Source of the DNA: Escherichia coli
GTDB taxonomy: Bacteria; Pseudomonadota; Gammaproteobacteria; Enterobacterales; Enterobacteriaceae
DNA length: 64,000 nucleotides
Strand: one strand, 5' to 3'
Assembly: GCF_003334305.1 (NCBI RefSeq)
Contig: NZ_QOWS01000021.1
Part shown: positions 1-64,000 of the stretch, piece after piece
How positions within the stretch are numbered: position 1 is the stretch's first letter
Layout of the letters: the number at the start of each line of letters is the position of its first letter
The notes under the pieces: model-generated
Told to the model about the DNA's origin: nothing
The model's database searches: none
What the model saw: the letters and a program-made list of their open reading frames with translations, nothing else
Program-made: the position numbers and the translations under genes

Positions 1-14397: not shown

Positions 14398-14604
14398 AAA
14401 TCAGACCAGAACGCCAATTACAAGCAAAAATCAACAAAACAGTATTAGTTGATTGTTATCTCTGACTTCATACTCCTGCTCCTGTCAGTGTTTTGGCGTA
14501 ATTCTTCAGTATTCGGTAATCGGTCAAAACAGAACCGGGGAAACGATATAAGCGCAGGCGCACCCAGCGGCGGCGAAGACGCTCTGCCATATAAGACTCA
14601 AACA

Positions 14605-14967
14605 TCATTCATCTCCCAGTTCGGTGATGGTCAGTTCCAGCCTCCCACCTTTGGTAACAGGCATCTTCACAACGCGGTAATCAACGACCTGAGCATCATC
14701 CAGCCAGAAACCTGCTTTGGTGAGTGCGTCAAAAGCGGCTTTTTGCAGATTATCCAGGTCACGGCGACGGCGATCCGGCATGTGGCACTCAATACGGATT
14801 TTCACTGGCATAGCCAGGCCGATATCCAGCATTGCGTTTTTAATGATTCGGGTGACGTTATCGCGGTATGCCTGCCCTTCTGCGCTGATGTGTGTGCGCC
14901 CGCGATTATGGCGGTAATAGCGGTTATTGCTCGGAGGCCAGGGTAATGTGATGCTGTAGGTATTCAC
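14605..14967 (-). CDS. rusA: Holliday junction resolvase RusA
   Basis: 120 aa [38 protein letters not shown]...; matches RusA. Confidence 0.92.
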
Positions 14968-15254
14968 GCCTTAATAACCCCCTCTTTCAGCCAGATAACC
15001 TGCGTTCTCGCCATACCTTCCAGCGCGCATTCTTTTGCATACTCAGCATCGACAAAATATGTGCGGCGGTCGATTTCGTCGTGACAGGCAGAACATGCAA
15101 TGGTGGCAATCAGGTCTGGCGGTTTGATACCGGTACCGCACAATCCAGCCAGCCGGATATGTGCCAGTACTGACGTTTCAGGATTGCCATTACATACGCC
15201 AGGGATTCTTACCTGGCATTCCCGACCACGCGCTGCTTTTCTCAAATCAGCCAT
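14964..15254 (-). CDS. ybcO: YbcO (DUF1364, putative nuclease, Cys-rich)
   Basis: ORF 14964..15293 trimmed to [37 protein letters not shown]...; 96 aa. Confidence 0.85.
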
Positions 15255-15417
15255 GATTCCTCCTTGCTGCCAGTCGCAACCATTTTTTATCAACCAGGCT
15301 AGCGGTATATCCGAGCAGTGTTGGTATTTCGGATGGCTTCAGCTCAGGCTTACGCTTACGACGATTTGATACTCTGTAGATGTGCCCGTTCATGACACGA
15401 ATAAGCGGTGTAGCCAT
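15247..15417 (-). CDS. ninE: NinE
   Basis: Manual translation [56 protein letters not shown] (56 aa); stop overlaps ybcO start; below ORF-track length cutoff. Confidence 0.75.
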   Translation of the reverse strand: MATPLIRVMNGHIYRVSNRRKRKPELKPSEIPTLLGYTASLVDKKWLRLAARRNHG

Positions 15418-15872
15418 TACGCCTCCTGCTTATCGCGCAGCTGCTGGTATTCACAGCTCTGCGGAATTGTCAGGTGGCAGCCGATATTCATCGCCCAGGC
15501 TTCGACTTTGCACAGGAAGATGTACATCTCGCCGGTTTCCAGCTCTGACGTATGGCGGAGGGATTGGACGGTGGTGACCTCGCCGGACACGACATCTACA
15601 CGGTCTTTGCTTTCGTAGCCGAGATAGGTGTGCTTCATCGCGTCTTTGACCCACTCAGGCGTAGCGAAGGTCTTGCCGCGGGCGATGAGATATTCGCTGA
15701 TCTCCGTGTACCACATGTGGCTGAGCGCGTTCTGCGACAGGCTGCGCTTCTCGCGCCACGGCTTAACCTGCAGGCGTAAGCATTGCCCGGCATCCAGCAA
15801 TGGCTGAATCTGCTGGCCGATGGCCGCGAAGTTACCGCGATGGAGTTTGATGCCGTCTACTGGCAGAGTCAT
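15417..15872 (-). CDS. ninB: NinB recombination protein (YbcN)
   Basis: 151 aa MTLPVDGIKLHRGNFAAIGQQIQPLLDAGQCLRLQVKPWREKRSLSQNALSHMWYTEISEY... Confidence 0.88.
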   Translation of the reverse strand: MTLPVDGIKLHRGNFAAIGQQIQPLLDAGQCLRLQVKPWREKRSLSQNALSHMWYTEISEYLIARGKTFATPEWVKDAMKHTYLGYESKDRVDVVSGEVTTVQSLRHTSELETGEMYIFLCKVEAWAMNIGCHLTIPQSCEYQQLRDKQEA

Positions 15873-16136
15873 ACGGCCTCCCTAACGGAAACCGCAGAAT
15901 GCAGAAAATCGCAGGTGCATTTCTGCATCTGTGACAAGGTGATGAGTTCAGATTGTGGTCGCATTTAAGTCCCCTTAAATGCGCAGAAGTCACCGGAGTT
16001 GTTCAGGCTCCGATGAGAGGATTATGGCGGATTGATTACGATAAATCAAAACTATCTTGAAGCCAAAACAGTGATCTTCGCTTTAAAAACCTTGTATACT
16101 TTCACCTAATCACAGCCAGAACTATGGATCTAACCA

Positions 16137-16514
16137 ATGACCAACAAAGAAAACAAAGATAAATATATTAACAAGTTCAAGAAAGAGCTTTCAAAATATA
16201 TACAACCAACTGCTGGAGTGGACATTCAATTATTTAACTCTAAGGATGGTGGTGGTGTAATTAAAGCCACTTTGAATAGAAGTGGAAAAAGAAAATCATC
16301 TATTGCAGGTAATTTTACTAAATTAGGTGAGGCAATTACCTCGAGTGGGCAGAGGGTTTTTGGTGGTGATCTATCAAATGTAAATTTTTACGGAACAAAT
16401 ACGATTTTTGATGGAGATACAATATTTTTAATTAAATCACCTGATTCAGAGGAGTGGTCATCACAAAAAGCTTCCAAAGACGTAGAGGGCATCGTATTTG
16501 GAGGGAAAAAATGA
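16137..16514 (+). CDS. Hypothetical soluble protein (125 aa), moron gene 1
   Basis: ORF MTNKENKDKYINKFKKELSKYIQPTAGVDIQLFNSKDGGGVIKATLNRSGKRK...; AT-rich; opposite strand to neighbours; stop overlaps next gene start (ATGA); no family recognised. Confidence 0.55.
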   Translation: MTNKENKDKYINKFKKELSKYIQPTAGVDIQLFNSKDGGGVIKATLNRSGKRKSSIAGNFTKLGEAITSSGQRVFGGDLSNVNFYGTNTIFDGDTIFLIKSPDSEEWSSQKASKDVEGIVFGGKK

Positions 16515-16939
16515 TTAACATTACTACTAAGGATGGCACTCAAGTCAGTGGTGAAGTAAGAGATCTAGTAATTCTTCTTGAAACTGATGGAAAAACGGTG
16601 TCTGATTATTTGCAGCCAATCCCTCCCAAAAAAGATACACACTGGAGCATGATTTTCATTCCGGTAGCAATTTATATACTACTTAATCTTGTATACATTA
16701 TTGCTCACCCATTATTTCCTGAAAAATATCTAAAAACATCAACATCTATATTTCTATTCATTTCCTTCATATTAAGTGCAATAGTAGCATATTTTGTTTT
16801 CCATAAGCATAAATCTGCCACTCTATCCATATGCAGCTTAGTGTTCTTAGTGTTAATTGTAGGTGCTAACGTAGGGTTTATCAGTTACAGCGACCTAACA
16901 CAAAAAGCGACGCAAAAATTAGATAGTTTGTCTAAATAA
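16511..16939 (+). CDS. Hypothetical membrane protein (142 aa, three predicted TM helices), moron gene 2
   Basis: ATG at 16511 preceded by GGAGGG SD; MINITTKDGTQVSGEVRDLVILLETDGK... then hydrophobic segments WSMIFIPVAIYILLNLVYIIAHPLF, IFLFISFILSAIVAYFVF, LSICSLVFLVLIVGANVGFISY. Confidence 0.6.
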   Translation: MINITTKDGTQVSGEVRDLVILLETDGKTVSDYLQPIPPKKDTHWSMIFIPVAIYILLNLVYIIAHPLFPEKYLKTSTSIFLFISFILSAIVAYFVFHKHKSATLSICSLVFLVLIVGANVGFISYSDLTQKATQKLDSLSK

Positions 16940-17017
16940 TTATGTTGCCATGCGAAGTATGCATGGCTGCATGTCTGCCTTCCATTTAAAATGGGCTAAG
17001 ACCTATAACCCTAAATA

Positions 17018-17731
17018 TTATTCTTTATTATCTTCTTTACCACTTCGCACCATCCCGTTCGACTTGTTGCGGTTGTACTTCGCCTGAAGCAGCTGGATTG
17101 GCGTCGGGCCATGCTCGGCAGCCGGTGCTGCAATCGCCCGGCGCACAGGCGGTACTGGTTTGCCCTCGGTGACGCGCCTCTCCCACATGTCCAGCAGATC
17201 GCCGGCTTCACGCGCCAGCTCACCATGCGTTAACTGGCGCTCTGTGCTGCGGTGGCGCAGTTCGACGCAGATGTGGTACATGACAGGCTGTGACCACGGG
17301 AAATGCTCGCTGGAAGTGAATTCGAAGGAACGATTACGCCAATCCCAGTATTCGGTTATGACTTGGTCAACAGTGATACCTAACGCCCCGCCACTCTGCT
17401 TACACCACGCTACGAACTGGCCGGGCGACGGCAGGAATGGTCGCTCCTGTCGGCGGGCCACGCGCATTCCGGCGTTAACCTGTTCCATTGTGGTGATCCC
17501 GTTTTCCCGGAAAGCCAGAACCCACTGGCGGCGAATTTCGTTCAGTTCGTTCTGGTCACGGTTAGCCAGGCTCGCAGGGAAAGTTGCCAGCAACTGGCTG
17601 AATACACCGTTGATGATCTGCGCTACCTGCTGTACCTGCGGCTTTTCGTCGTACTGTTCCGGCATGTTGTTGGCGATCCGGCGCATCTGCTCACGGTCAA
17701 AGTTAACCATCTGTGCGGCGATGTTTTTCAT
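17018..17731 (-). CDS. P: Replication protein P-like (DnaB helicase loader), lambda-like N-terminus with divergent C-terminal half
   Basis: 237 aa MKNIAAQMVNFDREQMRRIANNMPEQYDEKPQVQQVAQIINGVFSQLLATFPASLANRDQ... matches lambda P over the N-terminal ~110 aa; remainder differs from my recollection of lambda P. Confidence 0.8.
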   Translation of the reverse strand: MKNIAAQMVNFDREQMRRIANNMPEQYDEKPQVQQVAQIINGVFSQLLATFPASLANRDQNELNEIRRQWVLAFRENGITTMEQVNAGMRVARRQERPFLPSPGQFVAWCKQSGGALGITVDQVITEYWDWRNRSFEFTSSEHFPWSQPVMYHICVELRHRSTERQLTHGELAREAGDLLDMWERRVTEGKPVPPVRRAIAAPAAEHGPTPIQLLQAKYNRNKSNGMVRSGKEDNKE

Positions 17732-18657
17732 AAATCCACCCCGTAAATCCAGTCAGTGTTCGTCAGGTCGAGTTTTGGTTTGCCGGCTGTCACGCCAGCC
17801 TGTTGCTTGTTTCGGTTGATTTCGAGCTGGGTCCACTTGTCGCGGAGTTTGGCCGGACTCAGCACGTTACCGGACCAGAAGTTGTCCTGGCAGGCCCAGC
17901 GAAACAGTACACACATGTCGCGGTGGTTACGTCCATCACGTTCACGCATCAGACGGATATCGTTAGCCCACCCTGCAAAATTCGGTTTTCTGGCTGATGG
18001 TGCGATAGTCTTCACCATGTCAAACATCCACTCTGCGGCGGTCAGGTCTTCTGCTGTCCCCCACTTGCTGCCGTTCTGAATCGCAGCATCCGCTTTCACC
18101 ACAGGAAGGTCGTTTTCTGGCAGGTCAGAGGATTCGCCAGAATTCTCTGACGAATAAGGTTTTATATTGTCTTTTGTTAGTTTGTCTTTTGTGTTTACCG
18201 GATTCGGGTAAGTGCCTTTACCTGATTTGGGTAAACTTTTCTTACCTGATTCAGGTAAATTTACCTCTTTCAGGTAAACTTTATTTTTCTTACCTGATTC
18301 GGGTAATGTTGACCATTCACTGACCACATTATTAATGCCTATATTCCGCCCGCTCTGAATAAAAATCCCACGCTTTACCAGAACACTTTTTGCAGCAGAA
18401 CACTTGTGCGGCAATATCCCGGTCAACTCGGAAAGTTGCTCGTTGCTCACCCAATCCAGTTTTTTATTAAAGCCATATGTTTTGCGCATGACAGCCAGGA
18501 AGACCAGAAGCTGGTGCTGTGTTAATCCGGCCAGCATTACAGCTTCCAGCAACTCATTTGCAATGCGCGTATAACCATCATCGAGATCTGCCACGCGCGG
18601 CTCCTTTTGTGCCGCATCCGGCACAGGAAAATTGAATATCTCAGCAGTGTTTGCCAT
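17728..18657 (-). CDS. O: Replication initiator O-like
   Basis: ORF 17728..18747 trimmed to ATG at 18657 with GGGAGG SD (MANTAEIFNFPVPDAAQ...); C-terminus ...ANDIRLMRERDGRNHRDMCVLFRWACQDNFWSGNVLSPAKLRDKWTQLEINRNKQQAGVTAGKPKLDLTNTDWIYGVDL matches lambda O; iterons inside the gene. Confidence 0.85.
   Translation of the reverse strand: MANTAEIFNFPVPDAAQKEPRVADLDDGYTRIANELLEAVMLAGLTQHQLLVFLAVMRKTYGFNKKLDWVSNEQLSELTGILPHKCSAAKSVLVKRGIFIQSGRNIGINNVVSEWSTLPESGKKNKVYLKEVNLPESGKKSLPKSGKGTYPNPVNTKDKLTKDNIKPYSSENSGESSDLPENDLPVVKADAAIQNGSKWGTAEDLTAAEWMFDMVKTIAPSARKPNFAGWANDIRLMRERDGRNHRDMCVLFRWACQDNFWSGNVLSPAKLRDKWTQLEINRNKQQAGVTAGKPKLDLTNTDWIYGVDL
18195..18307. repeat. Replication origin iterons (five ~18-bp direct repeats) inside the O gene, with adjacent AT-rich tract at 18130..18194
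   Basis: tttaccggattcgggtaa, tttacctgatttgggtaaa, cttacctgattcaggtaaa, tttacctctttcaggtaaa, cttacctgattcgggtaat; encode the repeated LPESGKK peptide in O. Confidence 0.8.
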
Positions 18658-18743
18658 AATTCCTCCCGCAATGAGTGTGTTACGATTTGCACCTGAAAGT
18701 CGGTTCTGTTCCCGCAGACCGACTTTCGCCATTTTTAAACCTG

Positions 18744-19289
18744 TCATATTGCCCCCAACATGGTGGTAACCATCGCCATCAATGGACCAGCCAGATCCGG
18801 GTCCACACGAAACATCGACACAATACCTTCACTCATCTCCTTCAGTTTCTGGTGGCGTGGTGCGTTGAGAATGACAGCCTGTTTTGCCTCACTGAGTTCC
18901 TTTTCCATTTCAGCCAACCGAGTCATGAAGCTATCCTGCTCAACCAGGTAACCGCGATATTCCAGCGGTAGTACCGCCAGAATTGCCGGGGTCAGTTCAC
19001 GCACGTTATTTCGGTATTTTTCAGAATCGAATTTGTTATCGAGGAAGCGGAACAGCTTCTGGCGTGCACGGCTGACATCATCAGGGAAATCGATGGTGCC
19101 GCCGCCCTGTGCTCGATACTCATTCACAATGAGTGCGGCAACAACATCCTGATTATCTGCAGCCGACCAGGCGCGGACGGCATCACGGATTTTTTCGTGG
19201 CCTGGCACCTGTTTTGTTTGAGAACGATTTATCACCGCAGTCGGGCTAAATCCGCTAGTCTGTTGGTATGTAAGTGGTTGCATAGTCAT
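18744..19289 (-). CDS. Hypothetical regulatory protein at the cII position (possibly YdaT-like)
   Basis: 181 aa MTMQPLTYQQTSGFSPTAVINRSQTKQ...NEYRAQGGGTIDFPDD...; placement directly downstream of cro-like gene; family assignment uncertain. Confidence 0.5.
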   Translation of the reverse strand: MTMQPLTYQQTSGFSPTAVINRSQTKQVPGHEKIRDAVRAWSAADNQDVVAALIVNEYRAQGGGTIDFPDDVSRARQKLFRFLDNKFDSEKYRNNVRELTPAILAVLPLEYRGYLVEQDSFMTRLAEMEKELSEAKQAVILNAPRHQKLKEMSEGIVSMFRVDPDLAGPLMAMVTTMLGAI

Positions 19290-19313
19290 TGCCTTATCAG
19301 TTAACGCCGCAGT

Positions 19314-19541
19314 TTAGGCGGCAGAATTACTCGCGTTAAACAATGGTGCGAGGTCGGGACGAATATCTGCTGGTTTAATCTTTCCACCAGTGGCTGAGAC
19401 AATTTTCATTACATAGCGGGCATCAATTCCGCCACCGTGTAGCCAACGCCAAACTGTGGGTTGGGCTACACCGCATAGATCTGCCAGTCGTTTTTGACTA
19501 CCTGTAATACTGATTGCGAGTTGAATGGTTTGATTTGTCAT
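19314..19541 (-). CDS. Cro-like HTH repressor (YdaS/Cro family)
   Basis: ORF 19314..19547 (TTG) trimmed to ATG at 19541: MTNQTIQLAISITGSQKRLADLCGVAQPTVWRWLHGGG...; divergent from cI; AGGA SD. Confidence 0.75.
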   Translation of the reverse strand: MTNQTIQLAISITGSQKRLADLCGVAQPTVWRWLHGGGIDARYVMKIVSATGGKIKPADIRPDLAPLFNASNSAA

Positions 19542-19572
19542 TATCAATTCCTATTGGTATTGCAATGAATGA

Positions 19573-19601
19573 ATAATAGCAATGAGTATTAACCCAAGCA
19601 A
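19573..19601 (-). promoter_or_regulatory. Candidate PR promoter (-35 TTGCTT, 17-bp spacer, -10 TATTAT on minus strand) overlapping OR operator repeats
   Basis: Minus-strand ttgctt gggttaatactcattgc tattat upstream of cro-like gene; AGCAAT/ATTGCT repeats overlap. Confidence 0.55.
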
Positions 19602-19615
19602 TAGCAAAACGTGTT

Positions 19616-19643
19616 TTGACCATCAATACGCAAGCGTATAAAT
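19616..19643 (+). promoter_or_regulatory. Candidate PRM promoter (-35 TTGACC, -10 TATAAAT region) giving a leaderless or near-leaderless cI mRNA
   Basis: ttgacc at 19616..19621 and tataaat at 19637..19643; cI ATG at 19652 has no SD, as for lambda PRM/cI. Confidence 0.45.
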
Positions 19644-19651
19644 TAAAACTT

Positions 19652-20344
19652 ATGAAAAAAGAAACTCTTGCTGATCGCTTAAATCTAGCGATGGAACAAT
19701 CTGGAATGTCTCAAGGCGCTCTTGCAAAGGCGTCTGGCGTAGCTCAACCCACAATCTGGAGACTGACAAGCGGCAACGCGCGCGGCTCAACAAAAATTGT
19801 TGAAATAGCTAATGCATTGGGTGTTCGAACAGAATGGCTCTCTTCAGGCATAGGCCCGATGAGAAATGACGGTCAACAATCAGGGAAGCCTGCTGTCAGC
19901 CATTCCAAATACTTCAAAATTGACGTTCTTGATATAGAAGTCAGTGCCGGGCCGGGTGTAATCAACCGTGAGTTTGTAGAAGTTCTACGCTCGGTTGAAT
20001 ACTCGTTTGACGATGCTCGTCACATGTTCGATGGCAGGAAGGCGGAAAATATCCGCATCATTAACGTGCGTGGTGACAGCATGTCAGGAACGATCGAACC
20101 AGGTGATCTGCTGTTCGTTGATATCACGGTTAAATCTTTCGACGGTGATGGTATCTATGCGTTTCTGTATGACGACACCGCCCATGTAAAACGCCTGCAA
20201 ATGATGAAGGATAAGCTGCTGGTTATCTCTGATAACAAGAGCTACTCACCGTGGGACCCGATCGAGAAAGACGAGATGAACCGCGTGTTCATCTTCGGGA
20301 AAGTCATCGGGAGCATGCCGCAGACATATAGAAAGCATGGGTAG
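19652..20344 (+). CDS. cI: CI-type prophage repressor (N-terminal HTH, C-terminal S24 LexA-like autopeptidase)
   Basis: ORF 19616..20344 trimmed to ATG 19652: MKKETLADRLNLAMEQSGMSQGALAKASGVAQPTIWRL... and C-terminal ...VRGDSMSGTIEPGDLLFVD...HVKRLQ (Ser/Lys dyad motifs). Confidence 0.88.
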   Translation: MKKETLADRLNLAMEQSGMSQGALAKASGVAQPTIWRLTSGNARGSTKIVEIANALGVRTEWLSSGIGPMRNDGQQSGKPAVSHSKYFKIDVLDIEVSAGPGVINREFVEVLRSVEYSFDDARHMFDGRKAENIRIINVRGDSMSGTIEPGDLLFVDITVKSFDGDGIYAFLYDDTAHVKRLQMMKDKLLVISDNKSYSPWDPIEKDEMNRVFIFGKVIGSMPQTYRKHG

Positions 20345-20473
20345 AAATCAGAACAAAATTATGCACTTCGCTTTTCAGCTTACTGTAGTAAGGCAATAAA
20401 TTAGGCTTGACGTTAGCTATCAGGTGCACAACAATAATTGTTGAATAATAGGTTTTTTTAACTAGGTGATAAC

Positions 20474-21613
20474 ATGGCAGCGGTTGAATTTCAATTGTCT
20501 AGGAAGATGATTGATTGGATAGCAAATTCTCAAGGAGTTTCTATCGAAACTCTTGCTGACCAAGTCATGCCCAAAAAGATTAATAAATTTCTTAACGGAG
20601 TGGTAAGTAAATCCGCAGCAGAAAAACTGGCAAAAATTGGAGGAATCCCTTTCGGTTTTTTATTTCTTGAAACGCCACCAACTCCAGCCAAACCCAAGAT
20701 CCCTGACTTAAGGCAAGCTATAAATAGCCGTGAGTTAGGAAAAGATTTTTTTGATGTTTACTATGATATAGAATATAAACTTGAGTGGTACAAAGACTAT
20801 TTAAGAGAAAATGGTAATGATGATCCACTCGATTTTATTGGTAAATTTAAATTTAATAGAAAATTAAATTATAAGGTTGTTGCTACAGACATAGCAAACA
20901 CAATACATTTTGATATACAAAAAGAGATAAAAAATGTCACTTTTGAGAGCTATTTTTCTAAAGTGGCAAAACTAATAGAAGACACTGGCGTATTAGTTTT
21001 CAAGAATGGTGTTGTGGGTAATAATAATAAAAGAAAACTTGACACGCGAGAGTTTCGTGGTTTCTGTATATCTGATAGCGTTGCTCCGATCATTTTTGTA
21101 AATAGCTCGGACGCGTTATCTGCGCAGGTATTTACATTATTTCATGAGGTGGCTCATCTTTGGCTTGGAGTCGATGGAGTCTCTGGGTGGGACACAGAAA
21201 AAAACATAGAATCTTTTTGTAATAAAGTTGCTGCTGAAATCTTAATGCCTGATAATCTCTTCAAATCTTTCTGGCTTAATGCATCCAGCGATAATAATTA
21301 TTATCGAGTAAAAGAGGTTTCTAAGTTATTTAAGGTTAGTGATTTCGCTTGTGCAATCAAAGCGTTACAATTAGATTTGATAGAAAGAAACACTTTGGAG
21401 ATAATTAAAGATCAAGCTTACAATAAGCCCAAAAAAGAATCCAATGGTGGTTCTTTCTTTAACACATTACCTGTTCGTAACAGTCCAAAACTTACGAATA
21501 TAATAATTTCCAAAGCAATGTCTCAACAATTACCATTAAGGGAAGCAGGCGTACTGCTAAATGTAAAAGCAGATACAGTTGTTGAATTTTATAAAAAACG
21601 AGAATCTCTATGA
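20474..21613 (+). CDS. HTH (XRE-like) domain fused to ImmA/IrrE-family zinc metallopeptidase (COG2856/DUF955-like), 379 aa
   Basis: AGGTGA SD 4 nt upstream; N-terminal HTH-like segment (SIETLADQVMPKKINKFLNG...AEKLAKIGGIP); HExxH motif in FTLFHEVAHLWLG and downstream E...AAEILMP motif typical of ImmA/IrrE peptidases; AT-rich. Confidence 0.75.
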   Translation: MAAVEFQLSRKMIDWIANSQGVSIETLADQVMPKKINKFLNGVVSKSAAEKLAKIGGIPFGFLFLETPPTPAKPKIPDLRQAINSRELGKDFFDVYYDIEYKLEWYKDYLRENGNDDPLDFIGKFKFNRKLNYKVVATDIANTIHFDIQKEIKNVTFESYFSKVAKLIEDTGVLVFKNGVVGNNNKRKLDTREFRGFCISDSVAPIIFVNSSDALSAQVFTLFHEVAHLWLGVDGVSGWDTEKNIESFCNKVAAEILMPDNLFKSFWLNASSDNNYYRVKEVSKLFKVSDFACAIKALQLDLIERNTLEIIKDQAYNKPKKESNGGSFFNTLPVRNSPKLTNIIISKAMSQQLPLREAGVLLNVKADTVVEFYKKRESL

Positions 21614-22122
21614 TTCATAATGGAAAATTCTTAATTGATAGTAATGTCTTCATAGAGGCAAAAAACTTTGCATATAACTTCAATTATTGCAAAATATTTT
21701 GGGATTTTCTTCTCGCTTTACACATTAATGGTCTGATTTATAGCATTAATGCTGTAAAAAAAGAACTATGTGCAAAAGATGATCCATTGTGTAAATGGAT
21801 TAAAGAAGAGTTACCATCATCATTCTTCGAAGATGAGCATAGTTCAATAGAAAATTATGCAAAGTTAATAAATTGGTCAACTAAATTAGATGTTACCGAA
21901 AAGGCAAAGTTTGATTTTGCAAGCCATGAAAAAGCAGATGCTTTTTTAATAGCCCATGCGATGACACATGGATATACTATTATTACCCATGAGAAACCAT
22001 CCGGTGGCAAACCTAAAAAAAGAATAATGATCCCGGATGCTGCTGCTTCTCACGGCGTTAAGACATTAACACTATATGAATTTCTTCCAAGATACGCTAG
22101 TCATAATTTTTCTTTGAAATAA
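21610..22122 (+). CDS. PIN-like (DUF4411-type) putative nuclease, 170 aa
   Basis: Start overlaps upstream stop (ATGA); N-terminal FLIDSNVFIEA resembles the first acidic PIN strand; ADAFLIAHAMTHGYTIITHEK resembles a later PIN motif; AT-rich; domain call from memory of DUF4411. Confidence 0.65.
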   Translation: MIHNGKFLIDSNVFIEAKNFAYNFNYCKIFWDFLLALHINGLIYSINAVKKELCAKDDPLCKWIKEELPSSFFEDEHSSIENYAKLINWSTKLDVTEKAKFDFASHEKADAFLIAHAMTHGYTIITHEKPSGGKPKKRIMIPDAAASHGVKTLTLYEFLPRYASHNFSLK

Positions 22123-22127
22123 AACGT

Positions 22128-22154
22128 CCCGGCCACCGTGCCGGGTTTTCTTTT
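22128..22154 (+). terminator. Rho-independent terminator after the two-gene cassette
   Basis: cccggccaccgtgccggg hairpin followed by ttttctttt immediately after the stop at 22122. Confidence 0.75.
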
Positions 22155-22276
22155 GCCTCCCCTCATCACACACACCGTTCAAAAAACCACCACAACCCCG
22201 CTTCAGTTATCGCTATGCGATGCAAGTCACAAAATTAATTCTTTTTGCTATCAAATATTTAATATCAAAACACATC

Positions 22277-22323
22277 TAGCAATAGCAATAAGTATTGATA
22301 TCATCAATAGCAATAGCTATTAT
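22277..22323 (+). promoter_or_regulatory. Candidate PL promoter (-35 TTGATA, 17-bp spacer, -10 TATTAT) with OL operator repeats
   Basis: ttgata tcatcaatagcaatagc tattat at 22295..22323; AGCAATAGCAAT repeats shared with the cro-cI intergenic region. Confidence 0.6.
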
Positions 22324-22396
22324 CACCATGTCGCAACAACACAACGATACGGCAATCACCTGATTCACCGTTGCGATGACCGCTTAGATCCGCAGC

Positions 22397-22807
22397 TTGA
22401 ATTTCAGCAGGCTCCGGGGAGTGCGAGGGGTGAAGCGGACGCGTGAACGTCGGTGTGACCAGCTGAAATCAACTCAACACTTCATACCTCAGTCGCTTCA
22501 ACGAGGCGGCTTAGTTATGACAACCGGCGGCCATCCACCGCCTGAATACGCGCAGAAGTCTTTATATGTTCAGCAGCCCAGCTTACGGGCAGGAGTTTTT
22601 ATGGTTCATCAACATTACGGAACGCAGACCGTTAATCGCGGTGCGGTCATGCCAGGAATGCTGGTCAAACACAAAGATGGTACCTGGACTGCATCAGCTA
22701 ATTTACGCGGACGGCTTTATCTGCATCGCGGCATCGAGCGCACTTATACCCGTGATTTGCTCGTAGAAGTTTTTCTCGACGGACGCGGTAACGGCCTGAA
22801 TCACTAA
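22397..22807 (+). CDS. Hypothetical protein, first ORF of PL operon (Arg-rich N-terminus; possible N-like or Kil/CIII-region protein)
   Basis: ORF with TTG start; N-terminus ...RLRGVRGVKRTRERR...; no confident homology recalled. Confidence 0.3.
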   Translation: MNFSRLRGVRGVKRTRERRCDQLKSTQHFIPQSLQRGGLVMTTGGHPPPEYAQKSLYVQQPSLRAGVFMVHQHYGTQTVNRGAVMPGMLVKHKDGTWTASANLRGRLYLHRGIERTYTRDLLVEVFLDGRGNGLNH

Positions 22808-22883
22808 CCCCCCTTTCCTGTTTTCCTAATCAGCCTGGCATTTCGCAGGCGATATTTTCACAGCCATTTTCAGGAGTTCAGCC

Positions 22884-23180
22884 ATGAACGCTTATTACAT
22901 TCAGGATCGTCTTGAGGCTCAGAGCTGGGCACGTCACTACCAGCAGATCGCCCGTGAAGAGAAAGAGGCAGAACTGGCAGACGACATGGAAAAAGGTCTT
23001 CCACAGCACCTGTTTGAATCACTCTGTATCGATCATTTGCAACGCTGCGGGGCCAGCAAAAAAGCCATTACCCGTGCGTTTGATGACGATGTTGAGTTTC
23101 AGGAGCGCATGGCAGAACACATCCGGTACATGGTTGAAACCATTGCTCACCACCAGTTTGATATTGATTCAGAGGTATAA
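22884..23180 (+). CDS. gam: Gam (RecBCD inhibitor), short form
   Basis: 98 aa [52 protein letters not shown]...; matches lambda Gam; upstream in-frame sequence also resembles the long-form N-terminus. Confidence 0.92.
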
Positions 23181-23185
23181 AACGG

Positions 23186-23971
23186 ATGAGTACAGCACTC
23201 GCAACGCTGGCAGGAAAGCTGGCTGAACGTGTCGGCATGGATTCTGTCGACCCACAGGAACTGATCACCACTCTTCGCCAGACGGCATTTAAAGGTGATG
23301 CCAGCGATGCGCAGTTCATCGCATTGTTGATCGTCGCCAACCAGTACGGCCTTAATCCGTGGACGAAAGAAATTTACGCCTTCCCTGATAAGCAGAACGG
23401 CATCGTTCCGGTGGTGGGCGTTGATGGCTGGTCCCGCATCATCAATGAAAACCAGCAGTTTGATGGCATGGACTTTGAGCAGGACAATGAATCCTGTACA
23501 TGCCGGATTTACCGCAAGGACCGTAATCATCCGATCTGCGTTACCGAATGGATGGATGAATGCCGCCGCGAACCATTCAAAACTCGCGAAGGCAGAGAAA
23601 TCACGGGGCCGTGGCAGTCGCATCCCAAACGGATGTTACGGCATAAAGCCATGATTCAGTGTGCCCGTCTGGCCTTCGGATTTGCTGGTATCTATGACAA
23701 TGATGAAGCCGAGCGCATTGTCGAAAATACTGCATACACTGCAGAACGTCAGCCAGAACGCGACATCACTCCGGTTAACGATGAAACCATGCAGGAGATT
23801 AACACTCTGCTGATCGCCCTGGATAAAACATGGGATGACGACTTATTGCCGCTCTGTTCCCAGATATTTCGCCGCGACATTCGCGCATCGTCAGAACTGA
23901 CACAGGCCGAAGCAGTGAAAGCTCTTGGATTCCTGAAACAGAAAGCCACTGAGCAGAAGGTGGCAGCATGA
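23186..23971 (+). CDS. bet: Bet (Red-beta single-strand annealing protein)
   Basis: 261 aa [48 protein letters not shown]...; matches lambda Bet. Confidence 0.93.
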
Positions 23972-24648
23972 TACCGGACATTATCCTGCAGCGTACCGGG
24001 ATCGACGTGAGAGCTGTCGAACAGGGGGATGATGCATGGCACAAATTACGGCTCGGCGTCATCACCGCTTCAGAAGTTCACAACGTGATAGCAAAACCCC
24101 GCTCCGGAAAGAAATGGCCTGACATGAAAATGTCCTACTTCCACACCCTGCTTGCCGAGGTTTGCACCGGTGTGGCTCCGGAAGTTAACGCTAAAGCACT
24201 GGCCTGGGGAAAACAGTACGAGAACGACGCCAGAGCCCTGTTTGAGTTTACTTCCGGCGTGAATGTTACTGAATCCCCGATCATCTATCGCGACGAAAGT
24301 ATGCGTACCGCCTGCTCTCCGGATGGTTTATGCAGTGACGGCAACGGCCTTGAACTGAAATGCCCGTTTACCTCCCGGGATTTCATGAAATTCCGGCTCG
24401 GTGGTTTCGAGGCCATAAAGTCGGCTTACATGGCCCAAGTGCAGTACAGCATGTGGGTGACGCGAAAAGATGCCTGGTACTTTGCCAACTATGACCCGCG
24501 CATGAAGCGTGAAGGCCTGCATTATGTCGTGATTGAGCAGGATGAAAAGTACATGGCGAGTTTTGACGAGATGGTGCCGGAGTTCATCGAAAAAATGGAC
24601 GAGGCACTGGCTGAAATTGGTTTTGTATTTGGGGAGCAATGGCGATGA
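23968..24648 (+). CDS. exo: Exo (Red-alpha 5'-3' exonuclease)
   Basis: 226 aa [50 protein letters not shown]...; matches lambda Exo. Confidence 0.93.
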
Positions 24649-24827
24649 AGCATCCTCACGATAATATCCGGGTAGGTGCGATCACTTTCGTCTACTCCGT
24701 TACAAAGCGAGGCTGGGTATTTCCCGGCCTTTCTGTTATCCGAAATCCACTGAAAGCCCAGCGGCTGGCTGAGGAGATAAATAATAAACGAGGGGCTGTA
24801 TGCACAAAGCATCTCCTGTTGAGTTAA
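24639..24827 (+). CDS. Hypothetical small protein (62 aa)
   Basis: ORF in PL operon between exo and xis; no family recognised. Confidence 0.4.
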
Positions 24828-24991
24828 GAACGAGCATTGAGATGGCACATAGCCTTGCTCAAATTGGAGTCAGGTTTGTGCCAATACCAGCAGAAACAGA
24901 CGAAGAATTTCATACGTTAGCCACATCCCTTTCACAAAAGCTGGAAATGATGGTGGCGAAAGCAGAAGCAGATGAGAGAGACCCGGTATGA
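24800..24991 (+). CDS. Hypothetical small protein (63 aa)
   Basis: ORF in PL operon; no family recognised. Confidence 0.4.
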   Translation: MHKASPVELRTSIEMAHSLAQIGVRFVPIPAETDEEFHTLATSLSQKLEMMVAKAEADERDPV

Positions 24992-25067
24992 CAGCCACGG
25001 AATGCATTTTTCTGGCAGCGGGCTTCATATTCTGTGTGCTTATGCTTGCCGACATGGGACTTGTTCA

Positions 25068-25289
25068 ATGACACCTCAGCAGGAAAACGCCCTTCGCAGC
25101 ATTGCCCGTCAGGCTAATTCTGAAATCAAAAAAGCCAGACAGCAGTTTCCGGATAAAAACGTCGATGACATTTGCCGTAGCGTACTGAAGAAGCACCGTG
25201 AAACGGTAACGCTGATGGGATTCACACCGACTCATTTAAGCCTGGCGATCGGCATGTTAAACGGCGTCTTTAAGGAACGGTTAACATGA
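25068..25289 (+). CDS. Hypothetical small protein (73 aa)
   Basis: ORF 24972..25289 trimmed to internal ATG (MTPQQENALRSIARQANSEIKKARQQF...). Confidence 0.4.
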   Translation: MTPQQENALRSIARQANSEIKKARQQFPDKNVDDICRSVLKKHRETVTLMGFTPTHLSLAIGMLNGVFKERLT

Positions 25290-25381
25290 AAAGCAAAATC
25301 ATCAGGGAGCTACAGGCTCCTTTTTTATTGTTCGCATTCATCCTCAAGCGTATTAACCAACAATTCAGGGATTAATGGAAG

Positions 25382-25600
25382 ATGGCAGACATCATTGATT
25401 CAGCATCAGAAATCGAAGAATTACAGCGCAATACAGCAATAAAAATGCGTCGTCTGAACTACCAGACTGTATCCGCAACTCATTGTTGTGAGTGTGGCGA
25501 TCCGATAGATGAGCGAAGACGCCTGGCTGTTCAGGGTTGTCGGACTTGTGCAAGTTGCCAGGAGGAGATCGAACTTAAGAACAAACAATGGGGACTGTGA
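25382..25600 (+). CDS. TraR/DksA-family C4 zinc-finger protein
   Basis: 72 aa with CxxC...CxxC (HCCECGDPIDERRRLAVQGCRTCASCQEE). Confidence 0.65.
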   Translation: MADIIDSASEIEELQRNTAIKMRRLNYQTVSATHCCECGDPIDERRRLAVQGCRTCASCQEEIELKNKQWGL

Positions 25601-25647
25601 TGGCCTCAAAGCAGCAAATTTCAACATCGTCCAACTGAGGTGTAAAA

Positions 25648-25926
25648 ATGTTCAGAATCATTTTTCCTAACACCTGGTACGTCGACCACCACGGCACTCC
25701 CTGCAAAATCCTGCGTTCTACCCACAACAAAGTTCACTACATCCGAAAAGGCAGAACATGTATCGCCAGCATGTTCCGCTTTAATCATGACTTTGAACCT
25801 GTGAATAAAGCTGATGCAGATCAGATAGCAGAAGAGATCGAAACGGCAGAACACATTAAGAAGTTACGTGACATGCGTTCAAAAAGCAGAGGTAACCATG
25901 GAATCATACAGCCTCACACTCGATGA
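25648..25926 (+). CDS. Hypothetical protein (92 aa)
   Basis: ORF upstream of xis-like gene; no family recognised. Confidence 0.4.
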   Translation: MFRIIFPNTWYVDHHGTPCKILRSTHNKVHYIRKGRTCIASMFRFNHDFEPVNKADADQIAEEIETAEHIKKLRDMRSKSRGNHGIIQPHTR

Positions 25927-26269
25927 GGCCTGTCAGTTTCTTAAGATATCCAGACCAACCGCCACCAACTGGATACGAACAGGCCGCCTACAGGCAACAC
26001 GTAAAGATCCAACCAAGCCAAAATCTCCTTACCTCACAACACGGCAAGCCTGCATTGCGGCGCTTCAGTCTCCGCTGCATACTGTCCAGGTGAGCGCGGG
26101 TGATGGCATAACAGAGGAAAGAAAATGTCACTCTTCCGCAGAAATGAAATATGGTATGCCTCGTATTCGCTCCCGGGCGGGAAACGAATTAAGGAATCTC
26201 TTGGCACAAAGGACAAGCGGCAAGCTCAGGAGTTGCACGACAAGCGAAAAGCAGAACTCTGGCGAGTAG
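25898..26269 (+). CDS. Excisionase-like protein (Xis/AlpA-type HTH); reading frame continues into int
   Basis: [38 protein letters not shown]... directly upstream of int; unusually long overlap with int (about 145 nt), so 3' end uncertain. Confidence 0.45.
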
Positions 26270-27288
26270 AAAAGCTAGGGGATTTACCTGATGTCACTTT
26301 TGAAGAGGCCTGCCTAAGATGGCTTGAGGAAAAAGCTGATAAAAAATCTCTCGATTCAGATAAAAGCCGGATTGAGTTCTGGCTTGAACATTTTGAGGGT
26401 ATAAGGCTTAAAGATATCTCGGAGGCAAAGATTTACTCTGCTGTAAGCAGAATGCATAACAGAAAGACGAAAGAAATATGGAAACAGAAAGTTCAGGCCG
26501 CCATCAGGAAAGGTAAAGAACTGCCTGTTTATGAACCAAAGCCAGTATCAACTCAGACAAAGGCAAAGCATCTTGCCATGATAAAGGCCATTCTCCGTGC
26601 TGCAGAACGCGACTGGAAGTGGCTGGAAAAAGCGCCTGTCATCAAGATACCAGCGGTCAGAAACAAGCGAGTCAGATGGCTGGAAAAGGAGGAAGCAAAA
26701 CGCCTTATTGATGAGTGCCCCGAACCACTGAAATCTGTCGTCAAGTTTGCGCTGGCAACTGGTCTGAGAAAGTCGAACATCATAAATCTGGAATGGCAAC
26801 AAATCGACATGCAGCGACGAGTTGCCTGGGTGAATCCAGAAGAGAGCAAATCAAACCGCGCCATTGGTGTGGCGCTGAACGATACCGCCTGTAAAGTGTT
26901 GCGTGATCAAATAGGCAAGCATCACAAATGGGTGTTTGTACATACCAAGGCGGCTAAGCGAGCAGATGGAACATCAACGCCTGCGGTCAGGAAGATGCGC
27001 ATCGACAGCAAGACATCATGGCTATCAGCTTGTCGTCGTGCAGGAATTGAAGATTTCCGTTTCCATGACCTCAGACACACCTGGGCAAGCTGGCTGATTC
27101 AGTCAGGCGTCCCATTATCAGTGCTTCAGGAAATGGGCGGATGGGAGTCCATAGAAATGGTTCGTAGGTATGCTCACCTTGCGCCTAATCATTTGACAGA
27201 GCATGCGAGGAAAATAGACGACATTTTTGGTGATAATGTCCCAAATATGTCCCACTCTGGAATTATGGAGGATATAAAGAAGGCGTAA
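26125..27288 (+). CDS. intD: Tyrosine integrase (IntD/DLP12 type)
   Basis: 387 aa [38 protein letters not shown]... with C-terminal ...[16 protein letters not shown]...RRYAHL catalytic motifs; adjacent to tRNA-Arg. Confidence 0.92.
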
Positions 27289-27303
27289 CTGATTGAATTG
27301 TAA

Positions 27304-27380
27304 TGGCGCGCCCTGCAGGATTCGAACCTGCGGCCCACGACTTAGAAGGTCGTTGCTCTATCCAACTGAGCTAAGGGCGC
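27304..27380 (-). tRNA. argU: tRNA-Arg (anticodon UCU), argU
   Basis: Reverse complement GCGCCCTTAGCTCAGTTGGATAGAGCAACGACCTTCTAAGTCGTGGGCCGCAGGTTCGAATCCTGCAGGGCGCGCCA; cloverleaf-compatible, ends CCA. Confidence 0.93.
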
Positions 27381-27622
27381 GTTGATACCGCAATGCGGTG
27401 TAATCGCGTGAATTATACGGTCAACCCTTGCTGAGTCAATGGCTTTTGATCTGGTTGCTGAACAAGTGAACGACCGCGTCTGATTTTCTGATTTATTTCG
27501 CTATAGCGGCAAACAAACACACACCGCTGCGCGTCTGAATCAAGAAAACCCGTATTTTCATGTATCAAAGTACAATTTACCGCCCTAACGGAAAATTGTC
27601 CGCTCCTATGAGACTGGTAACT

Positions 27623-28255
27623 ATGAAACCAACGTCGGTGATCATTATGGATACTCATCCTATCATCAGAATGTCTATTGAAGTTCTGTTGCAAAAAAAC
27701 AGTGAATTGCAGATTGTCCTGAAAACGGATGATTACCGCATAACCATCGATTATCTCCGAACCCGTCCTGTTGATTTAATCATTATGGATATAGACTTGC
27801 CCGGAACAGACGGTTTTACCTTCCTGAAAAGGATCAAACAAATCCAGAGCACAGTGAAAGTGTTATTTTTATCATCGAAATCAGAATGCTTTTATGCTGG
27901 CAGAGCGATACAAGCTGGTGCTAACGGTTTTGTCAGTAAATGCAATGATCAGAATGATATTTTTCATGCCGTTCAGATGATCCTCTCCGGATACACGTTT
28001 TTTCCCAGCGAAACGCTTAACTATATAAAAAGCAATAAATGTAGTACGAATAGTTCAACGGTCACTGTACTATCTAATCGTGAAGTGACCATATTACGTT
28101 ATCTGGTTAGCGGATTATCTAATAAAGAAATTGCCGATAAGTTATTACTTAGCAATAAAACAGTTAGTGCGCATAAATCTAATATTTATGGCAAGCTAGG
28201 TTTGCATTCAATTGTAGAACTTATCGACTACGCCAAATTATACGAATTAATATAA
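27623..28255 (+). CDS. fimZ: Fimbrial response regulator FimZ (LuxR-type)
   Basis: ORF 27560..28255 trimmed to MKPTSVIIMDTHPIIRMSIEVLLQKNSEL...; 210 aa. Confidence 0.9.
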   Translation: MKPTSVIIMDTHPIIRMSIEVLLQKNSELQIVLKTDDYRITIDYLRTRPVDLIIMDIDLPGTDGFTFLKRIKQIQSTVKVLFLSSKSECFYAGRAIQAGANGFVSKCNDQNDIFHAVQMILSGYTFFPSETLNYIKSNKCSTNSSTVTVLSNREVTILRYLVSGLSNKEIADKLLLSNKTVSAHKSNIYGKLGLHSIVELIDYAKLYELI

Positions 28256-28257
28256 TA

Positions 28258-28773
28258 TTAATTATAATTGATCATAAATATCGCATCCGCTTTCGCCACA
28301 CCTGGCCGAACACCGCTGGCTAACGCTCGATAATTGGCAAAAAAGTTTAGTGTGACATTGCCATTTGCATCTACTTCCTCAGTCGGGCTCGCCGCTCCCA
28401 GTGCGAGCCGGGAGCGATCGCTATTACGTAATTCGATGGCGATGGTTTGCGCCATTGCGGGATCATCCAGAGCCAGCAGGTTGGTATCGGATGCCGGCGT
28501 TCCCGTAAATAAAATCGCAACTGAACCCGGAGGACATCCCTCCAGCCGCAGGCTAAAAGGGACGAGTGCCGTGGTATCGCCAGCGTTCAGTAATTGTGTC
28601 GTAGGCCATCTGCCTAAATCTACCGTCTTATCAATATCCGCAGTGTTTACGGTACAGGAGAAATCAACAACGTTACCGTGCAAATTGATATTAATCGTTC
28701 CCAAAGGGTCAGCTACCCATCCACTGGAAATCCACAGTAACCCGCAGAAACAGCTAAAGAGTGCTCTTCTCAT
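28258..28773 (-). CDS. sfmF: Fimbrial-like protein SfmF
   Basis: ORF 28258..28968 trimmed to MRRALFSCFCGLLWISSGWVADPLG...; 171 aa. Confidence 0.85.
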   Translation of the reverse strand: MRRALFSCFCGLLWISSGWVADPLGTININLHGNVVDFSCTVNTADIDKTVDLGRWPTTQLLNAGDTTALVPFSLRLEGCPPGSVAILFTGTPASDTNLLALDDPAMAQTIAIELRNSDRSRLALGAASPTEEVDANGNVTLNFFANYRALASGVRPGVAKADAIFMINYN

Positions 28774-28783
28774 TCTCCGTACC

Positions 28784-29791
28784 TCATTGATAATCGACGC
28801 GTAAATACCCCAGCGCGCTAAACGGCCCTTCGGTCGGTTTTTGACCGGTAATACTGATAGGCCAGGCGCGAAGTGTGACATTGGCTGCCGCAGCTGCATC
28901 CAGACGGAAAGGAATAACGCTATTGAGATCGTTAGGCGTGATCGGCGTATCGTTCTGATCGGCGACAATAAAACCTAAATCCTGATTGTCCGACACCATC
29001 GCCTGACCAGAAACGGCACTGGCTTCCAGACGCATTGTTAAATAAGCCTGCGCAGCAACATTCGTACATTTGACCGCAATGCTCTTGGTTTGCGGCATGA
29101 CACCAGCAGGTCGATTACCCGGCCCTGCCGCACTAAATAACGATGCGCCGATATCACCAAAATCAAATTCAACAATCTGCCCGGCATTTAATTCGCAGTT
29201 TTGCGGTACTTCAACCCGGCCACCAAAACTAATGGTATAAACAGGTGTAACCAACGGATCGTAAGGCGTTGATGTCACATACACGGTAAACATCACCTGT
29301 CTGGGGATCTCCACCATGTTAATAAAGGGACGAATAACCTTTAAACGAAATATTAAACGAGAATCCATCACCCCGAATGGAAGGTTTTGTGAAACGTTAG
29401 GATCTGTTCCCATCCGAATATAATTTTGCGGGGGGAACTGAATATCCATCACACTATCAACCAGACTCACCGCACCTAATAGATAATCATTTAATTGCAT
29501 ATATTTATAATTATCGATAGTTTCCTGAACAATAAAGTTGGTGACATAACTACGGTATGTATAATTCACCAGCGTGCCGGGTGGACAAATTGCTGACACA
29601 CCTACCCAGCCGGATTTTTCCGGTAAAACAACAATCTGCCCTGGCTGGTTATTGGTGCTATTAAAGATATTTGAGAGATCATAGTGTTCATCTTCTGCTA
29701 CGCCAGTACTATTTGCACAAACAGTAGCCCAGGATATGTTTGCCAGACACAAACATTCCATCGCCAATAATAATCTGCAGATTATCTTCAT
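28784..29791 (-). CDS. sfmH: Fimbrial adhesin-like protein SfmH
   Basis: 335 aa ORF with signal peptide; position in sfm operon. Confidence 0.85.
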   Translation of the reverse strand: MKIICRLLLAMECLCLANISWATVCANSTGVAEDEHYDLSNIFNSTNNQPGQIVVLPEKSGWVGVSAICPPGTLVNYTYRSYVTNFIVQETIDNYKYMQLNDYLLGAVSLVDSVMDIQFPPQNYIRMGTDPNVSQNLPFGVMDSRLIFRLKVIRPFINMVEIPRQVMFTVYVTSTPYDPLVTPVYTISFGGRVEVPQNCELNAGQIVEFDFGDIGASLFSAAGPGNRPAGVMPQTKSIAVKCTNVAAQAYLTMRLEASAVSGQAMVSDNQDLGFIVADQNDTPITPNDLNSVIPFRLDAAAAANVTLRAWPISITGQKPTEGPFSALGYLRVDYQ

Positions 29792-29803
29792 TGATAATTT
29801 CCT

Positions 29804-32413
29804 TTATGAGCCAGGATGTGTGCAAACTGCCGAAATAACAGTGACGGCTTGCTGTAAGCTTTGCTTCGGCAATACATAGTGCGCAATGCAGCGTGAGTTC
29901 GCGCCGTCTCCCCACTGAACCAGTAATTCACCAGACAATGGCGCACCACTTAAATAAACTTGCCCGTCATCACCCACCATACTGGTTATTCCGGTACTGT
30001 TTTCCCGTACCAGTGATCCAAACGGCACCGGTTTTCCGCCCTGGGTAACGGTAATGAGCGCCCGCACGCCTATGCGGGTATCAAAATTGGCACGAACCAA
30101 CGCGCCTTGCGTCGGCACAACGCTGCTAATATTTTTTTCAACATCGATGGAATTCCCCATCGTATTGGTATCAAGCGCGATACGGTTATACCGATAAACC
30201 GTGGCATACGGCATCACCGCATAGCCGCGCCAGTCGGTTAAAATGCCAGTTTGATTTTCAATGCGTACACCGCCTGCGCCAGGCGCTTTAATCAAAACAT
30301 TGGTATCCCCTAAAGGCTGGCTCAGCGTTATGCCATTTTCGTGCCCGACCACACCGCCAGACAGCTGCCAGTTAACGTCATGTTGATCGCGGTCGTAGTT
30401 ATACCCGACCCCCAGCGTACCGTAAGTGGCCTGCCAGTTTGCCGTGGCGCTGCCCGTATACCCATTATTCGAGGTATCACCCTGGCTTACGTGATAACTC
30501 AGGTTGTGGCCTTCCAGTAAGGTCCCACCTACACCTGCCAGCCAGCTATTTTGCCCGTTGCTGTTACGGTTGGCGTTAAAGGAGGCATAAGCGCGGTCGA
30601 GCGCATTTTCCCGGGTGTAGCGACGTTTGGTCAGAACATTGAAAGGCACTGAAACATTAAGTCCGACAATACGTTCGTTATCGGGGATCCCTACAGATTC
30701 ATTCCACGAAAATGAGAGTGAATAACTGATACCAACCCAGCTGCTGGTATACCCCACCTGATACCAGGTATCTGAATCCGAAGTATTCCAGTATTTTTGA
30801 TGGGTACCAGAGATATAAAGCGAGCCAAAGTCATTAAGTGATTGTGAAATATTTAACTGCAAACGGTCTTTACGGCTAAAGCGTAAATTGTGGTAATTCA
30901 CGATTATCGGTTCATCCCGATGCTCACCGTCGTAATCGTAATCATATTCGTACCCCTCCATTCGACGATACGCAACATCATCAAGGGTATAAAAACCTTG
31001 TGTCGAATAGCGGTAACCCATTAACTGAAAATTGGTGCCGAAGGTGTTCATCGATTTCGCATAGAGGAAGCGAATGGAATCCCCCTCATGACGACTGTCG
31101 TCGGCTAACTGACTGCGCGCATGGGTCACATCCAGCGACACTGCCCCCCAGTTTCCGAGATTGCGCCCCAGTCCTAATAAAAAGGCGGTGTAATTGGCAG
31201 ATAATTGCGTCCCGCCGTAGGCAGTAAATTCCTGTGGTAAACCGCCGAGTGCCGTGCCCTGAAAAAAGAAAGGTGATGATTGCTGACTATTACCGCTACG
31301 AAAATCGCCCGCCTTCAGGTCAAATTTGAAACGCCCTTCGCGTTGTAAAATCGGCACTGTTGAATACGGAATTGTGTAATTCTGCTGATTGCCATCGCGC
31401 TCGTCGATGGTGACATCCAGATCGCCATTTGAAGATGTCGGGTGCAAATCTGTAATTTCAAAAGCGCCGGGGGAAACATAGCTTTGATAGATAATCAAAC
31501 CATTTTGCCGAATCGTTAGCTGGGCCGCCGTACGGGCAATCCCACGTACCGTTGGGGCAAACCCTTGCTGGCTATCAGGATACATATTATCGGAAGAGTA
31601 AAGCCGTATACCACGAAATCCAACACCATCGAAAATATCACTTCCTGTATTGCCGTCTCCCATTACCAGTTCACTTTTCAGCGGAATAATGGCGCGCTGT
31701 ACCCAGGTGCCAATATTATTCCACTGCTCTGAATGATATCCATTTCCGCGAAAATAGTTCCAGGAACCATTGTTGCGTAAACGCCACGGGCCAATATTAA
31801 TCCCGCTGAGCTCACTAAAAAAATAGCTATCGTTACCATTACCTCTGTTACCGGTGAAATTATAATTCAGGAGTAAAGCAGGAATACCTTCATCCCACTC
31901 TTCAGGCGGAATGTAACCGTGAGCGCTACTCAACAACGCTATCTGAGGAATAGTGATGTTCAGGCGCATCGCTGCAAAATCAAAGTTAATTGTGGCATCA
32001 GGTACAGCTTTCAGTAAATTGATGCATTTATTGTTTTGCTGCTGGGCTAACTCGGGAAATGCACTGCTATTAAGGCCAATTCGTTCAAGGAGTACCTGGT
32101 TAAAACAGGGCATTAACCCACCTGATTTATCACCTGTATTTTCTGTTGTCGATTCAAATACGATATCCTGTGAACCAATGAACTCATCATTACGCCAGAG
32201 ATCCACCCGATACACGCCCGCAGGTTGATGATTACCTCTCTCAAAGCGCGATAAATCAGCAACGGATGTGCCATTCTCTAATAAAAATGCCGGGTTGAAA
32301 TAACTTTCCGCATAGCTTAAAAAGGAGGGTAAAATGGCAAGAGATGAATAACAAATTCCGGCCAGACACCAGGTATACCTCTGCGGAATATCCGTAGTAG
32401 TGGGTATTTTCAT
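29804..32413 (-). CDS. sfmD: Fimbrial outer-membrane usher SfmD
   Basis: 869 aa ORF; usher-sized, position in sfm operon. Confidence 0.9.
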
Positions 32414-32443
32414 AATTAGCTCTGATATTGTCAGATGATTCGG

Positions 32444-33136
32444 TTAGTTTAAGTTCACTTCTCTGACCGGGGTTACTGAACCATAATCATTAACGGTCTG
32501 AAATTTCAGCTTTCCCTGCACTCCTGAGGGTAAGGGAATTTGTGAACTAACTCTGGGTGCCGCCATAGCATTCCCCAACTTTTGGCTGCCCACTTGCAGG
32601 TTAACGAGGGTGACATAAAAAGGTGATGGATTATGAACATTGATATAGTTACCGGATCGCGAAAACTTGAGTGTGTCCGGCGCTTCTGCGGGTAATTCTT
32701 GTAATTGAATTGGACGGAGAAATAATTTCATGCGCGATAAAATCGCCAGTTGCAAAACATTCCTGCCGTTCAATGCATTTTTATCTACCGAAGGGATCGT
32801 CTTAACATTCATCCAGAACAGAGACTCACGATCTGCTGCCAGCGGTGGACCGGTGTAAATAATACGCAAAGTATTTTCGCTTTTGGGTTCACTAACAAAC
32901 AGTGGCGGTGTAATGATGAATGACTTTTCTTTTACACCGCTGCTGTTTTCAATCCACGAATTGACCAGAAAACGCTCATTGGTATGGCTATTTCTAATCC
33001 ATACCGCAGTCTGTTTAGCATCAGCGGGATAAATAATACGCGTGGCACCTAATGCGATCCCTCCGGCAGCATGGGCGCTGGCCGAAATGATTAAAAAAAA
33101 TATAATGAGCATCAATAACTTTATTTTAGTCATCAT
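32444..33136 (-). CDS. sfmC: Fimbrial periplasmic chaperone SfmC
   Basis: 230 aa with signal peptide; PapD-like. Confidence 0.9.
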
Positions 33137-33355
33137 AGTTAATACGCCTTGTGTATTCCTGACGGCAAAAATAAGAAATATAAAGAAATGATTGCTTTGG
33201 TTTCTTACAACACATCATTCCCTTTTCATTTAATAAAGCGGCATGATACAAAGTGAACATGATTTCGATTTACATTGCCACCATACCGCTTCAGACAACC
33301 GGCACATTACTTTGTTATAAGACGTGATATATAATTCAAAACAACGTGGTTTTGA

Positions 33356-33898
33356 TTATTCGTATCTCATAATAAAAGTCGCGTCAGCATTTGCTTGCCC
33401 TGCTGATGCACTTGTACCGGTGCCTTTATAACGTGCAGAAAAATGAAGAACGTTGGTCCCGGGGATCAAGTTCTGGTTGGTTGAGAAGCTATTCCCATCA
33501 GGTTTGAGAATTGCGGATGTATTATCAAGTATTTCAATACCGACACCCGTTGCTGTTGTTGTATTGGTACTGGATGCAATGGCCAATAAATTATCATTGA
33601 TTGCATCAGCCTGACCAGAAAATGCAACGGCAGCATTAGCGGCAACAACAGGATCGCAGTCGTTCAACTGAATGGTGAATGGAATTAATGCAGAGGTATT
33701 ACCAACAGCATTGAAAATATCGGTACGATATTGACCGAGTGTGACAACCTGGTCTGCCGAGTCAGTATTCACTGAACAGGCAGCATTCACCAGTTCGCCT
33801 TCAAAGTGAATTGTACCGCCATCTACAACGGCAGCATAACTACCCGTAGCGGCGAATAGTGCGGCAGCCAGCGCAGACGAAATAAATCTTAATTTCAT
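33356..33898 (-). CDS. sfmA: Type 1-like fimbrial major subunit SfmA
   Basis: ORF 33356..33931 trimmed to [28 protein letters not shown]...; 180 aa. Confidence 0.88.
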
Positions 33899-34378
33899 AT
33901 ATATTCCTTCAATCTCATTTATCGACTCCACATCCGTATATAACCGATTACTTTATTTAAGTCACTGATAGTAGTAAAATTCCTTTTTATCCTCTAAGAA
34001 TGTCTTAATTGAAAATATGCACTCTAATCTAAAAAATAGAGAGCCCCGTTAGATGAATACTTCCGCGCAAAATATATTCAACACAAATATAGACCTGAAG
34101 CGGTAAATCACCAGGCTGAAAATTCTTTTTATATTGTCAGGTATTTCTTAAATTATCTTAATCCTTAAACAAGGAAATAAATCAGTTCCAGATTTACAAC
34201 GCCATCATGGACGAAAAATGAAGCTTTCAATCTCAGCGACCTCAGCGACGGTGCGCCTAACCTTCGCAAGAGGTCGCTTCACGCGATAAATCTGAAACGA
34301 AACCTGACAGCGCGCCCCGCTTCTGACAAAATAGGCGCATCCCCTTCGACCTACGTAACAGATGGAATCCTCTCTCTG

Positions 34379-35245
34379 ATGGCAGCAAAGATTATTGACG
34401 GTAAAACGATTGCGCAGCAGGTGCGCTCTGAAGTTGCTCAAAAAGTTCAGGCGCGTATTGCAGCCGGACTGCGGGCACCAGGACTGGCCGTTGTGCTGGT
34501 GGGTAGTAACCCTGCATCGCAAATTTATGTCGCAAGCAAACGCAAGGCTTGTGAAGAAGTCGGGTTCGTCTCCCGCTCTTATGACCTCCCGGAAACCACC
34601 AGCGAAGCGGAGCTGTTGGAGCTTATCGATGCGCTGAATGCCGACAACACCATCGATGGCATTCTGGTTCAACTGCCGTTACCGGCGGGTATTGATAACG
34701 TCAAAGTGCTGGAACGTATTCATCCGGACAAAGACGTGGACGGTTTCCATCCTTACAACGTCGGTCGTCTGTGCCAGCGCGCGCCGCGTCTGCGTCCCTG
34801 CACCCCGCGCGGTATCGTCACGCTGCTTGAGCGTTACAACATTGATACCTTCGGCCTCAACGCCGTGGTGATTGGCGCATCGAATATCGTCGGTCGCCCA
34901 ATGAGCATGGAACTGTTGCTCGCAGGTTGCACCACTACCGTGACTCACCGCTTCACTAAAAATCTGCGTCATCACGTAGAAAATGCCGATCTGTTGATCG
35001 TTGCCGTTGGCAAGCCAGGCTTTATTCCCGGTGACTGGATCAAAGAAGGCGCAATTGTGATTGATGTCGGCATCAACCGTCTGGAAAATGGCAAAGTTGT
35101 GGGCGACGTCGTGTTTGAAGACGCGGCTAAACGCGCCTCATACATTACGCCTGTTCCCGGCGGCGTTGGCCCGATGACGGTTGCCACGCTGATTGAAAAC
35201 ACGCTACAGGCGTGCGTTGAATATCATGATCCACAGGATGAGTAA
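34379..35245 (+). CDS. folD: Bifunctional methylenetetrahydrofolate dehydrogenase/cyclohydrolase FolD
   Basis: 288 aa [51 protein letters not shown]... Confidence 0.95.
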
Positions 35246-35246
35246 C

Positions 35247-35459
35247 ATGGCGACATTTTCTTTAGGTAAACATCCGCACGTTGAGCTGTGCGACTTGCTG
35301 AAACTGGAAGGCTGGAGCGAAAGCGGCGCGCAGGCGAAAATCGCGATTGCCGAAGGCCAGGTGAAAGTCGACGGTGCGGTTGAAACGCGCAAACGCTGCA
35401 AAATCGTCGCCGGTCAGACAGTGAGTTTTGCAGGTCACAGCGTACAGGTTGTTGCCTGA
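35247..35459 (+). CDS. ybcJ: S4-domain RNA-binding protein YbcJ
   Basis: ORF 35193..35459 trimmed to MATFSLGKHPHVELCDLLKLEGWSESGAQAKIAIAEGQVKVDG...; 70 aa. Confidence 0.88.
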   Translation: MATFSLGKHPHVELCDLLKLEGWSESGAQAKIAIAEGQVKVDGAVETRKRCKIVAGQTVSFAGHSVQVVA

Positions 35460-35467
35460 TCCCTTTC

Positions 35468-35499
35468 CCGGCCTGTATCAACAGGCCGGTTCTCTTTTC
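35468..35499 (+). terminator. Rho-independent terminator after ybcJ
   Basis: ccggcctgtatcaacaggccgg hairpin followed by ttctcttttc. Confidence 0.7.
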
Positions 35500-35566
35500 A
35501 GACTTTTGCCCTCTACGCCCCGTTCATCCATGCTGATAGCATCGACATTTTGCCGAAGCGACCATC

Positions 35567-36088
35567 ATGCCAACCGTTATTACGCACGCCGCCGTTCCCC
35601 TATGCATTGGTTTAGGGTTGGGTTCGAAAGTCATCCCTCCGCGTCTGTTATTTGCCGGAATCATCCTGGCGATGCTGCCCGACGCCGACGTATTGTCGTT
35701 TAAATTTGGCGTTGCTTACGGCAATGTTTTTGGTCATCGCGGTTTTACCCATTCGCTGGTGTTTGCGTTTGTTGTCCCGCTGTTATGTGTGCTGATTGGA
35801 CGCCGATGGTTCAGGGCTGGGCTGATTTGCTGCTGGCTGTTTTTAACCGTCTCGTTGCTATCGCACAGCTTGCTGGATTCGGTAACCACTGGCGGTAAGG
35901 GCGTTGGCTGGCTGTGGCCGTGGTCAGATGAACGCTTTTTCGCTCCCTGGCAGGTGATTAAAGTCGCGCCGTTTGCATTGTCTCGTTACACCACGCCGTA
36001 CGGGCATCAGGTGATAATTTCTGAATTGATGTGGGTGTGGTTGCCGGGGATGGTGCTTATGGGAATGTTGTGGTGGCGCAGGCGATAA
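35567..36088 (+). CDS. ybcI: Inner membrane protein YbcI (metal-dependent hydrolase-like)
   Basis: 173 aa, hydrophobic; position between ybcJ and cysS as in K-12. Confidence 0.85.
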   Translation: MPTVITHAAVPLCIGLGLGSKVIPPRLLFAGIILAMLPDADVLSFKFGVAYGNVFGHRGFTHSLVFAFVVPLLCVLIGRRWFRAGLICCWLFLTVSLLSHSLLDSVTTGGKGVGWLWPWSDERFFAPWQVIKVAPFALSRYTTPYGHQVIISELMWVWLPGMVLMGMLWWRRR

Positions 36089-36123
36089 CCGGATGCGAAA
36101 ACTCGCATCCGGCAACAGCGCAA

Positions 36124-37509
36124 TTACTTACGACGCCAGGTGGTCCCTTGCGGGCCATCTTCCAGCACGATCCCCATCTCGTTAAGACGGTCACGCGCCG
36201 CATCTGCCGCCGCCCAGTCTTTCGCTTTACGGGCATCCAGACGCTGTTGAATTAACGCTTCAATCTCAGCCACTTCGCTGTCGTCTGCCTGCGCGCCGCT
36301 TTGCAGGAACGCTTCCGGTTCTTGCTCCAGCAGGCCCAATACAGCGGAAAGTTTACGCAGGTGAGATGCCATTGCATTCGCCGCTGCCATATCTTCTGCT
36401 TTCAGACGGTTTACTTCACGCGCCATATCAAACAGTACGGAATAGGCTTCCGGGGTGTTGAAATCGTCGTCCATCGCTTCAATAAAGCGCGCTTCAAACG
36501 CTTCGCCACCGGCAGGCGCAACGGTTTTATCTGTGCCGCGCAGCGCAGTGTAGAGACGCTCCAGCGCCGCACGCGCCTGCTTCAGGTTCTCTTCGCTGTA
36601 GTTCAACTGGCTGCGATAGTGGCCCGACATCAGGAAGTAACGCACGGTTTCCGCGTCGTAGTATTTCAGCACATCGCGCACGGTAAAGAAGTTACCCAGC
36701 GATTTGGACATCTTCTCGCGGTCAACCATCACCATCCCCGAGTGCATCCAGTAGTTCACATACTGGCCATCATGGGCACAGGTGGACTGCGCGATTTCGT
36801 TCTCGTGGTGCGGGAACATCAGGTCTGAACCGCCGCCGTGGATATCAAAGTGGTTACCCAGCTGCTTGCAGTTCATTGCCGAACATTCAATGTGCCAGCC
36901 TGGACGGCCCGCGCCCCACGGAGACGGCCAGCTCGGTTCGCCCTCTTTCGACATCTTCCACAGAACGAAGTCCATCGGGTTGCGTTTGTCGTCGACCACG
37001 TCAACGCGCGCACCTGCCTGCAGCTGGTCGAGATCCTGACGCGACAGCACGCCATATGTCGGATCGGTCGGGACGTCGAACATCACGTCGCCGTTGTCCG
37101 CCACATAAGCGTGACCTTTGGCGATCAGTTGTTCAGTGAGTTCAATAATTTCTGCGATATGGTGCGTCGCGCGCGGCTCCATATCCGGGCGCAGAATGTT
37201 CAAAGCATCAAAATCTTTGTGCATTTCGGCGATCATGCGATCCACCAGCGCCACAAAGCTTTCGCCATTTTCATTGGCGCGTTTGATGATTTTGTCGTCG
37301 ATATCGGTAATGTTGCGCACATACTTCAGTTTATAGCCGAGGAAACGCAGATAGCGCGCAACCACGTCAAAAGCAACAAAGGTACGCCCGTGACCGATAT
37401 GACAGAGATCGTAAACGGTGATTCCACACACATACATGCCGACTTCCCCGGCGTGAATAGGCTTAAATTCCTCTTTTTGGCGTGTCAGAGTATTGAAGAT
37501 TTTTAGCAT
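36124..37509 (-). CDS. cysS: Cysteine--tRNA ligase
   Basis: 461 aa [48 protein letters not shown]... (HIGH motif) and KMSKS. Confidence 0.96.
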
Positions 37510-37682
37510 CGAAGATTCCGTTTAGACATGTGTGGGTAATTGAGTTGCGTATAATACCCATATTTCCCGCGCGAATCAGCATACATTGCGTGATGATCCG
37601 ATCGTGCGGTTATGCTATAACACCACCCTATATATGACCCGAACTGGGTTGAAGCACCAATCAAACGGAACAGGATGCAAAA

Positions 37683-38177
37683 ATGGTTACTTTCCACACC
37701 AATCACGGCGATATTGTCATCAAAACTTTTGACGATAAAGCACCTGAAACAGTTAAAAACTTCCTGGACTACTGCCGCGAAGGTTTTTACAACAACACCA
37801 TTTTCCACCGTGTTATCAACGGCTTTATGATTCAGGGCGGCGGTTTTGAACCGGGCATGAAACAAAAAGCCACCAAAGAACCGATCAAAAACGAAGCCAA
37901 CAACGGCCTGAAAAATACCCGTGGTACGCTGGCAATGGCACGTACTCAGGCTCCGCACTCTGCAACTGCACAGTTCTTCATCAACGTGGTTGATAACGAC
38001 TTCCTGAACTTCTCTGGCGAAAGCCTGCAAGGTTGGGGCTACTGCGTGTTTGCTGAAGTGGTTGACGGCATGGACGTGGTAGACAAAATCAAAGGTGTTG
38101 CAACCGGTCGTAGCGGTATGCACCAGGACGTGCCAAAAGAAGACGTTATCATTGAAAGCGTGACCGTTAGCGAGTAA
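37683..38177 (+). CDS. ppiB: Peptidyl-prolyl cis-trans isomerase B (cyclophilin)
   Basis: 164 aa [54 protein letters not shown]... Confidence 0.95.
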
Positions 38178-38179
38178 TC

Positions 38180-38902
38180 GTGGCGACACTCTTTATTGCA
38201 GATCTTCATCTCTGCGTGGAAGAACCGGCGATCACCGCCGGTTTTCTGCGTTTTTTAGCGGGGGAAGCCCGCAAGGCCGACGCGCTGTATATTCTTGGCG
38301 ATCTGTTTGAAGCATGGATTGGCGACGACGATCCCAACCCACTCCATCGCCAGATGGCGGCAGCGATCAAAGCGGTGTCCGATTCCGGCGTTCCCTGTTA
38401 TTTCATTCATGGCAACCGTGATTTTCTGCTCGGCAAACGCTTTGCCCGTGAAAGCGGCATGACATTATTGCCGGAAGAAAAGGTGCTCGAACTTTATGGT
38501 CGCCGGGTGTTGATTATGCATGGCGACACGCTGTGCACCGATGACGCGGGTTATCAGGCTTTTCGCGCCAAAGTCCACAAACCCTGGCTGCAAATGCTAT
38601 TCCTCGCCCTGCCGTTGTTTGTGCGCAAACGCATTGCCGCGCGAATGCGAGCGAACAGTAAAGAAGCCAACAGCAGTAAATCGCTGGCGATCATGGACGT
38701 TAACCAAAACGCGGTAGTCAGTGCGATGGAAAAACATCAGGTGCAATGGCTGATCCACGGACATACCCATCGCCCGGCGGTACATGAACTTATCGCCAAC
38801 CAGCAACCTGCTTTTCGCGTGGTACTCGGTGCCTGGCATACGGAAGGTTCGATGGTGAAAGTCACGGCGGATGACGTTGAGCTGATTCATTTTCCGTTTT
38901 AA
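38180..38902 (+). CDS. lpxH: UDP-2,3-diacylglucosamine hydrolase LpxH
   Basis: 240 aa [50 protein letters not shown]... Confidence 0.95.
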
Positions 38903-38932
38903 AAAACCCACAACTTTGCTGATTTCACAGCC

Positions 38933-38948
38933 ACGCAACCGTTTTCCT
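38933..38948 (+). promoter_or_regulatory. Candidate PurR operator (PUR box) upstream of purE
   Basis: acgcaaccgttttcct resembles the PUR box consensus ACGCAAACGTTTTCNT with one mismatch. Confidence 0.5.
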
Positions 38949-39019
38949 TGCTCTCTTTCCGTGCTATTCTCTGTGCCCTCTAAAGCCGAGAGTTGTGCAC
39001 CACAGGAGTTTTAAGACGC

Positions 39020-39529
39020 ATGTCTTCCCGCAATAATCCGGCGCGTGTCGCCATCGTGATGGGGTCCAAAAGCGACTGGGCTACCATGCAGTTCGCCGCC
39101 GAAATCTTCGAAATCCTGAATGTCCCGCACCACGTTGAAGTGGTTTCTGCTCACCGCACCCCCGATAAACTGTTCAGCTTCGCCGAAAGCGCCGAAGAGA
39201 ACGGTTATCAGGTGATTATTGCGGGCGCAGGTGGCGCAGCGCACCTGCCAGGCATGATTGCCGCCAAAACGCTGGTGCCGGTGCTGGGCGTGCCAGTACA
39301 GAGCGCCGCACTGAGCGGTGTCGATAGCCTCTACTCCATCGTACAAATGCCGCGCGGCATTCCGGTGGGTACGCTGGCGATTGGTAAAGCTGGCGCGGCA
39401 AACGCGGCATTACTGGCAGCACAAATTCTCGCGACTCACGATAAAGAGCTACACCAGCGTCTGAATGACTGGCGCAAAGCCCAGACCGACGAAGTGCTGG
39501 AAAACCCGGACCCGCGAGGTGCGGCATGA
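39020..39529 (+). CDS. purE: N5-carboxyaminoimidazole ribonucleotide mutase PurE
   Basis: ORF 38993..39529 trimmed to ATG 39020 with [59 protein letters not shown]... Confidence 0.95.
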
Positions 39530-40593
39530 AACAGGTTTGCGTCCTCGGTAACGGGCAGTTAGGCCGTATGCTGCGTCAGGCAGGCGAACCGTTAGGCATT
39601 GCTGTCTGGCCGGTCGGGCTGGACGCTGAACCGGCGGCGGTGCCTTTTCAACAAAGCGTGATTACCGCTGAGATCGAACGCTGGCCGGAAACCGCATTAA
39701 CCCGCGAGCTGGCGCGTCATCCGGCCTTTGTGAACCGCGATGTGTTCCCGATTATTGCCGACCGTCTGACTCAGAAGCAGCTTTTCGATAAGCTCCACCT
39801 GCCGACCGCACCGTGGCAGTTACTTGCCGATCGCAGCGAGTGGCCTGCGGTGTTTGAGCGTTTAGGTGAACTGGCGATTGTTAAGCGTCGCACTGGTGGC
39901 TATGACGGTCGCGGTCAATGGCGTTTACGTGCCAATGAAACCGAACAGTTACCGGCAGAGTGTTACGGCGAATGTATTGTCGAGCAGGGCATTAACTTCT
40001 CTGGTGAAGTGTCGCTGGTTGGCGCACGCGGATTTGATGGCAGCACCGTGTTTTATCCGCTGACGCATAACCTGCATCAGGACGGTATTTTGCGCACCAG
40101 CGTCGCTTTTCCGCAGGCCAATGCGCAGCAGCAAGCGCAAGCCGAAGAGATGCTGTCGGCGATTATGCAGGAGCTGGGCTATGTGGGCGTGATGGCGATG
40201 GAGTGTTTTGTCACCCCGCAAGGTCTGCTGATCAACGAACTGGCACCGCGTGTGCATAACAGCGGTCACTGGACACAAAACGGTGCCAGCATCAGCCAGT
40301 TTGAGCTGCATCTGCGGGCGATTACCGATCTGCCGTTACCGCAACCGGTAGTGAATAGTCCGTCGGTGATGATCAACCTGATTGGTAGCGATGTGAATTA
40401 TGACTGGCTGAAACTGCCGCTGGTGCATCTGCACTGGTACGACAAAGAAGTCCGTCCGGGGCGTAAAGTGGGGCATCTGAATTTGACCGACAGCGACACA
40501 TCGCGTCTGACTGCGACGCTGGAAGCCTTAATCCCGCTGCTGCCGCCGGAATATGCCAGCGGCGTGATTTGGGCGCAGAGTAAGTTCGGTTAA
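39526..40593 (+). CDS. purK: N5-carboxyaminoimidazole ribonucleotide synthase PurK
   Basis: 355 aa [36 protein letters not shown]...; ATP-grasp; overlaps purE stop. Confidence 0.95.
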
Positions 40594-40609
40594 CTGGTGC
40601 TCTATTCTT

Positions 40610-40768
<159 letters not shown>

Positions 40769-40787
40769 AAATGTCTAATGCCTACGA

Positions 40788-41681
40788 CTACAGCGAAATA
40801 CAGGTCCCCGCTTCGCCCGCCAGCGTCTCTTCAATTCGCGATAACGCCCCAATCCACGCGGGTTTACCACGGCTTCTGACATAACCACTTACCGCCGTTA
40901 CCTTCGGCCCCATCGAACCATCGGCTTTGGCAAATGGCGCTAACTCATCCGGTGTGGCATGGCGAATGGCGCGTTGCTGCGGCGTTCCCCAGTTTTCATA
41001 TACCGCATCAGCATCGGTGAGGATCACCAGCCCATCGGCGTTAATCTGCTCGGCAAGCAAGGCAGCGGCGAGATCTTTATCAATCACCGCTTCACTCCCT
41101 GCCCCATCTTCCGTCACAGGCACACCGCCGCCGCCACTGCAAATCACCACATGCCCCTCTTTGAGCAACAACTCGATGGCTTCGCTGTCGAGAATTTTAC
41201 GCGGTTGCGGAGACGCCACCACCCGGCGCAAATATTTACCATCACGTTTCATCTGCCAGCCGTAAGCCGCTTCCAGTGCCTTTTGTTCTTCTGGCTGATA
41301 AACCGGACCAATAAATTTCTCTGGCTGCAAAAACGCCGGATCATCAGGCGAAACCTCAATGCGCGTCAGCACCGTCGTGACAGGCGGCATCTGCGGCTGT
41401 GCGCTCAAACTCTGCGCCAGCATATAGCCAATCATCCCCTGGCTTTCCGCCACCAGCACATCCAGCGGATACGGATCTACCTCTTTCCACGCCAGATTCT
41501 GCAATGCCAGCAGCCCCACCTGCGGCCCATTGCCGTGAACAATCGCCAGCCGATAAGAACGGGCCAGGCGCGCCAGCGCGGGTACAGCACTGGCGATATT
41601 GCGATATTGATTTTCTGCCGTCAGCGCCTCACCGCGCTGGAGTAAGGCGTTGCCCCCAAGAGCTACAACCAGTGTTTTCAT
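40788..41681 (-). CDS. ybcF: Carbamate kinase-like protein YbcF
   Basis: 297 aa [56 protein letters not shown]... Confidence 0.9.
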
Positions 41682-42493
41682 GGTGTTCCTTGTAATAATT
41701 GTTGACCAAGCCAGAACCCCAGCAGCGTATCTGCCCCTGACGTGTGCCCCAGCGCCAGCAGCGAATCAATCGCAACAGCGGTACGTTTCGGGCAACTCAG
41801 AGCATGAACAAAGTGCAGGAGTGGCGAGGCGAAATATCCTTGCGCGGCATAACGTAAATAACTGACGCTCACCGCTGTGGTAACGAGTTGCAGATTGTCG
41901 GAACAGGCAAAAAACTGGCGACCGGAGCGCGCATCTAAAGCGCCATAATACCAGGCCGCCAGCAGCATTCCGCTCAGCGTGTCATCATGACTCGGCGTTA
42001 ATCCGGGGCCTTTACCCAGCCAGTGCCGCCAGTCGGTCTTAACGCCATTGAGCGCGGCCTGAAAACAGTGACGAAACTGGCGTAACTCAGCAGGCAGCGG
42101 ATCGCTTGCCGCCAACGCCAGTGGCCCGAAAAGCCCGGTTTCCTCCGCGCGTTGCATCCATGCAGCTGCAAGTGGTTGAGGATGCGCAGGCGGCGTAATA
42201 CGCAGCAAACAATAACGCTGTGGCTGTTTAACCGTGAAACGCCCGAGGCGAATCCCTTGAGCCACAACCTGTGGTCGTTCATTGCCGCATAATCCACCGC
42301 ATAACGCATCGAATTGCGCACGGCGAAGCATCCATCCTCCGGGGCCGAAACCACTACCCTGACGATGCAGCGTTAACAGTTCGCCGCTTTCCGTCATCAG
42401 GTTAATCGCCCGTCGCCACACTCCCGCTAACCGCCAGGACTGGCGATAATTCGGTGCACTACGGCTGGCAAGCAGAGGATGGATGATCGTCAT
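41678..42493 (-). CDS. ylbF: DUF2877 protein YlbF
   Basis: ORF 41678..42586 trimmed to [20 protein letters not shown]...; 271 aa; position between ybcF and ylbE. Confidence 0.75.
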
Positions 42494-42503
42494 TGCGCGT
42501 TCC

Positions 42504-43763
42504 TCAACCAATCCCCATGCTTTCAGCCAGTGCTTCCAGCGCCTGTTCAAAACACGCCAGCGGTGCCCGCACAGTGCCTGCGCCAATCTGCCCGATCCCC
42601 GCCTCTTTATGGGCGATACCGGTATTGATGAGTGGCGTAATGCCGGTTTCTACCACGCGACGAATGTCCAGTCCCAGGCACGCGCCCTGAAAATCCCAGC
42701 CTGGGATCTGCAACTGCATATTGCGCTCAAGGTAAATTTCCGCCATCTCTTCAGATACCGCTCTGGCCGCTTCCATGCCACCCGCACCGACAAAGCGCGT
42801 TACGCCAGGCGCTGCGATCATTGCCGCACCTCCGATACCAAAGGTTTCGGTAATCGCGCTATCGCCCATATCCGGGTTCGCCTGCTCCTGCGAGAAGCCG
42901 GTGAAAAACAGACCTTGCGGAGTGTTTACAGGCGCAGTAAACCAGCGTTCGCCCAGCCCGCTTACCCGAATCCCGAACATATTGCCGTTGCGGGTCATTG
43001 CCGTGACGATGCTGCCTGCGCGGATCATCGCGCCAGCATCCATCGCCGCCTTGCAGTAAGCCATCGCGAGGTTGAGGAAGAACTGATCGGTCACGCTGAG
43101 GAAATCCATCACTTCGGCGATGTGCTGTTTATCATGATCGAGGCGAGCAATTTGTGGGGCCAGCGCACGCATTAACAGTGCAGAGGAAGCAATATTGCGT
43201 TGATGGAACTCATCGCCCATCGTAATGCCCTGCGCCATCATCGCCGTGAGATCGATACCGCGCTCCATGCGCCCCAGCGCCGCGCTTAATACTGGCATTA
43301 ACACATCGCGCATCCAGCGATGGCGAGTCAGGACATCTTCGCCGTAAGCGCCAAAACGCATCACTTTGCCGATACCTTCGTTGAGGTTGCAGTACGCCCG
43401 GTTGCCGTCGGTCACGTTCTCGACCACCAGCATCGGCATACTGGCAGAAGTAATGCCGCCCATTGGCCCGACGGCATTCACATGGTGACAAGGAATGAAG
43501 TTCACTTCCCCCTGCTCCAGCATTGCCAGTGCCTGCGCTTCATCTTTCGCCCAGCCTTCAAACAGACATGCACCCACACATGCCCCTTTCATTGGCCCGG
43601 TCATCTCCTGCCAGCGCATTGGCGGCCCGGCGTGAAGCAGTGTTTTGCCCTGGTTTAGTTCGCTGATAAGTGAAGAAGCCGGTTGCACATCCAGCCAGTG
43701 TGGACGAGCGCGACGAATTTGTTCGATAACCGCAGCATTGGCTTGCGCCACTGATGTAAACAT
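42504..43763 (-). CDS. ylbE: DUF1116 protein YlbE (apparently intact, 419 aa)
   Basis: 419 aa [48 protein letters not shown]...; position between ylbF and fdrA. Confidence 0.8.
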
Positions 43764-43772
43764 GGGAACCCC

Positions 43773-45440
43773 TTATTGCAAACGTTCTAATAAACGAGCC
43801 AGTTTTTTATTGCCGCCGGCGACTGGCGACCATTGGTAATGCACAACCGGTTTGCTGGCGCTTTGTAGCTCCAGCGCAAAGCTGCGTAATCCGATGTTAA
43901 TCACGGCGACGTTTTCCAGTAATGACGGTGTGTGTTGCTGTGTGGCAGACGAGAGCGGATGAATTAACGCTGCCGCCAGCAAGGTGGCTTCCGGCAGCGA
44001 ACTCACTACCGCGATCCCCGCATCTTCCAGCGTGGCGATTTGCTGCGAGCGGCATTGCGGGTCACGTTCGGTACCTGTCACCGTGGCAATGGCGTACAGT
44101 GGTTGGCTGTCTGAACGCGCGGCACAGGCTTTTTGCCAGGCGCTCACCAGCGAGGCAGCAGGATCGGCGGTCGCACCGAAGCCAATCACGACATCAAGCA
44201 GCAATACGCGCACTTGCGGTTTAGCGCCGAGATCGGCAATTAACTGGTTGCGTAAGGCTGGGTCGATCATCGGATGGGGACGCCCGACGGTGTAGAAATC
44301 ATCGCCCAGATCAATGATCTGGTGACCATCGGCGTCCAGCATCATGCCGTGATGATGGGTATCGTCGGCTTCCACGCCAAGGTGCCCGGCAAGTAATCCC
44401 GCCGCTTCGGCAGCAAGCGTACCGCCGGTATACAAACCGCAAATAAATCCGCTGCTGACAGGCGCTATTGCGTTACGTCGCGCCGTGACGCGTGAAAGCA
44501 GGCAAGCCAGGCGTGCGGCCTCATCCAGCGAGGAGGCAAACCAGACATTCTCGTCGCGGGCCACCGCCGGGGTATAACCTAAAAACAGCGCCACCGTCGG
44601 TTTGCCGGTTGCTTTCATGGCATTAACAATTTTCAGACGCACAGCTTCGGCAGGCGGTTTTGAAACAAATGCCAGCACTTCGCTTTTCTCGTCTGCACTG
44701 AGCATTTCCAGCGCCGTCAGCGCACTGATGCCGCCCACTTCACGGCTGAGGTCGCGCCCGCCAAGGCCAATCGCGTGAGTAATTCCCTCCCCTGCCAGCG
44801 CAATCTGTGAGCACAGCTCCTGAATCCCGGTACCGGAAGCGCCAATGACGCCAATGTTGCCTTCCGGCATCACGTTAGCAAAAGCCAGCGGCGTGGCGGC
44901 AATCATCGACGTACCGCAGTCCGGCCCCATCACCAGCAAGCCTTTTTCTCGCGCGCGGGTTTTAAGTTGGATTTCATCTTCCAGCGTGACGTTATCGGAG
45001 AACATCATCACGTTGAGGTTGCGATCCAGCGCCTGATTCGCCAGCTCCGCCGCATACTCGCCAGCCACTGAAATCAGCGCCAGATTGGCATCGGATAATT
45101 TCTGACAGGCACTGTCCCAGCGACGCACCTGCGTCAAGGACTGGCTGCTGCCTGACCCCTGCGCCAGTTGTTTTAGCGCCTCTTCAAGCTGCTGCATAAT
45201 CGCCTGCGCGATCCCCGCATCCGCCGCTTCGCTACGTATTGCCACGCAAATATCGTTCGGCGTGGCGTTATTAAAATCGTCATGCCAGAAACCTGTGGTA
45301 TCTAATAACGCTTTATTGGCGGGCGTACCCATCATTACGGAAACATCATCAACATTTTCTGATTCGCTGAGTTTTCGTGAAATAATCATTAAACTGACCG
45401 AATCCTGAAAACACCCTTTTTTAATAAAGGCGTGGATCAT
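43773..45440 (-). CDS. fdrA: FdrA (CoA-binding/succinyl-CoA synthetase-like)
   Basis: 555 aa MIHAFIKKGCFQDSVSLMIISRKLSESENVDDVSVMMGTPANKALL... Confidence 0.9.
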   Translation of the reverse strand: MIHAFIKKGCFQDSVSLMIISRKLSESENVDDVSVMMGTPANKALLDTTGFWHDDFNNATPNDICVAIRSEAADAGIAQAIMQQLEEALKQLAQGSGSSQSLTQVRRWDSACQKLSDANLALISVAGEYAAELANQALDRNLNVMMFSDNVTLEDEIQLKTRAREKGLLVMGPDCGTSMIAATPLAFANVMPEGNIGVIGASGTGIQELCSQIALAGEGITHAIGLGGRDLSREVGGISALTALEMLSADEKSEVLAFVSKPPAEAVRLKIVNAMKATGKPTVALFLGYTPAVARDENVWFASSLDEAARLACLLSRVTARRNAIAPVSSGFICGLYTGGTLAAEAAGLLAGHLGVEADDTHHHGMMLDADGHQIIDLGDDFYTVGRPHPMIDPALRNQLIADLGAKPQVRVLLLDVVIGFGATADPAASLVSAWQKACAARSDSQPLYAIATVTGTERDPQCRSQQIATLEDAGIAVVSSLPEATLLAAALIHPLSSATQQHTPSLLENVAVINIGLRSFALELQSASKPVVHYQWSPVAGGNKKLARLLERLQ

Positions 45441-45756
45441 AACAACTCCTTAAAAATTGCACCCATGGCAATTGCACGAGCAGTGTTAATGTGGCGATTA
45501 CGGTATCGATGACAACGGGTAAATAAGGTGATGAATATCACACAGGGATTATTAACAAAAGAATTCAAATAACCGCCAGGCTATTACGCATTATTTTTTA
45601 ATAAGCGTGGTTGTTTTAAAAATCAGGTTAAAAGTGAGCGGATTATCAAATAAATTCTAACTATATTTTTTTGCCTGTCTGGATCACATAATCCAGATAT
45701 TTTCCCTGTATGTTAATTGCAGTCATGCTTCACACCGTCGTTAAAAAGGAAGACAG

Positions 45757-46806
45757 ATGAAAATCAGTCGGGAAACACTCCACCAGCTAATCGAGAATAA
45801 ACTCTGCCAGGCTGGGTTAAAACGTGAGCACGCTGCAACCGTGGCTGAAGTATTGGTTTACGCCGATGCCAGAGGGATCCACTCTCATGGCGCGGTGCGC
45901 GTGGAATACTACGCGGAACGCATTTCAAAAGGCGGCACCAACCGCGAACCGGAGTTTCGTCTTGAGGAAACCGGGCCGTGCTCGGCAATTTTACATGCCG
46001 ACAATGCCGCCGGACAGGTCGCGGCGAAAATGGGTATGGAACATGCCATCAAAACCGCCGAGCAAAATGGCGTTGCGGTGGTCGGAATCAGCCGGATGGG
46101 TCACAGCGGCGCAATCTCTTATTTTGTGCAGCAGGCAGCCCGCGCCGGATTAATTGGCATTTCGATGTGCCAGTCCGATCCAATGGTGGTGCCGTTTGGC
46201 GGCGCGGAAATTTACTACGGTACTAACCCACTGGCCTTTGCCGCGCCGGGAGAAGGCGACGAGATCCTTACCTTTGATATGGCGACTACCGTACAGGCAT
46301 GGGGAAAAGTGCTCGACGCCCGCTCGCGTAATATGTCTATCCCGGATACCTGGGCGGTCGATAAAAACGGAGCACCAACAACCGATCCGCTCGCGGTACA
46401 TGCTCTGCTCCCCGCCGCCGGGCCGAAAGGGTATGGCCTGATGATGATGATTGACGTCCTCTCAGGCGTCTTACTCGGCTTACCGTTCGGGCGACAGGTT
46501 AGTTCGATGTATGACGATTTACACGCCGGGCGTAATTTGGGGCAATTACATATAGTTATTAATCCGAACTTTTTCTCCTCCAGCGAATTATTCCGTCAAC
46601 ATCTTAGCCAGACCATGCGCGAATTAAATGCCATTACCCCCGCGCCCGGTTTTAATCAGGTTTATTATCCCGGACAGGATCAGGATATTAAACAACGCAA
46701 AGCCGCCGTCGAAGGCATCGAAATTGTTGATGATATTTACCAGTATTTAATTTCCGACGCGCTTTATAACACGTCATACGAAACGAAAAATCCCTTTGCG
46801 CAATAA
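45757..46806 (+). CDS. allD: Ureidoglycolate dehydrogenase AllD
   Basis: 349 aa MKISRETLHQLIENKLCQAGLKREHAATVAEVLVYADARGIHSHGAVRVEYY... Confidence 0.93.
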   Translation: MKISRETLHQLIENKLCQAGLKREHAATVAEVLVYADARGIHSHGAVRVEYYAERISKGGTNREPEFRLEETGPCSAILHADNAAGQVAAKMGMEHAIKTAEQNGVAVVGISRMGHSGAISYFVQQAARAGLIGISMCQSDPMVVPFGGAEIYYGTNPLAFAAPGEGDEILTFDMATTVQAWGKVLDARSRNMSIPDTWAVDKNGAPTTDPLAVHALLPAAGPKGYGLMMMIDVLSGVLLGLPFGRQVSSMYDDLHAGRNLGQLHIVINPNFFSSSELFRQHLSQTMRELNAITPAPGFNQVYYPGQDQDIKQRKAAVEGIEIVDDIYQYLISDALYNTSYETKNPFAQ

Positions 46807-46827
46807 TTATTGAGACAGGACTTTCTT

Positions 46828-48063
46828 ATGATTACACATTTCCGTCAAGCCATAGAAGAAACGCTACCCTGGCTTTCCTCTTTTGGCGCTGACCCAACGG
46901 GTGGGATGACCCGTTTACTTTATTCGCCGGAATGGCTGGAAACCCAGCAGCAATTTAAAAAAAGAATGGCAGCAAGTGGGCTGGAAACACGTTTCGATGA
47001 AGTAGGGAATTTATACGGTCGCCTGAATGGTACCGAATATCCACAGGAAGTGATTCTGAGCGGTTCGCATATCGATACCGTGGTTAACGGCGGTAACCTC
47101 GACGGGCAATTCGGCGCGCTGGCGGCGTGGCTGGCAATTGACTGGCTGAAAACGCAATACGGCGCGCCGCTACGTACGGTCGAAGTGGTGGCGATGGCAG
47201 AAGAAGAAGGCAGCCGCTTCCCGTATGTCTTCTGGGGCAGTAAAAATATCTTTGGGCTGGCGAATCCTGACGACGTGCGGAATATCTGTGATGCCAAAGG
47301 AAATAGTTTTGTCGATGCGATGAAGGCTTGCGGATTTACTCTTCCGAACGCCCCACTAACTCCGCGTCAGGATATTAAAGCCTTTGTTGAACTGCATATT
47401 GAACAGGGCTGTGTGCTGGAAAGTAATGGGCAATCAATTGGCGTGGTGAATGCAATTGTCGGGCAGCGTCGTTATACGGTAACGCTGAACGGCGAATCAA
47501 ACCATGCAGGCACCACGCCGATGGGTTATCGTCGTGATACAGTTTACGCTTTCAGTCGCATTTGCCATCAGTCGGTCGAAAAAGCGAAAAGGATGGGCGA
47601 TCCGCTGGTTCTGACCTTTGGCAAAGTAGAGCCGCGCCCGAATACGGTAAATGTGGTGCCGGGTAAAACCACGTTCACCATTGATTGTCGTCATACCGAC
47701 GCTGCCGTGCTGCGCGATTTCACCCAACAGTTAGAAAACGACATGCGGGCGATTTGCGATGAAATGGACATTGGTATTGATATCGATTTATGGATGGACG
47801 AAGAACCCGTGCCGATGAATAAGGAGCTGGTCGCCACCCTGACAGAATTGTGTGAAAGTGAAAAACTGAATTACCGGGTGATGCACAGTGGTGCCGGGCA
47901 CGACGCGCAAATTTTCGCGCCTCGCGTACCAACCTGCATGATTTTCATTCCCAGCATCAACGGGATCAGCCATAACCCGGCGGAACGCACCAATATTACC
48001 GACCTTGCCGAAGGGGTCAAAACGTTGGCACTCATGCTTTATCAACTTGCCTGGCAGAAATAA
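46828..48063 (+). CDS. allC: Allantoate amidohydrolase AllC (M20 peptidase family)
   Basis: ORF 46810..48063 trimmed to MITHFRQAIEETLPWLSSFGADPTGGMTRLLYSPEW...; 411 aa. Confidence 0.93.
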   Translation: MITHFRQAIEETLPWLSSFGADPTGGMTRLLYSPEWLETQQQFKKRMAASGLETRFDEVGNLYGRLNGTEYPQEVILSGSHIDTVVNGGNLDGQFGALAAWLAIDWLKTQYGAPLRTVEVVAMAEEEGSRFPYVFWGSKNIFGLANPDDVRNICDAKGNSFVDAMKACGFTLPNAPLTPRQDIKAFVELHIEQGCVLESNGQSIGVVNAIVGQRRYTVTLNGESNHAGTTPMGYRRDTVYAFSRICHQSVEKAKRMGDPLVLTFGKVEPRPNTVNVVPGKTTFTIDCRHTDAAVLRDFTQQLENDMRAICDEMDIGIDIDLWMDEEPVPMNKELVATLTELCESEKLNYRVMHSGAGHDAQIFAPRVPTCMIFIPSINGISHNPAERTNITDLAEGVKTLALMLYQLAWQK

Positions 48064-48073
48064 GGAGTCATAA

Positions 48074-48859
48074 ATGGGATATTTAAATAACGTCACCGGT
48101 TACCGCGATGATTTACTGGCTAACCGTGCGATTGTTAAACACGGTAATTTCGCACTGTTAACCCCGGATGGTCTGGTAAAAAATATTATTCCGGGCTTTG
48201 AAAATTGTGACGCGACAATCCTCTCCACGCCAAAGCTGGGTGCCTCTTTTGTTGATTATCTGGTCACACTGCATCAAAACGGTGGCAACCAACAGGGCTT
48301 CGGTGGCGAAGGCATTGAAACGTTCCTGTATGTGATCTCTGGAAATATCACTGCCAAAGCCGAAGGCAAAACATTTGCCTTAAGCGAAGGTGGCTATCTT
48401 TATTGCCCACGAGGCTCCTTAATGACGTTTGTTAACGCCCAGGCCGAAGACAGCCAAATCTTTTTATATAAGCGCCGCTATGTTCCGGTAGAAGGCCATG
48501 CACCGTGGCTGGTTTCTGGCAATGCCAGCGAACTGGAACGCATTCACTATGAAGGTATGGATGATGTGATCCTGCTGGATTTTCTGCCCAAAGAGTTAGG
48601 TTTTGATATGAACATGCATATCCTCTCTTTTGCACCAGGTGCCAGCCACGGTTATATCGAAACACATGTTCAGGAACACGGTGCCTATATTCTTTCCGGT
48701 CAGGGGGTTTATAACCTCGACAATAACTGGATCCCGGTGAAAAAAGGCGATTACATCTTTATGGGCGCTTATTCTTTACAGGCTGGTTATGGCGTAGGGC
48801 GTGGTGAAGCGTTCAGCTATATTTACTCGAAAGATTGTAACCGCGACGTCGAGATTTAA
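48074..48859 (+). CDS. allE: (S)-ureidoglycine aminohydrolase AllE (cupin)
   Basis: 261 aa MGYLNNVTGYRDDLLANRAIVKHGNFALLTPDGLVKNIIPGFENCD... Confidence 0.92.
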   Translation: MGYLNNVTGYRDDLLANRAIVKHGNFALLTPDGLVKNIIPGFENCDATILSTPKLGASFVDYLVTLHQNGGNQQGFGGEGIETFLYVISGNITAKAEGKTFALSEGGYLYCPRGSLMTFVNAQAEDSQIFLYKRRYVPVEGHAPWLVSGNASELERIHYEGMDDVILLDFLPKELGFDMNMHILSFAPGASHGYIETHVQEHGAYILSGQGVYNLDNNWIPVKKGDYIFMGAYSLQAGYGVGRGEAFSYIYSKDCNRDVEI

Positions 48860-48901
48860 GTCATACCACTCGCCTGATTATTTTTAGCTATGTTGGATTT
48901 T

Positions 48902-48929
48902 GCCACGGTTTATACCGTGGCTTTTTTTG
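48902..48929 (+). terminator. Rho-independent terminator after allE
   Basis: gccacggtttataccgtggc hairpin followed by tttttttg. Confidence 0.75.
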
Positions 48930-48943
48930 TAGTAAATTCAGGT

Positions 48944-48970
48944 AAAAAAAGATGCGATATAAATCGCATC
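48944..48970 (-). terminator. Rho-independent terminator after glxK (minus strand)
   Basis: gatgcgatataaatcgcatc hairpin preceded on the forward strand by aaaaaaa (U-run on minus strand). Confidence 0.7.
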
Positions 48971-48987
48971 CGCTTTAAAGGTAAGGG

Positions 48988-50133
48988 TCAGTTTTTAATT
49001 CCCTGACCTATTTTAATGGCGCAGGCAATATTTCGTGCGCTGTTGAAGAGATTGGTTTCACCGCTGGCGAGCACTTCGGCTAAAGGTGCCAGACGTGGCA
49101 AAATGCTGAATACCGCATCAATGCCGTACTGGTGCACCACTTCCACGCCATCACCCAATACGCCAGCAATCCCAATCACCGGGACATTAAACTGCTTCGC
49201 CACCGACGCCACACCCAGCGGCGCTTTACCGCCTGCCGTTTGCGAGTCGATGCGCCCTTCCCCGGTAATCACCAGTGCTGCGCCCTGCACTGCCTGCGCA
49301 AGATTGACCGCATTCAACACAATCTCAATACCTGGTTTAATATCCGCATTGAGAAATACCGCCGCCGCAATACCCATACCGCCCGCAGCGCCGCCGCCCG
49401 CCATCTGGCAGACGTTGATTTCAGTTTGCTGTTGTAAAACACGGGCGTAATTTTGCAGCCCCTGTTCCAGCTCTTCGACCATCTCCGGCGTTGCCCCTTT
49501 TTGCGGGCCAAATACCGCCGCCGCGCCGCGTGCCCCTACCAGCGGGTTATCAACGTCACATGCCACTTCAATATGGCTTTTCGCCAGACGCGGATCGCAT
49601 TCCTCTATCTCAATGCTTGCCACGCGCGCTAAATTGCCGCCGTTAGCCGCCAGCACCTGGCCGTCGGCATCAAGGAAACGCACACCAAGCGCCTGCGCCA
49701 TGCCCATACCGCCGTCGACCGTCGCACTGCCGCCAATGCCGAGAATAATATGGCGAATGCCGTTATCCAGCGCATGACGAATTAACTCCCCCGTACCAAA
49801 ACTGGAGGCCAGCAACGGATTACGCTTTTCAGGCGCGACCAGCATCAGGCCACTTGCTGCCGCCATCTCAATCACCGCCGTTTTCCCGTCGCCGGTAAGG
49901 CCATAAAAAGCATTCACTTTTTCGCCCATCGGCCCGCAGACTTCAAGCGTCACGATGTTGCCGCCCGTCGCGGCGACCATCGCATCCACCGTTCCTTCGC
50001 CGCCATCCGCTATCGGCAAACAGATATAGTTCGCATCGGGAAAGAGGGTCGAAAACCCGGCTTTAATTGCCTGACAACATTTTTCTGCACTTAAGCTCTC
50101 TTTAAAAGAGTCTGGCGCAATGACAATCTTCAT
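48988..50133 (-). CDS. glxK: Glycerate 3-kinase GlxK
   Basis: ORF 48988..50139 trimmed to [48 protein letters not shown]...; 381 aa. Confidence 0.93.
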
Positions 50134-50154
50134 TATCAATCCTTTTTCAACAAA

Positions 50155-51462
50155 TTATTCGATACGTTCCCACGGAATAAGGTTATCCATAAGAACAGCC
50201 AGTAAAATCCCGACCAATAAGCCGTTACTGAGCAGAGGACGAAGCGTTAATGGAAGGTCTTGCAGATACACAGGCGGTAATGCCATTAAAAATATGCCGA
50301 CAAATAACGGCAATGCGAGTCGATAAATATTGCGAGCGGTAAAGGTTATTTGCTGGCTAAACACCAGCGCGGAAAAGAGTAAAGGCAGATAAGAAACCAG
50401 CATGACCGCGCTACTCACGGGTAAAGGGATACTGCAAAACAGTCGTGTGAGTGCCGGAACCAGCGCCACCAGCAGGCAAATAACGCTGCCATAAATAAAC
50501 GAACGCCGCGTGTAATCGCCTGTCTGGGTTAATAAACCAATGGATGAAACAAACGGTGAAAATGGAATTACCGCCAGCGGTACGGTTATCAGCGTCATAA
50601 ATCCGGTCGCCACAAAGCTGCGACGATAACGCGTATTTCCCGCGCCCTGCTGCGGATAAAAAACATCCGTGCCCCGAATCGCACCGTAGGTATTGCTGAT
50701 ATTCACCAGACCTGTAATCACCGCCGTCAGAATAATTCCCGGAGACAAAGCACCTCCACTGCCGAGCGGGAACCACTGCCAGTGCAACTCACCGGAGAGC
50801 GAGTGCGAAGAAGGAAAGCAAAAGTACCACAACAACCAGCCGGTTATGGTGCCGACCAGCAGGCCATAACGGGCAAAACGTTGCGGCAGGAAGATAATCA
50901 TCCCCAGTACCAGGCACATCACCGCCACCGAGAGCGCGAACGGCGGTAACTGAATTTTAAAATTTGGGTCGGCTATGCCAAACGGCAGCCCGAGCATACC
51001 TTTGAAAAAGATAGTGGTCAGCTGCGCGCCCAGCATCAACATAAACAAGACCATCACCGACGGCGTAAATAACCGCGCCAGGCGATGGCCTAATCCGCTA
51101 AAACCAATCAACACCGTCAGCACGCCGGAGAGTGCAATCCCCACTGCCAGGCTGGTGGCGATATCGTTGATCGGTGTCCCGCGCGATGCTTCGCCAAGGG
51201 TGATAGTAAGGATGGTTCCCCACCACAGGCCACCTGGCCCTTCCATAATAGCGCGACGATGACCGCAGAACGCCTGAGCGAAGCAGGCCAGTGCGGTAGC
51301 AAGAAAAGCATATTGCGTGAGTGTAAGCAGGCTACTTTGCGGCAACTGAAAAGCAGAAAGTAGCGTAGGAGGAACCACAACCGTGTTGCAAAAAATAAAG
51401 AAAAACCACTGAAATCCTGATAACAGGCTTTCGCGGCTCACTGCAAAATTGAACATAAACAC
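50155..51462 (-). CDS. ybbY: Putative purine/uracil permease YbbY (NCS2 family)
   Basis: 435 aa polytopic membrane protein; position between glxK and allB. Confidence 0.88.
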   Translation of the reverse strand: MFMFNFAVSRESLLSGFQWFFFIFCNTVVVPPTLLSAFQLPQSSLLTLTQYAFLATALACFAQAFCGHRRAIMEGPGGLWWGTILTITLGEASRGTPINDIATSLAVGIALSGVLTVLIGFSGLGHRLARLFTPSVMVLFMLMLGAQLTTIFFKGMLGLPFGIADPNFKIQLPPFALSVAVMCLVLGMIIFLPQRFARYGLLVGTITGWLLWYFCFPSSHSLSGELHWQWFPLGSGGALSPGIILTAVITGLVNISNTYGAIRGTDVFYPQQGAGNTRYRRSFVATGFMTLITVPLAVIPFSPFVSSIGLLTQTGDYTRRSFIYGSVICLLVALVPALTRLFCSIPLPVSSAVMLVSYLPLLFSALVFSQQITFTARNIYRLALPLFVGIFLMALPPVYLQDLPLTLRPLLSNGLLVGILLAVLMDNLIPWERIE

Positions 51463-51512
51463 ACCTTAACCGGAGAATGCCCGCCGCAAGGACGGGCATT
51501 GCAGGGGCCAGA

Positions 51513-52874
51513 TTACTGCTGATGTTTAAGGATAAATTGACCTTTCGGCGCAACAGGGAAGCCCTGTTCAATGTCGTAAATCACATCACCACGTAAGATG
51601 GTTTTCGTGATACGCGCGCCAATGGTACGGCCAACATACGGGCTGACTTTGTGGCGATATTCCAGATCGTCATTGGTAAGAACATAGCTGCTATTCGGCT
51701 GAATGAAGACGAAGTCGGCATCTTTTCCTGGGGCGATACGGCCTTTTTGCTGCAGACCGAAAATATCTGCTGCGTTAGTCGCCATTAATTTGCCGAACAT
51801 TGGCAGAGACATTCCGCGTTTCTGTACCGCTTCATCGAACATCACGTCCATACAGTTTTGCAGACCGGCAATACCGCCCCATGCTTCCATGATGTTGCCG
51901 GCTTTCATTTCCGGAGGGCATGGTGAGTGGTCGGAAACCAGGCAGTCGATTTCACCGTTAAACAGTTTTTCCCACATGCCTTTCTGGTTTTCCAGATCGC
52001 GGATCGGCGGTGAACACTTCGCCAGAGTGCCGATTTCTTCGAACTGATCGGTATCCAGTACAAAGTAATGCGGGCAGGATTCACAAGTAACGTCCTGACC
52101 TTCCTGACGTGCACGAGTCACTTCTTCAACGCCTTCCGGGCTGCTGATATGGCAAACGTGCAGACGGCAACCGGCAACTTTCGCCAGATACAGCACGCGG
52201 CGAATCGCTTCCACTTCGGTAAATACCGGACGCGAAGCCACATAGTCATGGGCAGTTACGCGACCTTCACGTTTCGCTTCTTCGCCCAGTGCGTCACAGA
52301 TCAGCGCGTTTTCGCAGTGCACCAACACCGGCTGCCCCAGTTCGCCCAGCTTCTGCGCACCTTTGAAGAACTGCCAGTCGTTTACATCACGGAAGTCGTT
52401 GTCGATACCGCGATCGCCACAGGTCGCAACGAAGCATTTGAAGCCGACAACGCCCACTTCATCCAGCTCATGCAGACGGTCGATGTTGTAAGACACCAGG
52501 CCACCGAGTTGTGCCGCATCGATAGTCAGCTTGCCTTTAGCGGCATCGAACTTCAGTTCAATTGAAGCGCGGTCAACCGTTGCAGGCAGCTGGTTGAGCG
52601 GCATTTCGATCATGGTGGTGATACCACCTTTTGCCGCTGCGCGAGTACCGGTTTCATAACCTTCCCAGTGGCTACGACCCGGTTCAGAAATATGGGTGTG
52701 CGCATCAACCATGCCCGGCGAAACCACCAGACCAGACGCATCCATAACTTCTTTTGCATCGCCCAGATCCTGACCGATAGCAGCAATTTTCCCGCCTTTA
52801 ACGGCGATATCTACAACGCGAGCTTCGTTTTCTAAAATAACGGTGCCGTTTTTAATGATTAAATCAAAAGACAT
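51513..52874 (-). CDS. allB: Allantoinase AllB
   Basis: 453 aa [66 protein letters not shown]... Confidence 0.95.
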
Positions 52875-52933
52875 AACAAACTCCTTGTAAAATACAGATT
52901 GGTTTTTAACTCAATGTTCAATATCGGGATTAA

Positions 52934-54388
52934 TTAACCTATGGTTTTTTGCTCTCCTGTTTTTTCTGCTGTTGTACGTTTCTTTAATAAGGCGTAGGCC
53001 GCAAAGGCGACGATGACGCCGACAAACCATGAAACACGCGATAACGGTTCCATAAAGGGAATAAACTTACCGCCAAGAGATAAAATAACGGCCACCAGAG
53101 TTACTGAAAACGCGGTGAGGTTAAAACCGTTATCGTAATATTTATAATCGCCAGGTGCGGTGTACAGTTCATCAAGATTAATTTGCCCACGCATCACCAC
53201 AAAATAATGTGCCATCATGACACCAATTACCGGACCCAGCATTCCGCCGATGATATCGAGGAACAGATAAATACTGTCCTGATTTTCCATTAATTTCCAC
53301 GGGCAGATCAGCAGGCTGATAATACTGGCAATCAGTACGCCGTTTTTATAGGTCAGTTTTGTCGGTGCAATGGCAGCAATCTGATAACCGGCCGGAATAA
53401 TATTACCGGTGGCGTTAGTGGAAATAGTCGTCATCAGAATAACCAGTACCGCAAAGAACGAGGCAAACAGGCTGTCCCAACGCTGAACAATATCCAGCAC
53501 GTTCCAGGTGTCAGCGCCGTAGTGAATACTGGCTCCGGCAATAATACATACCCCAGCGACCGCAAACAGAATATAGGCCACAACTAAACCCAGCGTTTGC
53601 CCCAGCGCTTGCTCACGAAACGAGTGGGCGTTTTGCGTAAAGTCGGATGCGCTCACCGCCGGTGCCGCCCAGACCGCAACTACCGCGTTAATCACCACCA
53701 GGAACAAGAATCCACTGTTTTCTGCTTTCTGAATACCGCTCGGAATGTAGTCAAAGATTGGACCGATCCCGACCAGTGAAATCGCCCAAATCGCCATGCC
53801 GCCGAAAACGATATAGATGCACGGGTTAAGAATGGCAGTGAATTTATTTAAAACTTTGCCACCGCCAAAACCAATACCAACGTTAACCAGCCAGAAGAGT
53901 AAGAAAGTAATTAAGCCCGGTAGCGAAAGGCCTAACAAGGTAAAATCACCACCGAGAGTTAAAAATCCCGGCCAGATTTTGCCAATCAGGATCAAGCAGG
54001 CCAGTGATCCGGCGTAACATTGCAGGCCAAACCACATAATGGCAGCAATACCACCTCTTAATAATCCGGGAAACAGTGCGCCACGTACGCCGTAAGAAGC
54101 ACGCAGGATCATGGCAAACGGTACGCCGTATTTACTGCCCGCAGCACCGTTTAATACCATTACCGCGGCAATGAAAAAGGCGCTGAGGATAATTGCCAGC
54201 ATAATACTAAAGGTAGACAAGCCGAGAATAAAAAAGCCGCCGACCATCACATAATTGGGAACGTTATGAACCGAACCCATCCATAAGGTAAAATAGTTAA
54301 ATGTTTTCCAGGTCCGCTGGCTTTGCGTTTTCGGCAATAAATCTTCGCTATAGCCGCGTTGCTGGAATAGCTTTCTCTGATGTTCCAT
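52934..54388 (-). CDS. ybbW: Allantoin permease YbbW/AllW (NCS1 family)
   Basis: 484 aa polytopic membrane protein MEHQRKLFQQRGYSEDLLPKTQSQRTWKTFNYFTLWMG... Confidence 0.92.
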   Translation of the reverse strand: MEHQRKLFQQRGYSEDLLPKTQSQRTWKTFNYFTLWMGSVHNVPNYVMVGGFFILGLSTFSIMLAIILSAFFIAAVMVLNGAAGSKYGVPFAMILRASYGVRGALFPGLLRGGIAAIMWFGLQCYAGSLACLILIGKIWPGFLTLGGDFTLLGLSLPGLITFLLFWLVNVGIGFGGGKVLNKFTAILNPCIYIVFGGMAIWAISLVGIGPIFDYIPSGIQKAENSGFLFLVVINAVVAVWAAPAVSASDFTQNAHSFREQALGQTLGLVVAYILFAVAGVCIIAGASIHYGADTWNVLDIVQRWDSLFASFFAVLVILMTTISTNATGNIIPAGYQIAAIAPTKLTYKNGVLIASIISLLICPWKLMENQDSIYLFLDIIGGMLGPVIGVMMAHYFVVMRGQINLDELYTAPGDYKYYDNGFNLTAFSVTLVAVILSLGGKFIPFMEPLSRVSWFVGVIVAFAAYALLKKRTTAEKTGEQKTIG

Positions 54389-54557
54389 AAATCCCTCTTA
54401 ATTTCACGTATCGAATAACGTTGTTTTAATCTAGCTATGAGGAACAAATAAAATAAAAAATATTATTTTTAATACTGAAGCAACATCTTTGGCTGCTTTC
54501 TTTTTTAATATTGCTGGCCGATTCATTTTCTGATATCGGCCATTTTTATTGCGGGTA

Positions 54558-55436
54558 TCAGGCCAGTTTATGGTTAGCCATTAATTCCAGCGCCTGCACT
54601 AACGCAGAGTGATCCAACTGGCTGCCACCGTTTGCCGCACAGGTATTAAATAACTCCTGGCAGGTCGCAGTGTTTGGCAGGTTCAGCGCAAGTGCTTTCG
54701 CACTTTGCAGTGCCAGGTTGAGATCTTTCTGGTGCAGAGCGATTTTGAAGCCCGGATTAAAGGTGCGTTTAATCATACGCTCGCCATGAACTTCCAGAAT
54801 ACGTGAGGAAGCAAAGCCGCCCATCAGCGCCTGGCGCACACGTACCGGGTCCGCACCGGCTTTTGAAGCAAATAGCAGGGCTTCAGAAACCGCTTCAATA
54901 TTGAGCGCCACGATAATCTGATTTGCCACTTTGCAGGTTTGACCATCGCCGTTACCGCCCACGAGGGTGATATTTTTACCGAGCAGTTCAAACAGCGGTT
55001 TAACACGTTCAAATACCGCTTCATCACCGCCAACCATAATCGACAACGTCCCTTCACGCGCACCGATTTCACCGCCGGAGACTGGCGCATCGAGATAATC
55101 GCCGCCCAGTTCATTCACCTGACGAGCGAAACGCTTAGTTTCAATCGGGGAAATGGAGCTCATATCAACAATGGTTTTGCCCTTCAGCGAAGTTTTTGCA
55201 CAGCCATTTTCACCAAACAATACTTCTTCAACCTGCGGCGTATCTGGCACCATAATAAAGATAATGTCAGAAGATTCAGTTACCTGGCGCGCAGTTTCAA
55301 CACTGACGGCACCCAGTGACAGTAATTCATCAGCAACCGGTCCAATGGTCGTGACATGCAGTTGATGACCGGCACGCGCCAGATTAATGGCCATCGGTGT
55401 ACCCATAATGCCTAAGCCAATAAATCCCAGTTTCAT
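54558..55436 (-). CDS. glxR: Tartronate semialdehyde reductase GlxR
   Basis: 292 aa MKLGFIGLGIMGTPMAINLARAGHQLHVTTIGPVADELLSLGAV... (NAD-binding GxGxxG). Confidence 0.95.
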   Translation of the reverse strand: MKLGFIGLGIMGTPMAINLARAGHQLHVTTIGPVADELLSLGAVSVETARQVTESSDIIFIMVPDTPQVEEVLFGENGCAKTSLKGKTIVDMSSISPIETKRFARQVNELGGDYLDAPVSGGEIGAREGTLSIMVGGDEAVFERVKPLFELLGKNITLVGGNGDGQTCKVANQIIVALNIEAVSEALLFASKAGADPVRVRQALMGGFASSRILEVHGERMIKRTFNPGFKIALHQKDLNLALQSAKALALNLPNTATCQELFNTCAANGGSQLDHSALVQALELMANHKLA

Positions 55437-55535
55437 AATTAACCTCTTTTAAATTTCGCTTTTCCTGAATTCAGACAACACGATCCCCTGCCAACTTAGC
55501 GGCCTAAAAAAGCATTGCCTGAACAGCGTTACGTT

Positions 55536-56312
55536 TTAACGGTACGGATCCATCCAGCGTAAACCGGCTTCCGTGGTGGTTTGGGGTGTATATTCACACC
55601 CAACCCAACCGTTGTAGTCAGAATTTTCGATTACCTTAAAGAGATAATCATAATTAATTTCTCCGGTCCCCGGTTCGCCGCGATGCGGATTATCAGCAAT
55701 TTGCAGGTGACCAATTTTATCGGCCCACTGAGTCATGGTGTTGGTTAATTCACCTTCCATCCGCTGCATGTGATAAATGTCATACTGAATTTTCAAATTG
55801 CAGCAACCAACATCATCAATCAATTTCAGCGCCTGCCGAGTTCCGGTGAGATGGAAACCAGGAATATCAAAATGGTTAATAGGTTCAATCAGTAATAAAA
55901 TATCTTCTTTCATCAGCATATTCGCGGCATAACGCAGGTTTTCTACAAGCGTTGCGTGAATCTGTTCACTGCTGAAACCAGCCGGCGTTTTACCGACCAG
56001 ACAGTTAATTTTTTTATTACCCAGCGCACGGGCATAACGAATCGCTGCTGCTACGCCATCCCGAAACTCTTCTTCACGGCCAGTAATACAGGCAATACCG
56101 CGCTCCCCCGCCGCCCAGTCACCTGCCGGTAAATTGTGCAGCGTATGTTCGAGTTTATTACTCGCCAGCACCTGTTTTAATTCTTCAATGTCGTAGTCAT
56201 AAGGAAACATAAATTCAACGCCGCGAAAACCACACTGCGCAGCTTTCTCAAAACGGGCGAGAAAATCATATTCACCAAATAACATCGATAAATTAGCAGA
56301 GAAACGTAACAT
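55536..56312 (-). CDS. hyi: Hydroxypyruvate isomerase Hyi
   Basis: 258 aa MLRFSANLSMLFGEYDFLARFEKAAQCGFRGVEFMFPYDYDIEELK... Confidence 0.95.
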   Translation of the reverse strand: MLRFSANLSMLFGEYDFLARFEKAAQCGFRGVEFMFPYDYDIEELKQVLASNKLEHTLHNLPAGDWAAGERGIACITGREEEFRDGVAAAIRYARALGNKKINCLVGKTPAGFSSEQIHATLVENLRYAANMLMKEDILLLIEPINHFDIPGFHLTGTRQALKLIDDVGCCNLKIQYDIYHMQRMEGELTNTMTQWADKIGHLQIADNPHRGEPGTGEINYDYLFKVIENSDYNGWVGCEYTPQTTTEAGLRWMDPYR

Positions 56313-56324
56313 TATTTATCTCCC

Positions 56325-64000: not shown

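Follow-up and report, generated by a model that had tools for sequence, protein, structure and literature searches.

A predicted orthologue of bacteriophage lambda Orf73, a short zinc-finger protein of the TraR type, in the left early operon of an Escherichia coli prophage at argU

DksA is a protein of about 150 aa that carries aspartates on the tip of its coiled coil and needs ppGpp for full activity. The same zinc-finger family includes much shorter proteins, and one of them, TraR of the F plasmid (PDB structures: 5W1S, 6N57 and 6N58), is encoded in the conjugative transfer operon; according to the literature, DksA and its short relatives use the same site in the secondary channel of RNA polymerase. 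In the cryo-EM studies cited in PMC9239242, TraR inserts its N-terminal helix into the secondary channel, with the aspartates close to the active site; its zinc domain rests on the rim helices and β' Si3, and Si1 of the β lobe is contacted by the C-terminal helix. Glu46, Arg48 and Arg49 of TraR, which form an ExxRK segment, touch the rim helices and β' Si3 (cryo-EM work cited in PMC9239242; see also PMC8614690).

Bacteriophage lambda encodes a member of this group, Orf73 (also known as Orf2310). As reported by Gopalkrishnan et al. (mBio 2022, PMC9239242), purified Orf73 and DksA compete for E. coli RNA polymerase, and Orf73 inhibits rrnB P1 as strongly as TraR does (IC50 about 50 nM); rpsT P2 is likewise inhibited. 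The inhibition requires Asp3 and Asp6 but no ppGpp, and the protein complements a dksA deletion. Expressed from pL of a single-copy prophage, Orf73 lowered pre-rRNA to 29% (a more than 3-fold reduction of rRNA synthesis) and rpsT mRNA to 45%; the same account describes slower host growth and, following mitomycin C, a phage yield that is 3- to 4-fold higher with Orf73 (PMC9239242). Unlike TraR, it activated the host promoters tested there weakly if at all, with no detectable activation described, and the authors suggest that two extra cysteines may explain this missing activity (PMC9239242). The literature defines the DxxDxA motif, the C4 motif and the ExxR(K/L) segment as hallmarks of TraR and Orf73 (PMC9239242, PMC8614690) and lists an acidic position of the C-terminal helix among them (PMC8614690), and Orf73 has been modelled on TraR independently (PMC8614690).

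The DNA analysed here (the window, 64,000 nt of E. coli DNA) contains an open reading frame at positions 25382-25600 of the plus strand, which starts with ATG and has 72 codons and a stop ending at 25600. Its product is MADIIDSASEIEELQRNTAIKMRRLNYQTVSATHCCECGDPIDERRRLAVQGCRTCASCQEEIELKNKQWGL. We searched this protein against several family collections. Positions 4-35 (of 36) of the Pfam model PF01258 (zf-dskA_traR) match its residues 33-64 with 37.0 bits and E=3.5e-9, and PHROG 54 ("DksA-like zinc-finger protein") matches at full length with E=3.6e-26. The best NCBIfam match is TIGR02419 (C4_traR_proteo, phage/conjugal plasmid C4 zinc finger protein, TraR family), which aligns end to end (residues 3-64 with positions 1-64 of 64, E=2e-14) at 53.9 bits, narrowly under its curated cutoff of 59.7. 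The two equivalog models score far below their cutoffs: NF010268 for F-plasmid TraR gives 25.8 bits against 108, and NF008243 for YbiI gives 42.8 against 96. Judged by these scores, the protein is best described as a homologue of F TraR and not as its equivalog. Searching the PDB with phmmer recovers TraR from its RNA polymerase complexes (5W1S and 6N57, E=7.7e-5) over residues 1-69, aligned with TraR residues 1-71. The best sequence match in the PDB is YbiI (2KGO, E=1.2e-5), which covers the zinc-finger half only (residues 31-67); YbiI is a chromosomal protein, with 108 residues in the PDB chain and 88 positions in the NCBIfam model.

An earlier note on this DNA, made from the sequence alone, had described a 72-aa protein with a C4 zinc finger of the TraR/DksA type between exo and int. 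The position is right (exo at 23968-24648 and int at 26125-27288, all three genes on the plus strand), and so is the zinc finger: the zf-dskA_traR profile search that the note proposed is positive, the zinc cysteines Cys35, Cys38, Cys56 and Cys59 are spaced CxxC-17-CxxC, which together with the PF01258 match places the protein in the DksA/TraR C4 zinc-finger superfamily, and the alignment with TraR runs from end to end. The joint family label divides, however: the protein belongs with the short TraR proteins, which have one N-terminal helix and whose characterised members act independently of ppGpp. It is no DksA, since it has 72 residues and no coiled coil, and DksA structures align with it partially and rank below TraR. 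The note's further remark, that such small proteins can bind the secondary channel of RNA polymerase and reprogram transcription, describes what has been shown for lambda Orf73 (PMC9239242).

Sequence hallmarks outside the zinc finger agree with this placement. The N-terminus carries DxxDxA at residues 3-8 (M-A-D3-I-I-D6-S-A8), aligned with Asp3, Asp6 and Ala8 of TraR; the segment E44-R45-R46-R47-L48 (ExxRL, 44-48, also present in lambda Orf73) aligns with TraR E46-A-R48-R49-K50; and Glu64 is the acidic residue of the C-terminal helix. All the features examined for the TraR/Orf73 subfamily, namely DxxDxA, a chain of roughly 70-75 aa built from three structural elements, the ExxR segment and the C-terminal acidic residue, are present. 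F TraR belongs to the same length class and has the same three-element architecture, DxxDxA motif, four zinc cysteines, two arginines and C-terminal glutamate, and its mechanism is presumably the same, but the two proteins are only 31% identical, the one described here is encoded in a phage early operon, and it has two more cysteines, Cys36 and Cys53, both shared with lambda Orf73. In an alignment of 37 sequences comprising homologues from Escherichia, Citrobacter and Enterobacter together with lambda Orf73 and TraR, Asp3, Asp6, Ala8, Cys35, Cys56, Gln60 and Glu64 are invariant, and Cys38, Cys59, Arg46, Arg47 and the extra cysteine Cys53 are nearly so.

[quoted passage not shown] Compared with the PDB by Foldseek, the model has TraR (6n57_M) as its top match (probability 1.00, 71 columns, TM 0.58, with a modest E-value of 1.6e-3), followed by YbiI as the second-best fold match, TraR again (5w1s_M), and DksA (7khi_M, 5vsw_M, 1tjl_A), whose matched chains have 140-145 residues against 72 here.

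The closest characterised relative is lambda Orf73 itself. It has 73 residues and is 87.3% identical to the 72-aa protein over 71 residues, sharing the N-terminal 26 residues including DxxDxA, all six cysteines and the DERRRL segment. Nine substitutions distinguish the prophage allele from it (H27Y, A29T, I30V, V49A, D62E, L63I, I66K, S67N and R70W), and the tail reads WGL instead of RGSK, so that the last two positions are rearranged and the protein is one residue shorter. The last ten residues are EEIELKNKQWGL, as compared to EDLELISKQRGSK in lambda, a point against equal behaviour of the two proteins, the C-terminal helix being the part of TraR that contacts β Si1. In the 37-sequence alignment, however, the tail of the protein studied here (EEIELKNKQ-GL) resembles the subfamily consensus more than that of lambda does. 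The lambda gene, at positions 30402-30614 of lambda, is unannotated in NC_001416, where it lies between ea22 and orf61. The flanking DNA is collinear and nearly identical in the two genomes, through the orf61 homologue, a terminator-like hairpin (t2, see below), the ribosome-binding region and orf73 itself; the homology stops near the stop codon, after which lambda has ea22 and the prophage a gene for a DUF4222 protein. The similarity and the shared position 3' of an orf60a-orf63-orf61 block both point to membership in the lambda Orf73 orthologue group, and we take the 72-aa protein to be, in all probability, the Orf73 orthologue of this prophage, in the TraR branch of the DksA/TraR family. 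Two further proteins are 100% identical to it, E. coli RefSeq WP_000763385.1 and gp31 of Shigella phage SfI (SfI_0031), and both have the same flanking genes up to xis and int; the latter is annotated merely as "hypothetical protein". In all, tblastn with the 72-aa protein matches 514 phage records.

Open reading frames of this size commonly arise by chance (61 frames of 30 aa or more overlap with the 5 kb around it), so that length alone is no proof and the status of the gene rests on other evidence. Three overlapping frames, two of them antisense (25392-25553 and 25421-25627) and one on the plus strand in another frame (25509-25670), were considered as real genes and rejected, having no PHROG matches at E<=0.1. 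The 25382-25600 frame, compared with lambda orf73 over codons 1-61, has seven codons that differ only synonymously and four in which the amino acid is altered. The first 71 codons contain about 46 synonymous and about 167 non-synonymous sites, i.e. about 3.6 times more of the latter, and the excess of silent changes despite this ratio indicates purifying selection on the intact coding sequence. Upstream of it, AGGGA at 25367-25371 of the plus strand, 10 nt 5' of the ATG, is the probable Shine-Dalgarno sequence; it is kept in lambda and SfI in a three-way DNA alignment, and GGAAG, which abuts the ATG, is not conserved in the same comparison.

The gene belongs to a lambdoid prophage inserted at the tRNA-Arg gene argU (anticodon tct), beside fimZ and the sfm fimbrial operon. 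The tRNA gene, which serves as the attachment site, lies on the minus strand at 27304-27380 (ARAGORN; Rfam tRNA, 72 bits; RefSeq), and RefSeq places fimZ at 27623-28255 (ORF start at 27560). On the plus strand, a cI-like repressor gene is followed by genes for an ImmA/IrrE peptidase and a DUF4411 protein, then by kil (22601-22807; RefSeq and phrog_294), gam (22884-23180), bet (23186-23971) and exo, the last three as open reading frames that are also annotated in RefSeq. Next comes the conserved exo-xis block (24639-25289), recognised from its open reading frames, PHROGs 1998, 292 and 303, RefSeq and the lambda alignment. It comprises the homologues of orf60a (DUF1317, 24645-24827 with the frame open from 24639), orf63 (DUF1382, 24800-24991) and orf61 (25068-25289). 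After the TraR/Orf73-type gene, the order continues with the DUF4222 gene (25648-25926; phrog_285 and RefSeq), an excisionase-like frame (25898-26269), which matches phrog_2907 (excisionase) with E=5.9e-46, and the intD integrase gene (RefSeq). The prophage thus differs from lambda in having another immunity region, the argU-specific integrase IntD, and no N gene.

Lambda orf73 is under the control of the repressor-regulated leftward early promoter, and the same control would be expected in this prophage. The cI-like repressor (19652-20344, plus strand), labelled "XRE family transcriptional regulator" in RefSeq, has the Pfam domains HTH_3 (E=3.4e-6) and Peptidase_S24 (E=1.9e-18). A 16-bp operator motif, AATAGCAATNAGTATT, has nine matches with up to 3 mismatches as compared to 1.9 expected, a number reached in none of 100 shuffles, and eight of the nine fall into two clusters. 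One of these, at 19506-19615, resembles OR: its four sites are flanked by the cI-like and cro-like genes, which diverge from it. The other, at 22237-22321, resembles OL and contains three sites that account for four matches, the palindromic site 22306-22321 being counted once per strand. Two of the matches, 22281-22296 and 22306-22321, overlap a PL-like promoter detected by promoter scan on the plus strand at 22295-22323 (TTGATA-17-TATTAT, 10 of 12 consensus positions), which points toward kil, gam, bet, exo and the TraR/Orf73-type gene. The earlier note's assignment of the gene to a PL operon is well supported by the operator clusters and this promoter-like site, but, with no N antiterminator gene in the prophage, the term is restricted here to position and repressor control and does not extend to N-dependent transcription of the lambda style. 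The arrangement suggests that the repressor likely keeps the left operon off in the lysogen and that SOS induction would release it; given the combination of HTH_3 and Peptidase_S24 domains, RecA-stimulated self-cleavage would be the expected trigger.

Transcription from such a promoter would meet two terminator-like hairpins found by a terminator scan. The first, at about 24709-24741 of the plus strand within the orf60a homologue, has the same sequence as the predicted terminator t1 of lambda and phi24B (PMC4195576, Table 4). The second occupies 25304-25331, some 50-80 nt 5' of the start codon, and reads AGGGAGCT-ACA-GGCTCCTT and then TTTTATTGTT; it corresponds to predicted t2 of the same phages (Bloch et al. 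2014, PMC4195576, Tables 3-4). It is identical, base for base, in lambda and SfI, and the 51-nt segment that includes it (25290-25340) has a folding energy of -11.1 kcal/mol (z=-2.3). In lambda, polymerase modified by N would read through t2. RefSeq annotates no N gene in this prophage, nor in phage 4A7. An Rfam search for nut- or put-like RNA over 19000-27500 at E<=1 returned only the tRNA and chance matches, the PL leader (22330-22520) folds no better than its shuffles (z=-1.3), and blastn detected neither similarity to the 18-30 kb region of HK022 nor, anywhere in the window, a second copy of the leader that could be a putR-like partner. RNAalifold on eight phage leaders gave no compensatory pairs, because these leaders are almost invariant. 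The mRNA of lambda orf73, ea22 and ea8.5 is less abundant than that of the genes 5' of t2 (PMC4195576), and ribosome profiling cited in PMC9239242 indicates translation of lambda Orf73 even though the identical hairpin precedes its gene. The level of expression in this N-less prophage is nonetheless uncertain in view of t2, and is the weakest link in the interpretation. A weak promoter, p1 (TCATCA ... TTTTATTAT), has been predicted to overlap t2 (PMC4195576). It is conceivable, although we consider it very improbable, that uninduced lysogens transcribe the gene from p1 and so maintain a standing, ppGpp-independent, DksA-like brake on rRNA synthesis that scales with prophage load.

The same DNA is widespread. 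The tested 1.6 kb is 100% identical to the chromosome of E. coli A7 (NZ_CP028767.1), where the protein is labelled WP_000763385.1, "TraR/DksA family transcriptional regulator", and near-identical DNA is present in 61% of complete E. coli genomes (3312 of 5426), in up to 6 places per genome, with consistent RefSeq annotation to the TraR/DksA family. The gene, the family, the RNA polymerase-bound structure and the function of the lambda orthologue have thus all been published or annotated already, and none of them is new here.

Taken as a whole, the data are best explained by an Orf73 orthologue of an argU prophage that is controlled by the phage repressor and shuts down ribosome synthesis via RNA polymerase, a reading to which we assign a probability of about 0.87. 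In the lysogen, the cI-like repressor would hold the PL-like promoter off; upon SOS-triggered self-cleavage of the repressor, transcription of the leftward early operon would yield the protein together with Kil, Gam, Bet and Exo. The orthologue would then bind host RNA polymerase directly, with no requirement for DNA or ppGpp. Its N-terminal helix is predicted to extend down the secondary channel and bring Asp3 and Asp6 of DxxDxA near the active site, while the rim helices and β' Si3 would serve as docking site for the four-cysteine zinc domain with Arg46 and Arg47; contacts with the β lobe and Si1 would come from the C-terminal helix. Open complexes would be destabilised at kinetically sensitive promoters, such as those for rRNA, ribosomal proteins and possibly dnaA, so that synthesis of new ribosomes would halt, host growth would slow, and resources would be redirected to phage production. 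As every residue named in the studies of TraR and Orf73 is conserved, we have high confidence that the allele would work by the same mechanism as lambda Orf73. We also infer that the allele, with its nine substitutions and one residue fewer, behaves like lambda Orf73 and is expressed in the prophage.

Other roles for the gene deserve consideration, and the most serious of them, though still unlikely, is that it mainly serves the lysis-lysogeny decision or blocks initiation of host replication (the "bin" phenotype of the lambda exo-xis region), either via RNA polymerase at promoters such as dnaA or via another partner, and that ribosome shut-off is not its principal task. Deletion of orf73 lowers host survival and the efficiency of lysogenisation, which has been read as "pro-lysogenic" in the literature summarised in PMC8614690, and earlier work cited in PMC9239242 implicates orf73, ea22, ea8.5 and orf55 in inhibition of host replication initiation; in vitro, lambda Orf73 inhibits dnaA P2 at about 420 nM (PMC9239242). 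The published deletion phenotypes conflict, which counts against the preferred reading as well: one group describes a pro-lysogenic function and lower yield and the other higher yield (PMC9239242, PMC8614690). Effects on lysogeny and replication, however, are phenotypes and not mechanisms, and they fit a protein that acts primarily by binding RNA polymerase. When Orf73 was made from a single-copy prophage, dnaA mRNA fell weakly if at all, as compared to the more than 3-fold effect on rRNA reported in PMC9239242, and the sequence gives no hint of a second binding partner. There is even less reason to think that the protein is only superficially TraR-like, a small zinc ribbon with a target other than RNA polymerase, for instance a nucleic acid, and we regard this as scarcely credible. 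The Pfam model indeed covers the zinc-finger half only, C4 zinc ribbons are a common fold, and the Foldseek E-values are modest, but the similarity to TraR extends over the full length and takes in DxxDxA and the C-terminal helix, both outside the zinc finger, and in lambda the 87%-identical protein occupies the DksA site of RNA polymerase and depends on Asp3 and Asp6 for its activity, according to PMC9239242.

A different kind of doubt concerns the prophage and not the protein. The gene might be an intact but silent passenger of a decaying prophage without N, in which leftward transcription ends at t2 and the host is unaffected. RefSeq marks the Rz and Rz1 lysis genes as frameshifted and the xis region as a fragment, and on account of the Rz/Rz1 frameshifts the prophage may be decaying. 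The terminator-like hairpin with its T-run directly 5' of the gene, the lack of an annotated or detectable N gene, a PL leader with neither an Rfam match nor significant structure, and the low level of orf73 mRNA in lambda relative to upstream genes (PMC4195576) are all in line with silence. Against this, the coding sequence is intact and under purifying selection, 61% of complete E. coli genomes retain the gene, and the excisionase-like frame matches phrog_2907 at full length. Isolated temperate phages, e.g. 4A7, carry the same N-less layout of the left operon together with the gene, and lambda Orf73 is translated downstream of an identical t2 (ribosome profiling cited in PMC9239242). On balance we consider silence improbable, somewhat more so than a main role in lysogeny or replication, and prefer the repressor-controlled Orf73 orthologue acting on ribosome synthesis through RNA polymerase.

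Two minor observations concern the genes between the repressor and gam. The ImmA/IrrE peptidase and DUF4411 genes were considered as a known defence system and rejected, as the PADLOC matches are weak and limited to the peptidase (capP, 9.8e-15; RmrA, about 1e-7), with none for DUF4411. The frame that contains kil begins further upstream (ORF 22397-22807); only residues 60-136 of its translation match a family (Kil, phrog_294), and none of its upstream starts is preceded by a convincing ribosome-binding site. Within this frame, 5' of kil and in phase with it, there is an arginine-rich segment, KRTRERRCDQLK, which resembles the RNA-binding motif of N proteins.

The gene for the TraR/DksA-family protein (25382-25600, plus strand), an orthologue of lambda Orf73, is present in 3312 of the 5426 complete E. 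coli genomes, at a median of one and a maximum of six places per genome, and 25 of its places are plasmid-borne. Because a genome may contain up to six such places, many E. coli strains hold this RNA polymerase-binding factor several-fold, on different prophages. Immediately upstream lies the site of p1, a weak promoter predicted in PMC4195576 that overlaps the t2 hairpin (25304-25331). Its -10 region, at 25327-25335 on the plus strand, reads TTTTATTGT in the window, versus TTTTATTAT in lambda, phi24B and SfI, so that, if p1 is real, the window version would differ by one base within the -10 nonamer.

The orf61 homologue (25068-25289, plus strand) encodes an uninterrupted 73-aa protein of phrog_303, in the window as well as in SfI. 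In the lambda comparison locus (L002), by contrast, an A-run consists of seven residues instead of six, the frame is shifted, and the annotated orf61 is truncated; since the extra A breaks the frame, lambda orf61 looks like a frameshifted version of the common gene. Downstream of the gene for the TraR/DksA-family protein, the only RefSeq annotation at 25898-26269 (plus strand) is a 66-nt helix-turn-helix pseudogene fragment. The 123-aa ORF that spans this interval aligns from end to end with the excisionase family PHROG 2907 (E=5.9e-46). In phage SfI the equivalent ORF is annotated xis; the excisionase of this prophage may therefore be intact.

The leader of the operon, about 270 nt from the PL-like promoter to kil (22324-22600), is approximately 97-100% alike in eight phages, including those at comparison loci L006-L012. 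The operators and promoters directly 5' of it fall into two markedly different types of immunity in this set, and the break in similarity between the types coincides with the predicted transcription start. All eight left operons are devoid of an N gene. Among the possible reasons for its conservation are a mosaic joint at this point, translation of a longer Kil, and a function of the leader RNA itself. Significant structure was not found in the leader, nor was covariation across the eight phage leaders, or a second copy of it elsewhere in the window. An ORF at 22397-22807 (plus strand) is in frame with kil and adds 68 codons at its 5' side; it includes an arginine-rich stretch, KRTRERRCDQLK, which resembles the motif TRRRERRAEKQ with which lambda N binds RNA. 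The family match of this ORF is limited to the Kil part (phrog_294, residues 60-136), and longer Kil starts, giving 96 or 128 aa, are annotated in some phage records.

Directly 3' of the cI-like repressor gene, where lambda has rexA and rexB, lie two genes that together take up 20474-22122 (plus strand), one for a 379-aa metallopeptidase of the ImmA/IrrE family and one for a 170-aa DUF4411 protein. They are followed by a two-way terminator-like hairpin (22128-22145). Related phages have other cargo at the same spot, either an antitoxin (GevA or HipD) or a protein with an ASCH domain. When compared with PADLOC, the peptidase produced weak matches alone (capP, 9.8e-15; RmrA, about 1e-7), and the DUF4411 protein produced none. 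The Rz-type and Rz1-type (rzoD) lysis genes, at about 15980-16450 (1331652-1332114 in the record of E. coli A7, NZ_CP028767.1, which is identical to the window over the 1.6 kb tested), are frameshifted or partial according to RefSeq, and the prophage may therefore be defective for lysis. Its accessory cargo includes iss, which is bor-like, and a gene for an OmpC-like porin; DLP12, a prophage that occupies the same site, carries such cargo too.

Follow-up and report, generated by a model that had tools for sequence, protein, structure and literature searches.

An apparently intact P22-type excisionase gene whose conserved overlap with int ends at one of two positions

Does an excisionase gene that continues far into the neighbouring integrase gene encode a normal excisionase, or is it a damaged gene whose prophage may have lost the ability to excise? 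This question is raised by an excisionase-like ORF in the E. coli DNA analysed here (a stretch of 64,000 nucleotides, called the window), which has no stop codon before position 26269, 145 nt inside an integrase gene that starts at 26125. The first-pass annotation of the window gave these coordinates exactly and regarded the overlap as an anomaly, for which it offered three readings: a C-terminally extended Xis, a lost stop codon in a degenerate xis like that of E. coli K-12, or a different true boundary of xis.

We found that xis spans 25898-26269 on the plus strand, from an ATG at 25898 to a TAG at 26267-26269, and comprises 123 codons plus the stop. A GAGG Shine-Dalgarno sequence (25889-25892, plus strand) lies 5 nt before the ATG, which matches the annotated xis start in P22, SfI, ES18 and ENT47670. 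The int gene (26125-27288, plus strand) starts with the ATG at 26125, is preceded by its own ribosome-binding site on the same strand (GAGGA at 26114-26118) and encodes a P22/DLP12-type tyrosine integrase of 387 aa. The two genes share a dual-coding segment of 145 nt (26125-26269, plus strand) in which the xis frame is +1 relative to int, and the last 47 sense codons of xis (Xis residues 77-123) lie inside the first 48 codons of int (Int residues 1-48). When we scanned positions 25000-27300 for an int promoter inside xis we found none; the argU promoter was the sole match.

Upstream of xis there is a DUF4222 gene (25648-25926, plus strand) that matches PHROG 285, overlaps the start of xis by 29 nt and carries the DUF4222 label in the annotations of E. 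coli A7 and phage SfI. Among the database proteins there are a few DUF4222-Xis fusions of 206-207 aa (P0001, P0003-P0006), which probably stem from single-base frameshifts or from sequencing errors in this 29-nt overlap. In many loci, the reading frame is also open upstream of the conserved xis ATG, which in the window has a good Shine-Dalgarno sequence, and in SfV (L097 1108-1551) and in P0012, P0027, P0028, P0032, P0033, P0117 and P0118 the annotated product of xis begins at an in-frame start further upstream and has 144-151 aa; the N-terminus of Xis may be ambiguous in lineages with such a start.

The identification of the ORF as an excisionase homologue holds. The 123-aa protein is 76% identical to phage P22 Xis over 122 aa (tblastn, residues 1-122), it has full-length matches to P22 Xis and 161 other phage records, and its residues 1-116 align to positions 2-117 of the 117 positions of the PHROG 2907 'excisionase' profile (E 5.9e-46). 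The N-terminal part (residues 1-60; 25898-26077, plus strand) is a predicted winged-helix DNA-binding domain of the HTH_17, excisionase type: Pfam HTH_17 matches residues 6-36 (E 6.8e-8), and the TIGR01764 'excise' model scores 27.7 bits, slightly below its cut-off of 28.8. In an AF2 model built from an alignment of 54 homologues, residues 1-60 have pLDDT values of 83-95, and in a Foldseek search this domain matched Pukovnik Xis (4j2n, TM 0.78) and BldC (6ama, TM 0.75), with which the N-terminal ~55 residues share a MerR-like winged-helix fold (rmsd 2.4-2.8 A). The family profile also matches 4j2n by sequence (E 7e-4). Pukovnik Xis and BldC, at 55-72 residues, have no counterpart of the ~60-residue C-terminal part, which in the window is encoded within int. 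For this C-terminal half the pLDDT is 43-66; residues 61-88 and 104-123 are predicted to be disordered, and the sole predicted helix, at residues 89-103 (26162-26206, plus strand), is of low confidence (pLDDT about 50-66). Nevertheless, C77, G86, T87, L98, L102 and T106 are invariant or nearly so in the 54 homologues, in which identity goes down to 39%. Judged by its sequence, the ORF at 25898-26269 is thus an intact P22-type excisionase (a recombination directionality factor) and not a damaged gene.

The expectation that such an overlap is abnormal had come from phage lambda. Lambda Xis has the same expected role as the window protein, that of a winged-helix recombination directionality factor, and its gene likewise lies upstream of int on the same strand and overlaps int at its 3' end. 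In contrast, lambda xis (28860-29078) overlaps int (27812-28882) by only 23 nt, where the first-pass annotation had put about 20 codons, and lambda Xis (72 aa) is 51 residues shorter than Xis of the window and has no detectable similarity to it by BLASTP (E 1.9). No lambda-Xis family was found among the Pfam, NCBIfam or PHROG matches of the window protein. On the BLASTP result we rejected lambda Xis as the reference family.

Compared with P22, the window has the same gene order, strand, +1 frame relation and start codon context, and in both xis ends inside int. The P22 stop comes 7 codons earlier, giving a 124-nt overlap, and P22 has Leu (CTG) at Int residue 41 where the window has Arg (CGA). 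The P22 element integrates at thrW (according to the HK446/P22-type annotation), and the element in the window is at argU.

To see how the overlap varies, we compared 43 loci, 13 of them from phage records and 30 from IMG/VR, the latter being relatives of the Yersinia- and Pantoea-type members of the family. (A first scan of viral contigs with the family alignment gave 80 near-identical E. coli loci that were unusable for divergence, and the scan was repeated with distant members as queries.) In all 43 loci, which represent at least 8 genera, xis overlaps int with an identical frame offset, and the overlap measures 124 nt in 25 loci and 145 nt in the other 18; the 25 include three loci in which an apparent overlap of 196 nt results from the choice of an upstream ATG. 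An overlap of 124 nt goes with an Xis of 115/116 aa and an overlap of 145 nt with an Xis of 122/123 aa, as in the window. The P22 record has a 116-aa xis and a 124-nt overlap, and the same 124 nt are annotated in HK446, SfX, SfI, SfV, ES18 and Cronobacter phage ENT47670. Among the long class, Shigella phage POCJ13, Enterobacter phage vB_Ecl_MII_001, APSE-7 of Hamiltonella and Proteus phage vB_BPM-V3 share with the window the extent of the gene, the 145-nt overlap, the terminal motif and the stop position, although their proteins are only 45-86% identical to that of the window and their hosts and att sites differ; in APSE-7 and vB_Ecl_MII_001 the ORF is annotated up to this stop. A protein search gave the same two length classes, 115/116 and 122/123 aa, and added 122/123-aa members from Salmonella, Citrobacter, Cronobacter, Atlantibacter, Serratia, Pantoea and Rahnella. 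As a side observation, int of vB_Ecl_MII_001 is split into several short CDS fragments (L088 1657-2590) next to an intact xis of 123 aa, which reflects either sequencing errors or a decayed integrase.

The length of Xis is tied to a single codon of int. In 16 of 16 non-redundant short-class loci, Int codon 41 encodes Leu (CTG/CTA/TTA), and the last two bases of this codon together with the A of the following Lys codon form a TGA or TAA in the xis frame, so that Xis is short. In 18 of 18 non-redundant long-class loci the codon encodes Arg (CGA/AGA), as it does in POCJ13, vB_Ecl_MII_001, APSE-7 and vB_BPM-V3 where Int is intact, and the xis frame reads 7 codons further to a conserved TAG or TAA. 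This second stop is formed by Int codon 48, which in the long class is always GTA or ATA, and the first base of codon 49 (G or A); in the short class, the codon 48 position drifts. The window has CGA at 26245-26247 (plus strand) and therefore carries the long form of Xis, with a 7-codon extension beyond the P22 end (26246-26266, plus strand; EKQNSGE). An extension of equal extent with the motif E-K/R-x-N/S-x-G-E is shared by APSE-7, the Proteus phage and prophages of Serratia and Pantoea. This two-state end point tied to Int residue 41 is a mildly new point. The length classes might also be a functional dimorphism, in which one DNA position sets both Int residue 41, which lies in the arm-binding N-terminal domain, and a selected 7-residue Xis tail, but we regard this as doubtful. 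If it were true, overlap coding would tie the Xis C-terminus to the Int domain that it presumably contacts, for example in matched Xis-Int pairs among co-resident lambdoid prophages.

These comparisons decide most of what had been proposed for this locus. An overlap of 124 or 145 nt is universal in the P22-type family, and conserved full-length homologues with the same extent as the window gene (122/123 aa, same stop) exist, which removes the grounds for calling the overlap anomalous. A different true boundary of xis finds no support, both start and stop coinciding with those of homologues. The idea of a C-terminally extended Xis came closest, given that the protein exceeds P22 Xis by 7 residues and lambda Xis by 51; what does not stand is the premise of an abnormal overlap. 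The xis-int arrangement is ordinary and already known; it had been seen correctly and misjudged as unusual.

The comparison with the DLP12 xisD/intD genes of E. coli K-12 (b4633/b0537), which share the chromosomal site argU-intD-xis with the window, also shows why K-12 is no precedent for a lost stop. From xis codon ~46 on (window ~26030), K-12 xisD differs from the window by one substitution and likewise lacks the P22-type stop. Its defect is instead the deletion of the first ~45 codons, which encode the DNA-binding domain, whereas the window gene is complete. K-12 xisD is annotated as a 222-nt pseudogene whose annotated 3' end mirrors the end of the P22 protein and is not at a stop codon. 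In K-12 DLP12, a deletion of ~1.4 kb (window ~24650-26030; L006 2580-2640) has fused the middle of xis to the end of exo and the opening codons of the DUF1317 gene. It removed the DUF1317, DUF1382, DksA-like and DUF4222 genes and the 5' part of xis, all of which are present in the window.

To quantify constraint on the overlap, we counted synonymous differences in an int codon alignment of 17 independent sister pairs, in which each sequence was used once and positions were counted where the amino acid was conserved. In the overlap (int codons 2-41), we found 118 synonymous differences at 622 positions (0.19), as compared to 1590 at 4053 (0.39) in int codons 49-340 and 286 at 980 (0.29) in the part of xis outside int. 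The fraction in the overlap is below both that of the rest of int (stratified CMH z = -10.8 over the 17 pairs) and that of the xis-only part for the same pairs (p = 2e-6). The xis-only DNA is itself somewhat less divergent than int, a hint of mosaic histories; that the overlap falls below both of its flanks argues against a purely mosaic-history explanation. The suppression is strongest in int codons 2-15 (31/205, 0.15) and continues in codons 16-41 (87/417, 0.21 vs 0.39, p = 1e-14). Over the extension (Int codons 42-48), there were 9 differences at 47 positions in long-class pairs as compared to 22 at 47 in short-class pairs (p = 0.008, with small counts), and the baselines of the two classes were similar (0.37 and 0.42). 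When Xis-frame identity was divided by Int identity, 7 of 11 distant pairs had a higher ratio in the overlap than in any of the 57 other 40-codon windows of int. An initial substitution test on only 10 phage sequences (5 pairs) had given a weak result (pooled p = 0.016), after which the IMG/VR loci were added. Synonymous variation also falls at the 3' end of int (window ~27160-27288, codons ~346-387), to 0.23-0.29 as compared to about 0.40 in the middle of the gene; this dip lies beside the att core and the argU 3' end, and a possible cause is the presence of Int arm or core sites, or of sequence derived from the tRNA, within the coding region.

The openness of the xis frame is a weaker argument. 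An open +1 frame of ~40 codons survives in 10-57% of synonymous recodings of Int (P 0.10-0.57 per sequence), and open +1 runs of 40-60 codons are present at other places in int, so that openness alone is not decisive. On comparative grounds the overlap is nonetheless not accidental, given that the stop is found at only two positions in 43 loci and that synonymous variation in int is suppressed there, and both frames of the overlap appear to be under selection. This quantitative evidence for selection on both frames is the other mildly new point.

Two other explanations of the locus have to be weighed against these data. Xis could be degenerate, having lost an ancestral stop at codon 117 and reading through to the next chance stop, which would give an aberrant protein and an excision-dead prophage. 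P22 and 21 other loci do end 7 codons sooner, one change in Int codon 41 is enough to remove the P22-type stop, and an automatic pipeline (PGAP) has flagged a pseudogene at the position of xis in strain A7. A chance readthrough is hard to reconcile with the long form being found in 18 of 34 non-redundant loci with a constant stop and a similar E-K/R-x-N/S-x-G-E tail, from phages of Escherichia/Shigella, Enterobacter, Hamiltonella (APSE) and Proteus to IMG/VR relatives of a Pantoea Xis, and with proteins of the same length in the seven further genera of the protein search. Moreover, in the long class Int codon 48 and the next base keep the TAG or TAA that drifts in the short class, the long class alone shows reduced synonymous variation across the extension, and the identical allele is present in phage genome records. 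The PGAP call takes in no more than 22 N-terminal codons, although the ORF itself has no interruption, and is an annotation artefact. We consider a degenerate xis extremely improbable.

The remaining explanation accepts an intact Xis in which only the N-terminal ~60-75 residues matter, with the tail embedded in int being functionless and the constraint coming from the int mRNA (ribosome binding, 5' structure or regulatory sites). The tail is mostly disordered by prediction, an open +1 frame fits many synonymous recodings of Int, the suppression peaks beside the int start codon, and the similar suppression at the 3' end of int is clearly unrelated to xis. Translation initiation probably accounts for some of the suppression close to the int start, and an RNA effect could be the source of part of it. 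However, the suppression in codons 16-41 goes past a typical initiation-region effect, and over codons 42-48 it is present only in the long class; the constraint thus tracks the xis stop, as translation of the extension predicts and as a constraint at the RNA level does not. The nearly invariant residues from C77 to T106 also speak for the tail. In lambda, the disordered C-terminal tail of Xis is the Int-binding element and contacts the Int N-terminal domain, which bears on the P22-type tail by analogy only. A functionless tail is therefore improbable in our view, if not quite to the degree of a degenerate gene. Our preferred reading, which we hold with high confidence, is that an intact P22-type xis lies in a complete-looking lambdoid prophage at argU and has a conserved overlap with int that ends 124 or 145 nt inside it.

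We found that public annotation of this gene is uneven. The exact 123-aa protein is present on at least 1000 public contigs, named 'helix-turn-helix domain-containing protein' or, in BL21-Gold(DE3), 'excisionase'. In E. coli A7 (NZ_CP028767.1), RefSeq PGAP reduces an identical, uninterrupted xis to a 66-nt pseudogene (window 25898-25963; L002 1799-1864) labelled 'HTH domain-containing protein, incomplete, missing C-terminus', and xis is unannotated in the phage records PhiR30_1, POCJ13, EPP-1, vB_BPM-V3 and HK639. Missed or shortened xis genes are probably a systematic effect of a penalty on same-strand overlaps of >120 nt. We also observed E. coli proteins of 210-212 aa annotated as 'recombinase family protein' (P0007, P0008), in which a 99%-identical Xis (96% of the query) is joined to a Pfam resolvase domain (PF00239); these suggest rearranged loci with xis directly next to a serine recombinase, an arrangement seen in the YbcK-type phages 4A7 and Perceval.

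The surroundings of xis and int place the element at a known site. Int of the window is 72% identical to P22 Int, matches PHROG integrase families and is annotated as intD in E. coli genomes that are 100% identical across the region. The integration target, argU tRNA-Arg(UCU) (27304-27380, minus strand; identified with ARAGORN), has its 3' end 15 nt beyond the int stop; the order argU-int-xis is the same as for argU-intD in K-12, and with fimZ beyond it this identifies the argU/DLP12 site of E. coli. The window contains lambdoid prophage genes for major tail, major head, portal, large terminase, O/P, CII, CI, Bet, Exo, DksA-like and DUF4222 proteins. Several E. coli chromosomes match a 1.8-kb stretch of the window at 100% identity, and at least 80% of this stretch is found in 1187 of 5426 complete genomes. 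An identical Xis is encoded in the phage genome records PhiR30_1 and ev243 and a 99.2%-identical one in PhiR49_1 and PhiR29_1; a literature search found no paper describing the PhiR/ev243 phages. A search of the window for a second att site, in the form of a directly repeated argU 3' end, found none, which places the left end of the prophage beyond position 1. For DLP12, PMC6379469 describes a repeat of this kind of ~47 bp. In their sequences, xis and int contain nothing that speaks against excision, and the second att copy is outside the window.

Two other features of the window are recorded here. Directly downstream of the CI-like repressor gene there is a 379-aa ORF (20474-21613, plus strand) that matches PHROG 2439 'transcriptional regulator' and, weakly, PHROG 87 (metalloprotease); it may be a repressor-linked regulator, a moron or a defence gene. 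At 40645-40767 there are two 53-nt direct repeats, 89% identical and 70 nt apart, with a palindromic GCCTGATAAGACGCG...CGCATCAGGC motif that is typical of E. coli REP/BIME elements.

What is known of P22 and lambda suggests how the protein would act. P22 delta-xis prophages are unable to excise, and xis is genetically required for P22 excision (PMC8575938). According to PMC7498355, which cites Mattis et al. 2008, P22 Xis strongly bends att DNA, and its KD for binding to a single operator is about 1 uM. By extension, the winged-helix domain (residues 1-60) would bind and bend the attR arm. Residues 61-123, which form the flexible and basic C-terminal part, would recruit or position Int, probably through the arm-binding Int N-terminal domain, and Int would then perform the attL x attR reaction in place of integration. 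The same DNA specifies both the overlap-encoded Xis tail and the Int N-terminal domain. A role of this tail in contacting Int is suggested by the analogy with lambda; the predicted structure, with its pLDDT of 43-66, offers no fold that backs a function for the overlap-encoded part.

Taken together, these data suggest that the argU prophage carries an intact xis-int module and that the overlap is no ground for scoring it as excision-defective. Because the end point in this family always lies 124 or 145 nt inside int, it provides a simple rule for annotating xis. The xis/int overlap is also a clean, small example of dual coding in which selection appears measurable on both frames.

Follow-up and report, generated by a model that had tools for sequence, protein, structure and literature searches.

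The ylbE gene (also known as allG) in the stretch of Escherichia coli DNA analysed here, a 64,000-nucleotide piece of contig NZ_QOWS01000021.1 that we call the window, is almost certainly an ordinary, functional allele in its normal state, and the frameshift that has been attributed to the same gene in K-12 MG1655 just as surely goes back to a base undercounted in the pre-2013 reference sequence. Across E. coli the frame of ylbE is normally open, and genuine MG1655 is no exception, nor is its current reference. The gene is an already characterised one, and the window adds nothing new to it.

The ylbE gene in the window and in the current MG1655 reference

In the window, ylbE is a single ORF with an ATG start, 419 codons plus a stop, and no internal stops (Table 1). 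A preliminary description of this DNA had reported one uninterrupted 419-codon frame, and the ORF list and the raw sequence show that its coordinates and length were exact; it gave no strand, which is minus. The same description had called ylbE a DUF1116 gene, in agreement with a Pfam search in which PF06545 matched the product over the whole model (positions 1-215 of 215, residues 87-302; E = 1.1e-97, 326 bits). That family, formerly named DUF1116, is now called 'AllG, oxamate carbamoyltransferase subunit'. A search of NCBIfam returned no model matching YlbE or YlbF.

We compared the gene base by base with its counterpart in the current MG1655 record, NC_000913.3, in which ylbE (b4572, YP_009029994.1) is an intact 1260-bp CDS at 548357..549616. 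The two copies are equally long (1260 vs 1260 nt) and differ by 19 substitutions and 0 indels, which amounts to 98.5% identity. With 16 of the substitutions synonymous, the proteins remain identical at 416 of 419 residues (99.3%), the differences being Q38E, M81I and G355S, written from the window to MG1655. The dN/dS ratio between the two copies is 0.056, and a value of this size over 419 codons marks ylbE as a gene under purifying selection and rules out a chance ORF.

These results bear directly on the statement, put forward in the preliminary description, that ylbE is frameshifted in the MG1655 reference. For the current record the statement is false. The description had also named the outcome that would speak against its reading, namely an MG1655 gene that was both identical and intact; when the alignment was made, the gene proved to be intact, but it was not identical, given the 19 substitutions. 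Because the reference copy is intact, the open frame fails to separate the window from the real MG1655.

Looking beyond MG1655, a megablast search with the whole gene found ylbE in 5,421 of 5,426 complete E. coli genomes, with identity of at least 95% throughout. Among the matches listed, at least 40 RefSeq genomes carry a gene that is nucleotide-identical (100%) to that of the window and annotated as ylbE.

Table 1 Features of the window discussed in the text, in order of position
Feature	Position	Strand	Description
Lambdoid prophage at argU	1..27288		
Rz	10984..11457	-	intact
Rz1	11043..11225	-	60 aa, intact
ImmA/IrrE-family metallopeptidase and DUF4411 genes	~20474..22122	+	overlapping genes beside the prophage XRE repressor (A7 annotation)
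argU	27304..27380	-	
sfmH/fimH-like adhesin gene	~28784..29791	-	1008 bp in the A7 annotation
ybcF = allK	40788..41681	-	297 aa; catabolic carbamate kinase; NCBIfam NF006926, 620 bits
ylbF = allH	41678..42493	-	271 aa; third subunit; Pfam PF11392 'AllH', E = 2.1e-29; full length vs MG1655
ylbE = allG	42504..43763	-	second gene of the operon; PF06545
G5 homopolymer in ylbE	43508..43512	-	gene nt 252-256; CCCCC on the plus strand; site of the legacy K-12 frameshift
ylbE codon 38	43650..43652	-	CAG (Gln) here; GAG (Glu) in NC_000913.3; GAA in the old reference and W3110
fdrA = allF	43773..45440	-	555 aa; heads the allFGHK operon; NCBIfam NF004760 FdrA, 1044 bits
allD-allF intergenic region	45441..45756	.	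between divergent genes; putative allF operon promoter
allD-allC-allE	45757..48859	+	divergent; full length and without indels against MG1655; A7 annotation
ylbG (truncated), small hypothetical genes, RHS element core protein gene (frameshifted or partial)	~62006..64000		A7 annotation

Source of the reported MG1655 frameshift

A frameshifted ylbE does exist in the databases. In the W3110 record (NC_007779.1) the gene is 1259 bp long (547581..548839) and flagged 'frameshifted'. Compared with ylbE of NC_000913.3, the W3110 sequence shows only two differences: A in place of G at nt 114, and four G in place of five at nt 252-256. The former is silent, as it affects the third base of codon 38, and removal of one G from the run closes the frame at codon 87. 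Once the offset of 776 bases between the coordinates of the old and the new MG1655 version is allowed for, the two W3110 differences coincide exactly with positions published for NC_000913.2. We infer the ylbE sequence of NC_000913.2/U00096.2 from this W3110 record together with the secondary literature.

In that literature, ylbE changes relative to NC_000913.2 appear in four papers and are worded differently in each. One lists 547,694 A->G and 547,831 +G, treats ylbE as a 'pseudogene' in which both changes together give an ORF, and counts them among the mutations found after 1000 generations (PMC5460176). Another reports a silent change at position 114 and an insertion at base 253 as variants in common MG1655 stocks (PMC4404585). 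A third includes ylbE in its reference genotype and calls the intact form the 'ylbE+ allele', which ATCC47076 has too (PMC4759930), and in the fourth the ylbE frameshift of NCM3722 is described as restoring an intact ancestral gene (PMC3045373). The frameshift named in the preliminary description has a real origin, and this is the pre-2013 MG1655 reference, since corrected. The legacy 'pseudogene' allele and the window copy are the same gene at the same locus; the former has A at nt 114, four G and a frame that ends early, at codon 87, whereas the window has G at nt 114, five G and an open frame.

We considered whether MG1655 might truly carry a frameshifted ylbE pseudogene, so that the intact gene would mark the window strain as different. 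This is how ylbE is treated in the old reference and in earlier papers (PMC5460176, PMC4759930), and the W3110 record is frameshifted to this day. Yet the NC_000913.3 gene is intact, the extra G is present in a resequenced MG1655 (CP032667), and MG1655 depends on allG for oxamate and yields a 419-aa AllG from its DNA (PMC11326118), which together make a genuine MG1655 pseudogene highly improbable.

Census of the G-run length

We then counted how often each length of the run occurs in the same 5,426 complete E. coli genomes, at this one ylbE site. The probes were 31-33-mers centred on the run, for which a 28-nt megablast word seeds only when the run length matches; they replaced an 80-mer probe that had returned 5 records at ≥99%, four of them listed at 100%. 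Since an exact match of the flanks is needed, about 480 genomes with SNPs near the run fall outside the census. Five G, the control, was found in 4,942 of the 5,426 genomes and six G in none, and four G occurred in just four: W3110, CIT, LIM and CAR.

The CIT record is 4,639,673 bp long and has ylbE at 547581..548839, which are the W3110 ylbE coordinates as well as the position that we place in the old reference. Judging from these coordinates, examined in CIT, the data suggest that CIT, LIM and CAR are reference-guided assemblies that inherited NC_000913.2 errors. CAR, LIM and CIT (NZ_CP026026.1-NZ_CP026028.1) all match the 4-G probe at about 547,824.

The extra G is present in independently sequenced K-12 strains, namely the resequenced MG1655 mentioned above, C600 and ER1709. 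In NEB 5-alpha (NZ_CP017100.1) ylbE is likewise intact, at 1260 bp, although the announcement of that genome states that ylbE 'contains a frameshift' (PMC5105096); as the record itself is intact, the published frameshift is evidently one relative to the old reference.

The frameshift is most simply read as an error of the early reference, later corrected, in which the homopolymer was counted one base short. An early sequence would have lost one base of the G5 run and gained one silent difference, producing an apparent MG1655 frameshift, and the 4-G sequence would persist solely in the W3110 record and the three K-12-type assemblies.

Alternatively, the 4-G allele could be a true, rare stock lesion in the first-sequenced K-12 isolates (the 1997 MG1655 clone and W3110), with no sequencing error involved. 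The 'ylbE+ allele' wording, extended to ATCC47076 (PMC4759930), and the restored ancestral gene of NCM3722 (PMC3045373) would fit a lesion. So would the fact that the form is common to two nominally separate records, old MG1655 and W3110. The W3110 record was, however, largely finished against the MG1655 sequence, and the MG1655 reference has itself been revised to an intact gene. Moreover, the only census genomes with four G are W3110 and three K-12-type assemblies with old-reference coordinates, and a homopolymer site accompanied by a silent base difference is the typical pattern of an early Sanger miscall. We regard a stock lesion as unlikely; whether error or lesion, the verdict on ylbE in the window is the same. 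A further idea, that the G5 tract is slippage-prone and occasionally switches off the oxamate branch in subpopulations, with the 4-G K-12 sequence as a captured variant, strikes us as extremely improbable.

Function and operon context of AllG

The function of the gene is documented in MG1655 itself. Deletion of any one of allF, allG and allH abolishes oxamate formation (Kim & Kim 2024, PMC11326118), and the wild-type oxamate level is regained only with allF, allG and allH together, the allFG pair giving 7% and the allGH pair 16% (PMC11326118). The purified AllF, AllG and AllH proteins, from genes amplified off MG1655 DNA, interconvert oxamate plus carbamoyl phosphate and oxalurate plus Pi (PMC11326118). 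The same work used MG1655 genomic DNA to express a 419-aa AllG, and oxamate production from allantoin in MG1655 was allG-dependent (PMC11326118). In the next step, AllK turns carbamoyl phosphate into ATP and NH3 (PMC9843812). AllG is one of three subunits of the oxamic transcarbamylase AllFGH (oxalurate + Pi <-> carbamoyl phosphate + oxamate), from which carbamoyl phosphate passes to AllK, in the oxamate branch of anaerobic allantoin use.

In the window, the gene order allF-allG-allH-allK beside allDCE identifies ylbE as allG by operon context. FdrA/AllF contains the Pfam domains CoA_binding and Ligase_CoA, which resemble succinyl-CoA synthetase alpha, and is full length without indels relative to MG1655. 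Spacing in the operon is tight, with gaps of 9 nt between allF and allG and of 10 nt between allG and allH, and an overlap of 4 nt between allH and allK. The divergent allD, allC and allE genes encode ureidoglycolate dehydrogenase, allantoate amidohydrolase and ureidoglycine aminohydrolase, respectively, whose steps supply AllFGH with oxalurate. In K-12, AllS and ArcA bind the allD-allF region and activate the operon (PMC12535856); by analogy, the corresponding region of the window may hold an allF promoter bound by AllS and ArcA.

All eight genes of the all cluster are full length, and the other genes of the operon have dN/dS values of 0.07-0.19 against MG1655. From the 99.3% protein identity, the purifying selection and the intact operon we infer that the window allele is as active as MG1655 AllG. 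One could object that the frame may be open and the gene nevertheless silent or non-functional here, if its promoter has decayed or substitutions have inactivated it, and the protein does differ at three residues from the characterised K-12 one. This is very unlikely in view of the low dN/dS of allG and its operon partners, the full length of every cluster gene, the preserved short gaps and overlaps between operon genes, and the occurrence of the 100% identical allele in many unrelated isolates among the matches listed.

Strain background and the prophage at argU

The preliminary description had concluded from the open ylbE frame that the background is not MG1655, and had found this consistent with different prophage content at argU. 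The conclusion holds, on the strength of sequence divergence, near-identity to another strain and the prophage; its premise of a ylbE frameshift does not. Positions 32110..57022 of the window align to the NC_000913.3 backbone at 98.6% and 97.9% identity, i.e., about 1.4-2.1% divergence. Neither regional near-identity to NC_000913.3 nor a DLP12 remnant at argU, by which an MG1655 background would be recognised, was found. The backbone alignment to MG1655 also has a few gap openings.

The window instead matches A7, an E. coli strain isolated from the faeces of an orangutan (NZ_CP028767.1), at 100% identity over positions 15001..64000, and positions 1..15000 differ from A7 by two single-base homopolymer indels and in no other way. 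These are eight C in the window vs nine in A7 at ~10542, in the gap between iss/bor and ylcI, and six G vs seven at ~11099, inside Rz/Rz1. In the window neither Rz nor Rz1 is disrupted, and both are colinear with K-12 RzpD/RzoD; the RefSeq annotation of A7 flags its Rz/Rz1 as frameshifted or incomplete. The discrepancy in the Rz homopolymer probably arose when one of the two records was sequenced or polished, as an artefact.

Two further loci can be described from the A7 annotation. The sfmH/fimH-like adhesin gene is 1008 bp long there, vs 984 bp for sfmH in MG1655. At the far end of the window, a truncated ylbG and small hypothetical genes are accompanied by a frameshifted or partial gene for an RHS element core protein, which runs off the window.

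The element at argU is a lambdoid prophage whose integrase is identical to K-12 IntD at 386 of 387 residues. Its genes include exo-bet-gam, a repressor/cro immunity region, O/P replication genes and a ybcN-ninE-ybcO-rusA-quuD segment, along with an uninterrupted nmpC-like porin gene, lysis genes, iss/bor, terminase, and head and tail genes. Next to the XRE repressor of the prophage, a gene for an ImmA/IrrE-family metallopeptidase is followed by an overlapping DUF4411 gene, and the pair may form an accessory or defence-type module. In A7 the argU prophage spans about 43 kb and reaches near ompT.

The different prophage content that the preliminary description had seen at argU is therefore borne out, the element being far more complete than the 21-kb DLP12 remnant of K-12. 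DLP12 lacks the complete recombination, replication and structural modules annotated in the window, in a comparison that draws on annotation tables and on one protein comparison, that of the integrase. The argU prophage is best described as a relative of DLP12 that is full length.

Implications

An intact ylbE is unfit as a marker against a K-12 background, and the status of its frame reflects the version of the reference used and not the background of a strain. The same holds for published 'ylbE mutations' called against the old MG1655 reference (e.g., PMC5460176), which are reference errors and not evolved changes. Furthermore, the role of AllG has been known since 2024, and the label 'DUF1116, unknown function' is out of date.

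Comparison with known systems

The closest comparison is with MG1655 YlbE/AllG, which agrees with the window copy in its length of 419 aa, in the operon allF-allG-allH-allK, in its neighbours allDCE and purK, and in its PF06545 family; 19 nt and three residues differ, with no indels. Among solved structures, a single homologue was found by sequence, PDB 3CLQ, a structural genomics entry from another organism that is titled 'uncharacterized protein' and has no assigned function. Residues 2-414 of YlbE align to positions 7-418 of its chain (E = 1.9e-111).

By the type of reaction, a carbamoyl transfer with carbamoyl phosphate, AllFGH resembles the classical transcarbamylases, i.e., ATCase (PyrB), OTCase (ArgI/ArgF) and YgeW (PMC11326118). 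In contrast to these, it needs three gene products, and its authors report no sequence similarity to the classical enzymes (PMC11326118). AllF also departs from them in its architecture, with CoA-binding and ligase domains like those of succinyl-CoA synthetase alpha.
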